Assembly (NCBI GenBank): GCA_048937405.1 | Contig: JBHLNF010000014.1 | Span: forward strand, 18,424-82,423 | Direction of reading: 5' to 3' | Source: Promethearchaeota archaeon | Lineage (GTDB): Archaea > Asgardarchaeota > Lokiarchaeia > Sigyniarchaeales > SOKP01 | Length of the DNA stretch: 64,000 nucleotides | Shown: piece by piece, positions 1-64,000 of the stretch | How the letters are laid out: each line of letters opens with the position of its first letter | Numbering within the stretch: the first letter of the stretch is position 1 | Notes under the pieces: model-generated | Told to the model about the DNA's origin: nothing | Seen by the model: the letters and a program-made list of their open reading frames with translations, nothing else | The model's database searches: none | Made by a program: the position numbers and the translations under genes

Positions 1-136
1 TTTTAACTAAATATAAAAGTATGTATTTCTTGTGATTATAAAATAAGTATAAATATCAAATTCAGCGTAACATCTAAAATAAAAGGATTAATTATGAATT
101 TAGGATTATTAATAAAATAAAAAAGAAATTTCATAA

Positions 137-392
137 GTTAGAGAGGTGGTGAATAGGGCAAATCAAATAAGCTAATATATTCAAAATGGGGTTTTAAGCA
201 GCCAATTACTCGCGTAAGATGAAGATTTCTGAAAGCATTTTATCAGAATCAGTAACTGACGCAATAGAATTAGAATATATTTGATATCCTGAGAATAAAA
301 TAGAAAAGAGAGCTCGTATTGTCATCTTATTATAACAATCGAGCTCTCCTCTACTGCTGCCTATACCTCCCATGTCTTTCTCGCCCTCTAAC
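137..392 (+). ncRNA. Candidate structured RNA or non-autonomous element of unknown family
   Basis: Nested pairings read by eye: 137-143/386-392 (GTTAGAG/CTCTAAC), 145-160/373-385, 187-191/368-372, 198-202/356-360. Internal hairpins at 224-250 and 308-348 (GAGAGCTCG/CGAGCTCTC). G-U pairs favour the + strand. Confidence 0.3.
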
Positions 393-568
393 CTTGAAAT
401 TATACTTTCAAAATTGAAAGTATTATTAATTATTACAGTAAGATCCAATAAATAGTTAATTTTAGTGAAGTCTATGCGGAGTCCTGGAGCAAGTATGGAT
501 CATAAAGTATAAATAGAGTTTAATTCAATATTCACTTAAGAATTATTTTTATAATAATTATTTTAAGT

Positions 569-2500
569 ATGGAATTCCAAGATCAAAAAATACAATATCC
601 TTCTGAGGAAATAATAAAACCTGTGTTTGGTAAACCCAACTATGAATTTATAATACTTTGGATTTTAAATAATAATGAATTATGTACTTGGGGAAATCTA
701 AAAAAAAAAATCAAGCATTCAACATTATCGATCTACTTAAAAAGACTTAGAGAAAGGGGATACATTAAAAAAAGCGAGTTTAATAAGTATAGAATTACCT
801 CAAAAGGTAAGGATAGGTATTATGAATTATCTGAAGCAAGGGGAAAAAAAAAAAAATTAAATTACCCTCCTAAGTCTATCCTAAGAAGAAGAGAATATGA
901 TCATTGGATTCTTTGGATGGTGTATAATAATAATTCTTGCAAATGGTCTCACTTTCTTGACCCCCCTCTTTCTATTAATCAATCCTCCTTATCTAAAAAC
1001 CTTAATTCATTGATAGATAAAGGATTTATAAAAAAAGAAGAAAAAGAATATAGAATTACACGATTAGGCAAATCTGAATATTCCAATATACTTAAACTAT
1101 ATGATTTAGACCGACAATCTCTCTTAGAGGACGAGAAGAAACGAATTAAGGAAATTACTAAAAGAACGATCAATTTCTTCGATAAATACAAGATAAAAAA
1201 TAGAGAAATACACTTTCGATTTTTAAATAATAAGTTGAAGTTACCATATGAAAAGATTAAATCTACCTTGGAGAGTGAGGAAGAATATGATAAGGTTTTG
1301 CTTTATTTATCTATAAATCATCCTGATCAATTCCCTAATTATATTTCTCCAGAGGAATTTTCTGAAAAATTTAGTATTAATCTTGTTAAATTGAAATTCG
1401 TAATTCTTAGAATTGTAGAAGAAAATATCTTTCCAATAAAATTCTTTAAATTAGAATTGGAGAATGATGAATATTATTATCTACAAGTAAATGAAAAATT
1501 AGAAAGAATGCTTAATGCTATAGTAGAAGATCATATAACTAAATTTTCTTATTTAAACAGTCTATATGGAGAAATTCCGGGTAAAACATCACCATTAACC
1601 ATGGAGAGTACGGTTTCCTCGATTTTAGAGGAAATTTGCATTACTCTTTTTGATAGTGGTTTAAAAAAGTCATTAAGAAAGTTTCTCCCTGTCTATATCA
1701 AATATTTAGCTTATAAAATTGAAAAAGAAAGAAAATTATTAGATACAACTGACAAATTAGAAGGATTGATTTGGCAAGAAATTCAAATGAAATTAATGAA
1801 CTATATTGAGGTTAAGTATCCAGTGGAATCGAAGGAAGTTATTAGAACCATTCAAGAAATAGATAAAGCAATTGAATTGAATCCAAAGAAATCTGATCTT
1901 TACTATTCAAAAAGTAAATTTTTAATAAATTTAGGAAAGTATAAAGAAAGCATTGAAATTTTAGATAAAATGCTTTTAAATTTTCCTCAGGAGGAGAAGA
2001 ACATCCAAATAAAAAGAGCTTATATTTTAAAAGAAATGAAAAACATTGAAGCTGGACTAAATATTATCGAAGATTTAATTCAAAATTATCCAGAAGACAA
2101 CAATCTTCTTAATTATAAAGCTTTCTGGTTGCAATATCTCAACCGTGAAGAAGAAGCGTTAGAGATTATTAGCAAACTAATAAAACTTGAGCCGACTAAT
2201 GCTACATATCATGATACATACGGTGAAATTCTTATGTTCTTCGGTAAGCATGAACAAGCTATAGAGGAATTCTTAAAAACTCTTGAAATTAGCAGTGATC
2301 ATTGGTATGTCTACCAGACTTATATTAAATTGGGGCTTTGTTATAAAGAAATAGAAGATTCCAAATTAGCTAATAAATATCTCCAGAAAGGAATAGAAGC
2401 TTTAGAATCTTCAACAGAGGATCAAGATACAAAGAGTAAATGGAATACAATTGCTAATCTCTTTCTCGAAGAAATCAAATTATTGGAAGAAGAATTCTAA
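569..2500 (+). CDS. Tandem winged-helix (MarR-like) plus C-terminal TPR protein, putative regulator
   Basis: Two repeated wHTH units (ILWIL...STLSIYLKRLRERGYI...YRITSKG; ILWMV...SSLSKNLNSLIDKGFI...YRITRLG) and TPR helices (AIELNP, YHDTYGEILMFFG). Confidence 0.75.
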   Translation: MEFQDQKIQYPSEEIIKPVFGKPNYEFIILWILNNNELCTWGNLKKKIKHSTLSIYLKRLRERGYIKKSEFNKYRITSKGKDRYYELSEARGKKKKLNYPPKSILRRREYDHWILWMVYNNNSCKWSHFLDPPLSINQSSLSKNLNSLIDKGFIKKEEKEYRITRLGKSEYSNILKLYDLDRQSLLEDEKKRIKEITKRTINFFDKYKIKNREIHFRFLNNKLKLPYEKIKSTLESEEEYDKVLLYLSINHPDQFPNYISPEEFSEKFSINLVKLKFVILRIVEENIFPIKFFKLELENDEYYYLQVNEKLERMLNAIVEDHITKFSYLNSLYGEIPGKTSPLTMESTVSSILEEICITLFDSGLKKSLRKFLPVYIKYLAYKIEKERKLLDTTDKLEGLIWQEIQMKLMNYIEVKYPVESKEVIRTIQEIDKAIELNPKKSDLYYSKSKFLINLGKYKESIEILDKMLLNFPQEEKNIQIKRAYILKEMKNIEAGLNIIEDLIQNYPEDNNLLNYKAFWLQYLNREEEALEIISKLIKLEPTNATYHDTYGEILMFFGKHEQAIEEFLKTLEISSDHWYVYQTYIKLGLCYKEIEDSKLANKYLQKGIEALESSTEDQDTKSKWNTIANLFLEEIKLLEEEF

Positions 2501-2727
2501 ATAACCTAAAAAAATTTAATAGATAATATCTATTTCTCTAACATTTTAAGTTAGTATGGATTTTATAGGTGTTGAAAAATATTATTCCTTCTTTATTATA
2601 TGCTATATCTCATTTACTCTCCAATAATCCAAGTTATATTAAAAAAATTGATTTTTTTTAATAAAAAATGCTTTTATTTAATTAAAAGCATATCTATAAT
2701 AAGGAACTTTCATTATTGCACTTTATA

Positions 2728-4206
2728 ATGAAATCTGTCTTAATTGCAAATCGTGGAGAGATTGCAGTAAGAGTTATTCGGACCTGCCGATCAAAAGATA
2801 TTCAATCAATAGCAGTATTTTCCGAGTCAGATAAAGATTCTCTTCATGTAAAAATGGCTGATGAGGCTTATTCATTAGGGAATGAATCGATTCAGAGCAC
2901 ATATTTGAATATTCCTAAATTAATTGAAATAATTGAAAGGTCAAAAGTAGATGCTGTCCATCCTGGTTATGGTTTTTTAAGTGAAAATGCCGATTTTGCT
3001 CGAGAAGTCATTAATCTTGGTAGAGATTTTATTGGACCAAATCCAGATACCATTGAATTCTTAGGAAATAAAATAAAAGCAAAAAAACGTGCTAAAAAAA
3101 TTGGTTTACCCGTTTTGGAAGGTTCTGAAGAATTTGTTGACAATTTAGACGAAGCCAAATCAGTTGCAGATGAAATAGGATATCCTGTAATAATTAAGGC
3201 AGCCTATGGTGGTGGTGGTAGAGGTATGGAAATTGTTGAATCACATGAAGATATGGAGATTGCATTTGAAAGCTGCCAATCAATGGGATTAAATTTTTTT
3301 GGACGGAAAGAAGTATTTATTGAAAAAACTATTACAGAACCGCGCCACGTAGAGATTCAATTTATGGGAGATAATTTTGGAAATGTTGTTCATTTAGGAG
3401 ATCGGGAGTGCACAATCCAAAGATCATATCAAAAACTAATTGAGGAAGCACCCTCATTTTTAACGAGAGATGAGGTTATTGAATTAGGAGAAAAAACATG
3501 TTTATTAGCTTCTGACTTAAATTATTCAAATATAGGAACCGCAGAATTTCTCTGGAAAGATGGTAATATTTATTTTAATGAAGTTAATCCAAGGATCCAA
3601 GTAGAGCATGTAGTTACAGAAATGGTAACTGGAATAGATATTATTGAAGAACAGATAAATATTGCTTCAAATAAACCATTAAATTTCACTCAGGAAGATA
3701 TTTCAATATATGGTCATGCAATAGAATATAGGATTAATGCTGAAGATCCACATAATTCATTTTTCCCTCAACATGGAAAAATATCCAATTTGATAATTCC
3801 AGGAGGTCCAAAAGTGCGTTTTGATAGCTACTTATATCCAAATTATATTGTTCCTTATGATTTTGATCCATTAATAGGAAAATTAGTCGTTTGGGGACGT
3901 AATCGTAAAAGAGCTATTAGTAGTTCTAAGCATGCTCTAAAAGAATTGGTTATCTCAGGAATTAAAACAAACTTGGAAATGCATAAAGTAATAGTGGAAA
4001 CAAGTGAGTTTAAAAAAGGGGATTTATCAACGGATTTCCTAAATAAAATAAATATTGTTTATAACTTGAAAGACTTAGAGAGAAAGAAATTAGCCGCCGT
4101 TTTTCAATTATTCAACACGTTTGATTTTGCACCCCAACCTGAAAAGGATAATGATAAAAACTCACATAAATGGCGAGATATTGCTAAAATTGAGCAAATG
4201 GGTTAA
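2728..4206 (+). CDS. accC: Biotin carboxylase subunit of acetyl/propionyl-CoA carboxylase
   Basis: VLIANRGEIA, HPGYGFLSEN, GGGGRGM, RECTIQR, EVNPRIQVEH motifs; ATG at 2728 preferred over TTG at 2716. Confidence 0.95.
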   Translation: MKSVLIANRGEIAVRVIRTCRSKDIQSIAVFSESDKDSLHVKMADEAYSLGNESIQSTYLNIPKLIEIIERSKVDAVHPGYGFLSENADFAREVINLGRDFIGPNPDTIEFLGNKIKAKKRAKKIGLPVLEGSEEFVDNLDEAKSVADEIGYPVIIKAAYGGGGRGMEIVESHEDMEIAFESCQSMGLNFFGRKEVFIEKTITEPRHVEIQFMGDNFGNVVHLGDRECTIQRSYQKLIEEAPSFLTRDEVIELGEKTCLLASDLNYSNIGTAEFLWKDGNIYFNEVNPRIQVEHVVTEMVTGIDIIEEQINIASNKPLNFTQEDISIYGHAIEYRINAEDPHNSFFPQHGKISNLIIPGGPKVRFDSYLYPNYIVPYDFDPLIGKLVVWGRNRKRAISSSKHALKELVISGIKTNLEMHKVIVETSEFKKGDLSTDFLNKINIVYNLKDLERKKLAAVFQLFNTFDFAPQPEKDNDKNSHKWRDIAKIEQMG

Positions 4207-4246
4207 ACATATCCAATAAATTTATTAAATAATAAGTTGATGTTTC

Positions 4247-4762
4247 TTATAAAACAGAAGTACTTTCTGTTATTTTTACTGAAGGTATATTCTCAATTTT
4301 AACTAGCTGTTGATCTTGACCTACTATATCCTCAACTTCTACGAAGATTTGGGTTATCTTGCCGTTAATTGGAGATAATATCCGATTTTTCATTTTCATT
4401 GCCTCTAAGATCATAATTAATTGATCTTTTTCAACAATTTCCTGTTCTTTAATAAGAATTTGCAGAATCTTCCCGGGAATAGGTGCTTTTATAATCACAT
4501 CTTTAGTCTCCTGATTTTGATTGTTATTTTCTACTGGCTTTAAGTAGGGTTTAATTTCAATATCGATTTCTTCTCCTTCTAAATATAAAGTTCCATTTAT
4601 ATATTCCAAATTGAATTGACAATCTGCAAATGACACTCGAAACAAATTTTCAGTTTCCTGAACTACTACAGGTGTATAAATGTGATCATCAACTTTTATT
4701 TTCCCATCATCCAAGGGTTTAACAATGTAAGTTCTACCCCGGAATTTTACTTTTTTTTTCAT
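4247..4762 (-). CDS. accB: Biotin carboxyl carrier protein
   Basis: APIPGKI and EAMKM biotinylation motif. Confidence 0.92.
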   Translation of the reverse strand: MKKKVKFRGRTYIVKPLDDGKIKVDDHIYTPVVVQETENLFRVSFADCQFNLEYINGTLYLEGEEIDIEIKPYLKPVENNNQNQETKDVIIKAPIPGKILQILIKEQEIVEKDQLIMILEAMKMKNRILSPINGKITQIFVEVEDIVGQDQQLVKIENIPSVKITESTSVL

Positions 4763-4792
4763 ATAAAATCTCTCATTCTAAGTCATTTTTAA

Positions 4793-5578
4793 TTATAATA
4801 GATGAGTACTAAAAAATTCAAGAAGCTTTTCACGCATCAATTGAAAATGATTTTTATTTGTAAAATTATGATTAGCACCATCAATAATGTCAATACTCTT
4901 GATATTAGAATTAATTTTATTGAAAAGCTGATGAAATCCAAATTCTGGGAATAAAACATCCTTATTCCCCGCTATTAAGTAGAATGGTTTTACTAATTTA
5001 TCCGCTAATCTGTCTGGATTATATTGTCTTGTTTGTCCTGCATACATATTCTTAATATCTCCTTCTGGAAATCGCATTTCCTTATTACGTGTTAAAGCTT
5101 TTATAAAAAATTTAAATAATGGATTTTTAGGGACAATTTCAGTATCGAAAACAGGAGATCTTATAGCAAGACATTGGACTCTTCTATCTCTTACAGCATG
5201 ACAAAAAGCCATTGCACCCCCAAAACTCTCTCCCAATAATCCAATTTTGAGAGGATTAATTTTAGGATGGTAAATTAAGAGGTCTATTACTCGTTCAATA
5301 TTAGCGTGAGCATCATGATATGTAAAAATACCCGTACTATTTCTAACACCTTGATGATCATAAGAAAAAAAAGCAATATTTCTATCAATGAAATGATGTG
5401 CAAATCTTATTTCGTTTTCTTCTGGAGACTTTCCTGGCATACCACTGATATTTATTATTATTGGATAAGATTGATTTTCATCCGATTTAGGATTACTACC
5501 ATCAGGTAAATAAAGAATACCATGTAGAATTTCGGAACGGATTTCTATTTCTTTTATTTCTTTTATCATTCTTATCAC
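4793..5578 (-). CDS. Alpha/beta-hydrolase, candidate trans-acting thioesterase or release enzyme
   Basis: GESFGG nucleophile elbow, AGNKD Asp, GANH His; GTG start overlaps the PKS TGA stop (GTGA at 5575-5578). Confidence 0.8.
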   Translation of the reverse strand: MIRMIKEIKEIEIRSEILHGILYLPDGSNPKSDENQSYPIIINISGMPGKSPEENEIRFAHHFIDRNIAFFSYDHQGVRNSTGIFTYHDAHANIERVIDLLIYHPKINPLKIGLLGESFGGAMAFCHAVRDRRVQCLAIRSPVFDTEIVPKNPLFKFFIKALTRNKEMRFPEGDIKNMYAGQTRQYNPDRLADKLVKPFYLIAGNKDVLFPEFGFHQLFNKINSNIKSIDIIDGANHNFTNKNHFQLMREKLLEFFSTHLL

Positions 5579-8500
5579 GTGATTATATTATTTTCTTTAA
5601 AATTTTTAATCTCACAATAAGATAATACATATTTCTCATTGAATTCAACACTTAATTGTAGATCTTCAAGTATTTCATTGAATTTGGATAAGCTTTTTGT
5701 GAGTTTCACTTTAAAATTCTGATGAATTTTATTATATTTTAATTCAATGTCTCTGAAATTTATATGAGTACCTTCACCAATTGCTTTTGAGAATGCTTCT
5801 TTTGCAGTCCAATATATCGTTCCTAATTGATCATCTTCTGAAATATCTTCTCTTTCCGATTCAGTAAATGCTTCCATATAGAAAGATTGAGATCGAGATT
5901 CAATTTTCTCTAAATCAATTCCAACTAAATTTTTACTAATAATTGCAATAGAAAATTCATTTGAATGAGTAATGGAAAGAAAAAGTGGAATTATTTGGTT
6001 ATTCTTTAATGAATAGTAATATGGTCTCCCTTTTTCATCTTTCTGTATTTCAATGTCCAGATAGGAAATATCAATTGGTGAATTTTTAAAATAAGATTCT
6101 TTTGCTGCTATGATTCCAGAAAAATATTCAATCTTTCTTTTTTGATTCCTAAATCGCACAGAATTGTCAAACTCTCTTTCAGTAAGGTATTTGTCTAAAA
6201 ATTGAGGATAATTTTGAAATGATTTTTTTATCATTTCGATAGGAATTATTTTTACCTCATGTTTTTGAGTTTTTTCTTTAAGTTTACAATATTCTAACAG
6301 TGTAGATAAATAATTGGAAAGATTGTTGGAGAGATTAACTGAAATCTGTGTATGAATAATTTCTAAATTTTCTATTATTAAAATAACTTCTTGGTTTTCA
6401 CTCAAAATTACTGAATTAAAATAGGAACGTTCTTCATCAATTTTCAGAAATTCTGTTACAATATATTTTGGTTTTTGGTTTGATATTATTTTCATGGAAG
6501 AAATTTTAGAAGGAAGGGAGAGATGATTATTAATGATAAAATCAAACAGTGCAGCTGTTTGGAATACACTCTCAATTGCTAATGGATTAAGCTGAAACAT
6601 ATCTCCCTCAATGTTATTAGTAAGAGGTTCTTTTGGTAGATCAATCTTTGAGATAATTTGCTCTTTTTCTAATTGAATTATTTCTTTTAGTACTTGGAAT
6701 TTCTTACCGTGAAAAAATAGTTCATAAATCTGAGTTTTATCAAGCAGAGGTATTATTGGTTCTAAAATCAGTTCTTTTTTCCAATTCATCTCAATTAATG
6801 ATTTATCGAATAGAGCACTGAAATGTTCTTTTATAAGAGGTTTTCCTTTCAAAATAGGAGGAAAAGTCTTCGATAAAAATTTTATTTCGTTATCAGATTT
6901 ATTAAAGATTACTTCTACACTAATTGATTTATCTATTGGAATCTTCAAGGGCGTATGAAAACTAATATTTGAAATTGAATTCATAGGTTTATCAAAGATT
7001 CGATTATAGAATTCTGCAAATGTTTCTAAAACCATTACACCTGGAAAAACGGGTTTTTGCTGAATTTGATGGTCAAGAAGATAAGTATCGAATTTAGAAT
7101 TTATGGTATTCAAACCAATAATGTGGTCAGCCTGATAATTTATTTTTTCTATCATAGGATATTCTAATTTATTGACTACTTCCCCGACATCAAGCATTTC
7201 CTCAAAGAATCCTAAGTTTCCAGCAATGATATATTCACCTGTAAAATTGTTTAATACTAATTTAGAAAAAATCTTAGTACCCGTTTTAGAGGGAATAGGA
7301 GTAACCCCCGCTTGAGTAAGGACTTGAAGTGTAGAACCTCTAGTAGCCATTCCAATTTCGCCCCATGCTGTCCAATCAAAAGTTAAAAATTGAATGTTTT
7401 GTTGGTTGAATTTCCAAGCCAATCTTGACAGATAAGCATTCGCAAATGCATAATCTATCTGACCTTGATTACCATAACGTCCAGCAACTGAAGCAAAAGC
7501 AATAAAATATTTTACATCTTGTAGTTTTATATACTTAATTATGTTTGAAAATCCTCCGACTTTAACACTAACAATTTTGTGAGCCATATTTAAATTTTTC
7601 TTCAAGAAGCTTTTTGATTCTTCAATACCAGCACCATGAACTATAATTGTTATTGGTTTTTTTGTTTGTTTTTTAATTTTTTGAAAGATAATCTTCATTT
7701 CTTCTTCATTTGTTATATCAACCGCATAATATTGAACTGAAAGCCCTTTATTTTTTAAATTTTCGACATTTCGAAGTGTATCCAACTTATCGAGAAATTT
7801 CTTCCATTCTTTATTGATTATGACAGGAGTTACTTTATCTTGTTTAGATTTCAATGATTTAACGAATTCTTGTTTTTTCTCATCTAACATATCCGATGAA
7901 TAGTTAAGATATTCATAAAATGAATCATCAAAAGGAGCTAAACCTAAAAGTATTAATTCTGGCTTAATATGATTTGTTAATTCATCAATACACGCAAATG
8001 TGATTCCTTGCGCTCCTCCTGTAACCAATAATACATCATCTTTGGTTATTGTTACTTGGTTTAGTTCGGGAAGATCTTCTATCTTCTTTCTCAGCAAAGT
8101 ATAACGAGCATTATCTTTATATGCAATTTCCTCAAGTTTATCCCATCCCAAGAATTCTTGTGTAATTTGTTTAATATTCATTGAAGCTATAATCTTAATA
8201 GGAATCTGAAACTCTCGATTAATAGTTTTTATAAACGCACCGATACTAGATGAGAGAGGATTAGCACCTTGTTCCCAACCAAACATATTCTCAGGAGAAA
8301 GGACCAAAATTTTCTCAATAATTGATATATTTAAAGATTTAAAAATAAGAAATAGAATGTCAAAGATGTCTAAACTATCATCAATAGAATACTGGCCATT
8401 ATCTGGGGATATTAATATAATTATCTTGAAATCCTTATTAGATATGACATCAGGAACTTTATTTCTAAACTCCTCAACGCTTTTTTTATCTCCATTAGCA

Positions 8501-11500
8501 TTGTAAATATGGATGTCCATCCCAAAATTTTTGAAATCTTCAATTAGATTTTTATGATTGGATAGTCCTGAATTAATATTAATTACTAATGTTTTAATAT
8601 TATCAAATTTCGGCGTTTTCTCCGAAGAAACTAATTTAAAAACTCGAGTTGGGACTACTTGTGAAATACCAATTGAATCAACTTCTTCTGACTTCTCTTT
8701 AGATTTAGAGATACCACTTGAGGTTGTTAAGGATATTTCAGGCACTTTTAATTCTTCACCTATAAATCTCATTATAAATTCAATAATTGCATTAGGTGTG
8801 CGTATATCAGCCAAATTAACCTCAATGTTATCCTCTAGATTGTAATGATTCCTTAATTCTCCAAATATTTCCGCTTGTTTTACAGTATCAATCCCAAGAT
8901 CTTCTTCTAAATCATATTCATCATCAATATCTTGAATATCATAACCTGTTTTGTCCGCAATAATCCTCTTTACTAAATTTTTGACCTGATTTATCTCATC
9001 ATTTATATTTTGTTGTGATTGTATCATATCTGGTATTACACTTACATCTGGTTCTATGTTTTGATCAATTACATACTCTTGTATTTTTTGAATTATATTA
9101 TTGATAGTTCCTAATCCTACTAAATTTATTTCTGTGTCCTGCGAGATATTCAATTGATTTCGTAATTCTCCAAAAATTTCAGCTTGCTTAACTGTATCAA
9201 TACCTAAATCTTCTTCTAGATCAAAATCAACATCAATATCTTCAATATCATATCCAGTTTTTTCAGAAATGATTTGAATTAATTTAGTTTCAAGAGTTTT
9301 ACTCTCAATACGGGTAATTTCTTTGCTGGATGATATATCTAATCCCAAATATTCGTTTAGCATCAAAACAATAGAATTGATGGTACGATAATCTGCTATA
9401 TTAAATGTATCATCAACTTCAATTCCCCATTTTTCTCTAATTTCCCCAAATATTTCTGCTTGTTTTACAGTATCAATTCCTAGATCTTCTTCTAAATCAT
9501 AAGTTTCTTCAATGTCTGACGGATCATAACCTGTTTTTTGTGCGATAATATGCTTAATTTCATCTAAGATATTACTTGAGTAAATCGAGGTTGCCTTTTG
9601 GGAAAATTCTGTTGCTTTTGGTGATATTAAAGTTGTTTTTCTAGTAGAGATAGGTTCTACATTCATTTTTAATATTCGACCATCCATGAATGTCAGTTTC
9701 CTACTTCCCCCTACACTTTGAAGCCATTTATCATAATTTGGATTTATAAACCGATTTTCAAATGAGAATAAGCGAAATAATACAAATGCTAATTGAGAAC
9801 CAAATCCAGCAGCAAAACGTAATGCATATTTCTTTCTTTCTCTTAACCCTTTTGAAAAATTAAATTTTATAAAATCGGGATCAATTTTTTCAATATTTGC
9901 AATTGGAGGAATTTTTCCTTTTTCCATTGATTTAATAGCCACTGCTTCCTCGATACCAGCTCCCATTGCATGACCAGTATATCCTTTAGTGTTAATTATA
10001 AGCATATCATAAGCATTTTCACCAAATGCTTTTTCCAATGCTAATAATTCCGATTCAGCACTTCCACCTCGAGCAGGGGAATAAGTCTCATGACTTACAA
10101 ACATACCTTCTTTTGCTAAAACACTTCTGTTAATGCCGTGAATCTTTTCCATTTTTATTATAAAATTGTTGAATTTTTGAGAAATATCATCTTTATCTAA
10201 TCGACTACCATGATATGCACTATTACTAAAGAAAGATCCAAGAATTTCTACAATTGGTTTAACTCCCCGATTTTCAGCTTCAGATTGTTGTTCAAGAACA
10301 AATGCACTAGCCCCAGCACCTAAAATAATCCCATTTCTTCCTTTCCCGAATGGGAGTACTGCATCTTCCCAGTTAGATTGCGTTGTACCGGCACCATTTG
10401 CTATAAAACCTGCTCCAATCCATTGAAATAGATTTTTACTTGTTACATCATCAGCTGTAATTACAATAACTCGTTTACATCTATTATTTCGTATCCAATC
10501 TTCTGCTATACTAATCGCTTGGGGTGCAGTAGCGCAAGCAGCATTAGTAGCCGTATTGGGACCTTTTGCTTTAATTAATTGAGCAAATTGGGAATGACCC
10601 ATTGATAATACTCTAAATAAAAATGAACGATTAAATGTGTTATCCCCATCTTCAGGATTATTTAATTGATTCTGATCTTTATTAGAATGTAATAAGCATT
10701 CCTCAGCAAAATTATCATATCCTGGAAAAGCCGAAGCAAAAATAACTCCAGTATCATCCTGTAAAGACTCTGGTAAAGTCCAATCACCAAATAATGTCTT
10801 TCCTGTAGTTGTTTTAATAGTACTACGGATTAATGGAATTCCAGCATCTTTAAGTGCTTCATAGCCAGCACATATTGCTAATTGAAATGTAATATCCAAT
10901 GCATTAAGCATCTTAGGATCGAGTTGATAATCTTCTGTAGGATTAAATTTTCCTAATTCTCCTGCTAAATGGATTACTTTAGAAATATCATCTATAGGTA
11001 CAAATTTTGCATTACCATCAGCTGATTTTTCTAAACGGATTATATTCTTTTTTAATAAATCTAATTTATATTCTTCGCTTACCATTTCTATGAAATTTTT
11101 TCCATCTAAAATATCATCGATGTTCTTATCATCAAAAACATTACGATTTTTACCAGGAAGTCCAATACCTACTCCAGTGATTACTACTGGAGAAGACTTT
11201 TGCATTAATTCATATTTGCCAAACTGGTTTTCAAGAGAAGATTGATATTTTTTTAAATAATTATGAAATCCCTGAATTATTACTGAAGATAATAGTTCCT
11301 TTTGTTCCTCTAAAAACTCATTAAAAAATGGAAGTTGCTTTATCTGAAGTAATTCTTCATTCGAAATTAAATTATCATCCATTGTTGATGAAGTTGTGAC
11401 CTTTTTCACAATATCTTGTTTCTGATTTCTTACTGATGGAGATGAAATTTTAATTTCCTTAGCACTCTTCATTGTTCTTGGCGACTTATACTTCTTAAAA

Positions 11501-19858: not shown

Positions 19859-21649
19859 CTATTCTGTTTCTACTAAATTTTCCAATTCATCTATCTTATC
19901 CGAGAGATATTTGAGTCCCTTTTCCCAAAATGTAGAATCATTTAAATTAATATTAATTTCAGATAGCATCTCCTCTGGTGAAAGTGAACTCCCTAATGAA
20001 AGTAATTTCAAATATTTTGGAACAAAATCCTCTTTCTGTTCAAGATACATTTGATATAGTGAAATTACTAGAAGATTTGACATGTTATAAGCATATACAT
20101 AGAACGGGGTGGTTATAAAATGAGGAACAACAAAGATATAATTTGCATATTCTTCTCGGATATTAGTCATAGAGTTTCCAAACATTAGTTCCATTTCAGT
20201 TGCAAAAATATCTTTTATTTCTTCTGTTGTAGGTAATTTCTTTTCTAACAATCCATGAATGCTTTTTTCAAACCTATAAAAAGCATTTTGTCTATGCGAA
20301 GTTGCAAACTTTGATTCAATAAAATCACATAATAATGAAACTTTTTCTTCTCTTGTTAAATCGGTATTCATTAAATAATCAAATATTAAAATTTCATTAA
20401 ATACAGAAGCAATTTCGGCGACTACGAGTGAAGTTTCAATATTTATAAAATTTTGTTCTTGTTGGATGTAATAAGCATGAAAAGCATGACCGAGTTCATG
20501 AGCTAAAGCCCGTACTGAATCTACTGTATCAACAAAATTAGCGAAAACGAATCCATATTGCTTTTGTTTTCCATGTGAACAAAAAGCACCCCTATTTTTT
20601 CCCTTTCTTGGAGTAGCATCAATATGTTTTATTTCAACCATCTTTTCTATAATTTTTTTAAATTCTGGAATAAATTTTTCGTCAGCATCTTTTATTAGAG
20701 TCAACGCTTCTTGGTATGAATATTTTCTTGTTATTTTCCCAACTGGTGCATATAAATCTGATATATGTAATTCAGGAAGATTTAGCAATTGTTTCTTTAT
20801 ATTGTAATATTTTTCAACTATGGGATTACTCTCTGTAGTGACTCTTCCACAAACTTCGACGCTCTCATCACTAACTTCATTTTCTAAATTTCTTCTAGAG
20901 ATAGGGTTTTTGAAATTTCTTTTGGTGCATTCTAAATCCCAATCCCTTAAGATGTTGTTATATATGTGGGTGAAAATCATTTCATTTCTCTTGTATTTCG
21001 CTATAATTGCTTGTAGAGCTTTATATCGAAGATCCCTGTTCTCTTGATACATATGCGCAAAAATTTCTGCTTCAGTCAGTTTCCTTATTTCACCATTAAC
21101 TTCAAAATCAAACAGGAAATTACTTTTAAATTCACTATAAAGTTTTAGAAAACCCTTAACACCTGTTATATCTTTCATCAAAATGATTTGTTCCTCATCT
21201 TCGGAAAGTTGATATATTTTTTTCATCCTATTGAATTTGAGAGCATGAGTATAACTTTTTAATTCTGGTGAATTTATCAATTCCTTAAACTTGTTATCAG
21301 AGATTTTGTTTAATTCCAAATTAAAAAATAAGAGTTTTTGTCGAATTTTAACCCTAAACTCATCAATTTTTGCATGAAAAGTCTTTATATCATCATCAAG
21401 ATTATTTATTCTTAACAATAATTCGGCATATAATTCAATATAAAACGTTTTTTCAGAAACATTTTCATATTCTATAAACCAATCTAAGACCTGCTTTGGT
21501 GTAAGTGAAGGATCTTCTAACTTACCTTTAGCATTTTGACGAAATTCTTCTGCTAATTTTTCTATATTTTGGATATCTGTTTCAATTAATGGATCATTAA
21601 TATCTTTATAGAAATCACTTAAGTTCCATTTAATGATTTCTTGTATCAT
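19859..21649 (-). CDS. pepF: M3 family oligoendopeptidase F
   Basis: KWNLSDFY N-terminus, GKNRGAF, HELGHAFH zinc motif, AEIASVFNE, PHF...PFYVYAY. Confidence 0.9.
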   Translation of the reverse strand: MIQEIIKWNLSDFYKDINDPLIETDIQNIEKLAEEFRQNAKGKLEDPSLTPKQVLDWFIEYENVSEKTFYIELYAELLLRINNLDDDIKTFHAKIDEFRVKIRQKLLFFNLELNKISDNKFKELINSPELKSYTHALKFNRMKKIYQLSEDEEQIILMKDITGVKGFLKLYSEFKSNFLFDFEVNGEIRKLTEAEIFAHMYQENRDLRYKALQAIIAKYKRNEMIFTHIYNNILRDWDLECTKRNFKNPISRRNLENEVSDESVEVCGRVTTESNPIVEKYYNIKKQLLNLPELHISDLYAPVGKITRKYSYQEALTLIKDADEKFIPEFKKIIEKMVEIKHIDATPRKGKNRGAFCSHGKQKQYGFVFANFVDTVDSVRALAHELGHAFHAYYIQQEQNFINIETSLVVAEIASVFNEILIFDYLMNTDLTREEKVSLLCDFIESKFATSHRQNAFYRFEKSIHGLLEKKLPTTEEIKDIFATEMELMFGNSMTNIREEYANYIFVVPHFITTPFYVYAYNMSNLLVISLYQMYLEQKEDFVPKYLKLLSLGSSLSPEEMLSEININLNDSTFWEKGLKYLSDKIDELENLVETE

Positions 21650-21771
21650 AAAAGAGAAAGTAAACTACAATTATTTGAAGTTTACTATGATTCAATTATA
21701 GTTTTTATAATTATAAATATAATTATATGTACGATTTTCTTTAATTTCTCTTAGAGAATAAAGATATTATA

Positions 21772-22011
21772 ATGAGTTTTAAAAAAGGGATGTCAAAACC
21801 TACTAAATGGATTTATTTAATTGTTATTTTAATTTATACTAATACCTTTTGGATTTTTGATACGGTGAATTCTTATAGAAGTGGAATAAATCTTTGGATT
21901 CCAATAATTTTCATTGTTGCCCAAATATCCATATTTTTAATTTATCATTACGCCACGAAGGATTATTTTAGTAAGAAATTGGAAAAACAAAATAAAAATC
22001 CTCTATTATAA
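21772..22011 (+). CDS. Small membrane protein (2 TM), unknown function
   Basis: ATG start, two hydrophobic stretches. Confidence 0.55.
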   Translation: MSFKKGMSKPTKWIYLIVILIYTNTFWIFDTVNSYRSGINLWIPIIFIVAQISIFLIYHYATKDYFSKKLEKQNKNPLL

Positions 22012-22146
22012 CTTGAAGTAAATAATTATTTAAGGTTATATAACTATTTTCTTATTAGTAACTGATAATACATAATATTATTGAAAAAGGATTACTCATT
22101 CTCATCAAATAAATGCAAAATAATAATATATTGGAGGAGTGAATCT

Positions 22147-22389
22147 ATGATTAATATTAATGACCTAATATCTATCGAACCAGATGTATGTTTTGACAAG
22201 CCATATATTAAAGGTACACGAATTAAGGTAAGCTTTATTTTAGAATTAGTCTCTTCCGGTTGGACTATTGAAGAGATTTTACAAGAATATGATCATTTAT
22301 CTCGGGAACAAGTTAATGCTTGTTTAATTTATGTTGGATATATTGTAGACAATTATAATGGAAAAATGGAAATCTCCAATGAAATATAA
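22147..22389 (+). CDS. DUF433 family antitoxin
   Basis: PDVCFDKPYIKGTRIKV...GWTIEEILQEY..LSREQV signature; GGAGG upstream of ATG 22147. Confidence 0.85.
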   Translation: MININDLISIEPDVCFDKPYIKGTRIKVSFILELVSSGWTIEEILQEYDHLSREQVNACLIYVGYIVDNYNGKMEISNEI

Positions 22390-22456
22390 ATTCTTTTGTG
22401 ATGAAAATATACAAATCATGTTGAAATATCTAGTATATGATTATTTTTTAGAATGA
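22379..22456 (+). pseudogene. Truncated DUF5615/PIN-like toxin stub
   Basis: MKYKFFCDENI overlaps the DUF433 stop and ends after 25 codons. Confidence 0.6.
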
Positions 22457-22499
22457 ATAATTCAAATCTTTAAGAATCAAGCTAAACAGGGAATTAATT

Positions 22500-23402
22500 A
22501 TGTTAAAGGGAATACATTTTCTGCTAACTTATACATGCAATTATTCATGTGATCACTGCTTTTTATATTGCAGTCCAAACTCAAAAGGAACTTTTTCATT
22601 AACTCAAATAAAACAAGTCCTTGGGGAAGCATTAAAAATAGGAACAGTTGAATGGGTTTATTTTGAGGGAGGGGAACCATTCCTCTATTATCCTTTAATG
22701 ATTGAAGGCATTAAACTCGCGAATAAAATGGGATTTAAAACAGGAGTAGTTACTAATTCATATTGGGCAACTAATGTTGAAGATGCATTAATTTGGCTTA
22801 AACCCTTCTCAGAAATTGGAATTAATGAAATTAGTATAAGTGATGATAGTTTTCATTTTGGTGATGAAGAATTAAATTTGGCTAAAAATGCTCGAAGAGC
22901 AGTGGAAAATCTAAACATTTCTTCAACTTCAATTTGCATTAATGAGCCTACTGTAGAGGAGGGGATTGTTAAAAACCATGAAAAAGGGGAACCTGTTATA
23001 AAGGGAGGAGCAATGTTTAGAGGGAGAGCTGTTGAAACCTTAATAGATGGATTACCTAAAAAATCATGGGAGGATTTAAAAAAATGTCCTTATGAAGACC
23101 TTGAAGGTCTTGGAAGAGTTCACGTAGATTCATTTGGTAATGTACAAATCTGTCAAGGATTAAGCATTGGAAATATGTGGGAGACATCTCTTTCAGAATT
23201 GATCAAAAAATATGATGCATTTACCCATCCTATTTGTGGACCTTTAATTAAAGGCGGTCCTTCTGAACTAGTTAGAGAATATAAAGTTGACCATGAAGAA
23301 GAATATGTTGATGAATGTCATCTTTGTTATCTTGCTAGAATACATTTAATTAATAAATTTCCACAGTATCTTACACCTGTTCAAGTATATGGATTAGATT
23401 AG
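22500..23402 (+). CDS. Radical SAM protein with C-terminal Cys-rich (SPASM/twitch-like) extension
   Basis: CNYSCDHC (CxxxCxxC), EGGEP, VDSFGNVQIC, DECHLC. Confidence 0.88.
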   Translation: MLKGIHFLLTYTCNYSCDHCFLYCSPNSKGTFSLTQIKQVLGEALKIGTVEWVYFEGGEPFLYYPLMIEGIKLANKMGFKTGVVTNSYWATNVEDALIWLKPFSEIGINEISISDDSFHFGDEELNLAKNARRAVENLNISSTSICINEPTVEEGIVKNHEKGEPVIKGGAMFRGRAVETLIDGLPKKSWEDLKKCPYEDLEGLGRVHVDSFGNVQICQGLSIGNMWETSLSELIKKYDAFTHPICGPLIKGGPSELVREYKVDHEEEYVDECHLCYLARIHLINKFPQYLTPVQVYGLD

Positions 23403-23576
23403 CTTTTTATATCTCTACAAAATAATTTTGCACATTATTAGAAGGAAACATGTCAATAGATTCTTCATTATCCTATTCTATACCAAAGTGTTAAATATAA
23501 TTTGTTTTGTTTTATATTGGTATAAGAAAATTCTCATAATTACATTTTTAAGAAAAAATATAGTAGAGGATTTATT

Positions 23577-26500
23577 TTGATTGAAATGGGGGAAAATCAA
23601 TCTGATAATACAGTAAATTTATTTAAAACTATTTATAATGATTCTCCAATTGGAATTGAGATCTATGATTTGAATGGAAAATTAATTGATGTAAATCAAT
23701 CATGCTTGGAATTATTTGGTGTATATAGTAAAGACGATATTAAAGGATTTAATCTCTTAGATGATCCAAATGTCCCCAAAAAGTATTTAACAAAATTAAA
23801 ACAAGGAGAATCAGTAAGATATGAAAGTATATTTGATTTTGATTTAGTAAAAAGTTATAATTTATACAAAACTGCAAAATCAGGTAAAATCTATCTCGAT
23901 GTTCTGATTACACCTTTGTTTCTTACAGAAGATAAGTCTATCAGTAATTATTTAGTTCAAGTTCGAGATATCTCAGCTCAAAAAATAGCGGAACAGAAAT
24001 TGATATTATTTAATGAGGAGTTAGAAAAGAAAATACAAGATAAAATTAAAGAATTAAAGAAATTGGAAGCAAATTGGCGTGTTTTGGTAGAGGAAGCCCC
24101 AGATATAATCTTAACAGTAGATCGTAGTGGATATATTTTATATATTAATAGAGATTTCCTTGTAAAAACAAGAGAGGATGTAATTGGAACAAATGTGCTG
24201 GACTATATAAATACTAAACATCATGAGATAGTCAAAAAATCAATAGAAAAAGTATTTCAAACTGGAGAACCTGGGTATTATGAGATTTGTAGCATTGAAC
24301 CTAACAATGATAAGGTATGGTATTCAACTCGTCTCGGAGCGATTAAAGAAGGTGAGGAAGTTAAATCAGTTATGGTATTGGCAAGAGAGATTACTGAAAA
24401 AAAAAAGGTAGAACAGAAATTAAGAGAATCTGAAGAAAAATTTAAAATTCTTACTGAACAATCCTTAATGGGTATTGGAATCCTCCAAGATGGATTGGTT
24501 AAATATGCCTCTAAAAAACTTGCTGATATCTATGGATTTTCAATTGAAGAGATATTGAATTTTGAACCTAACAGATTTTTAAGCTTAATTGATCCTGAGT
24601 TTCTGGAGCTTGTGAGAGCCCAATCAAGAAAGAAACAATTAGGAGATGAAGATGTCATCACTAATTATGAACATAAAATAATTAAAAAGACAGGAGAAAA
24701 AAGATGGGTAGAAAATTATTCAAAATCAATCAATTATAAAGGCAAACCGGCAGATCTAGTTATAAACTTAGATATTACTGAACGTAAGAAAGCCGAAAAT
24801 AAGTTACGAGAAAGTAAGCAATTACTACAAACAACTTTATATAATCTTCAGGATGCAATATTTATTTTAGATGATAAAATTCCTCCTAAAGTTATTGATT
24901 GTAACCCAGCTTCGAAAAAAATTTTTGGATATTTACAAAGTGAACTTATTGGCAGCACAACTGCACTCTTACATGTTGATGATAATTCTCTAAAAACATT
25001 CCAAACATTAGTTCTCCCTAAACTCCAAGAACATGGCAATATTCAAAATTTTGAATATAAAATGAAAAGGAAAGATGGAACTATATTTCCTACTGAACAT
25101 GCGATTAGTGAGTTCAGAAATGAAAAAGGTGAAAAGTTTGGATTGGTTAGTTTAGTAAGAGATATTACTACGCGCAAAAAATTTGAAGAAAAGATTCATT
25201 ATCAGGCAAAACTTGTTGATGAGGTATCTGATGCTATTATATCTACGGATTTAAATTTTAATATTATCACCTGGAATAAAGCAGCAGAATCAATATATGG
25301 ATGGAGTGAGAAAGAAGCAATTAGAAAAAATATTAGTGCTATTATACCAGCGACATATCCTTATAATAAAGAAAAAGATGTAATTAAAAAATTATTGGAA
25401 GAGGGTTTCTGGAAGGGAGAAGTTGTTCAATATAATAGAGAATGTTTACCATTAATTATTCTTTCTTCAGTTTCAATGATTAAAGATATAAAAGGAGATC
25501 CTACTGGTATCGTAGTTATTAATCATGATATTACAGAATATAAGATAGCAGAGGAAAAGATCAGAGAATCAGAAAAAAAGATATTGGATTTAATTGAATC
25601 TGTTCCGGTTGGGATTTCTATTACAACTCCAGAAGGAAATATTATTGAATGTAATTCAAATGCTGTTCGACTCTTTGGTTATAATTCAAAAGAAGAATTT
25701 ATGGATACTCTTGTTATTGAATTATACCATTCACCTAATGATAGGGATAATTTTCTTGAATTACATAAAAATGGAATGGTTAATAATCTTGAAATTCAGT
25801 TTAGACGAAAAAATGGCTCAAGCTTTTGGGGATCGCTTAATTCAATTGCACATAATATAGGAAATCAAACTTATTTTATTAATTCCTTTCAAGATATAAC
25901 AGAACGAAAAGAAGCTGAACTTAGAATTCAGCAGAGTGAAGAAAAATATCGTAGTTTATTTAATAATGCACCGTTCGCAATAGTTCTCTTCAATATTGAA
26001 GGATATATCTTAGATTGTAATGATGCAACCTTTAAGATTACGGGTTATCAAAAAGATGAATTGATTGGAAAGAATTTTAAAGAATTTGATTTTTATATTG
26101 ATATCCGAAATGCCGATATTGAAAAGCGTAAGGAAGAAATTAAACAAGGAAAGGTTCCAAAACCTAGAGAAATTCTTCTTAAAAATAAAGATCGAGTTGA
26201 ATTTTGGGCCCGTACTTACCTTGAATTCATATATTTGGGTACTGAAACCTATATTCAAGCTATTATACAAGATATATCAGATCAAAAAAGAGCTGAGCAG
26301 AAATTAAAGGATTCAGAAGAAAAATATCGAAACATATCAAATCAGTATAAAATGTTATTAGAATCTATAATGGATGGCGTTTACGCTTTAAATAGAGATT
26401 GGGAATATATTCTTGTTAATAAAAATGCTGAAAGTCTTATTAATATACCCATTAACAAATTATTAGGAAATAAAATATTCGATGTTTTTCCTGGTATTGA

Positions 26501-28550
26501 GAAAACAACTTTTTTTAAAGTTTATGATAATGTTATGAAAACTAGAAATTCTGAGCGTGTTATTGATTCTTTTATACTCCCAGATGGTAAACAAGGATAT
26601 TTTGAAGTAAATGTTTATCCCATAAAAGAGGGGATATTATGTATAGGAAGGAATGTCACTGAAGAGAAACAAATCGAGAAAAAGCTAAAACAATCTGAAG
26701 AGAGGTTAAAATACCTTGTTTCTTCAAGTCCCTCTGTAATTTACAGTTCTAAAACATCAGGTAATTATGGAACTACATTCATGAGTGATAATGTTGAAAA
26801 AATGTGGGGATATAGTTCTGATCTCTTTCTAAATGATTCAGATTTCTGGATTGAACATGTTCATCCAGAAGATAAAGAAAATGTATTTGATATTCTCTCA
26901 AAATTATTTGAAAAGGAACACATAGTTTTTCAATATCGATTCAAACTTAATGATGGAACTTATCATTGGATGCGGGATGAAATTATGTTAATTCGAGATG
27001 ATTCTGGTAATCCAGTAGAAACAATAGGATCAGTTATTGACATTGACGATAGGGTTAAAGCTGAGCAAAAGTTAATTAAGTCAGAAGAAAAATATCGCAC
27101 ATTGATTAATAATATTCCTGGGATGATTTATAGAGGAAATCCTGATTGGACTGTACAGTTTATCTCTAATAGTGAAATAATTTCAGGATATAGAGAGGAA
27201 GATTTTAATTCTCAAGAAATAAATTGGATCCATATTATTCATCCAAAAGACAGAGATGCTATAATTAAGGAAGGAAATCTTATGAATGAAAATCCAATAT
27301 CATTATCACAGGTTTATAGAATTATCACCAAAAATGGAGTTATTAAATGGGTAAATGATTATAAATCATCCTATTTTGATGAGAAAGGAAGTTTTTGTGG
27401 TGTTGATGGGGTTGTTTATGATATTACTGCTCGTAAAAAAGTAGAGCAGGAATTAAAGGAATCAGAAGAAAAATTCAGAACTATAGCTGAACAGTCTACA
27501 TTAGGAATATTTATTCAACAAGATGATGAGATAAAATTTGTTAATAAAGCATTTTCGGAAATTATAGAGTATCCAATGGAAGAGATTAATAGATGGAAAG
27601 CGAGAGATATATTAAAAGTTGTATATCAGGAAGATTTACAAAGAGTGAAAGAAAAAGGGCGATTACGAGAGGAAAATGACTATGATGAGATTATCAACTA
27701 TGAATGTAGAATATTAACAAAATCAGAAAAAGTTAAATGGGTTGAAATTATGTCAAAAGCAATAAGATATCTCGGGAAGTACGCTTTATTAATTTCAGTG
27801 ATAGATATAACAGCTAGAAAGAAAGTAGAAGAACAATTACTAGAGATAGGTAATTTAAAATCAGAGTTATTAAGTAGGACATCACACGAACTTAAAACAC
27901 CATTAGTCTCAATAAAAGGTTATACTGATTTATTATTGACTCAACATTATAGAATGCTAGATATTTATACTATCTCGGTTTTGAATGAAATAAAACAAGG
28001 TTGTCATCGTCTTGAGTCTTTAATACAGGATCTTTTAGAAACTTCAAAACTAGAGTCTGAAGAGATAAAATTAAATAAGGAAGAAGAAGATTTAGCCTTT
28101 TTAATTAGATTTTGTATTAGAGATTTAAGAGGTTTGTTAGAGGCCAGAAATCATGAATTGGTTTTAGATATTCAAAACAATATGTATACACTTATGGAGA
28201 AAGAGAGAATCTATGAAGTGATCATGAATTTATTAAGTAATTCGATAAAATATACTCCTCCAAATGGGCAGATTCTAATCAAATCTGAAATAAAAGAGGA
28301 TAAGTATTTGATATCAATAAAAGATAATGGTATTGGTTTAACTGAAAATGAGAAAATAAAAGTCTTTAAAAAATTTGGAAAAATCGAACGCTATGGTAAA
28401 GGAATGGATGTTGTATCAGAGGGTTCAGGATTAGGTCTATATATCTCAAAAAGAATAATAGATCTTCACGGTGGAGAAATTTGGGTTGATTCAGAAGGGA
28501 GAAATAAAGGATCTACTTTTTTCTTTTCTCTGCCAATAATAAAAAAATAA
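23577..28550 (+). CDS. Cytoplasmic sensor histidine kinase with about 11 PAS/PAC domains
   Basis: Repeated ESEEKF/YR...DITERK linkers, H-box SHELKTPL, N-box NLLSNSIKY, DNGIG, GSGLGL. Confidence 0.92.
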   Translation: MIEMGENQSDNTVNLFKTIYNDSPIGIEIYDLNGKLIDVNQSCLELFGVYSKDDIKGFNLLDDPNVPKKYLTKLKQGESVRYESIFDFDLVKSYNLYKTAKSGKIYLDVLITPLFLTEDKSISNYLVQVRDISAQKIAEQKLILFNEELEKKIQDKIKELKKLEANWRVLVEEAPDIILTVDRSGYILYINRDFLVKTREDVIGTNVLDYINTKHHEIVKKSIEKVFQTGEPGYYEICSIEPNNDKVWYSTRLGAIKEGEEVKSVMVLAREITEKKKVEQKLRESEEKFKILTEQSLMGIGILQDGLVKYASKKLADIYGFSIEEILNFEPNRFLSLIDPEFLELVRAQSRKKQLGDEDVITNYEHKIIKKTGEKRWVENYSKSINYKGKPADLVINLDITERKKAENKLRESKQLLQTTLYNLQDAIFILDDKIPPKVIDCNPASKKIFGYLQSELIGSTTALLHVDDNSLKTFQTLVLPKLQEHGNIQNFEYKMKRKDGTIFPTEHAISEFRNEKGEKFGLVSLVRDITTRKKFEEKIHYQAKLVDEVSDAIISTDLNFNIITWNKAAESIYGWSEKEAIRKNISAIIPATYPYNKEKDVIKKLLEEGFWKGEVVQYNRECLPLIILSSVSMIKDIKGDPTGIVVINHDITEYKIAEEKIRESEKKILDLIESVPVGISITTPEGNIIECNSNAVRLFGYNSKEEFMDTLVIELYHSPNDRDNFLELHKNGMVNNLEIQFRRKNGSSFWGSLNSIAHNIGNQTYFINSFQDITERKEAELRIQQSEEKYRSLFNNAPFAIVLFNIEGYILDCNDATFKITGYQKDELIGKNFKEFDFYIDIRNADIEKRKEEIKQGKVPKPREILLKNKDRVEFWARTYLEFIYLGTETYIQAIIQDISDQKRAEQKLKDSEEKYRNISNQYKMLLESIMDGVYALNRDWEYILVNKNAESLINIPINKLLGNKIFDVFPGIEKTTFFKVYDNVMKTRNSERVIDSFILPDGKQGYFEVNVYPIKEGILCIGRNVTEEKQIEKKLKQSEERLKYLVSSSPSVIYSSKTSGNYGTTFMSDNVEKMWGYSSDLFLNDSDFWIEHVHPEDKENVFDILSKLFEKEHIVFQYRFKLNDGTYHWMRDEIMLIRDDSGNPVETIGSVIDIDDRVKAEQKLIKSEEKYRTLINNIPGMIYRGNPDWTVQFISNSEIISGYREEDFNSQEINWIHIIHPKDRDAIIKEGNLMNENPISLSQVYRIITKNGVIKWVNDYKSSYFDEKGSFCGVDGVVYDITARKKVEQELKESEEKFRTIAEQSTLGIFIQQDDEIKFVNKAFSEIIEYPMEEINRWKARDILKVVYQEDLQRVKEKGRLREENDYDEIINYECRILTKSEKVKWVEIMSKAIRYLGKYALLISVIDITARKKVEEQLLEIGNLKSELLSRTSHELKTPLVSIKGYTDLLLTQHYRMLDIYTISVLNEIKQGCHRLESLIQDLLETSKLESEEIKLNKEEEDLAFLIRFCIRDLRGLLEARNHELVLDIQNNMYTLMEKERIYEVIMNLLSNSIKYTPPNGQILIKSEIKEDKYLISIKDNGIGLTENEKIKVFKKFGKIERYGKGMDVVSEGSGLGLYISKRIIDLHGGEIWVDSEGRNKGSTFFFSLPIIKK

Positions 28551-28730
28551 TTTTAGAATATTTTAACTGTTATTAAATTTTATAATGTTTCTCTTTTTGT
28601 TATTCCATCGTGAAAATATTAACTTATAAAAGGATTCAAATACTCAAAATTTATTATTCTATTATAGTACTAAAAAAATACTTCTTTTAATATCAAAGAA
28701 CCATAGATAAAAAGTTAAACTGAACAAAAA

Positions 28731-29924
28731 ATGGAATATGTTGATAAAAAAAAACTCCAAACTCTCTTTAAATGGTATATGCAAGAAGTGGGAGAAAGTT
28801 TAATCTCAGTTCTGGTTGTTGGACGCGATGGATTAATAATTGAAATTTTAACTCGAGAGCCAGAAAAAAATGATGAAAAGAAATTTATAGGTGCTTTCAG
28901 CTCTTTAGTCGAATTAATATTAAAAAAGTTGACTCAAGAATTTGATCTTGGAACTTTTGGCGCCGGAACATTTGATACAGATAAATACAGGTTTATCTTT
29001 TGTGAATCGGGGTCTGATTATATTTTAGTTTCTATCCTCAATCATGTTGCTTTAGTTGATGATATATTTCCATATACTTATTTAGCTGCTGAAAAGGTAG
29101 TAAGAATTATGGAGGGGGAGTTTCCAGTTAGTCCTGTGATTCCTAAAGTAAAGCGAAATACTGAACTTGAAAAGATTAAGCGAAAAATGGATTATTACCA
29201 AAATAAACCACACTCACCGGAATATATTTACAAACTTTCTCTGATTGGAGATGGTGGTGTGGGTAAAACTAGTATGGCTCAGAGATATGTTCACGGAATT
29301 TTTAAAGCAGATTATAAAGCTACTATTGGTACTTTCATTTCTAAAAAAGAATGCGAATTTAAAGAATTAGGGACTTCTGTTAGATTTATGATATGGGATC
29401 TAGCAGGACAAACTCAATTCGAACGGTTATGGTCAGACTATTTAACAGATTCTCGTGCGGGAATAATTGTATTTGACATTACAAATAGAGAATCTTTTGA
29501 GCATGTCAAGAAATGGTATAATACCATTTCAAAAGTCGCATTACCTAATATTGTTTTGATACTAGTAGGAAATAAGATAGATCTAAATACATCTAGAATT
29601 GTTTCAACTGAAGAAGGTATGAATTTAGCTAAAGATCTAGGAATACACTATATGGAGACATCAGCAAAAACGAATGAGAATATTGATGATGTTTTTGAGT
29701 GGACTGCTCTTCAAATCATCAATAGGAATATTGAAGAAGAAAAAGAATCATTTGTTGACAAACAATTTGAAGAAGGGGCGGAATTTATTATTTCAAGTCC
29801 TCAATTAAAAGTATTGAATCAATATTTTACAAAACAATTGGATTATTGCATCGGAAAAAGTGATACAGCAGAAACAATTAAATATTTAGATCTTTTAAAA
29901 GCAATAGGAAAAAAGAAATTATAG
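28731..29924 (+). CDS. Roadblock/LC7-like domain fused to a Rab-like small GTPase
   Basis: N-terminal VLVVGRDGLII roadblock-like region; G1 GDGGVGKTS, G2 YKATIG, G3 WDLAGQ, G4 GNKID, G5 ETSAK. Confidence 0.88.
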   Translation: MEYVDKKKLQTLFKWYMQEVGESLISVLVVGRDGLIIEILTREPEKNDEKKFIGAFSSLVELILKKLTQEFDLGTFGAGTFDTDKYRFIFCESGSDYILVSILNHVALVDDIFPYTYLAAEKVVRIMEGEFPVSPVIPKVKRNTELEKIKRKMDYYQNKPHSPEYIYKLSLIGDGGVGKTSMAQRYVHGIFKADYKATIGTFISKKECEFKELGTSVRFMIWDLAGQTQFERLWSDYLTDSRAGIIVFDITNRESFEHVKKWYNTISKVALPNIVLILVGNKIDLNTSRIVSTEEGMNLAKDLGIHYMETSAKTNENIDDVFEWTALQIINRNIEEEKESFVDKQFEEGAEFIISSPQLKVLNQYFTKQLDYCIGKSDTAETIKYLDLLKAIGKKKL

Positions 29925-29941
29925 AGAATTCTATAATTATA

Positions 29942-32830
29942 TTAGATAGTTATAAACAGAGCAGGTTTTAAAGGTTTTGCCATAGCTGCTCTATGTTTAG
30001 GATCGAATTTGGAATTTAATATAATTGTTGATTCCACTCGCTTTTCTATATAAGATTTATAATGTTCGAGCAATTTGATTTCATTTATTTTTGGTATTTT
30101 TTTTTCCCATATTCTTTCCTTTATTTGACTTTTAATAAGTGGAATAATATCCTTTCTACTCCGTAATTCTTTTTCTTTTTTCAATTCAGAGAGAATTTCA
30201 TTAAAATTATCTTTTTTTAATAAAATTATATCTAAGATCTTATATTTCCATTCGGGAGCAATATATAAATGGATTTCTCCTAATTTCTCTGATTTTAATA
30301 ATTTTTTTATATTGAAGATATCATTAATAATATTAGAAATATATTCAAATTCAGTTTCAAGAGTGCTATTAATATATTTTTTATTAAAATCATTCCAAAC
30401 CGCGTTGGAAATGAAACCTTTATTTCCAGCAATTTCCCATAATTCTTCACATAAATGTGGCATAGTCAGAGAAAGTAATTTTAACCAATCGTTATAAATT
30501 AATTTAAATACTATAAAAAAGTCATCAATTGTATCAACATCCCTATAAAATTCTTTTATTAAATTAAAGACTTCATAAAAAGAAATTTGCAAATATCTTT
30601 TTATATTATATTGTTCTAATGCTTCAACAGACTGAATAAACAACCTAATAATTTTTGATAATTGTACTTTTGAAAATTTAGATTTTATATCTTCATATTT
30701 ATGTATTATATTCTTAGATTGTTGAATGTTGTCAATTAAGAATGTAAAAAATTTGCTAAAATGAATTTTTATTATCTTGATTTCTCTTTCTCTCCAATCC
30801 ATTTTAACCCCTAAATCAGCAGTATGTGATATATAAAACCTAAATAAATCTGCTGAGTATTTCTTTTGAATATCTGCTAAAGATATAACACCTCCTTTTG
30901 ATTTCCCCATTTTTTGACCTTCGATAATTACCGGTTCAATTAAAGATATAATTTTTGGCCAATTTTTTTCTGGAAAAATTGCTACATGATGAAAAATATA
31001 AAAACTCAAATGATTAGAAATGTGCATAATTGCAGTATGACGATGATCAACAGGGTACCAATAAAGGAATTCTTGCTGTATTTCATTAAGCTCTTTCTCT
31101 CCAATACCGATTTTTTTTGAAAGCCTTGTTAAATTTCCATTTTCTAAAAATACATAGTCAAAAAATTCTGGAATTAGCTGATTGGATTTAATCTTGTATT
31201 CCTTTATTTTATGTGAAATTGTATATAATGCCATATAAATTGTACTATCACTCAGAGATTCAATTATCCATTCTTTGTTGAATGGTAAATTAGTACCCAA
31301 TCCTCTTAAACGAGCACATGGTCTTTTTGTTAACCATTCAAAAATATTCTCAAAATTTAATCTATATTTATTAGGTACAATTTTCATGTTTTTTAAGCAT
31401 TTAAATGCTTGTTCCTTCCAATCTCCTGCTTCAAAATTGAGAAACCATTGATCTTTAAGGATAGAGACAATTATTTTAGATCCACATCTGCATGTAAGAT
31501 CTTTCGTTAAAGGGAGATACAATATATCCGCTCTATTCTCTTCAATCAAATCTTTCATAACTTGTTTAGCAGCCTCGCTAACTTTCATTCCTCCATATTT
31601 TCCACATTTTTCATTGAGCACACCATTATAATATTCATCTTTATAGTTTTCACTTGTAGCTAGATCTAGTTCCTTCTTATCTTTTTGTGTATTTGCTCTA
31701 TGTCTATCACAATAGAATTTAGCTGGAAAATCTTTAAATCCTTTTAATTCAATTATCAAAATTGGAAAAATTAATTCAATTTGTCTCTGATCTAAATGAA
31801 ATTTATCGATTTTCTGCTTATTCTTTTGCAAATCAATTAAAGCGATATAATCATAGGGTGCATGAGCAGGGACAGAATATACTACTCCTGTTGCTGTGGT
31901 TATATCAACAAAATCTCCTGGTAAAATAGGTATTTCTTTTATACCATATACATCACTAACATTCTTTCCAAGAATCTCTTTCCCCCAAAATTTTTCCAAT
32001 ATTTTAACATCCTTCCCTTGATTTTCTAATAGGAATTTTGCTTCTTCAGATATATACCAAATTTCACTATTTACAAGGGCTTTAATATAAATTCCCTCTG
32101 GATTAATCCAAAGGTTTGTTACTCCATAAATAGTTTCTGGTCTTAATGTTGAAGCAACGAGAAATCCTTCCTCGAAAGGAAATTTAATACATATATATTC
32201 ACTAATACTCAGATCCAACTCATCTCCTCGTGAAATATCATCCTCTCCTACAGCATTTTTGTCTTGAGGACAATAAAGAATTGGATATTCTCCCTTTTCG
32301 ATATATCCTTTCTCTTTCAAATGATAATATTGCCATTCTATAAATTTATTATATATTTTATCTCCAGTTGTAAATTCTCTTCTCCAATCCAGACTCATTC
32401 CAATAGATTTAAAATCTATTTTCATTTTTTTAGAAAAATAATTTACAACGTTCCAAGGATCTGTAAAGCTTTTTACTATTTTTTCTATTTTTTCTTTATC
32501 CTTAGTATGTAAGCTTATATAAGCTTTCATTCTAGAAATCACCTTTTGATCTCCTCTTTCTATTGAAGAAGAAATAGCTAGAACAGGTGTACCTGTAATA
32601 TGGAATGCCATTGGATATAAAACATTATATCCTCTAGCTCTGTAATACCTAGCAAATATATCGCAATTTACAAAAGCTCTTCCATGTCCTATATGTAGCG
32701 TACCAGATGCATAAGGATAAGGTGAAGTAATGAAAATCTTATTCTGATTTGAATCTGGATTTGTCTCAAATATTTTTGCTCGTTCCCATCTATCTTGCCA
32801 TTTTTTTTCAAATTGTTGGGGATTATACAT
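29942..32830 (-). CDS. leuS: Leucine--tRNA ligase, archaeal type
   Basis: PYPYASGTLHIGH, STLRPETIYGVTN, SVPAHAPYDY, IESLSDSTIY, KMGKSKG. Confidence 0.95.
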   Translation of the reverse strand: MYNPQQFEKKWQDRWERAKIFETNPDSNQNKIFITSPYPYASGTLHIGHGRAFVNCDIFARYYRARGYNVLYPMAFHITGTPVLAISSSIERGDQKVISRMKAYISLHTKDKEKIEKIVKSFTDPWNVVNYFSKKMKIDFKSIGMSLDWRREFTTGDKIYNKFIEWQYYHLKEKGYIEKGEYPILYCPQDKNAVGEDDISRGDELDLSISEYICIKFPFEEGFLVASTLRPETIYGVTNLWINPEGIYIKALVNSEIWYISEEAKFLLENQGKDVKILEKFWGKEILGKNVSDVYGIKEIPILPGDFVDITTATGVVYSVPAHAPYDYIALIDLQKNKQKIDKFHLDQRQIELIFPILIIELKGFKDFPAKFYCDRHRANTQKDKKELDLATSENYKDEYYNGVLNEKCGKYGGMKVSEAAKQVMKDLIEENRADILYLPLTKDLTCRCGSKIIVSILKDQWFLNFEAGDWKEQAFKCLKNMKIVPNKYRLNFENIFEWLTKRPCARLRGLGTNLPFNKEWIIESLSDSTIYMALYTISHKIKEYKIKSNQLIPEFFDYVFLENGNLTRLSKKIGIGEKELNEIQQEFLYWYPVDHRHTAIMHISNHLSFYIFHHVAIFPEKNWPKIISLIEPVIIEGQKMGKSKGGVISLADIQKKYSADLFRFYISHTADLGVKMDWREREIKIIKIHFSKFFTFLIDNIQQSKNIIHKYEDIKSKFSKVQLSKIIRLFIQSVEALEQYNIKRYLQISFYEVFNLIKEFYRDVDTIDDFFIVFKLIYNDWLKLLSLTMPHLCEELWEIAGNKGFISNAVWNDFNKKYINSTLETEFEYISNIINDIFNIKKLLKSEKLGEIHLYIAPEWKYKILDIILLKKDNFNEILSELKKEKELRSRKDIIPLIKSQIKERIWEKKIPKINEIKLLEHYKSYIEKRVESTIILNSKFDPKHRAAMAKPLKPALFITI

Positions 32831-33249
32831 AATTTTTCAATTTTTTATAAGATTTTTCTTCTCTTTTTTAACTCAAGAAAATTATAATCTCTTTCATTTT
32901 ATATTACACATCAAGCGAATAAATCCGTTTTAGAGTAAAAAGAAAAAGATTATAAGGATTTATATAGCTTAAGATAATAATAAAACTGCATGTAATTTAA
33001 CTAGGGAAACTAAATCCCTTAAATTAATGTTTAAAGCAGTTTTATTTAAATTCATTATAACTATAATATAGCTTTTTTATATTAAAATTTTTCTAAGAAT
33101 TTCTTTATTCATAATAGAGAAATTTTAATAATATTATTATAGATCATTCATTTTATTTATAGCAAATTGTTAAATATATCCTCATCTATCTTTTTTAAAA
33201 TAAACTTCAAGATTAAGTATTATTAGCCACAATTAAAAAATAGGGAGAG

Positions 33250-35163
33250 ATGGATAACTTGGAAGATTCAAAAGAAAAAAAAAATGTAACAATAAAATCA
33301 CCAGAAAAATTTTTTTCTATTCTTAATTCTCTAAACGAACCTATGCATATTATTGATAGAAATTACAAGATCCAATTTTTAAATATAGCAATGACTCAAT
33401 GGCTTATCAAATTGGAAATTGATGTTGATATTATTGGGGAATCTCTCTTTAAAATGTTTGATTTCTTAGAATATGATGAAATTTATAAAGAATATGATAA
33501 TGTCTTCAACACGGGTGAAACTCTTATCACAAATGAAGTAATAAACCTCAATACTCACAGAATATTTACTGAGGTTCAAAAAATTCCAGTTAAAAGTAAT
33601 GAAAAAGTAGAACAAATTGTAACAATTATACGAGATATTACAGAACAAAAATTAGCAGAAGAAAAATTAAAAGAATCTGAAGAAAAATTCAGAACTATAG
33701 CAGAACAATCGTTTATGGGAATATTCATCATACAGGATGGTATTTTAAAATATTATAACAAGGAAGCAATTAGAATAAATAATTATTCAAGAGAAGAAAT
33801 ACAAAATTGGAAACCGTTTGAATTTCTAAAACTTATTCACCCAGATGATAGAGAATTTGTGATGGAACAAGTATTGAAGAAACAAGCTGGTGATCCTGAT
33901 GTTCAAACTCATCATCAATATAGAGTGTTAAAAAAAAACGGAGAAGCATATTGGGTTGATAATTTTTCAAAATCTATTAACTATGAAGGAAAACCAGCTG
34001 ATTTTGTGATGACGATTGACATTAGTGATAAAATAACATCAGAAGATAAAATAAAAGAATCCGAAGAAAATTTCAGAACTATTGCTGAACAAGCGTTTGT
34101 AGGGACGTTAATAGTTCAAAATGATAAAGTGGAATATGTGAATGATGCTTTGCTAAAGATTTTTGAATTTACTAAAAATGATGTGGAAAATTGGACCATA
34201 AATGATCTAATTAAATTAATTTATCCTGAAGATTTGGAAAATCTAAGAGAACATCGTAAAAGGATAAAAGCAGGTGAATCTGATATGAATTCCTTGTATT
34301 CCTATAGAGTATTTACTAAATATGGAAAGTTGAAATGGATTGACCAATTCTTAAAGCAAATAATTTATCGAGGAAAACCAGCAGAATTAATCAGTATCTT
34401 GGATATTACTGAAAAAAAGAAGGCTGAGCAAGAATTAATAAAACTCAACAATTTAAAGTCAGAAATTCTTAGAAGAACATCTCACGAGTTAAAAACACCC
34501 CTTGTTTCTATTAAGGGATTTTCTGATCTTTTATTGACGGTACATAGAGAAAAACTTAATGATTATGTTTTAGCTACTATTCATGAAATAAAACTTGGAT
34601 GTGAAAGATTAGAAAATCTTATACAAGATATATTGAAAAGCTCTGAATTAGAAAGTGGAACTGTCGAACTAAAGAAAAAGGAAGAAGATTTATCATTCTT
34701 GATAAAACTATGTATAAAAGAATTAGGTGGTTTAATTAGACTTAGAGATCATGAAATTATTTTGGAAATCCATGATAAATTAATATCTTGGTTTGAACCA
34801 GATCAAATTCATCTTGTTATTAGTAATTTACTTAGTAATGCTATAAAATATACGCCTCCAGGTGGAAAAATTATTATTAGATCAGCTAAAACACAGGATT
34901 ACATCATAATTTCGATAGAAGATAATGGAATTGGAATAAGTAACGACGAAAAGAAAAGATTATTTTCCCAATTCGGTAAAATCGAAAGATATGGTCAGGG
35001 ATTAGATATTATTGCAGAGGGTTCAGGATTAGGATTGTTTATCACCAAAAAAATTATTGAATTACATGGAGGTAAAATAAGGGTAAAATCCAAAGGAAGA
35101 AATAAAGGTTCAACCTTTTCATTTACAATTCCAAGAATATTTAAAAATAAAAAACCAGATTAA
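33250..35163 (+). CDS. Sensor histidine kinase with 3 PAS domains
   Basis: PAS repeats, SHELKTPL, NLLSNAIKY, DNGIG, GSGLGL. Confidence 0.92.
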   Translation: MDNLEDSKEKKNVTIKSPEKFFSILNSLNEPMHIIDRNYKIQFLNIAMTQWLIKLEIDVDIIGESLFKMFDFLEYDEIYKEYDNVFNTGETLITNEVINLNTHRIFTEVQKIPVKSNEKVEQIVTIIRDITEQKLAEEKLKESEEKFRTIAEQSFMGIFIIQDGILKYYNKEAIRINNYSREEIQNWKPFEFLKLIHPDDREFVMEQVLKKQAGDPDVQTHHQYRVLKKNGEAYWVDNFSKSINYEGKPADFVMTIDISDKITSEDKIKESEENFRTIAEQAFVGTLIVQNDKVEYVNDALLKIFEFTKNDVENWTINDLIKLIYPEDLENLREHRKRIKAGESDMNSLYSYRVFTKYGKLKWIDQFLKQIIYRGKPAELISILDITEKKKAEQELIKLNNLKSEILRRTSHELKTPLVSIKGFSDLLLTVHREKLNDYVLATIHEIKLGCERLENLIQDILKSSELESGTVELKKKEEDLSFLIKLCIKELGGLIRLRDHEIILEIHDKLISWFEPDQIHLVISNLLSNAIKYTPPGGKIIIRSAKTQDYIIISIEDNGIGISNDEKKRLFSQFGKIERYGQGLDIIAEGSGLGLFITKKIIELHGGKIRVKSKGRNKGSTFSFTIPRIFKNKKPD

Positions 35164-35204
35164 TGAATTAATTTAAATTAAAATTTACCGTCATTTTAAA
35201 AAAA

Positions 35205-36152
35205 TTAAGATTTGATACTCAGGTGTTGGATTGAATTTGGTGTAAAGGAAAATTCATTTTTATTGTACGGAATTATCTTTACTAATGGTAAAAAATTAGC
35301 TAAATAGAGTGAAATCCCTCTAACTTTCCTATTATTAAGAAAAAAGTTAGTATTATTAAATTTAAGAAATCCGAACTGTTGATCTATTTCATGTAGGGTA
35401 CCAATCTTGATTGATCCGAAATACACTGAAGGAAAAGTCTTGAAATTCATTTTTTTTCTAAATATCACGGTACCAATTTTATAGTGCGGAATACCACTAT
35501 CCAGAATACAATTTAAAGTATTGATACTTACCTTAAAACCAAAGAATGGATAAATATTGTGATAAAAAGGTTCTGGTAAAGTGGCAAGAATCATTTCTGG
35601 ACAAATCGAATAAATTTTGATAGGAATTTGATTTGGTCTTTCATTTTCGTAAATTTCTTCTTTTTTATTTTTAGTATCAATTGCTAAAGAGAAATTTTTT
35701 CCTCCTCTAGCGCGAATGGCATTATCTACCGATCTGATTTCTAAATGCATGTGAGGACTTGACCAATAAGCAAAATACCCATTTCGAATAGTTTTTCCTA
35801 GTAGTTCTCCTATTTCAATATTATCTCCAACACATACATCTGGTTTGACATGCATCATTTTCCATAATATTTTTGGATTATTAGGATTGCTAATCAATAT
35901 TAAATAATCAACATTAAGTCCATCAGAAAATTTTGGTCTAGGCGCCTGGAGAGATTTAATCTTAATAATTTTACCTGAAACAGGACTTAGAACTTCATAA
36001 TTTTTTAAAGCTAAATCATGATAAATATCAATAGCAAGTCCGTGTTGATGTGCATAATAAGGTGATGTACCTAAACTGAAATGACTGGTTTTTGGAATTG
36101 ATACTTGAATATCGTCCATTTTGATAATATCATAAAATTCAGATTTCAGCAT
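35205..36152 (-). CDS. M23 peptidase-like protein
   Basis: HQHGLAIDIY, SPVSGKI, PHMHLEIR (HxH). Confidence 0.65.
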   Translation of the reverse strand: MLKSEFYDIIKMDDIQVSIPKTSHFSLGTSPYYAHQHGLAIDIYHDLALKNYEVLSPVSGKIIKIKSLQAPRPKFSDGLNVDYLILISNPNNPKILWKMMHVKPDVCVGDNIEIGELLGKTIRNGYFAYWSSPHMHLEIRSVDNAIRARGGKNFSLAIDTKNKKEEIYENERPNQIPIKIYSICPEMILATLPEPFYHNIYPFFGFKVSINTLNCILDSGIPHYKIGTVIFRKKMNFKTFPSVYFGSIKIGTLHEIDQQFGFLKFNNTNFFLNNRKVRGISLYLANFLPLVKIIPYNKNEFSFTPNSIQHLSIKS

Positions 36153-36462
36153 ATGGAGAATTATTGTTAATCAACTAGTTTCTATATAAAGTTAATAAAT
36201 TCTTTTAAAAAAAAGTATTGTTTGAGGAAAAAGTTACTAATTTTAATTATATCTAACTGCTAATTAATTCCTTCATGATTTTCAAATCAAATAAAAAGAC
36301 TTTCTAGGGCGAATAGTTGATAAAAGATTATTTTTATAATATGAATAAGATTTGTTGTTCAATTAAGATCATTTTTTTTTGAAATACTAGTTTTTATATA
36401 TTTTTATTTTTATTATCAAGCTATATTTATTCTGTAATAGTTTTAATCATAAGCTTATTTGG

Positions 36463-38457
36463 GTGATAAAAATAGCCATTCTCGATATTAATATTTTTAC
36501 TCCTTCTGAAAGTGAAAAACTGAAGCATTTATTAAAGAACCCAGAAGAAGATTTGCATAAAATACTCTCAATATTAGAAGACAAAATTGTGGAAAACAAT
36601 AGATATTCACGAGAGATAGAAAAGAAATATCGCTCTTTACTCGATGGATTAACGCATGCTGAAATTGGTATAGATATTGTGAATAAAGATCATAAAATAT
36701 TATTTCAAAATGAAGTCTTAAAAGAAAGATTTGGAAAATCTAAGGAAAATATTTGTTATGAGAGTTATTTGGACTTGGAAAAACCATGTGAGACTTGTCC
36801 AATGGAAGAAGCTTTAAAGTACAATAGAGTTGAACGAACCAAATTGGATACAGCTGATGGGAAAACTTACGAATTAATTTCTGCCCCATATCCTAATCAA
36901 GATGGTTCAATAGATAAAGTTGCTGAAGTAATAATTGATATCACAGAAAGAACAAAAATTGAGCAAAAATTACGAGAATCTGAAGAAAAATTCCGAACTA
37001 TTGCTGAACAATCTCTTGTTGGTATAATTATTATTCAAAATGAAAAAGTAGTATATGTGAATAATGCTGAAGCATTTATAATGGGTTATTCAGTTGAGGA
37101 GATGATGGAATGGTGTTTGGAAGATTTATTTAACCATATATATCCTGATGATAGAGAAGGAGCCTTAAAAAGAAATCGTAGAAGTTTAGGAGTAGATGAA
37201 ATATTACCAACCTTTTCATATAGAATATTAACCAAATTAAATGAAATTAAATTTGTAGAAATATACAGTAAAATAATTGATTTCAACGAGCAACCAGCAA
37301 TTCTTACTTATGTTCTTGATATAACTGATAAAAAAAGAGCAGAAAAAAAATTAAAAGAATCGGAAGAAAAATTCAGGAATATTGCCGAACAATCATTAAT
37401 CGGAATTGGAATTGTTCAGGATAATTTAATGAAATACGTTAATAGAAAGTTTGCTGATATATTTGGATATACAGTAGATGAAATGTTGAGGTGGTCATCA
37501 GAAGAATTTATGAAGACTGTTCATCCTGAAGATAGGGCGTTTGTTTTTGACCAAGTAAAGAAAAAACAATCAGATTCCGAAGATTATTTACAAAACTATC
37601 AATTTAGAGGTTTAAAAAAATCAGGTGAAGAGATCTGGATTGAGAATTTTACAAAATCCATAATTTATGAGGGTAAAGCTTCTGATTTTGTAGCATTTAT
37701 TGATATTACTGAAAGGAAAAATGCACAACAAGAGATTATCAAATTAAATCAATTGAAATCTGAATTACTCAGAAGGACCTCACATGAGTTAAAAACACCT
37801 TTAGTGTCCATCAAAGGTTTTTGTGAACTCTTATTAGAAATACATAGAGATAAATTAGATGCTATGGTAATATCTACACTAAACGAGATTAAACAAGGTT
37901 GTTTACGTCTTGAAACTCTTATTGGTGACATTTTAAAAACTGCTGAATTAGATTCTGGTAAAATAGAACTACATAAATCAGAAGAAAATCTGGCTTTTTT
38001 AATTAGAATCTGCGTGAATGAGATTAAAGGATTCTCAAAATTAAGAAATCATAGAATAAATGTAGAATTACAAGAAAACTTAATAACTCAGTTTGAAAAA
38101 GAGCAAATTCATCAGGTGATTAGTAATCTTTTAAACAATGCAGTTAAATATACACCTCCAGGCGGTTTAATAGAGATTAAATCTGAATTTAGAGATGATT
38201 TCATAATTATCTCAATAAAGGACGATGGCATAGGGTTCACAGAAGAAGAAAAAACAAGAATATTTAATCAATTCGGTAAAATCGAAAGATATGGCCAAGG
38301 ATTAGATATTATTGCGGAAGGTTCAGGTTTTGGGTTATTTATTTCTAAAAAGATTATAGAATTACACGATGGAGAAATTTGGGTTGAATCAGAAGGAAGA
38401 AACAAGGGTTCAACATTTTATTTCTCATTACCATTGATATATAATGGAAAACAATAA
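36463..38457 (+). CDS. Sensor histidine kinase with 3 PAS domains
   Basis: PAS repeats including CYE...PCETCP, SHELKTPL, NLLNNAVKY, DDGIG. Confidence 0.92.
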   Translation: MIKIAILDINIFTPSESEKLKHLLKNPEEDLHKILSILEDKIVENNRYSREIEKKYRSLLDGLTHAEIGIDIVNKDHKILFQNEVLKERFGKSKENICYESYLDLEKPCETCPMEEALKYNRVERTKLDTADGKTYELISAPYPNQDGSIDKVAEVIIDITERTKIEQKLRESEEKFRTIAEQSLVGIIIIQNEKVVYVNNAEAFIMGYSVEEMMEWCLEDLFNHIYPDDREGALKRNRRSLGVDEILPTFSYRILTKLNEIKFVEIYSKIIDFNEQPAILTYVLDITDKKRAEKKLKESEEKFRNIAEQSLIGIGIVQDNLMKYVNRKFADIFGYTVDEMLRWSSEEFMKTVHPEDRAFVFDQVKKKQSDSEDYLQNYQFRGLKKSGEEIWIENFTKSIIYEGKASDFVAFIDITERKNAQQEIIKLNQLKSELLRRTSHELKTPLVSIKGFCELLLEIHRDKLDAMVISTLNEIKQGCLRLETLIGDILKTAELDSGKIELHKSEENLAFLIRICVNEIKGFSKLRNHRINVELQENLITQFEKEQIHQVISNLLNNAVKYTPPGGLIEIKSEFRDDFIIISIKDDGIGFTEEEKTRIFNQFGKIERYGQGLDIIAEGSGFGLFISKKIIELHDGEIWVESEGRNKGSTFYFSLPLIYNGKQ

Positions 38458-38582
38458 GTTTACTAGTCTTTTTTAGATTCTTTTTCCAAAAAAATCTCAA
38501 AAATGTTAAAGTTTATTTTTTTTGCTCGTATATATTATTATGATTCTTTAGAAATTAAAGAATTTTTAAAAAGTTAAAAAAT

Positions 38583-38855
38583 TTGGTTTTAAAATTGGTA
38601 AAAGGAACAGTAAAATGGTTTAATAGCCGTAAAGGTTTCGGATTTATAAATTCCGAAGAAGGAGGCGACATCTTTGTCCATTACACTGCATTAGCGGGTA
38701 GAGATGATGAATATAAAACCTTAAACGAAAATGACAAAGTTGAATTTGATGTTGTTGAAGGTCAGAAAGGTCCTCAAGCTAGTAATGTTGTAGTCACTGA
38801 GAAGGCACCTCCTAATCCATATGGTAGAGGAAGAGCAAGAAATTTCCGTATTTAA
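38583..38855 (+). CDS. Cold-shock domain protein
   Basis: [14 protein letters not shown] (RNP1), DIFVHY (RNP2), GQKGPQA. Confidence 0.93.
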
Positions 38856-39214
38856 GTTTTTAATATGTATAATTTCGTAAAAAGAAAATATTGAATAAGA
38901 AATAAATAATAATTTGTAAAATTTGTTTTTGCGATTGTTATCGATTCTTATCCTTTTTTTTATTTTTTTATTTTATTGATATTTTCAATTTTTATTATCG
39001 TTTTGAATTAATTCCTAATACTCATATATTTTTAGTTAAGGTAATAAGAACGTAAGAAAAATGATTAATTTTTACACCAATTTGATTAGATTTTAATTAA
39101 GACTAATATAAAGATAGGTTCATTTCTTTCCTTTATTTTAAACTGAGTTATATATTCAGTTGAACTCTTTCTAAATTTAAGTAATATCTTTTTAAAAAAG
39201 ATCGGTGAAAAGAT

Positions 39215-39541
39215 TTGAAAAAAAGGTTAGTAAATTGGCTAAAAATGATTGTCAAGTCGTTTTTCATTAGTTTTTTCACTATATTTGTCTTATCCTTAGT
39301 AATAATTGGAATCGCTTTTAGTATTATAACAATAATTCCGGATAAGGCAAGCAAGCCATGTTATTTGGGATACTATGCTCATTGCTCATTTACTCCGTAT
39401 AGTACTATAATTTTACTTGTCATGGCATTAATAGGTACTCTTCTTTTGATAAAATTAATTAAATATTTTAAATCGAAATATACAAAGACTTTAGAAAAAA
39501 ACTCGAAAGTTCAAGTTTTAGCAAAAAGTATAAGTAAATAA
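39215..39541 (+). CDS. Small 2-TM membrane protein with a CYLGYYAHCSF loop
   Basis: Two hydrophobic segments flanking a Cys/His loop. Confidence 0.6.
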   Translation: MKKRLVNWLKMIVKSFFISFFTIFVLSLVIIGIAFSIITIIPDKASKPCYLGYYAHCSFTPYSTIILLVMALIGTLLLIKLIKYFKSKYTKTLEKNSKVQVLAKSISK

Positions 39542-39572
39542 TCTTTTTTTTTTTCTTTTACTAAGTATATTT

Positions 39573-40496
39573 ATGGATGAGATCGATCTTAAAACAATCT
39601 TACTTTTAATGAATAATTCAAGATTAACATATCGAGAGATTTCAGATCACCTTGGTTTATCGGTTAATGCTGTATATAAAAGAGTTCAATCACTTATAGA
39701 TCTAAGAGTTATCGAAAAATTTACAGCAAGATTGAAACCATATGCTATAAATGCTATTTATGTATTTATTTTTGGTCAGAGTAATGCTCAGGATATGGAT
39801 AAAGTAATATCTGAATTAGGGAAACATGAAAATACCTGGCAGATTATATTTTCAAGTAGAAATTATATGTATATTGGTTCTATGTTAGAAAATATTCATC
39901 AATTAGAGCATTATTCATCTTTTGTTTCTCAAATTACAAAAATTCAATCTCCTAAAATTGGATTACTTTCTGGAGTATTTTATTCTGTTCCAATACCTTA
40001 TATCGTTCCTCAGTCAAGATCTATGAATTATGATAATTTAGATTTAGAAATCATTCAATCATTACATAATGATTCACGGAAATCAATCTCAGAAATTGCT
40101 GAAGATGTTAATAGCACTCCAAATACAGTTCGACGTCGTTTAACTAGATTAATTGAGGAAGGGATAATAGAATTATCAATTAATTTTAATCCTCAAGCTT
40201 CAGAAGATATTTTTGCTTTATTTCAAATAACTATAAAACCTACGGTAGAAAAGAATGAACTTGCAAAGCATTTAAATGAGAAATATAGTCCAAACATCTT
40301 TTATTGTTGGACATTTAGTAATCTCCCTAATATTATTATTTGTTGGGTCTGGTCTAATAATATGAAAGAATTAAATGGATTACTTGAAAACATTAAACAA
40401 GAAAATATCGATTCTATAATGTTTGATATTATGCATAAAGTATTATATTTTGATACTTGGAAAGAAAAAATTTTATTCAAAAAAAAGACTGAATAA
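39573..40496 (+). CDS. Tandem Lrp/AsnC family transcriptional regulator
   Basis: Two modules: MDEID...NSRLTYREIS...AVYKRV and DNLD...DSRKSISEIA...TVRRRL. Confidence 0.88.
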   Translation: MDEIDLKTILLLMNNSRLTYREISDHLGLSVNAVYKRVQSLIDLRVIEKFTARLKPYAINAIYVFIFGQSNAQDMDKVISELGKHENTWQIIFSSRNYMYIGSMLENIHQLEHYSSFVSQITKIQSPKIGLLSGVFYSVPIPYIVPQSRSMNYDNLDLEIIQSLHNDSRKSISEIAEDVNSTPNTVRRRLTRLIEEGIIELSINFNPQASEDIFALFQITIKPTVEKNELAKHLNEKYSPNIFYCWTFSNLPNIIICWVWSNNMKELNGLLENIKQENIDSIMFDIMHKVLYFDTWKEKILFKKKTE

Positions 40497-40514
40497 ATTT
40501 TAGTAAATAACGGT

Positions 40515-41357
40515 TTATATTACACAAAATCTTAACCAGATTGCCACTCTTATAAAATGTACAATATAGCTTGTAAATCCGGCAAATAAGATAATTTTAT
40601 GTAAGTGTGCCTTTTTTATTAGAATTCTCTGCTTTTTTCCTTTTATCCATAATAACAATCCAATTATACCTGATAAACCTGCTAATCCTGAAATAATAAC
40701 TTCAGACAATAGAAGAAACCATGAAAAAATTGGATTTATTGTACTAAAGCAATCTCCCCCAATGCTTACAAAGTATAATGCTCGAATAAAGAAAAATAAT
40801 GGTCCACCAGATAAGAGTAACCATTTTAATCGATTTAAAAATACAAAATCATTTGATTTTATCAATTTTTTAGTTCTAAAGGGAATTTCATTTTGTTTAA
40901 TATTATTGTTTAGTTTATCTGAAATCTTCAATCCAATTTGTTCCATAAAATCTGAAGTATGTTCCTTGAGAGGTCCTTCTTTATCTAGAACAATTCCGGT
41001 GATAGGTGGATAAATAATCTCTATCCTCCTCATTTTTAAGTATTTTATAATTCTTTTTGCTGAAGATCCAGCTAACTTAAAATCTGCTTTAGTTTCAAAG
41101 ACAAATGCTTGCATTTTTTCTATTTTATAATATGGAAGTTTTTTTAAAAATATCTTAATACGTTTTGAACTTCCACGAAAATGTGTAGGACTCCCAATTC
41201 CTATAATACTGTAGTTATCTATTGATGCTAAATCAAGATCTTGAATGAAATAGCAATCTACATGGATACCTCCTGCCTCTAAGCCTCGACTTAATGACAT
41301 TGCAACTTTTTTAGTATTTCCATAGATGGAGTCATATACAATTAGAGCTCGCTTCAT
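40515..41357 (-). CDS. Flavodoxin-like domain fused to a C-terminal membrane domain
   Basis: IVYDSIYGNTKKVA, IGSPTH; about three hydrophobic C-terminal segments. Confidence 0.75.
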   Translation of the reverse strand: MKRALIVYDSIYGNTKKVAMSLSRGLEAGGIHVDCYFIQDLDLASIDNYSIIGIGSPTHFRGSSKRIKIFLKKLPYYKIEKMQAFVFETKADFKLAGSSAKRIIKYLKMRRIEIIYPPITGIVLDKEGPLKEHTSDFMEQIGLKISDKLNNNIKQNEIPFRTKKLIKSNDFVFLNRLKWLLLSGGPLFFFIRALYFVSIGGDCFSTINPIFSWFLLLSEVIISGLAGLSGIIGLLLWIKGKKQRILIKKAHLHKIILFAGFTSYIVHFIRVAIWLRFCVI

Positions 41358-41581
41358 ACTTTTCTACCACCATTTAATATTTTAACCATTTCATAATTCT
41401 TATGATAGAAAATTTTTGTAAAAAAACCATGTTTACGTTGACAAAATGGAAGATTTTTTGAAAAGGAATGATATTTTATACATTCATCACAATTTCCATG
41501 ATTTTTACATCCTTTTTTAGGACATGGACAATTATATCCATTTAATTCATTTTGGTTTGTGTTAATAATTATAACCTCCAA
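41354..41581 (-). CDS. Small Cys/His-rich protein
   Basis: CPCPKKGCKNHGNCDECIKYH...LPFC; 4-nt overlap with the next gene. Confidence 0.7.
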   Translation of the reverse strand: MEVIIINTNQNELNGYNCPCPKKGCKNHGNCDECIKYHSFSKNLPFCQRKHGFFTKIFYHKNYEMVKILNGGRKV

Positions 41582-41812
41582 TAGAGTAATTTTCTTAAAT
41601 TGAATATGAAATGCGTTAGAATATAATTTTAAGTTCAGTAGAAAGCTAATTAATTAATTTATTTCAATACTAAACTTAATCAAGTTTTAAACTAATCAGT
41701 TGAAAAAAGATCTATTTAATCAATCTTTTTATAAATTTTTTGAGAAATTTATTATATCCATTCTCTATTAAATATTAGATTTATAAAAGAATTTATGTGA
41801 TTCTAATATAAA

Positions 41813-43261
41813 TTACTTCCAAATGTTTATACCCTTAACCTCTAAGTTATTAAAGATTTGATTTATATCTTTTTCTTTCCCATAAGCTATTGGGGTATTT
41901 ACAATATATAAATCTTTAAGGAAATGAAGATCTAAAATTGCCTCAGGGATAGATGTTATTGGGTTATTGTTCAACCATAAAACCTTTAATGAACGTAATT
42001 TATTTATATTTTGGGGTATATTTTTTATTTTATTATTACTCAAATCTAAAATTTCGAGATTTGTCAATCCCGATTCAATATAAGGGAATTCTTCTAATTG
42101 ATTAAAACTTAAACCTAAAATTTTTAAAGACGCCATTTCATTCATATTTTCAGGAAATCTTATTATCTGATTACCCCATGCTGATAATATTTCTAGTTTT
42201 TTTAATCTGGAAATTGATCTAGGTAAAAGCTGAAGAAGATTATGGTTTAAATATAGTTCTTTAAGGTTTATAAGATTCCCAATTTCTTCAGGGAGTTCAA
42301 TTACATGATTATCACTTAAATCTAATACTTTAAGAGGAGTTAAATTCCCTATTGAGCTTGGGAGATATTTTATGTTATTCTTAGCTATATAAAGCGCTTT
42401 TAAGTCCCTAAAATTGCCTATTGAAGAAGGTAATGCTTTTAAACCGCATCGATTAAATCCTAAAGCAGTCACCATACTTTCATTGTAAGAAAATCCTATA
42501 TTAATATGCTTATTTATATTTTCAAAATGTTTTATAGGATTAATTAAAAATGTATGTGAATGAATTAAATTAATCTTTATAATGTTTAATAGAGCTTCAC
42601 TTTCAAGTTCATCTAGAATAAGGTGATATTTATTCTTATGCTCATGTTCTATTTGTTCAAAGAATATTTCCATCAAAACCTCAAGTTCATCATTACTAAA
42701 ATAATCAAGATAATTTTCTTGAATCAAATAGTGGGCAACATTAGTAGAGAGATTCTCTAATCTTTCAGCAACTTCATCTTTAAATACCTGTTTTGCTTTG
42801 GGATCTCCAAGATCAGTTAATTTTTTAAGAAGCGGAAAGGCTAAATTGCTATGAAGGAGACTTGTATCATAAAAATTTTCAGACCATGCTTGTAAATTTG
42901 AGCAATGTCCCCAAAATTCAATCTCAGGAGTTAATTGATTGTATTTTATTTCAGTTTCTAAGGAGTGATCAAGTCTCTCACTAACATCATCAATAGACAT
43001 AAAAGTATCGAAATCCTCTAAATTATCTTTTGGTATTTCAATCAATAAATATTTACACTGGAGAAATTTTTCATCCTTAACATAAATAACAGTTTTTTCA
43101 TTTTCAAGTTTTAATGTTATAAAAGGATTTATTTTATATTCAGTTATTGTATTTTTTGTTGGTTTAATATCTTCGATTGTGTATTTAATCTTAGTTCCAC
43201 ATTTACGACAGTAATTATAAGTAGTTTTATTCCTTGTTCCACATTTGGGGCAAAATAACAT
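41813..43261 (-). CDS. Zinc-ribbon plus leucine-rich repeat protein (Lokiarchaeia-type)
   Basis: CPKCG...CRKCG; EFWGHCSNLQAW...LAFPLLKKL block; LPxxIGNLxxLxxLxLxxN repeats. Confidence 0.88.
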   Translation of the reverse strand: MLFCPKCGTRNKTTYNYCRKCGTKIKYTIEDIKPTKNTITEYKINPFITLKLENEKTVIYVKDEKFLQCKYLLIEIPKDNLEDFDTFMSIDDVSERLDHSLETEIKYNQLTPEIEFWGHCSNLQAWSENFYDTSLLHSNLAFPLLKKLTDLGDPKAKQVFKDEVAERLENLSTNVAHYLIQENYLDYFSNDELEVLMEIFFEQIEHEHKNKYHLILDELESEALLNIIKINLIHSHTFLINPIKHFENINKHINIGFSYNESMVTALGFNRCGLKALPSSIGNFRDLKALYIAKNNIKYLPSSIGNLTPLKVLDLSDNHVIELPEEIGNLINLKELYLNHNLLQLLPRSISRLKKLEILSAWGNQIIRFPENMNEMASLKILGLSFNQLEEFPYIESGLTNLEILDLSNNKIKNIPQNINKLRSLKVLWLNNNPITSIPEAILDLHFLKDLYIVNTPIAYGKEKDINQIFNNLEVKGINIWK

Positions 43262-43604
43262 CTTATTTTTATAACTGCTAGGATAATATATAGTTTTTTT
43301 ATTTTATAATAGACTAGGCTTTTATATACTTATTCGCTTTTTATTTAAAGTAATGTATTTCAACTCTTTTTGGTTGTATTAATATTATATCTAAAGAAAA
43401 AGCTATCGCAACGCTTGCTAACATAATTTATACTCAAAATTAGTAATTAAATATCAGAGGAAGAGTCATATTAATATATTTTTATTCATTTGTCATTTCA
43501 TATCCTTATTTTATTGAATAAAGATTTAGATATGACAGTTGATTTCCATTTCTAAGCTATAATAATAGAATCAACAATTTAGTATGAATCTGAAAAAAAG
43601 AAGG

Positions 43605-44351
43605 CTATTTTTTATATTCAGTTTCATCTACAATTAAATTTGGATCAGTCAATCCTTTTTGGATTTTCGTTAAAATATATTTACGAAATTCCTTACTTGT
43701 AAATCCATGGGCTCCAAATTGTTTAAGTTCCTGTATCTTCTTTCTTTTTTCATCACTTATCCTTTCATTAACCCTTATAGCCTCTTCCACCAAAGTTGAT
43801 CCTAACAATAGGCTAAATAGAAAGAATGTAACTAAAGCAGCATTTTTTTCTTTGATCTCTCCTTGATCAATTGCCTTTTGAATTACTCGAATTGTTCCTT
43901 CTAGAAATTTAAATGGTTTATATTCTTTTTCATACCTACCAAGTTTATTTGATGGGGGTGACTGCATAAAGTGCATCATTCTAAAAGCCGCAAAATCATT
44001 TTCTGCAAACTCAAAAAAGTGTTCAAAAATTATTAATAACAGATCTATAGTACTACCTTTAAAATCTTTTATGATATCTTTAATTTCATTCCGATATTGT
44101 TCATAATACTTTTTTCTTATAGCTAACCATAATTCTCGTTTGCTCGCTACATAATTATATAAATTGTTTTGATTCATTCCAAGAGATCTAGCTAAAGCCC
44201 GTAAACTAAACCCATCTCTACCCTTTTCTAAAAATAACTTTTTTCCAGCCTCTAAAATTATTTCAAATTGAGCTGCTTTTTTTTCAGGTGAACGACTTCT
44301 TGATTTCTTGTCAATTTTCTTACTTTTCTTTTTTTCAATCATACTTCTCAC
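43605..44351 (-). CDS. TetR/AcrR family transcriptional regulator
   Basis: ILEAGKKLFLEKG..GFSLRALARSLG....NLYNY...K HTH. Confidence 0.88.
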   Translation of the reverse strand: MRSMIEKKKSKKIDKKSRSRSPEKKAAQFEIILEAGKKLFLEKGRDGFSLRALARSLGMNQNNLYNYVASKRELWLAIRKKYYEQYRNEIKDIIKDFKGSTIDLLLIIFEHFFEFAENDFAAFRMMHFMQSPPSNKLGRYEKEYKPFKFLEGTIRVIQKAIDQGEIKEKNAALVTFFLFSLLLGSTLVEEAIRVNERISDEKRKKIQELKQFGAHGFTSKEFRKYILTKIQKGLTDPNLIVDETEYKK

Positions 44352-44721
44352 AAGACTAGAAAAAAAATAGAGATATATTCTATTATTGCATTCTAAATCG
44401 TATTAATTTGTCAAATATTGAAATTAATTGATAATATATAAAAATTATTACTAAAACGTTAAAGATTATTAAAAAAAAGAAAAATCTATTAATATTATCT
44501 TGATTTACTTATTAAAAAAATTCTTCATAAATTTTTATCAAAATTCATTTTTTTCAATCATCATATTCATAATATATAACTATACTTTGGTTTTCAGGTT
44601 CAATTCCAAGAGCTGAAATAATTATGTCTTATTAAGAATGCTTAATAGTACTTAATTAGATTCAATAAAACCTTAAGTAAGAATGAATAAAATGAGATAA
44701 AAAAAAAGTAGAAAATTTTTT

Positions 44722-46971
<2,250 letters not shown>

Positions 46972-47163
46972 TTATAAAGAATCTAAAGTAGATTGTCAGA
47001 AAGATTCCTAAATAATAACTATTATTTTCTATTTATAGTTTTTAAAAAAGATTATGCTTATATCTTATAAATACTACTCTTTATTTGGATTTAATCTTAT
47101 TGGTAAGAAGAATAACTTTTATAACTCATTTTAATCATAGCTTAATTTTTATAGATGAAATAA

Positions 47164-47610
47164 ATGATAGAAGTATATTTAAAAGGGAAAAAAAGAGATA
47201 AAATTATAGGATTGGTTGATGGGAAAAAATATTTAAATAAAAAGAAAAAATTATGGGGTTATTTAGACGAAAAAATCGCTAAAGATAAAAGGGGATATCC
47301 TCTCCTGTATCTAAAAGATGATGGTAAGATAACTCTAAACGAGGATTGGGATTATGAAGAACAAGGTTATCTAACAGAGAATAAAATCTATTATTGCGAT
47401 ACTGATGAATTGATTTTGTCTTTTCATAAGGATAAAAAAGAAATTCAAAATCATTTAAATAATGAGACAATTTACTTAAGAGGAGATGGTATTGATTCAC
47501 TCACAAATTTGGATTTTTTTGGAATTTCTGCAATAATGCTTGAGTTATTTGCTGGAGCTGGATCAGATGAGGGAGTAGATATTGAAGACTTTTTAGATGA
47601 TTTGCTTTGA
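47164..47610 (+). CDS. Hypothetical protein
   Basis: 148-aa ATG ORF with host-like composition; no recognised motif. Confidence 0.6.
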   Translation: MIEVYLKGKKRDKIIGLVDGKKYLNKKKKLWGYLDEKIAKDKRGYPLLYLKDDGKITLNEDWDYEEQGYLTENKIYYCDTDELILSFHKDKKEIQNHLNNETIYLRGDGIDSLTNLDFFGISAIMLELFAGAGSDEGVDIEDFLDDLL

Positions 47611-47640
47611 TATTTATATTTAAAAAAAATATTAATACAT

Positions 47641-47724
47641 TTATCCTAATCTTGGATCAGATAACTCAATCCATGTTTCTTCAATTAACCAGTAAATTCT
47701 TGCTATATTAGTTGGATCTCTCAT
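47641..47724 (-). pseudogene. Possible truncated DUF1040/YihD-like gene stub
   Basis: MRDPTNIARIYWLIEETWIELSDPRLG* resembles the MRDPxRI...W...PDLRLGQ pattern, with a stop where Q would be. Confidence 0.3.
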
Positions 47725-47755
47725 CCGAATCATTTAATTTAAATTAGTTAACATT

Positions 47756-48202
47756 TTATTTTGACTTTAAAACATCCTTATCTAGCTCTAAGATAATATA
47801 GATAAATGAAGGAAAAAATAGATAAATTAAATCTTTTCCAAATGTAGTAATTTGATAAGAAACACGAACTGGCTTACCTGTGTGGACAATCCTCTCTATA
47901 AGTCTCTTTTCTTCTATTTGTTTTAATCGAGTTGAGAGTGTTCGGGTATTGATTTCTGGTAGACTTTTTCTTAAATCTGTATAATACAAATTCTCTTGAA
48001 AAAAAATCATAAAAAGTATATCTATCGTCCATTTTCCTTGTAAAAATGTGGATACTTCATGAATAAAACTTCTATCCATTTTTATTACTCTTTCTTTTCC
48101 TTTCTTTTTTTGGAATTGTCTATTAATACCTAAAGCGACTGATTCTTGAAGTTTCGGAATCATTTCAATAACTTCTTTAAAATTGCTTAGATCAAAAGCC
48201 AT
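47756..48202 (-). CDS. HxlR family winged-helix regulator
   Basis: GKWTIDIL...DLRKSLPEINTRTLSTRLK...PVRVSYQIT. Confidence 0.88.
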   Translation of the reverse strand: MAFDLSNFKEVIEMIPKLQESVALGINRQFQKKKGKERVIKMDRSFIHEVSTFLQGKWTIDILFMIFFQENLYYTDLRKSLPEINTRTLSTRLKQIEEKRLIERIVHTGKPVRVSYQITTFGKDLIYLFFPSFIYIILELDKDVLKSK

Positions 48203-48350
48203 CGATTTTTCATCTATTTATTAGTTGGTTTACTATAAGATAGTAGGTGTAAAAATGTAAACAAATTGAAATGTGATATACTTTGAAATTTAAATATAAT
48301 AATGTCTTTTTACTTTTTAAAGTTACTTTATTTTTTAAAGTGAAAAAGAA

Positions 48351-49157
48351 ATGTTCGTTGAGATACAAAATATTAAAATTTATTATGAAGCCTATGGCGA
48401 AGGAACTCCTTTGATTCTCATTCACGGTCATGGAGAAAGTACATATATATGGAGGCATATGATGGCTATTCTCGCCAAGAAGTATTCAGTATATGCTTTG
48501 GATCTAAAAGGTTTTGGAAACTCTGATAAACCATTAGATGGTGATTATTCTATTAAGTCAATGTCAACTCTTATTATTAATTTTATGGATAAATTACAGA
48601 TTCAAAAAGCGATTCTTGTTTGCCATTCCTTCGCAGGAAAAATTGGAATCTTCACAATAGTTAAGCACCCAAAAAGGATACTAGGATTAGTACTCTTAGG
48701 GTGTGCTATTGGAGAATTTAAAATATGGGAATCTTTTAAAATTATGCAAAATAAAAACATCGGGGAAAAAATTATAAATAGTTATAATGAAAAAAATGTA
48801 AGGTTGATTCTTGAGAGACTTCATGATAAAACATATGAGATCTCCGATAAAGATATTGAAGAAAATATAAAAATCAAAGGAAATATAGCTAGGATTAATG
48901 CATTCCTAGAATATTTTATTGATTTTATGAAGGAAGACAATTACTTTAAGTATTTAGATAATATTGATATACCTACACTTATAATTTGGGGTCTTAATGA
49001 TAATTTTATTTCTGTGGAACATGGAGAAATGATCTCTAAGAAAATTAAAAATTCAAAATTGGAAACTTTAGAAAACTGTGGTCATAGTATTAGTGAAGAT
49101 CAACCAAAGCGAGTTAGTGAATTAATTATTGAATATTTTATTAATTTATATGGTTAA
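48351..49157 (+). CDS. Alpha/beta-fold hydrolase
   Basis: LIHGHG, DLKGFGNS, CHSFAG, IWGLND, CGH. Confidence 0.85.
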   Translation: MFVEIQNIKIYYEAYGEGTPLILIHGHGESTYIWRHMMAILAKKYSVYALDLKGFGNSDKPLDGDYSIKSMSTLIINFMDKLQIQKAILVCHSFAGKIGIFTIVKHPKRILGLVLLGCAIGEFKIWESFKIMQNKNIGEKIINSYNEKNVRLILERLHDKTYEISDKDIEENIKIKGNIARINAFLEYFIDFMKEDNYFKYLDNIDIPTLIIWGLNDNFISVEHGEMISKKIKNSKLETLENCGHSISEDQPKRVSELIIEYFINLYG

Positions 49158-49201
49158 AGATAAAAATATTTTTTTAATCCTAGGATTACTTTAGATAAAA
49201 A

Positions 49202-49350
49202 TTATTTTTGTTTTTCCCATTTTTTTAGAGAAGCGACCTCAGAAAGAGTGGATCCCCGCTCAATTTCTTCTCTAATTCGATTTTCTCTTTCCATAACGTC
49301 AATTGCTCTATTAGCATTTTACGTTTTCCTTCATAGAGAGCTGCTTTCAT
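49202..49350 (-). pseudogene. Chimeric scar: MDR dehydrogenase start joined to a diverged copy of the hps-rraA 3' end
   Basis: 49202-49315 matches 52292-52405 (10 mismatches in 114 nt); GAGGTGA then ATG 49350 reads MKAALYEGKRKM. Confidence 0.8.
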
Positions 49351-49534
49351 TTTTTCACCTCTCTTCTCTTGGTTAACAATTATTTTATTAGAATATTTCT
49401 ATATCCACTTGTTTTCTATTATATTTTACTTAATATCAAATTATATTGTATAATTAAAGTCTACTAGCGTAGATATTATTAAAAAAAATATTGCTTAATT
49501 AAGAAAAAGAAATAAAAAAATGTACTTTATTGAA

Positions 49535-51937
49535 TTACGGCCAAATCTCATTGTTCTGTTGAAAATTCACTGTAAATAACTTATGAAGATCCTCTGTAGT
49601 TTCAACATTAGGCACCCGTTTCCCAGAAAAGTTTAAAAACTCCTCAGGTACATATATTACAAAGTCCAAAGGTTCAACCTTACCTCTTTTCAAATCTCTA
49701 AAATATCTGTTTATTGCTCTGGTATCCGGATGAGAACGTAATTCACCTGCGTATTTTCCTCCATTTTGGGTTAAATCAGCGTAAAACAAAGCATCACTGT
49801 ATAGACTCGGAAAAACCATTGAAAATGGGAATTCTGGACCATATAACATATTACCAATTCCAAGATACTCTGCATACTGAACACTTGGCCACTTTCCATT
49901 ACCGCATCTACGCCCTGGAATAAAAGGGTCATCTAGTTCCATAGGTATGAGAGAAACCACTAAAGCAATGGCACAAGCATTTGCGAGCGATCTCTCACCC
50001 ATTACATCATGACCATCAGGATTGTATTGTTTATTACTGATTTTTAACCAAGTACTATTTAATTTATAGTGTCCCTTTAAATAACCTAGTTTTTCTTTGC
50101 CTATTGAAGAAATAGAATTAGCTGCTAAATGCAGAAGTAAAGATACGGCTCCTGTTTTTCCAAATTCCTCATAGGTGATCACTCCATCATTATTCTCATC
50201 AAACTCTTTGATAAGTTCTTCTTTTAAGTTTGTCCCATCTAATTCATCTTGAGCAGCTAAATAATTAAGAGTTGATTGTTGCATATCCCATGGTACTTTA
50301 TAAATATCGTAAAAAAGAGTGCTGGTAATAATATCACAAAAATTATCATCTATGATAGATCCTAAGTGTCCGTTAAGGGATATTATAGGTGATTCAGTCA
50401 AAACATCATATCCGCTAACATAATAACCCTTTTTTCCCAAGCCTCTCTCTTCTGCACGGTCAAATGTAACATCTCTAGATAGTGGACAATCGTATCCTTC
50501 AGTTGATATAATGTTTTTCCCATCAACTTTAGGTATGGGTACTTTCTGGGGGAAACCTCCCGCAGTTCCTCCTTCTAACTTAACTTCAAGAGATTCTTTG
50601 AGGGGAACATTTGAAAACATATAACGGGCACATAAGAGATCGGTTGCAACAGGATCTAAACCTGCAAAAACCATTCCCTCTGCAGTTTTTACTCCGGTAC
50701 CGAGTCCTTGATGATCTAGATTTATTGCTTCAATACCATCAACTATGTGAAACATTAAAATTCCTTGATTGTTTACAGCTTTAATAATGTCAATCATAGT
50801 ACTTAGAATTCCTCCAGTTTTATTTATTATATAGTTTCCTTCAGAATCTCTCTTAGGGAGAGTGTTTATTCGATCAATTTCAGGAATCCAAACTTGATGT
50901 GGAATATCTGCTTTCATTCCTACGACAGTAGTACCATTAGGTGCGCAGTAATCCCATTTATAATCCCCTTCACTTGAATATTGCATAGGATAAAGACCGA
51001 TTCCCAAATTCTTTATAATATTCGTAAATATAGTAATAGCATGTACTTTGAATTTTGGGACATTTATTAACACACATCCTGGATAAGCTTTCCTATCCTC
51101 TGGATCATCAGGATCACCGCCGGTTATAGCTTTATGTAGTACAATTGACTTAAAATTCACCCCATCAGGTACAGCACATTTCCTCCCCTTATTTGGATCG
51201 TCATATATTCGGTTTAAGTCATACACCATCAATTTGTCGGAAACATGTCCCGGAGCTATATATGTACCATTAACACTTTCTTCGTGTCCTTTAAAAGGAT
51301 CCTCACTGTCTCCTTCCTTTAATGACTCAAAGAGATATTTGCGAGCAAAATAGAACCCCCAGCCTCCGTAAAAGTCTCCTGATTTTCCCTCAAGGACTGC
51401 CTCAGGAGTAATTTCTTTCCCTTCTGGATTAATTAGAGAATACATGTTAGCTACTGCTGTGACCGTCGTTGCTGCTTCTCCCAGTGACATCTTATAATAA
51501 CTTATCCCCGCTTTTTCATGAAACCACCTCATTAAAGCTGCTATTAATGCCCATTCTGTACATGCCGTATTACCATGACCAGGTCCATGAGTTTCTGGAT
51601 CTATGTTCATAGGATTTACAGTATTAGGTTTAAACAAAATTTTCTGACCTAATTTGAACTTTTCCTTAATTTGAGCAATAAATGATGTTGCTTGCTCTAA
51701 GAAAGATAATACATAATCTAAATTGTTGTAGGTATAGTCAATTTTTGTTTTTATTTGATCCCAGCTTTCTTGATCGGAATCATTAATAAACTTCTGGAGT
51801 AATTCATTCATACCTTCATAAGATTTGCTGACATCCATCCTAACAACCCCTATTGGGGAACCAGAAGAATCACTCTCTTGCCTTCCCAAAGGGGAATTGA
51901 AACTTATTGTTTTTTCATTATTCATGCTAATAACCAT
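49535..51937 (-). CDS. Large DUF362-domain protein with an EF-hand-like loop
   Basis: ILFKPN, INVPKFKVH, IKNLGIG, IVDGIEA, AGLDPVATD; DENNDGVITYEEF. Confidence 0.75.
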   Translation of the reverse strand: MVISMNNEKTISFNSPLGRQESDSSGSPIGVVRMDVSKSYEGMNELLQKFINDSDQESWDQIKTKIDYTYNNLDYVLSFLEQATSFIAQIKEKFKLGQKILFKPNTVNPMNIDPETHGPGHGNTACTEWALIAALMRWFHEKAGISYYKMSLGEAATTVTAVANMYSLINPEGKEITPEAVLEGKSGDFYGGWGFYFARKYLFESLKEGDSEDPFKGHEESVNGTYIAPGHVSDKLMVYDLNRIYDDPNKGRKCAVPDGVNFKSIVLHKAITGGDPDDPEDRKAYPGCVLINVPKFKVHAITIFTNIIKNLGIGLYPMQYSSEGDYKWDYCAPNGTTVVGMKADIPHQVWIPEIDRINTLPKRDSEGNYIINKTGGILSTMIDIIKAVNNQGILMFHIVDGIEAINLDHQGLGTGVKTAEGMVFAGLDPVATDLLCARYMFSNVPLKESLEVKLEGGTAGGFPQKVPIPKVDGKNIISTEGYDCPLSRDVTFDRAEERGLGKKGYYVSGYDVLTESPIISLNGHLGSIIDDNFCDIITSTLFYDIYKVPWDMQQSTLNYLAAQDELDGTNLKEELIKEFDENNDGVITYEEFGKTGAVSLLLHLAANSISSIGKEKLGYLKGHYKLNSTWLKISNKQYNPDGHDVMGERSLANACAIALVVSLIPMELDDPFIPGRRCGNGKWPSVQYAEYLGIGNMLYGPEFPFSMVFPSLYSDALFYADLTQNGGKYAGELRSHPDTRAINRYFRDLKRGKVEPLDFVIYVPEEFLNFSGKRVPNVETTEDLHKLFTVNFQQNNEIWP

Positions 51938-52291
51938 TCGCCTTTATTTTATTTTAGATACAAATGAACAGTCATTTTTATTGTTATTTAAGTTTTTCTT
52001 AGATTAGATTAAAATTTTTAAGCTGAAATATTGTTAAATTTTTATTTTCACTGCTCATACACAAATAAACTTAATCCAATCGATTTTAAAGTTAAAGAAA
52101 TAACCAATCTGGCCTTATCATATAACATCGGTTACAAATTAGCCCAAACAACCTTAAAGATGAAATTAGTAAAGATCAGCCCAAGCAAGTAAGTCAGTTA
52201 ATTTTTGAATTTTTTAGCGATTTTTGAGGACTTGGATAAAATAGATATGTCTTTTTTTTCATTTTTTATGGAGAATCATTTAGAAAAAACT

Positions 52292-53629
52292 TTATTTTTG
52301 TTTTTCCCATTTCTTTAGGTAAGCGACCTCAGAAAGCGTGGATCCACGCTTAATTTCTTCTCTAATCCGATTTTCTCTTTCCATCACATCAATAGCTCTA
52401 TTAGCCATTTCTTGGGCTTTATTTTTGGGAATAACTACAACACCAGAATCATCCCCTACAATCCAATCTCCTGGATTAACTAATTGATTAGCGCATTCGA
52501 TACTTACATTTGTTTCACCTAATCCTCTGGGTTCTCCTGCTGTTGGTGTAAAATGACGTGCAAAAACAGGAAATTTCATACTTTTTATATCATCAATATC
52601 TCTTACAGCACCATCAATAATAACTCCTTCAATTCCTTTAATTTTACAGCTCCATGATGCAAGTTCACCCCATACTGCATCCTTTCCTTCACATGCATCA
52701 ATTACTATGACATCACCTTTATTAGCTTCTTCAATTGCTTCAACTGGTTTACTCCAATCTCCATTATAAGCTCGAACTGTGTAAGCTGGACCTAAAAATT
52801 TCAATGGACAGTCCAGAGATCCTGACCATACAGGTTTTAATCCCTGAAGTTCACCATCTCTATGCATAGCATCTGAAATATTTGGAGTAGACACTTTCAT
52901 AAATGCTTCACGAATTTGAGTCTTATCATATTTTTTAAACAAGGTTGATTCAATTGGTTCAGCTAATTTAATTGCCTTCTTAATTTTTTTTGCCGTTAAT
53001 TCTGGATCTGGGGATTTATACAGAGCGCCTCCTACAATAATTACATCAACACCGATTTTTTTTGCTTTAGCTGCAGTCTCACTATTTATTCCTCCTGCAA
53101 TTGCTAACCAAGTTGTAGGATCAAGATTATCTTTTAATTTATTTGCCACTTCTAAAGTCTTTTCTCCGCCATGAATCGTTTGCTGATCTATCCCCACATG
53201 TGAACAAATCATACCCACTCCTAGTTTTTCTAGTTCTAATGCTCTCTTGATAAGATTTTCAGGTGGGATATCAATCGTATCGCAACCTAACATAACCCCA
53301 TATTGTTTTGCAGCTTGAATCGCTTCTGTTATTGAAGCATTATCACTACCCCCTAACATCAGTACAATATTCGCTCCAGCTTTTGCAGCAATTTCAATTT
53401 CAATTGAACCTCCGTCTACGGTCTTCATGTCTGCTACCAATATTCTATTAGGAAATTTTTTATGTAACGCTCTTAGTATATCTATACCTTCAGATTTAAT
53501 CAAAGGAGTACCAGCTTCAATCCAATCAACCCCTCCATTTAATGCCTCTTCGGCTATTTGCAAGGCTCGATGTTTATTTATTAAGTCTAGTGCGATTTGA
53601 AGATATGGTTCTTCTCTTTTTTCTAACAT
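52292..53629 (-). CDS. hps: 3-hexulose-6-phosphate synthase (HUMPS/OMPDC barrel) fused to an RraA/MenG-like domain
   Basis: LQIALDL, IEAGTPLIKSEG, VADMKTVDGG; C-terminal STPNISDAM, AVWGEL, IDGAVRD, PGDWIVGDDSGVV. Confidence 0.9.
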   Translation of the reverse strand: MLEKREEPYLQIALDLINKHRALQIAEEALNGGVDWIEAGTPLIKSEGIDILRALHKKFPNRILVADMKTVDGGSIEIEIAAKAGANIVLMLGGSDNASITEAIQAAKQYGVMLGCDTIDIPPENLIKRALELEKLGVGMICSHVGIDQQTIHGGEKTLEVANKLKDNLDPTTWLAIAGGINSETAAKAKKIGVDVIIVGGALYKSPDPELTAKKIKKAIKLAEPIESTLFKKYDKTQIREAFMKVSTPNISDAMHRDGELQGLKPVWSGSLDCPLKFLGPAYTVRAYNGDWSKPVEAIEEANKGDVIVIDACEGKDAVWGELASWSCKIKGIEGVIIDGAVRDIDDIKSMKFPVFARHFTPTAGEPRGLGETNVSIECANQLVNPGDWIVGDDSGVVVIPKNKAQEMANRAIDVMERENRIREEIKRGSTLSEVAYLKKWEKQK

Positions 53630-53655
53630 ATTATATACACATACCTTAATATTAA

Positions 53656-54162
53656 TTATTTAATTATATTTTTACGAAATTTGTGAAAATCAACATAAGA
53701 AGTAGTGAGTAATAAATCAGAATTTGCTAGACTAACAATTTCTCCAGAAGAATTAAAGACTTGAGCAATTGCATGTAAAAGATATTTACCCTCTCTTAAA
53801 ATTTTGGCCTTAATTCGTACTTTTTCACCTATTTCTATTTTTCCTAAAAAACTTACTTGGATTCCGATTGTTATCACGCCGGTTTCATATCCTAAACCAT
53901 AAGCAGCATAACCAATCGTATTGTCTATCATAGCACATATCATTCCACCATGCAATAATCCAGTTGAATTATCCATTTCTGGTTGTGTGTCATATTTAAT
54001 TTCAATTTCTCCTCTTTTAATATAAGTTAATCTACCACTACACCATTTTGAAAAAGGAGGAACAGAGGCTTCTTTTAATTCTTTTTCTTTTATATTATTA
54101 TACCAGCGAAGCCTTTGCATTGAATTTTCAGCTATTTTTTTATCCAACATCTTTAATTTCAA
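53656..54162 (-). CDS. PaaI family hot-dog thioesterase
   Basis: NSTGLLHGGMICAMID. Confidence 0.85.
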   Translation of the reverse strand: MKLKMLDKKIAENSMQRLRWYNNIKEKELKEASVPPFSKWCSGRLTYIKRGEIEIKYDTQPEMDNSTGLLHGGMICAMIDNTIGYAAYGLGYETGVITIGIQVSFLGKIEIGEKVRIKAKILREGKYLLHAIAQVFNSSGEIVSLANSDLLLTTSYVDFHKFRKNIIK

Positions 54163-54286
54163 CTTTAACTCTATAGTAATTTAACTCTTTAGTAAAGTTT
54201 AAATTTATTTTAAGATTGTGTATAAAGTTATTAGATAGTTTAAACTATCAAGAAAAATTTATAATTATTATTCTATTTATAAAAAT

Positions 54287-55171
54287 ATGACTTGGACTTT
54301 CAGAAAACTGCAAAAAATAAGTGGTTCATATTTAGTAAGTTTACCAAAAAACTGGATTAAAACAATCGGTTTAGATAAAAACTCAACTATAGGAATAAGT
54401 ATCCAAGATAATGGTACATTAGTTATTAGTCCAAAATCAGATCAAGTGGAATTTAAAGATGAACTAACAATGACATCAAGCTCCTATGTACCAAGAGAGG
54501 TTATAAAAAATCTTTTTTCAGGAATAGAGAAAATAATATTAGTATCAGAGAAAACAATTAGCCAAAAATTAAAAAAAGAAATTAAAAGGCTAATTACAGA
54601 TTTACCTAACATAGAAATTGTAGAAGATAAACCTCAGAGAATAGTTATTCAGAACTTTGGATTTAAAAAAGTACCAACTAATAAAATTATTGAACGTTTA
54701 TTATATATTCTAAGTGATATATTTACAAATGTTAAAAACAATTCAATTAATGAATTGGAAGAGAATGTTGTTCTATTAAGAAGATTCTATTTTTTATTAG
54801 TTATTCATATTAGAACCTTTTTAAGAACAGGAATATATGATTTAAAGATTAAAGATTTAACGCCCCTTAAGGCAATTGATTATAGATCCTTTTCTGAGCA
54901 AATTGAACATATAGGTTATAAATTACAATACTTTAGATTAAGTGAAAAAACAAAAGATTTCTTTGAAAAAGTTGAATCATATTACAATGAAGTTATGAAT
55001 GCTTATTTTAATAAAGATCTAAAAATAGCTTATAAACTATGGCTTGATAAGGATGAGTTAGAAGAAGAAGCAAGAAAATTAATGGATGTATTGGATTATG
55101 AGGATAAAGATAGAATAAAAGATTTATGGATGATCATTAGGCATTGTAAACGTATGGCTGCCCTCATCTAG
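54287..55171 (+). CDS. Archaeal AbrB-PhoU type regulator
   Basis: RKLQKISGSYLVSLPKNW AbrB N-terminus followed by PhoU-like helices. Confidence 0.82.
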   Translation: MTWTFRKLQKISGSYLVSLPKNWIKTIGLDKNSTIGISIQDNGTLVISPKSDQVEFKDELTMTSSSYVPREVIKNLFSGIEKIILVSEKTISQKLKKEIKRLITDLPNIEIVEDKPQRIVIQNFGFKKVPTNKIIERLLYILSDIFTNVKNNSINELEENVVLLRRFYFLLVIHIRTFLRTGIYDLKIKDLTPLKAIDYRSFSEQIEHIGYKLQYFRLSEKTKDFFEKVESYYNEVMNAYFNKDLKIAYKLWLDKDELEEEARKLMDVLDYEDKDRIKDLWMIIRHCKRMAALI

Positions 55172-55405
55172 ATAAATTATGAATAAGAATTTATAAGTGA
55201 ATTTTTTCTATTCTCTATTTATTGAAAAATTATAATTTCCAAATCTACAATTATAAGTTTTCTTTTTCGCTTAATTTTATCTTGTTTTCTTTTTAACGAA
55301 CTTATACTTATCAAATTCTCAAGATCTATAATAAATAAGGATAAAATTTATTGTATAAAATAATAATAGTAAAACATTAAAAAAATTTAGATAAACGGGA
55401 AGTTT

Positions 55406-56362
55406 ATGAAAGCAATAGTATATGAAAAATATGGGCCTCCTGAAGTATTGAAAATGAAAGAAGTAGAAATCCCTATTCCCAAGGACGATGATATACTCGT
55501 GAAGATACATGCAACAACCGTAACAAAAGGAGATGTCACATTTCGAGATGGCTTTAAAAGATTCAATCCGATAGTAAGGTTCTTTGCGCGATTAATGTTC
55601 GGTCTTAAAGGTCCTAAAAAAGTAAAAATATTGGGGCTTGAGTTAGCTGGGGAAGTAGAAGAAATCGGGAAAGATGTAACCAAATTCAAGAAAGGAGATC
55701 AAGTTTTTGCGTGTCCTGGTTTTCGTTATGGAGGTTATGCTGAATATATATGTTTTCCTGAAGAGACTAATAAAGGAAGATTTTCAAAAGATGGGATAGT
55801 GGCACTAAAACCAGTTAATATGACTTTTGAGGAAGCCGCACCTGTTGCTGGTGGGGGTTTAACGGCATATATGGTGATCAGAAAGGCTAATATTCAAAGT
55901 GGACAAAAAGTTTTGATATATGGAGCTTCTGGAAGTGTCGGTACGTTTGCTGTCCAGTTAGCTAAGCATTATGGGGCAGAAGTCACGGGAGTTTGTAGTA
56001 CAACTAATTTAAATTTGGTAAAATTTTTAGGTGCCGATAAAGTAATAGATTATACTCAAGAAGATTTTACTCAAAGTGGTGAGAAATATGATGTTATATT
56101 TGATGCTGTTGGAAAATTTAAGCCTTCACGGGCTAAAAAGGCTTTAAAAGAAACGGGAATTTATTTGAATGTTAATAAAGATTCAGGTGATGGAAAGTAC
56201 ATAAAATATGATGATTTTCAATTTCTTAAGGAACTTGTTGAAGCAGGAAAACTAAAATCAGCGATTGATAGAACTTATTCATGGGAACAAATAGTTGAAG
56301 CTCATAGGTATGTAGATAAAGGGCATAAAAAGGGAAATGTAATTATAACCATAGGCGAATAG
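55406..56362 (+). CDS. NAD(P)-dependent MDR oxidoreductase (Zn-independent type), copy 1
   Basis: [36 protein letters not shown]. Confidence 0.9.
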
Positions 56363-56364
56363 AA

Positions 56365-57291
56365 ATGAAAGCTATAATATATGAAAGATATGGACCTCCT
56401 GAAGTTTTGATGATGAAAGAGGTTGAAAAACCTATTCCAAAAGACTATGAACTACTGGTAAAAGTACATGCAACGACGATCTCATTTGGGGTGATGATTG
56501 CTCGAAGCGGTAGACACCCAGATTCCAAATTTTTTACTTTCGCAGCACGATTAATGTTTGGCATCAGAAAACCAAGAAAAAATGTATTGGGGTATGAGTT
56601 TGCCGGGGAAGTAGAAGAAGTTGGAAAGAATATAACATTATTTAGAAAAGGTGACAAGGTTTTTGGAACTACTACAGGATTGAAAGTTGGTGCCTATGCT
56701 GAATATGTGTGTGTACCTGAAGAATGGAAGCAAGGAGTAGTTGCAATAAAGCCAACAAATTTGTCGTATGAGGAAGCCGCTGCCGTCCCAGTTGGGGGAA
56801 TGACAGCATTATATATACTTAAAAAGGCAGATATTCAGAAAGGTCAAAAGGTTCTTATCTATGGAGCTTCTGGAAGTGTAGGTTCCTTTGCAGTGCAGCT
56901 TGCTAAGTACTTAGGGGCAGAAGTTTCCGCTGTGTGCAGTACTAAACACTTGGATTGGGTAAAAAATCTGGGAGTTGATAAAGTTATTGATTATACGATA
57001 GAGGATTTTACTGATAATGGTCAGATTTATGATGTAGTTTTTGAGGCGGTAGGTAAGATTTCTTCATCATATTGTAAAAGAGCTTTAAAAGAAGATGGAA
57101 TTTATCTTACAAGTAAATCTCCGACAAAGGAAATTACTGAAAACTTAATTTTTCTAAAAGAGATTATTGAAAAGGGTAAGTTAAAACCCGCTATAGATAA
57201 AATCTACCCAATGGAACAAATAATCGAGGCTCATAGGTATGCTGATAAAGGACATAAAAAAGGGAATGTGGTAATAAACGTGGTAAAATAA
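56365..57291 (+). CDS. NAD(P)-dependent MDR oxidoreductase, copy 2
   Basis: [29 protein letters not shown]. Confidence 0.9.
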
Positions 57292-57293
57292 TC

Positions 57294-58298
57294 ATGAAAG
57301 CAATTGTTTGTACAAAATACGGACCACCTGAGGTTCTACAACTCAGAGAAGTAGAAAAACCTACTCCCAAAGACAATGAAATACTGATAAAAATATATGC
57401 AGCAACAGTAACAATGGGAGATTGCGAAATGCGAAGTCTCAAGTTCTCTGGTTTGTTAAAAGTCCTTATGCGACTAGGAATGGGCTTCAGAAGACCAAGA
57501 AAAAGGACTTCAATATTAGGGCAAGAATTAGCAGGTGAAATCGAAGCAGTAGGTAGTGAGGTAACACTTTTTAGAAAAGGTGATCCTGTGTTTGGCACTA
57601 CAGGTTTTCGATTTGGTGCCTATGCGGAGTACACATGTCTACCTGCAAATGGAGTAATGATAATTAAACCAGATAAGATTACTTATGAAGAAGCCGCGAC
57701 AGTTCCTGTTGGGGGTCTTGAGGCAACCCATTATCTTAGAAAAGCAGATATTCAGAAAGGGCAAACGATTCTAATTAGAGGAGCTTCTGGAAGTATAGGT
57801 ACAATCGCAATACAGCTTTCTAAATATTATGGGGCAGAAGTTACAGGTGTAGGCAATCCTATGAGTTTGGAAGTAATGAAATCATTAGGTGCTGATAATG
57901 TAATTGACTATACCAAAGAGGAATTTACCAAAAATGGTAAGAAATATGATTTTATTTTTGATATCATAGGTAAGATTTCATTTTTAGAATTTCAAAATTC
58001 TCTAAAGAAAAATGGTACTTACCTTTTAGCTAATCCTGAACTAAAATTAATTAATCGAGAAAAAAGGATTGCAAAGAGAGGTGGTTTTAAATATATCGCA
58101 GGGAATATAGATGACACAAAGGAAATGATAGAGCAATTAAGATTCCTTAAAGAACTTATTGAGGCAGAAAAGATAAAAATTGTCATAGATAGACGATATA
58201 AGTTAGAACAATTGGCTGAGGCTCATAGTTATGTTGAAGAAGGACAGAAAACAGGAAATGTAATTATAAATATAATTGACGAAAAAAATGAAAAATAA
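57294..58298 (+). CDS. NAD(P)-dependent MDR oxidoreductase, copy 3
   Basis: [29 protein letters not shown]. Confidence 0.9.
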   Translation: MKAIVCTKYGPPEVLQLREVEKPTPKDNEILIKIYAATVTMGDCEMRSLKFSGLLKVLMRLGMGFRRPRKRTSILGQELAGEIEAVGSEVTLFRKGDPVFGTTGFRFGAYAEYTCLPANGVMIIKPDKITYEEAATVPVGGLEATHYLRKADIQKGQTILIRGASGSIGTIAIQLSKYYGAEVTGVGNPMSLEVMKSLGADNVIDYTKEEFTKNGKKYDFIFDIIGKISFLEFQNSLKKNGTYLLANPELKLINREKRIAKRGGFKYIAGNIDDTKEMIEQLRFLKELIEAEKIKIVIDRRYKLEQLAEAHSYVEEGQKTGNVIINIIDEKNEK

Positions 58299-58767
58299 AT
58301 GTATACTAGTATTATATTCATACCACCACAAGAATACTGAAAAAATCGCTAAGGTTTTCGCAAAAGTTCTTGATGCGCAAATAAAAACACCACAGCAAGT
58401 ACAACCAGAGGAGTTTCAGGACTATGATCTTATAGGTTTTGGTTCTGGAATTTATGGTGCAACGCACCATAAACTTCTACTCGACCTTGCAGATACACTC
58501 TCACAAGTTTCCAATGTAAAAGCGTTTATTTATTCGACTGCGGCACTGACAGGGAAAAAGAAGGTTGCTAAAGACCACTCATTACTAAGGGAAAAACTGC
58601 AATTGAAAGGATATATAATTGTGGATGAATTTCAATGTAAAGGTTTTAATACAAATAGTTTTATGAAATATTTTGGGGGCATGAACAAGGGCAGACCTAA
58701 TGCTGAAGACATCAAAAATGCAGAAGAATTTGCCCAAACCCTGAAGCAAAACCAGTCAAGAGAGTGA
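58288..58767 (+). CDS. Flavodoxin family protein
   Basis: YSYHHKNTEKIA, YDLIGFGSGIY, FQCKG, NKGRPN; ATG 58288 overlaps the upstream gene. Confidence 0.85.
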   Translation: MKNKCILVLYSYHHKNTEKIAKVFAKVLDAQIKTPQQVQPEEFQDYDLIGFGSGIYGATHHKLLLDLADTLSQVSNVKAFIYSTAALTGKKKVAKDHSLLREKLQLKGYIIVDEFQCKGFNTNSFMKYFGGMNKGRPNAEDIKNAEEFAQTLKQNQSRE

Positions 58768-58912
58768 TATAAATTATTATTAAAATAAAAAATCGATCAG
58801 CAAAATTTTTAAAAATTAATGAGGAATTAATATATAACAATAATTTCTACTGTTATTATATTAGTAATATATGTTATTAGTGTAAGATTATATGATAGAA
58901 AGGTAAAGTAAG

Positions 58913-59167
58913 ATGAAAAAGTGGACAGCATTTATTATTGGAATAATTTTAGTTGTGATTTTTATAATCACTATGTTTGTATTGCCTCCGTTGTTAGACT
59001 GGCATTATCCCGATATTTTGAGTTGGCAGGATTTTATAGATTCTATTAGTACACCTGAAGGATTAATGATTGGAATCGTTACTGAAGTAATTCCGATTAT
59101 ATGTGTTACAATTGGAGCTATTTTTCTTATAATTTTTGCGATTAAATTAATTCGGGGTAAAGAATAA
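58913..59167 (+). CDS. Small 2-TM membrane protein
   Basis: Two hydrophobic helices, ATG start. Confidence 0.6.
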   Translation: MKKWTAFIIGIILVVIFIITMFVLPPLLDWHYPDILSWQDFIDSISTPEGLMIGIVTEVIPIICVTIGAIFLIIFAIKLIRGKE

Positions 59168-59402
59168 GTAAATTTTTTTATTTTTAATTAATAAATTGAT
59201 ATCCAAATATGCAAAAGTTTGGCTGATGTTGGCGGTTAACATCTGATATTCAATATGCTAAAGGTTGATGAAATACCCACTTGAAAAAATGATAAGAAGA
59301 GTAGCTAAAGAAGAAAAAGATTTATAATTAATTTATAAAATGTTATACATGCTTATCATTTTAATAAGATAGATTCAAATAAATTCTAATCAATTTAATC
59401 AT

Positions 59403-60188
59403 ATGATACGATTACCAGCTCTCTTCATAGGTCATGGAAGTCCTTATAATTTATTTGATGAAAATGATTTTACTAAATCATTAAGAGATTTTGGTAAAAA
59501 ATTATTTTCTAAATACAAACCGAGAGCAATTGTTTTAATATCTGCTCATTGGTTGACTCGTGGCACTTTCCTAACTGGTGATGATAATCCCCGGATGGTT
59601 TATGATTATTATGGTTTTCCTAAACATTTTTATGAATATGTATATCCTGCAAAAGGATCTTCAAAAATTGCTCAAGAAATCACTCAATCATTCCCGAATA
59701 TTTTGAAAACTTCAAATGAATGGGGAATAGACCATGCAGCAACTATTGTCTTAGAAAATTTAATTCCTGAGGGGCAAATTCCAATAATTGAGTTTAGTTT
59801 AGACATTCGACATCCACCACAATATCACTTTGAACTTGGACAAAAGTTAGCTAATTTACGAGAACAAAATTTCCTATTAATTGGAAGTGGCAATATTATC
59901 CATACATTTAGAGAATTTAATTGGGATATTAATGCTGAGCCGTTTGAATGGACTATTGAGTTAGATAACCTCCAAAAACAAGCATTAGATTCACACAATA
60001 CTAATATTTTAATCAATTATGAACAAATTAAATTAAGTAAACGGGGATTTCAGACAAATGATCACTATCTTCCTATGCTATATATAATAGGAATGCAACA
60101 AGATAATGAGAAGGTGAGTTATATCTATGAAGGGATCCAGCATGCTTCAGTTTCACATCGTAGTTTTTTCATAGGAAATAAAATTTAA
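59403..60188 (+). CDS. ygiD: DODA/YgiD-type (LigB family) extradiol dioxygenase
   Basis: FIGHGSP, ISAHW, YDYYGFP, WGIDH, IGSGNIIH, DHYLPM. Confidence 0.88.
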   Translation: MIRLPALFIGHGSPYNLFDENDFTKSLRDFGKKLFSKYKPRAIVLISAHWLTRGTFLTGDDNPRMVYDYYGFPKHFYEYVYPAKGSSKIAQEITQSFPNILKTSNEWGIDHAATIVLENLIPEGQIPIIEFSLDIRHPPQYHFELGQKLANLREQNFLLIGSGNIIHTFREFNWDINAEPFEWTIELDNLQKQALDSHNTNILINYEQIKLSKRGFQTNDHYLPMLYIIGMQQDNEKVSYIYEGIQHASVSHRSFFIGNKI

Positions 60189-60198
60189 AAAAATAAAG

Positions 60199-60861
60199 TT
60201 GAAAAATGTGGAAGAACAAAAGATAATTGAAACAGAAAATCTTAGAAAATATATTAAAGAACTAGGAATTGTTACTTATGGTGTAGCTGACATGCATTTA
60301 TTAAAAGAAATAGACACTGGACTTCCTATAGATCTGAAAAATTTCATAAATACGTTTCCTTATGCTATAGTATTAGGTGCTCAATATGGAAAGTTTGGTA
60401 AAAAAGCCTCCGGTGGCAAAATTGCATTATTTTTAGAAGAAGCTGCGTTTTCTATAATGGAATATTTAGAGAATAAGGGTTATAAACAACTTATTATTCA
60501 TACTGAGGACGAATTTGATCCTATTAATAGGAAAGGGTTTATGTCGCTTAAAATCTTAGCAAAAACAGCTGGACTTGGGTGGCAAGGTAGATCATTATTA
60601 ATAATTTCTCCAGAATATGGTCCTTTGCATCGATTAATCGCAATTTTAACAGACCTTCCACTTCAAGTGAATCATGCAATTAAAAATGAATGTGGTGATT
60701 GCCGAAAATGCATAGAAGCATGTCCTCAGAATGCACTTACTTTTAATGCCTTTAATGACCATCCCAAACATAGGGAAAATGTTTTAGATATTAAGACTTG
60801 TTTGGGGGATAATGGATGTTTGGTATGTCTTTTATCCTGTCCGTGGTTAAAACAGCCTTAA
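60199..60861 (+). CDS. Epoxyqueuosine reductase (QueG)-like double 4Fe-4S protein
   Basis: AGLGWQGRS.LIISPEYGP..RL.AILTD, CGDCRKCIEACP, CLVCLLSCP. Confidence 0.8.
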   Translation: MKNVEEQKIIETENLRKYIKELGIVTYGVADMHLLKEIDTGLPIDLKNFINTFPYAIVLGAQYGKFGKKASGGKIALFLEEAAFSIMEYLENKGYKQLIIHTEDEFDPINRKGFMSLKILAKTAGLGWQGRSLLIISPEYGPLHRLIAILTDLPLQVNHAIKNECGDCRKCIEACPQNALTFNAFNDHPKHRENVLDIKTCLGDNGCLVCLLSCPWLKQP

Positions 60862-61018
60862 TACTTCAAAGTAATGATATAAAATAGAATTTCATAAAAT
60901 GATCTAAAGTTAATGAAAATTTAGTTGGAATTCCTAAAGTATTTTTTTTTTTATTTTATTATGAATTTTTTTAAGGCTTATCCTTCATTTCTAGCTCGGA
61001 TTCTAACAAATATTATTA

Positions 61019-61948
61019 TCAATAGAAAGGAATTGGAAAAATTGTGCTTAAAATTATCGATAGTATATAAATCAATAAGCTTACATGATAGAGAGGTAAT
61101 ATTTTAAGCGCTGTATTTGAAGTTTGATTTTTAAAAAGAGCTATATTTGCAGTTGTCATTAATATAAAAGAAAGGATGAAGCCTATCAAGGCGATGACTC
61201 CAAGTTTAAAAAAGAGTAGTAATAATGCAAATCCAATGTGTATAAGAGTAAAATATGCAATCCATTTAATATTACCTTTAATACCATATAGAATTGTGAT
61301 TGTTTTTAGATTCTTCGCTTTATCGTTGTCATAATCTCCCAGATCATTTAATCCTAAGTGAGCTTGTGCCCAAGGATAAAGAAAAAGTATAAGTAAAATG
61401 ATCGTTAATGAAAAATGTCCATAGCATAGATATCCAGCTACAGGAAATATTGTTAAATCTGTTCTTCCTATTAATTGGGCGATTGGAAATTTTTGCTTTT
61501 CCTTTTTCTTTTGATAAAATATTTCGACGGAATATGCATAAATCATTATTACATATAAGTAAAGGTTATTAGGAAAAGGTAAAATGGCAATTAATGCTAT
61601 AGTGATAATTACGAAAACTAAAAATATAGTTAGAGCTTCTTTAAGAGATATAGTCTCAGCAGATAATGGTCTCTCTTTAAATGGTCTCCAATATTTAGTA
61701 AATTCATTATCAGTTCCTAATTTGTCTACTTCTTTATCAACAATATCGTTAAGTACCATTCCTGCTTCAAACCCAAATAGACCAATAAAAAATACAATTA
61801 CTAATAAGGGTAAAGAAAAATAATTATAATCTCTAAAAGCTATCAATAAACCAGAAATAAATAGTAATGGCCATACTATCGCAAAATGTGCCCGAGTTAA
61901 GTCTAAATAAGCTTTTAATTTGGATTTAAATGTCATATTTTTTTCCAC
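61019..61948 (-). CDS. UbiA family prenyltransferase
   Basis: NDIVDKEVD and NDLGDYDND Asp-rich motifs; multiple TM helices. Confidence 0.88.
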   Translation of the reverse strand: MEKNMTFKSKLKAYLDLTRAHFAIVWPLLFISGLLIAFRDYNYFSLPLLVIVFFIGLFGFEAGMVLNDIVDKEVDKLGTDNEFTKYWRPFKERPLSAETISLKEALTIFLVFVIITIALIAILPFPNNLYLYVIMIYAYSVEIFYQKKKEKQKFPIAQLIGRTDLTIFPVAGYLCYGHFSLTIILLILFLYPWAQAHLGLNDLGDYDNDKAKNLKTITILYGIKGNIKWIAYFTLIHIGFALLLLFFKLGVIALIGFILSFILMTTANIALFKNQTSNTALKILPLYHVSLLIYILSIILSTIFPIPFY

Positions 61949-62160
61949 CTTATATTTTTTATCAAATTGAATGAAATAGTATATATATTATTATAGGTTT
62001 GATCTTTATTACAAAATTTTTGATCTTTAATCCCCTTATTCTACATAAATAAATACTAAATAATAATAATAATTAGTGATATAAGAAATAAAAAGAGACC
62101 AATTTTTCAAAATTCTGTTTGCTTAATTTTAAATTAGTTAAGATTAAAAAAAGATTAATA

Positions 62161-64000
62161 TTAGTTAAGTTTATCTTTCATTTCCATGTAGAAATCCAAG
62201 GATTCTGGATTTCTCAACGCCCCTCGATTTGCAACTGAAAGTCCATGGATTATCTTAGTAACTGCAATCTCAACCTTTTTATCACTGAACGTATAGGGAA
62301 TACCATCTGGGGGTGCTTGTAAAATTATTTTAGGTATATGCCTTGGAGAAGTTTTTGTTCGGAGTTCTTTCCTAATTTTTTCTTTCAATGCATCGGTTAA
62401 TTCATATCCTTCATTTAACAATACAAACATTACAATTCGAATATCACCACTGAACTTTTGTCCAATCACCAAAGAATCAGCTATTTCTGGTAATTGTTCA
62501 ACCACATTATAGATCTCTGCTGTTCCAATTCGGACTCCACTTGGTTTCAAAACTGCATCTGATCTTCCCCAAAATGTTATACCTCCTGTATCGTTATGGA
62601 CTATAATATAATCGCCATGTCTCCAGACATTTTTGCCCATATCTTTAAAGAAATCAAAATAAGCTGCTTTGTATTTGGTCATATTATTGTCATCCCCCCA
62701 GAAATATATAGGCATTGAAGGTGCCGGGGCTTCACATACTAGTTCCGCTTGATCATCTTCAACTGGTTCAGCTTCTTCGTTATATGCCTCTACTTTCATA
62801 GCTAATGCTCTCCCCTGTAATTCACCAGAATACACAGGGAGAATTGGAATAGCTCCTGCAAAGCATCCGTTTATATCTGTACCACCGCTAATCGAATTGA
62901 AGTATAAATCTTTCTTGATTTCCCTATATACATACTCAAACCCTTCTGGAGAGAGGGTTGATGCGGTTTGAGATATTTCCCTTAGTGCACTTAGATCGTA
63001 TTTTTCAGCAGGTTTAACTCCAAGACTCATTAAATAATGAATATATGCAGCACTAGTACCAAATATCGAGATTTTATATTTTTCTATAAACTCAAAAAAT
63101 CTTAATGGATCTGGATAAAGTGGATTCCCATCATACAAGAATATCGTTGCGCCCGTAGTTAAGGCACTGATAAGCCAGTTCCACATTTTGGCTGGAATAA
63201 GGTGGACTTATACCATCATCCATGAAGGCGCAGTTATATAAGTAATAACATCACTTCTTTTACAATCGGTAGATAGGATTAGCTCCTTTAAATGATTAAT
63301 GAGAACACCGCCTCCACTCTGTACCATACATTTCGGTTTGCCTGTCGTTCCAGAAGAGAACATTACATAGATTGGATGATCAAAAGGTAATTGTTCAAAT
63401 TCTAACTTGTGATCTTTCTCTTTAGAAATAAAATCTTCCCAATTTAGAGCTTTAGGAATACTACTAACATCTGCTTTGCCATCAGAAATGTAAGAAACAA
63501 CAATAACTTTTTCTATTGAGGGTATAGCGTTTACCACAGCTATAACATTATCTCTAATATCAAAAACATTATCTCTATAATAATATCCATCAACAGTAAA
63601 GAGTATTTTAGGTTCAATTTGACCAAATCTGTCAATAACTGCACTTGGTTGAAGTTCAGCACCGCAAGAAGACCAAATTGCTCCAATAGTAGTGGTTGCG
63701 AGCATCGCAGTTGGTGTTTCAATTAAGTTTGGAATGTATGAAACAACACGATCTCCAACTTTTACTCCTGCTTTTTTAAGGGAATTTGCTAAACGAGCTA
63801 CGGTTTTGTTTAGCTCATCGTAAGTTATTTGTTTAGTGACCTTAGTTTCGCCTTGAAATATAAAAGCAAGTTTTTCATCCTTGTATTTTAATAAATTTTC
63901 TGCAAAGTTCAATTTAGTTCCTGGAAACCATTTAGTTCCTGGAAATACACTTAAGTCTTCAACAACTTTATCATAAGGAATAGAAGAAATTATTTTACAA
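62161..64000 (-). CDS. Acetoacetate--CoA ligase (5' end outside the window), interrupted by a 30-nt in-frame insertion
   Basis: WFPGTKLNFAENLL, FSSGTTGKPKC, WMM/WNW, SISGGTD, WRHGD, GRSDAVL..SGVRIGTAEIY; frame is open to the window edge and both parts share one frame. Confidence 0.9.
63187..63216 (-). other. Candidate bulge-helix-bulge (BHB/BHL) mRNA intron, 30 nt
   Basis: mRNA CA-UGGA-[UG^A]-UGGUAUAAG-UCCAC-CUUAUUCCA-GCCA-[AA^A]-UG; excision at the carets removes the UAA and restores P-S-W-M-M-W-N-W. Confidence 0.65.

What the first reader, a model, noticed from the sequence alone, without database searches (positions are those of the whole stretch)
8764..9570. All three ACP domains have threonine instead of the invariant phosphopantetheine-accepting serine
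Seen: DLGIDTVKQAEI three times, with Thr codons at 9469-9471 (ACT), 9193-9195 (ACA) and 8884-8886 (ACT) amid synonymous divergence, so Thr looks selected rather than an error. No Ser-type ACP was found in the window. Established: ACPs are primed on the Ser of the LGxDS motif (PfaA LGIDS). Inference: the fused PPTase may modify Thr, giving an orthogonal carrier/PPTase pair, or the enzyme uses a non-standard tether.
Basis: partly seen in the sequence, partly recalled or inferred. Interest (0 to 1): 0.85.

Follow-up and report, generated by a model that had tools for sequence, protein, structure and literature searches.

The report
Threonine carrier domains in Asgard synthase
All three acyl-carrier domains of a giant fatty-acid/polyketide-type synthase in this Asgard archaeon have threonine where studied carrier proteins have the serine that holds the phosphopantetheine arm; this is the conserved norm of a large, uncharacterised bacterial and archaeal enzyme family, so a threonine-linked cofactor attachment is likely but unproven.

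Summary
One 3,512-aa gene (window 5575-16113, minus strand) encodes ER-KS-AT-KS/CLF-3xACP-KR-DH-PPTase. Each ACP has DLGIDTVKQAEIF, and the Thr (ACT, ACA, ACT) aligns with the acceptor Ser of solved ACPs and starts helix II in a confident model.

In this 100%-complete genome these are the only carrier domains. The fused Sfp-type domain is the only PPTase, and the two KS domains are the only ketosynthases. ACP3 contains no Ser or Cys.

Thr is not special to this window. In 119 relatives fetched through the KS/CLF domain alone, 340 of 355 carriers have Thr. In 148 modular PKSs, 721 of 739 have Ser and 3 have Thr. A few relatives have Ser in the same motif, nested among Thr-only relatives, which argues that Thr fills the acceptor role.

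The operon (carboxyltransferase, synthase, hydrolase, BCCP) is syntenic in other Asgard genomes. A cultured actinomycete has the same set: synthase, ACC and PPTase.

Best reading (about 0.65): the fused PPTase puts 4'-phosphopantetheine on Thr. No modification has been shown, and I found no publication describing it.

Earlier agents in this scan found the same trait on other DNA, including other Asgard genomes.

The parts
5575..16113 (-). Megasynthase gene, 3,512 aa from the TTG at 16113. The database twin P0002 is 3,509 aa, which points to the ATG at 16104 as the real start. Domain order: ER-KS-AT-KS/CLF-ACP-ACP-ACP-KR-DH-PPTase.
   Evidence: ORF list; translation; Pfam; NCBIfam; P0002
14047..15093 (-). 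Enoyl-reductase domain of the NMO/FabK/PfaD type (residues 341-689). It is preceded at 15094-16113 by a weaker second NMO-like stretch.
   Evidence: PF03060 63.7 bits; TIGR03151 FabK-like, residues 341-689; residues 1-345 score 26.1 bits against NMO, below the cut-off
12526..13938 (-). Ketosynthase 1 with its C-terminal extension (residues 726-1196)
   Evidence: PF00109, PF02801, PF16197; DAACASS Cys motif read
11557..12450 (-). Malonyl-type acyltransferase (residues 1222-1519) with GHSLGE motif
   Evidence: PF00698 156 bits; TIGR00128 FabD-like; motif read
9694..11196 (-). Second KS-like domain (residues 1640-2140), the 'CLF' of Type R clusters. Both catalytic His align with those of KS1.
   Evidence: Second PF00109 match; KS1/KS2 alignment
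9331..9588 (-). ACP1 (residues 2176-2261). Acceptor-position Thr2215, codon ACT at 9469-9471.
   Evidence: AlphaFold model with pLDDT 89 in which Thr is the first residue of helix II; ACP fold, TM 0.75-0.81
9055..9312 (-). ACP2 (residues 2268-2353). Thr2307, codon ACA at 9193-9195.
8746..9003 (-). ACP3 (residues 2371-2456). Thr2410, codon ACT at 8884-8886. This core contains no Ser and no Cys.
7360..8031 (-). Ketoreductase (residues 2695-2918)
   Evidence: PF08659 99.6 bits
6358..7107 (-). PKS-type dehydratase (residues ~3003-3252)
   Evidence: PF21089; PF14765
5578..6306 (-). Fused Sfp-type 4'-phosphopantetheinyl transferase (residues 3270-3512), built from two AcpS-like halves. It is the only PPTase in the genome. 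K3338, P3364, H3383, D3400, E3402, K3438, E3439 and K3443 are invariant in 93 Thr-only relatives.
   Evidence: PF01648, two stretches; alignments to AcpS, Sfp and the human PPTase; conservation
16126..17697 (-). Acyl-CoA carboxyltransferase, immediately upstream in the same direction
   Evidence: PF01039 603 bits; synteny kept in 5 of 5 Asgard genomes
4793..5578 (-). Alpha/beta-hydrolase whose start overlaps the synthase stop. Inferred to be the chain-release thioesterase.
   Evidence: PF12146; synteny kept in 5 of 5 Asgard genomes
4247..4762 (-). Biotin carboxyl carrier protein
   Evidence: PF00364
2716..4206 (+). Biotin carboxylase, divergently placed. Together with the carboxyltransferase and BCCP it makes a complete acetyl-CoA carboxylase.
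   Evidence: PF02786, PF00289, PF02785
18377..19135 (+). Biotin-protein ligase family gene next to the operon
   Evidence: PF03099

Best explanation
The gene encodes a self-contained, iterative, fully reducing fatty-acid/polyketide-type megasynthase of the PfaA-like 'Type R secondary lipid synthase' lineage. It is native to an Asgard archaeon. The operon's own acetyl-CoA carboxylase makes malonyl-CoA. The AT loads malonyl units onto three tandem carrier domains. KS, KS/CLF, KR, DH and ER extend and reduce the chain, and the adjacent alpha/beta-hydrolase releases it. The carrier domains are ordinary four-helix ACPs in every respect except the acceptor residue at the start of helix II, which is Thr instead of Ser. 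The most likely mechanism is that the C-terminal Sfp-type PPTase transfers 4'-phosphopantetheine from CoA to the Thr hydroxyl. That would give O-(4'-phosphopantetheinyl)-threonine, which then serves as the usual thiol arm. Shown: the anatomy, the position of Thr, its conservation and selection, the absence of any other carrier or PPTase in the genome, the intact PPTase catalytic residues, and natural Ser/Thr exchange at this site within the family. Inferred: that Thr is modified, that the fused PPTase does it, the function of the hydrolase, and the product. The product is probably a saturated or lightly modified long acyl chain rather than a PUFA, because the genome has no FabA-type dehydratase.
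For: (1) Thr aligns with the acceptor Ser of solved ACPs. It is the first residue of helix II in a pLDDT-89 model whose best PDB matches are all ACPs.
(2) These are the only PP-binding domains, the only PPTase and the only KS domains in a 100%-complete genome. A functional synthase therefore has to use them.
(3) ACP3 has no Ser or Cys, and no column has Ser in all three ACPs. No alternative acceptor of the usual kind exists.
(4) Purifying selection: 24 of 24 acceptor codons are Thr in 7 Asgard genomes, using four different codons. dN is 0.11-0.22 against dS of 0.6 to above 2.
(5) Family-wide: 340 Thr and 15 Ser in 119 relatives chosen by the KS/CLF domain only, and 851 Thr and 19 Ser in 214 relatives overall. 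Modular PKSs have 721 Ser and 3 Thr.
(6) Ser-bearing relatives have the same motif (DLGIDS[IV]K.AEIFG). They are scattered, needing 6-7 changes, inside Thr-only clades of a KS/CLF tree. Ser and Thr therefore substitute for each other at this site.
(7) The PPTase residues matching the Mg-binding Asp and Glu, the catalytic Glu and the Lys of AcpS/Sfp are invariant in 93 Thr-only proteins.
(8) A dedicated PPTase travels with Thr-ACP synthases even in actinomycetes that have 4-5 PPTases. In Planobispora takensis the order is synthase, fused ACC, then a 251-aa PPTase that is 27% identical to the window's domain (E 2e-21).
(9) The order carboxyltransferase-synthase-hydrolase is kept in 5 of 5 Asgard genomes from two families.
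Against: No chemical evidence of any modification exists. All support is comparative. The one published test I could read goes the other way: E. coli ACP S36T is not phosphopantetheinylated and cannot replace acpP (PMC3340395). That experiment involved the AcpS-type enzyme and a different ACP. I found no PPTase residue that explains acceptance of Thr. The gene is patchy even within the genus (4 of 24 other species), so it is dispensable and its product is unknown. About half of the relatives in the counts were retrieved with a word index that favours the LGIDT motif. The KS/CLF-based set corrects for this but covers only the nearest 120 proteins.
Confidence: 0.65

Rival explanations
1. The PPTase-like domain attaches a different group to Thr, or uses a different donor. 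Candidates are a dephospho-CoA-derived or nucleotide-containing arm, by analogy with the citrate-lyase and malonate-decarboxylase carriers. The tether would then not be plain 4'-phosphopantetheine.
For: The acceptor residue departs from the rule, so the chemistry might too. Nothing in the data fixes the identity of the transferred group. The first AcpS-like half of the domain has Lys where AcpS has the metal-binding Asp, as expected for a pseudo-dimer with a single active site.
Against: The domain matches PF01648 and TIGR00556 above their cut-offs and keeps the AcpS/Sfp catalytic residues. Relatives with Ser in the same motif have the same kind of fused domain. The enzymes that build the citrate-lyase-type prosthetic group belong to other families (established knowledge).
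Confidence: 0.1
2. The Thr carrier domains are never primed. They serve as scaffolds or docking modules, and the catalytic domains act on CoA thioesters directly, as has been proposed for ACP-independent fatty-acid synthesis in archaea. The PPTase domain would be a relic or have another role.
For: Archaea in general lack ACP and AcpS: the PF01648 control search found no match in the archaeal control genomes. E. coli ACP S36T stays apo (PMC3340395).
Against: An unused acceptor site would not keep D-L-G-I-D-T-V-K invariant across bacteria and archaea. Nor would it revert specifically to Ser. The PPTase catalytic residues are invariant in 93 proteins. Tandem ACP number varies from 1 to 8, as in PUFA synthases, where ACP copy number is reported to set throughput (recalled, not checked here).
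Confidence: 0.1
3. The arm sits on another residue of the ACP, and the motif Thr is only structural.
For: A second Thr, in the KTGY motif of helix I, is more than 90% conserved.
Against: ACP3 has no Ser or Cys at all. As I recall, without checking it here, canonical Ser-type PfaA ACPs also carry the KTGYP motif; the Ser-type family members aligned do (TGY). The motif Thr sits exactly at the helix-II N-terminus, where PPTases present the acceptor.
Confidence: 0.03
4. Artefact: a sequencing or assembly error, or a non-standard genetic code, in which ACN would be read as Ser.
For: None found.
Against: The same residue occurs with four different codons in independent assemblies from many phyla. 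ACN codons are used 159 times in this gene at ordinary positions. The ORF is open for 3,512 codons under table 11.
Confidence: 0.01

Closest known systems
Tandem ACP domains of PfaA in bacterial PUFA synthases, primed by the PPTase PfaE (NCBIfam TIGR02813; review PMC4882568)
   Same: Best NCBIfam match of the whole protein (923 bits). Shared features are tandem ACPs, the order KS-AT-ACPn-KR-DH, a PfaD/FabK-like ER and a dedicated Sfp-type PPTase. The ACPs have the same general motif layout (TGY...DLGID-x-[IV]K..E).
   Different: The score is below the curated cut-off of 1010.1. The acceptor is Thr, whereas PfaE transfers the arm to a serine (PMC4882568). ER, a second KS and the PPTase are fused into one polypeptide. 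No PfaB, PfaC or FabA-type dehydratase was found in the genome, so a PUFA product is unlikely.
'Type R' secondary lipid synthase gene cluster (Shulse & Allen 2011, PLoS One 6:e20146, PMC3098273): Koribacter, Solibacter, Elusimicrobium, Roseiflexus
   Same: [quoted passage not shown] A Roseiflexus protein is among the KS/CLF-domain relatives at 47% identity and has Thr ACPs.
   Different: The paper mentions neither threonine nor archaea (0 occurrences of each). In the window an ER is fused at the N-terminus and DH plus PPTase at the C-terminus. The product of Type R clusters is unknown.
E. coli AcpP with AcpS, and the S36T mutant
   Same: The same fold and the same position at the start of helix II.
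   Different: The engineered Ser-to-Thr change leaves E. coli ACP unmodified and non-functional (PMC3340395). Here Thr is the conserved natural state and comes with a different (Sfp-type) PPTase.
Sfp-type 4'-phosphopantetheinyl transferases (B. subtilis Sfp, PDB 1QR0/4MRT; human AASDHPPT, 2CG5)
   Same: A two-lobed pseudo-dimer of AcpS-like halves. The G-x-D-x-E and W-x-x-K-E-A-x-x-K motifs are conserved.
   Different: Sequence similarity is weak (E about 4e-4 to Sfp). The domain is fused to its substrate protein. The presumed acceptor is Thr. All characterised members are described as modifying a conserved serine (e.g. PMC9769936 abstract).
PKS cluster reported in a Heimdallarchaeota MAG from Shark Bay mats (Chen et al. 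2020, PMC7472256)
   Same: A PKS-type cluster in Asgard archaea whose KS domains are nearest to PUFA synthases.
   Different: That was an antiSMASH/NaPDoS-level report. In the passages on Asgard archaea that I read it says nothing of the carrier acceptor residue, the fused PPTase or the ACC operon.

Membership tests
Acyl/peptidyl carrier protein (Pfam PP-binding PF00550) | Profile match above the curated cut-off | tested here: met
   34.3, 30.4 and 32.2 bits against a cut-off of 20.8 for the three domains
Acyl/peptidyl carrier protein (Pfam PP-binding PF00550) | Four-helix ACP fold | tested here: met
   Model pLDDT 89.2. Foldseek top 50 PDB hits are all ACPs, TM 0.63-0.81 (most 0.72-0.81), rmsd mostly 1.4-2.6 A
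Acyl/peptidyl carrier protein (Pfam PP-binding PF00550) | Conserved Ser of the D-S-[LIV] motif at the N-terminus of helix II as phosphopantetheine acceptor | tested here: not met
   Thr at that aligned position in all three domains
Acyl/peptidyl carrier protein (Pfam PP-binding PF00550) | Covalent 4'-phosphopantetheine on the domain | not testable with these tools
   Needs mass spectrometry of the protein
PfaA, PUFA synthase subunit (NCBIfam TIGR02813) | Whole-protein score at or above the curated cut-off of 1010.1 bits | tested here: not met
   923 bits
PfaA, PUFA synthase subunit (NCBIfam TIGR02813) | Partner PfaC with FabA-type dehydratase domains in the genome | tested here: not met
   No PF07977 match in the 100%-complete genome. 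The only KS domains are the two in this protein
PfaA, PUFA synthase subunit (NCBIfam TIGR02813) | Tandem ACP repeats between AT and KR | tested here: met
   Three ACPs at residues 2176-2456, lying after AT and KS/CLF and before KR
Type R secondary lipid synthase cluster (Shulse & Allen 2011) | KS-MAT-CLF-ACP(3-6)-KR in one protein | tested here: met
   The same order, with three ACPs plus extra ER, DH and PPTase domains
Type R secondary lipid synthase cluster (Shulse & Allen 2011) | Dedicated PPTase directly downstream | tested here: met
   Here it is fused to the C-terminus. It is a separate gene in Planobispora
Type R secondary lipid synthase cluster (Shulse & Allen 2011) | Phylogenetic grouping with the named Type R members | tested here: inconclusive
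   A Roseiflexus protein is a 47%-identical KS/CLF relative. I did not build a tree containing the paper's own reference sequences
Sfp-type PPTase (PF01648, TIGR00556) | Profile match above the cut-off, with two AcpS-like halves | tested here: met
   70.1 bits against 25, in two stretches. TIGR00556 59.7 bits against 45.35
Sfp-type PPTase (PF01648, TIGR00556) | Mg-binding Asp and Glu (G-x-D-x-E) and catalytic Glu/Lys (K-E-A-x-x-K) | tested here: met
   D3400, E3402, K3438, E3439 and K3443 are invariant in 93 relatives and align with the AcpS motifs
Sfp-type PPTase (PF01648, TIGR00556) | Transfers 4'-phosphopantetheine from CoA to a carrier-protein Ser | not testable with these tools
   Needs an enzyme assay. 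The only available acceptors in this genome have Thr

The most novel reading that the evidence does not exclude
O-(4'-phosphopantetheinyl)-threonine is a natural and widespread post-translational modification. It would be made by a dedicated branch of Sfp-type PPTases on a large family of PfaA-like synthases in bacteria and archaea. In this Asgard archaeon it would be the sole carrier-protein system and would support de novo, ACP-dependent acyl-chain synthesis by an archaeon.
Probability: 0.6. Interest if true: 0.85.

Novelty: new variant of a known kind. Interest (0 to 1): 0.78.

Why it matters
Reviews and database annotation rules treat the phosphopantetheine acceptor of carrier proteins as an invariant serine, and engineered Ser-to-Thr ACP is used as a dead control.

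If Thr is the working acceptor in this family, three things follow:
- It adds a new cofactor linkage to a textbook modification.
- Motif- and rule-based annotation will misjudge these domains.
- It gives a possible handle for orthogonal carrier/PPTase pairs in engineering.

The threonine linkage may also differ in stability, for example slower beta-elimination or resistance to ACP phosphodiesterase. That is speculation.

For archaeal biology, the window shows a native operon in an Asgard archaeon that is conserved among those relatives that carry it. It holds everything needed for ACP-dependent acyl-chain synthesis: an acetyl-CoA carboxylase, the synthase, the priming enzyme and a release hydrolase. 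This bears on whether relatives of the eukaryotic ancestor can make fatty acyl chains. Cultured actinomycetes with the same module make the question directly testable.

Tried and rejected
(1) Complex prediction of the PPTase domain with ACP1, CoA and Mg gave no verdict (score 0.51, one control 0.70). It counts neither for nor against.

(2) The single search of protein representatives, with KS-AT as query, returned only giant modular PKSs, because many KS-AT copies add up in the score. It was useless for sampling the family. I reused it as a Ser/Thr background control.

(3) I looked for PPTase residues that track Ser versus Thr acceptors. Three positions differ in the two all-Ser relatives (R3326K, G3362K, G3446R). 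Those two proteins are each other's nearest relatives. The mixed Ser/Thr proteins keep the Thr-type residues. AcpS has Gly at the 3446 position, and Sfp too from memory of its motif. No convincing determinant emerged.

(4) I tried to find a genome with a mixed Ser/Thr synthase and a single PPTase. G192 also has a stand-alone 134-aa PPTase and a 109-aa ACP on short contigs, with 6% contamination, so the case is not clean.

(5) Literature searches for LGIDT, threonine with phosphopantetheine, Ser-to-Thr carrier proteins, and Asgard with PKS/ACP/ketosynthase found no description of Thr-type carriers. The 2014 PPTase review is not held under the id I tried, which I gave from memory.

(7) Rejected readings: an alternative genetic code or sequencing error, an alternative Ser acceptor, and a recent foreign insertion (gene GC 30.8% against window 30.0%).
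Full report
**What is there**

The finding lies inside one very long minus-strand ORF, window 5575-16113 (3,512 codons from a TTG). An identical database protein is 3,509 aa (P0002), so the ATG at 16104 is probably the true start.

Pfam and NCBIfam give this domain order:
- an NMO/FabK/PfaD-type enoyl reductase
- a ketosynthase
- a malonyl-type acyltransferase
- a second KS-like domain
- three PP-binding (ACP) domains
- a ketoreductase
- a PKS-type dehydratase
- a C-terminal 4'-phosphopantetheinyl transferase made of two AcpS-like halves

The best whole-protein family match is PfaA of PUFA synthases (TIGR02813). It scores 923 bits, below the curated cut-off of 1010.1.

**Check of the observation**

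DLGIDTVKQAEIF occurs three times.

Each copy sits in a PP-binding domain that scores above the Pfam cut-off on its own. In HMMER alignments to solved carrier proteins (PigH, Thermotoga ACP, AcpM) the Thr lies opposite the Ser of the D-S motif.

An AlphaFold model of ACP1, built on a 61-sequence alignment, has pLDDT 89. Thr is the first residue of helix II. The 50 best PDB matches are all acyl carrier proteins, with TM 0.63-0.81, most of them 0.72-0.81.

Within the 13-residue motif, seven codons differ synonymously among the three copies and none differs non-synonymously. The three ACP cores share only 59-65% nucleotide identity.

**Is Thr selected?**

Five other Asgard genomes from the same genus and a neighbouring family carry an ortholog for which I read the ACP DNA, and a sixth gave a further usable locus.
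- All 24 acceptor codons in the seven genomes (the window's included) are Thr, using ACT, ACC, ACG and ACA.
- Orthologous ACPs show dN 0.11-0.22 against dS of 0.6 to above 2.
- Ser is a single A-to-T change away, and TCT and TCA are the commonest Ser codons in this gene.

Thr is therefore being kept, not merely tolerated.

**No alternative carrier or priming enzyme**

The genome is 4.47 Mb in 29 contigs and 100% complete.
- The three ACPs are the only PF00550 matches.
- The two halves of the fused domain are the only PF01648 matches.
- The two KS domains of this protein are the only PF00109 matches.
- There is no FabA-type dehydratase.
- The 86-residue core of ACP3 has no Ser and no Cys, and no alignment column has Ser in all three ACPs.

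If this synthase works at all, it works with these Thr domains and this PPTase.

**The trait belongs to a large family, not to this gene**

- A search with the ACP region found 3,083 related proteins. In the best 120, 596 of 600 carrier domains have Thr.
- That search uses a word index that favours shared pentapeptides, so I repeated it with the KS/CLF domain only (residues 1640-2140). In the 119 best proteins that have a carrier, 340 domains have Thr and 15 have Ser.
- As a background, 148 modular PKSs retrieved by KS-AT similarity have 721 Ser, 3 Thr and 15 other or gapped positions.

Hosts include Hodarchaeota, Promethearchaeota, Heimdallarchaeum, Thermoplasmatota, Myxococcota, Acidobacteriota, Gemmatimonadota, Chloroflexota, Spirochaetota and Actinomycetota. 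Cultured strains among them are Planobispora takensis NBRC 109077, Nonomuraea rosea JCM 17326 and an Amycolatopsis. Desulfoluna butyratoxydans has eight Thr ACPs in one protein.

**Natural Ser/Thr exchange**

A few relatives carry Ser in an otherwise identical motif. Two proteins, one named Heimdallarchaeota by its source and one unnamed, have five Ser ACPs each (DLGIDS[VI]K.AEIFG) and a fused PPTase. Others are mixed (STS, STTT, STTTTT, TTTTS, TTTTTS).

On a FastTree of the KS/CLF domain (213 rows), the nine Ser-bearing proteins need 6-7 changes of state. Those whose placement was printed (four of the nine) sit inside starred clades of Thr-only proteins, at up to 70% identity to them. The tree is unrooted and its method is quick, so direction is not proven. 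It does show that Ser and Thr replace each other at this one site in a constant context. That is what one expects if both act as the acceptor.

**The PPTase**

The domain aligns with AcpS over each half, and with Sfp and the human enzyme over its second half. Across 93 Thr-only relatives with a fused PPTase, K3338, P3364, H3383, D3400, E3402, K3438, E3439 and K3443 are invariant. These include the G-x-D-x-E metal site and the K-E-A-x-x-K catalytic motif of the superfamily.

I found no residue that convincingly tracks the Ser/Thr choice. A complex prediction gave no verdict.

**Operon and context**

On the same strand, a carboxyltransferase (16126-17697) precedes the synthase. An alpha/beta-hydrolase (4793-5578, overlapping the synthase stop) and a biotin carboxyl carrier protein (4247-4762) follow it. 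A biotin carboxylase is divergent (2716-4206), and a biotin ligase lies nearby.

The order carboxyltransferase-synthase-hydrolase is kept in 5 of 5 Asgard genomes from two families. The gene's GC content equals that of its surroundings (30.8% against 30.0%). Its neighbours are typical Asgard genes: a Ras-family GTPase, LRR proteins and PAS histidine kinases.

The gene is patchy. I found it in 4 of 24 other species of the genus and 3 of 11 in the next family. A PPTase is present in 41 of 151 sampled genomes of the phylum.

In Planobispora the same functional set recurs: synthase (CLF-ACP-KR-DH), a fused 1,826-aa acetyl-CoA carboxylase, and a 251-aa PPTase that is 27% identical to the window's domain. 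In two further actinomycetes with 4-5 PPTases, one lies 7-14 kb downstream of the Thr ACPs on the same contig number.

**Comparison with what is known**

The architecture matches the 'Type R' secondary lipid synthase cluster of Shulse and Allen (KS-MAT-CLF-ACP(3-6)-KR plus a PPTase, with an ACC gene in Koribacter). That paper mentions neither threonine nor archaea. A Roseiflexus relative in my set has Thr ACPs.

PUFA-synthase reviews and PPTase papers describe transfer to a conserved serine (PMC4882568; PMC9769936). E. coli ACP S36T is used as an unmodifiable control (PMC3340395). A PKS cluster in a Heimdallarchaeota MAG was reported in 2020; the passages I read say nothing of the carriers (PMC7472256). 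Eight literature searches turned up no description of Thr-type carriers.

**Verdict**

The most likely mechanism (about 0.65) is phosphopantetheinylation of Thr by the fused Sfp-type PPTase. That would feed an iterative, fully reducing synthase which draws malonyl-CoA from its own carboxylase and releases product through the adjacent hydrolase. The product is unknown but is probably not a PUFA.

The rivals are a different prosthetic group, unprimed scaffold domains, another acceptor residue, and an artefact. They are less likely, for the reasons given under each.

Earlier follow-ups in this scan reached the same reading on other genomes, including other Asgard archaea. New here:
- the KS/CLF-based count, which does not depend on the ACP motif
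- the modular-PKS background
- the scattered Ser members on the tree
- the Ser-free ACP3
- the conserved ACC-synthase-hydrolase operon
- the matching module in a cultured actinomycete

Noticed in passing
window 15094-16113 (-), residues 1-340 of the synthase: The region ahead of the ER domain is itself weakly NMO-like (26.1 bits, just under the 28-bit cut-off). The protein may therefore start with two tandem TIM-barrel reductase-like domains.
   Followed up: partly
window 16104-16113 (-): The ORF list starts the gene at TTG 16113. The identical database protein is three residues shorter, which puts the start at ATG 16104. Residue numbers in this report follow the TTG start.
   Followed up: partly
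window 9694-11196 (-), residues 1640-2140: The second KS-like domain, called CLF in Type R clusters, keeps both catalytic His in alignment with KS1. It also has a Cys in an AACATA motif, so it may be a working ketosynthase rather than a Cys-less chain-length factor.
   Followed up: partly
P0331, P0354 (all-Ser); P0287, P0291, P0317, P0037, P0075, P0076, P0121 (mixed): Family members whose ACPs are all Ser, or mix Ser and Thr in one polypeptide, some with a fused PPTase. In three Thermoplasmatota-like proteins (P0037 and P0075 so named by their sources, P0076 unnamed) the first ACP is Ser and the rest are Thr.
   Followed up: partly
Asgard genomes of families f9, f24 and f18, e.g. G157:C16:10313-10630, G114:C1:1148053-1148370: Many Asgard genomes have a small stand-alone AcpS-like PPTase ORF (120-240 aa) instead of a fused one. 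I did not look at what carrier they serve.
   Followed up: no
L092:5245-10725 (+), Planobispora takensis: A single 1,826-aa eukaryote-style fused acetyl-CoA carboxylase (BC-BCCP-ACC_central-CT) sits between the Thr-ACP synthase and its PPTase.
   Followed up: partly
window 28731-29924 (+): A 397-aa protein with a Ras/Roc/Arf-type small GTPase domain, a typical Asgard eukaryote-like gene. It is flanked by very large multi-PAS histidine kinases (23577-28550, 33250-35163, 36463-38457).
   Followed up: no
window 19237-19719 (+): A 160-aa SET-domain protein lies next to the biotin ligase gene.
   Followed up: no
L018, Heimdallarchaeum aukensis CP084166.1, 495224-498129: Two PF01648 matches with identical scores lie 2.7 kb apart, one inside a 2,729-aa ORF and one in a 208-aa ORF. 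This suggests a duplicated PPTase segment or a split gene in that cluster.
   Followed up: no

What the first reader, a model, noticed from the sequence alone, without database searches (positions are those of the whole stretch)
63181..63228. Candidate bulge-helix-bulge intron inside a metabolic protein-coding gene
Seen: the conserved acetoacetate-CoA ligase motif WMMWNW is split by exactly 30 nt containing an in-frame UAA, while the rest of the gene looks intact. The mRNA can fold as outer pairs CA/UG, central helix UGGA/GCCA (3 of 4 paired), 3-nt bulges UGA and AAA on opposite strands, and an intron hairpin UGG-U-AUAAG/CUUAU-U-CCA. Cutting after the second nt of each bulge, the known rule for archaeal splicing endonuclease, excises 63187-63216 and restores the motif. 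Established: BHB/BHL introns are typical of archaeal tRNA and rRNA and known in few mRNAs, such as crenarchaeal cbf5. Inference: endonuclease-dependent mRNA splicing gates this enzyme in an Asgard archaeon, and other apparent split genes in the genome may hide such introns. Caveats: the outer helix is weak, and the ATG repeat also fits a transposon footprint.
Basis: partly seen in the sequence, partly recalled or inferred. Interest (0 to 1): 0.9.

Follow-up and report, generated by a model that had tools for sequence, protein, structure and literature searches.

The report
tRNA-type mini-intron in Asgard ligase gene
A 30-base insert with a stop codon splits the only acetoacetate-CoA ligase gene of an Asgard archaeon; its tRNA-intron-like RNA shape is conserved across relatives, so it is very probably cut out of the messenger RNA, which the papers I could search confirm inside an archaeal coding sequence only for cbf5.

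Summary
Observation confirmed. A 30-nt insert (63187-63216, minus strand) with an in-frame UAA splits the WMMWNW motif of acetoacetate-CoA ligase in a Lokiarchaeia-type (Promethearchaeota) genome. Removing it at the bulge-helix-bulge cut sites restores the orthologous protein. It is not an artefact: 20 distinct alleles carry it at the same site, always 30 nt, against 66 insert-free alleles. Five of nine stem pairs show compensatory changes, and both gene halves stay under the same purifying selection as insert-free genes. The host encodes a two-subunit EndA with the broad-specificity loop lysine, RtcB, and further BHB inserts, some frameshifting, whose removal restores conserved proteins. Best reading: an EndA/RtcB-spliced mRNA intron of relaxed BHB type (about 0.85). 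The insert is scattered over the gene tree, travels with its flanks, and in relatives lies beside a LAGLIDADG endonuclease gene (6/17 versus 0/60), so it looks mobile, not a regulatory gate. Weak points: an A.G mismatch in the central helix, the BHB is not the lowest-energy fold, and no RNA data exist. No published report found. The scan noted this intron earlier in other genomes (e1-5591573, e1-2209055, e1-5584948).

The parts
63217..64000 (-). Exon 1 of acetoacetate--CoA ligase (the part inside the window; the gene continues past the contig end)
   Evidence: TIGR01217 positions 59-319; 5' end and 663-aa joined ORF from the identical assembly L246
63187..63216 (-). 30-nt intron candidate (relaxed BHB type)
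   Evidence: Same site and length in 20 distinct alleles, absent from 66
63208..63210 (-). In-frame stop inside the intron stem (TAA in 18 alleles, TAG in 2)
63219..63222 (-). Central helix, exon strand UGGA
   Evidence: 3 pairs invariant in 20 alleles; fourth is A.G in 19 and A-U in L018
63216..63218 (-). 5' bulge UG/A; predicted cut between 63217 and 63216
   Evidence: BHB rule from PMC2738675 applied to the sequence
63193..63215 (-). Intron hairpin: 9-pair stem, 5-nt variable loop (63206-63202)
   Evidence: 5 of 9 pairs have compensatory double changes
63189..63192 (-). Central helix, intron strand GCCA
   Evidence: CCA invariant; the G changes only to T, which completes the helix
63186..63188 (-). 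3' bulge AA/A; predicted cut between 63187 and 63186
   Evidence: invariant in 20 alleles
63181..63227 (-). Exon-exon helix next to the bulges (63227-63223 with 63185-63181, one U.U)
   Evidence: all 4 pairs in 19/20 insert alleles versus 18/66 insert-free alleles
63148..63232 (-).
   Evidence: synonymous compensatory change at alignment columns 15/93 in 4 alleles
62161..63186 (-). Exon 2 of acetoacetate--CoA ligase, 341 codons
   Evidence: TIGR01217 positions 319-650; 85-89% identical to Promethearchaeota orthologues

Best explanation
The insert is a relaxed bulge-helix-bulge intron in the mRNA of acetoacetate--CoA ligase. Shown from sequence: the RNA can form the motif, the structure is under selection, precise removal restores the enzyme, and the host encodes the machinery. 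Inferred: the two-subunit splicing endonuclease EndA cuts after the second base of each bulge, RtcB joins the exons to give W-M-M-W-N-W, and unspliced mRNA terminates at the internal stop. Inferred with less certainty (about 0.6): the intron spreads as DNA by homing-like gene conversion. A free-standing LAGLIDADG endonuclease would cut the nearly invariant WMMWNW-coding sequence of intron-free alleles, and the intron would protect its own allele. This genome's copy has the intron but no adjacent endonuclease gene.
For: Same 30-nt insert at the same site in 20 distinct alleles, none at another length. Six pairs and 13 cells with double-sided changes, against 1.9 and 2.1 in shuffles and at most 2 pairs in slid controls. 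Loop free to vary, motif positions fixed. pN/pS 0.16 (5' half) and 0.12 (3' half) in insert-bearing genes, against 0.17 and 0.12 in insert-free genes; no other stop. No second close copy in the genome. EndA catalytic subunit with the Tyr/His/Lys triad and a lysine aligned to A. pernix K44 of the specificity loop, a second EndA paralogue without the His, and RtcB (PMC6379350). A canonical-position tRNA-Ser intron of this genome also has a mismatch in its central helix. Other BHB inserts of 29, 30 and 31 nt in this genome restore the conserved protein only on precise removal; one has the same A.G mismatch. Mobility: 12 changes on the gene tree, equal to shuffled labels (12.3); synonymous flank codons -6 to +11 are shared by insert alleles whatever their branch; local or 3'-half foreign tracts in L026, L028 and L041 against their closest relatives; intact close-family LAGLIDADG gene beside 6 of 17 insert alleles and 0 of 60 insert-free alleles.
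Against: No spliced transcript or cleavage has been seen. The central helix has only 3 standard pairs in 19 of 20 alleles, and these never vary, so they carry no covariation signal. The BHB is not the predicted minimum-energy fold. L047 has lost the exon helix yet keeps the insert. In genome-wide scans the canonical geometry gave no clear excess over decoy geometries, so shape alone is weak evidence. Flank pairing and the endonuclease association are not independent across alleles that share one ancestral tract.
Confidence: 0.85

Rival explanations
1. Split gene: translation stops at the UAA and re-initiates at the AUG of exon 2, and the enzyme works as two chains; the hairpin tunes the coupling.
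For: The stop is kept in all 20 alleles, even when its pairing partners change. Exon 2 begins with AUG, and the two pieces together hold every residue. Selection on both halves is also predicted.
Against: Does not explain the fixed 30-nt length, the invariant central-helix and bulge bases, or the exon-exon helix. The break lies in a motif conserved as far as the solved Streptomyces-type enzyme 4WD1. Frameshifting BHB inserts in the same genome (29 and 31 nt) are restored only by precise removal.
Confidence: 0.06
2. Recoding: ribosomal bypass from the second AUG to the AUG 30 nt downstream, or read-through of the stop.
For: Matching AUG codons 30 nt apart in frame, with a hairpin and a stop between them.
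Against: The stop is not next to the take-off codon. The codon before the stop varies (GTA, GTT, GTG, ATA, GCA) and has no in-frame landing match. Read-through would add 10 residues that vary freely between alleles, and TAA is the main terminator here (1504 of 2078 long ORFs). Neither explains the exon-exon helices.
Confidence: 0.04
3. Dead gene with a transposon or MITE footprint (ATG as target-site duplication).
For: 3-nt direct repeat and a short inverted repeat.
Against: No second copy in 4.47 Mb (nearest has 8 mismatches in 30). The ends are not inverted repeats. Carriers at near-saturated synonymous distance keep both halves free of other lesions, with unchanged pN/pS. Compensatory evolution of the stem.
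Confidence: 0.02
4. The motif is cut by EndA but serves control (cleavage without joining, or condition-dependent splicing that gates the enzyme).
For: The BHB competes with alternative folds. The 3' cut leaves a fragment starting exactly at AUG.
Against: 66 alleles do without it, and presence is random on the tree. Without ligation exon 1 would be a non-stop fragment. No regulatory signal was tested.
Confidence: 0.03

Closest known systems
BHB intron of the cbf5 pre-mRNA in Crenarchaeota (Watanabe 2002; Yoshinari 2006; Yokobori 2009, PMC2738675)
   Same: Short ORF-less intron (16-44 bp there, 30 here) inside a conserved coding motif; mostly unconventional BHB; cut between the second and third bulge bases; host with hetero-oligomeric EndA.
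   Different: cbf5 splicing is shown by cDNA and cleavage; this one is not. The cbf5 intron is described as of common origin with losses and no obvious transfer. This one is in an Asgard metabolic gene, keeps one length, is scattered over the gene tree with conversion tracts, and is linked to a free-standing endonuclease gene.
Asgard tRNA introns (bioRxiv 10.64898/2026.10.13.758758)
   Same: Same phylum and motif, repeated gains, two-paralogue EndA; not yet shown spliced in vivo.
   Different: That paper treats tRNA genes only ('mRNA' and 'cbf5' do not occur in its text) and found no general route of arrival; this insert is in a coding sequence and has a candidate route.
5' UTR intron of Haloferax HVO_1309 (PMC7714728)
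   Same: EndA-processed BHB intron in an mRNA.
   Different: Untranslated region, 46 nt, does not interrupt a reading frame.
Collaborative / trans homing in phages (reviewed in PMC2988022; mobE, PMC2790892)
   Same: ORF-less intron in a conserved site plus a free-standing homing-endonuclease gene nearby; co-conversion of flanks.
   Different: There the introns are self-splicing group I; here a 30-nt protein-spliced intron with a LAGLIDADG gene in an archaeal chromosome. Cleavage is untested, and no such gene lies at this window's locus.
Archaeal rRNA BHB introns encoding homing endonucleases (PMC4496867; discussed in PMC2738675)
   Same: BHB intron and homing endonuclease as a mobile pair.
   Different: There the endonuclease is inside the intron; here it is a separate gene about 1 kb or more away.

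Membership tests
Strict canonical BHB motif | Four standard pairs in the central helix | tested here: not met
   3 pairs plus A.G in this allele and 18 others; 4 of 4 only in L018
Relaxed/unconventional BHB mRNA intron (cbf5 type) | Two 3-nt bulges on opposite strands, four positions apart, flanked by intron and exon helices | tested here: met
   91.7% of cells paired over 26 pairs; compensatory changes in the intron stem and the outer exon helix; the central helix itself does not vary
Relaxed/unconventional BHB mRNA intron (cbf5 type) | Cuts after the second bulge base restore the conserved reading frame | tested here: met
Relaxed/unconventional BHB mRNA intron (cbf5 type) | Host encodes a broad-specificity two-subunit EndA and an RNA ligase | tested here: met
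   Two EndA paralogues, catalytic triad, lysine aligned to A. pernix K44, RtcB; by sequence only, activity untested
Relaxed/unconventional BHB mRNA intron (cbf5 type) | Host gene remains functional | tested here: met
   pN/pS equal to that of insert-free genes in both halves
Relaxed/unconventional BHB mRNA intron (cbf5 type) | Spliced mRNA or EndA cleavage observed | not testable with these tools
   No RNA run was listed
Collaborative homing pair | Free-standing homing-endonuclease gene beside the intron-bearing gene | tested here: inconclusive
   Present in 6/17 insert alleles and 0/60 insert-free alleles, but absent at this locus; alleles are not independent
Collaborative homing pair | Co-conversion of flanking exon sequence | tested here: met
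   selection on RNA structure could add to the signal
Collaborative homing pair | Endonuclease cuts the intron-free allele and not the intron-bearing one | not testable with these tools
   needs a cleavage assay
MITE / IS footprint | Terminal inverted repeats and multiple genomic copies | tested here: not met
   single copy; hairpin offset from the ends
Programmed translational bypass (T4 gene 60 type; features from my own knowledge) | Stop directly after the take-off codon, matching landing codon | tested here: not met
   a variable sense codon lies between the AUG and the stop
Group I/II intron or other Rfam family | Match to a curated RNA family | tested here: not met
   no Rfam match at E<=1 over 62800-63600; 30 nt is too short

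The most novel reading that the evidence does not exclude
Lokiarchaeia routinely splice mRNAs of ordinary genes with the tRNA machinery, and their 30-nt ORF-less introns spread between lineages as DNA in partnership with free-standing LAGLIDADG endonucleases. That would be a third, protein-spliced and mobile class of coding-sequence introns in close relatives of eukaryotes, and a concrete route of arrival for archaeal BHB introns.
Probability: 0.55. Interest if true: 0.9.

Novelty: new variant of a known kind. Interest (0 to 1): 0.74.

Why it matters
In the papers I could search, splicing inside an archaeal coding sequence is confirmed only for cbf5 (PMC7714728, PMC2738675). If this holds, Asgard archaea process mRNAs of everyday enzymes with EndA and RtcB, and genes annotated as split or dead in these genomes are intact, which changes metabolic reconstructions. 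The endonuclease link gives a testable answer to how BHB introns arrive, a question the 2026 Asgard tRNA-intron preprint leaves open. It also offers a prokaryotic parallel to non-spliceosomal, RtcB-ligated mRNA splicing in eukaryotes (my own knowledge, not tested here). The test is cheap: one short RNA and one recombinant enzyme.

Tried and rejected
No RNA holder was listed by the run search, so expression and splicing could not be examined; the four DNA runs laid gave no joint across the insert. Neither is evidence for or against splicing. Rfam gave no match. The insert has no second copy in the genome. My first fuzzy search timed out. The first tree had wrong insert labels through a regex error and was redone. 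De novo genome-wide BHB scans with decoy geometries gave no clear excess for the canonical shape at loose thresholds; the strict version returned two canonical loci, this one and one other, against 0-5 for decoys, and it misses introns that earlier scan notes report, so I give no genome-wide count. A scan of the more distant endonuclease loci for partner introns was inconclusive (11 versus 4-8 in decoys, 4 of the 11 being the ligase itself). No endonuclease gene and no displaced 3' copy of the ligase lie in the window. The promoter/terminator scan was at chance level and is not suited to archaea. Seven literature searches on the intron found no report of coding-sequence BHB introns in Asgard archaea; subscription journals are mostly not covered. 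One Pfam call failed on coordinates; the endonuclease ORFs were checked by motif instead.

Full report
Observation. On the minus strand the acetoacetate--CoA ligase gene reads P-S-W-M, then 30 nt (63216-63187) with an in-frame TAA, then M-W-N-W. The halves match TIGR01217 at positions 59-319 and 319-650. Deleting the 30 nt gives 602 stop-free codons. The contig ends at the window's end; an assembly that is 100% identical over 5,840 nt (L246, not necessarily independent) supplies the start and a 663-aa ORF. No second close copy of the gene is in the genome; the next match is 29% identical. The closest orthologues (85-89%) come mostly from records labelled Promethearchaeota, so the host is a Lokiarchaeia-type Asgard archaeon.

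It is not an artefact or a dead gene. Across genomes and metagenomes the same insert lies at the same site in 20 distinct alleles and is absent from 66; no other length occurs. Public DNA contigs show it, with loop variants. Insert-bearing genes are far apart (median pS 0.71) yet have no other stop, and their pN/pS (0.16 and 0.12 for the two halves) equals that of insert-free genes (0.17 and 0.12). The protein is therefore still made in working form.

The RNA structure is under selection. On 20 alleles, 91.7% of cells pair over 26 pairs; 6 pairs (13 cells) change on both sides, against 1.9 (2.1) in shuffles and at most 2 pairs in slid controls. Five of the six lie in the 9-pair intron stem, one in an outer exon-exon helix at synonymous positions. 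The 5-nt loop varies freely, while the last six bases of the insert change only once, in L018, and that change completes the central helix. The exon helix next to the bulges is complete in 19/20 insert alleles and 18/66 insert-free alleles; shared ancestry of the flanks inflates that contrast. The stop is kept in all alleles (TAA 18, TAG 2), even in those where its partner bases mismatch. Shuffled inserts match the geometry in 11 of 200,000 trials. Against this: the central helix is 3 pairs plus A.G, its pairs do not vary and so cannot covary, and energy models prefer other folds. The motif is a relaxed, not a strict, BHB.

The host can plausibly cut it. The genome has two EndA paralogues and RtcB. 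The catalytic subunit is closest to PDB 3P1Z/3AJV (A. pernix, by my knowledge of those entries), keeps the Tyr/His/Lys triad, and has a lysine at the position of K44. K44 is the residue that gives the two-subunit enzymes their tolerance of relaxed motifs (PMC6379350). Most cbf5 introns also have unconventional motifs (PMC2738675). A canonical-position intron in this genome's tRNA-Ser(CGA) has a mismatch in its central helix. My scans found further inserts in protein genes of this genome: 29 nt in an AIR-synthase/ThiL-like gene and 30 nt in a probable metallo-hydrolase gene, whose removal at the BHB sites gives the sequence of insert-free orthologues, and 31 nt in a methylmalonyl-CoA mutase gene, whose halves match profile positions 1-59 and 62-523. 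The 30-nt one has the same A.G mismatch and a second allele with a compensated stem. Frameshifting lengths cannot be explained by read-through, so one mechanism, precise removal from the RNA, covers all of them.

It looks mobile. The insert needs 12 changes on a tree of 48 proteins, the same as shuffled labels, and strongly supported branches force at least 5. Insert alleles share synonymous codons from -6 to +11 around the site while being no closer than average elsewhere. L026 differs from its insert-free sister L005 by about 5% along the gene but 16-22% around the site; L028, and less sharply L041, are close to insert-free relatives in the 5' half and diverge from the site onward. L012 has insert-type flanks without the insert, which fits precise loss. 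A LAGLIDADG gene of one close family (PF14528; both motifs intact) lies beside the ligase in 6 of 17 insert alleles and 0 of 60 insert-free alleles with enough flank; short remnants occur beside both kinds. All five close hits of a 134-genome search were beside insert-bearing ligase genes (with for the second G024 copy). The 18-nt site is invariant but for one base in the 66 insert-free alleles that my pattern could read (the pattern itself requires most of these bases, and one further allele, L101, differs). Trp and Met have single codons, which makes such a site a natural homing target. This resembles collaborative homing in phages (PMC2988022). It is inference: no cleavage was tested, kin are not independent, and this window's locus has no such gene. 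I took the endonuclease lead from an earlier scan note (e1-5591573) and tested it here.

Rivals. A split enzyme explains the stop and the AUG but not the fixed length, the motif bases or the exon helices, and the break falls in a motif conserved in the solved homologue 4WD1. Bypass fails because a variable sense codon separates the AUG from the stop. A footprint in a dead gene fails on selection and copy number. Regulatory gating has no evidence.

Novelty. Coding-sequence BHB splicing is confirmed in print for cbf5 only, plus a 5' UTR case in Haloferax (PMC7714728); introns in other protein genes were only predicted (PMC2738675). The 2026 Asgard preprint covers tRNAs alone. I found no paper on Asgard mRNA introns. 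The scan's own notes record this intron in other genomes and similar ones in this genome; they are not independent evidence. Verdict: a new variant of a known kind, very probably real, with a candidate mobility mechanism; RNA proof is missing.

Noticed in passing
G000 C7:314151-314179 (-), locus L169/L226: 29-nt frameshifting insert with a near-perfect canonical BHB in an AIR-synthase/ThiL-like gene; removal gives the junction seen in 18 insert-free orthologues.
   Followed up: yes
G000 C20:10793-10822 (-), loci L205/L206/L212: 30-nt stop-containing BHB insert in a probable metallo-hydrolase gene (family not confirmed); same end-of-helix A.G mismatch as the ligase intron; second allele with a compensated stem.
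   Followed up: partly
G000 C15:3033-3063 (+), locus L170: 31-nt frameshifting BHB insert in a methylmalonyl-CoA mutase gene; halves match TIGR00641 at 1-59 and 62-523.
   Followed up: partly
G000 C19:207132-207165 (-), locus L204: 34-nt BHB-like insert whose removal gives an HdrA-like motif; not checked against orthologues.
   Followed up: no
L004, L013, L014, L017, L025, L026, L028, L029, L035-L038, L044, L047: Displaced copies of the ligase gene's 3' end lie 0.1-3 kb downstream, and the downstream gene differs in almost every genome: the gene end looks like a recombination or insertion hot spot, in both insert-bearing and insert-free alleles.
   Followed up: no
G000 C10:41938-42854, locus L172; also C7, C20, C25, C28: The genome holds at least six more distant paralogues of the LAGLIDADG family; the closest (39%) is interrupted by an in-frame stop.
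   Followed up: partly
L192 about 2850 on the reversed strand: High-scoring 30-nt BHB candidate beside a more distant LAGLIDADG gene; possible second intron-endonuclease pair.
   Followed up: no
whole genome: ARAGORN finds only 14 tRNA genes in a genome rated 100% complete, 9 of them with introns, which fits heavily interrupted tRNA genes.
   Followed up: partly
window 55406-58298 (+): Three tandem zinc-type alcohol dehydrogenase / quinone reductase-like genes of similar sequence (Pfam for the third).
   Followed up: no
L039: A contig labelled as an uncultured Leptospirales bacterium carries a ligase 81-84% identical to the Asgard ones, without the insert; mis-binning or gene transfer.
   Followed up: no
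L047:2944-3045: Allele that keeps the insert but has an insert-free-type 5' flank, losing the exon helix next to the bulge; a natural test of how relaxed the motif can be.
   Followed up: partly
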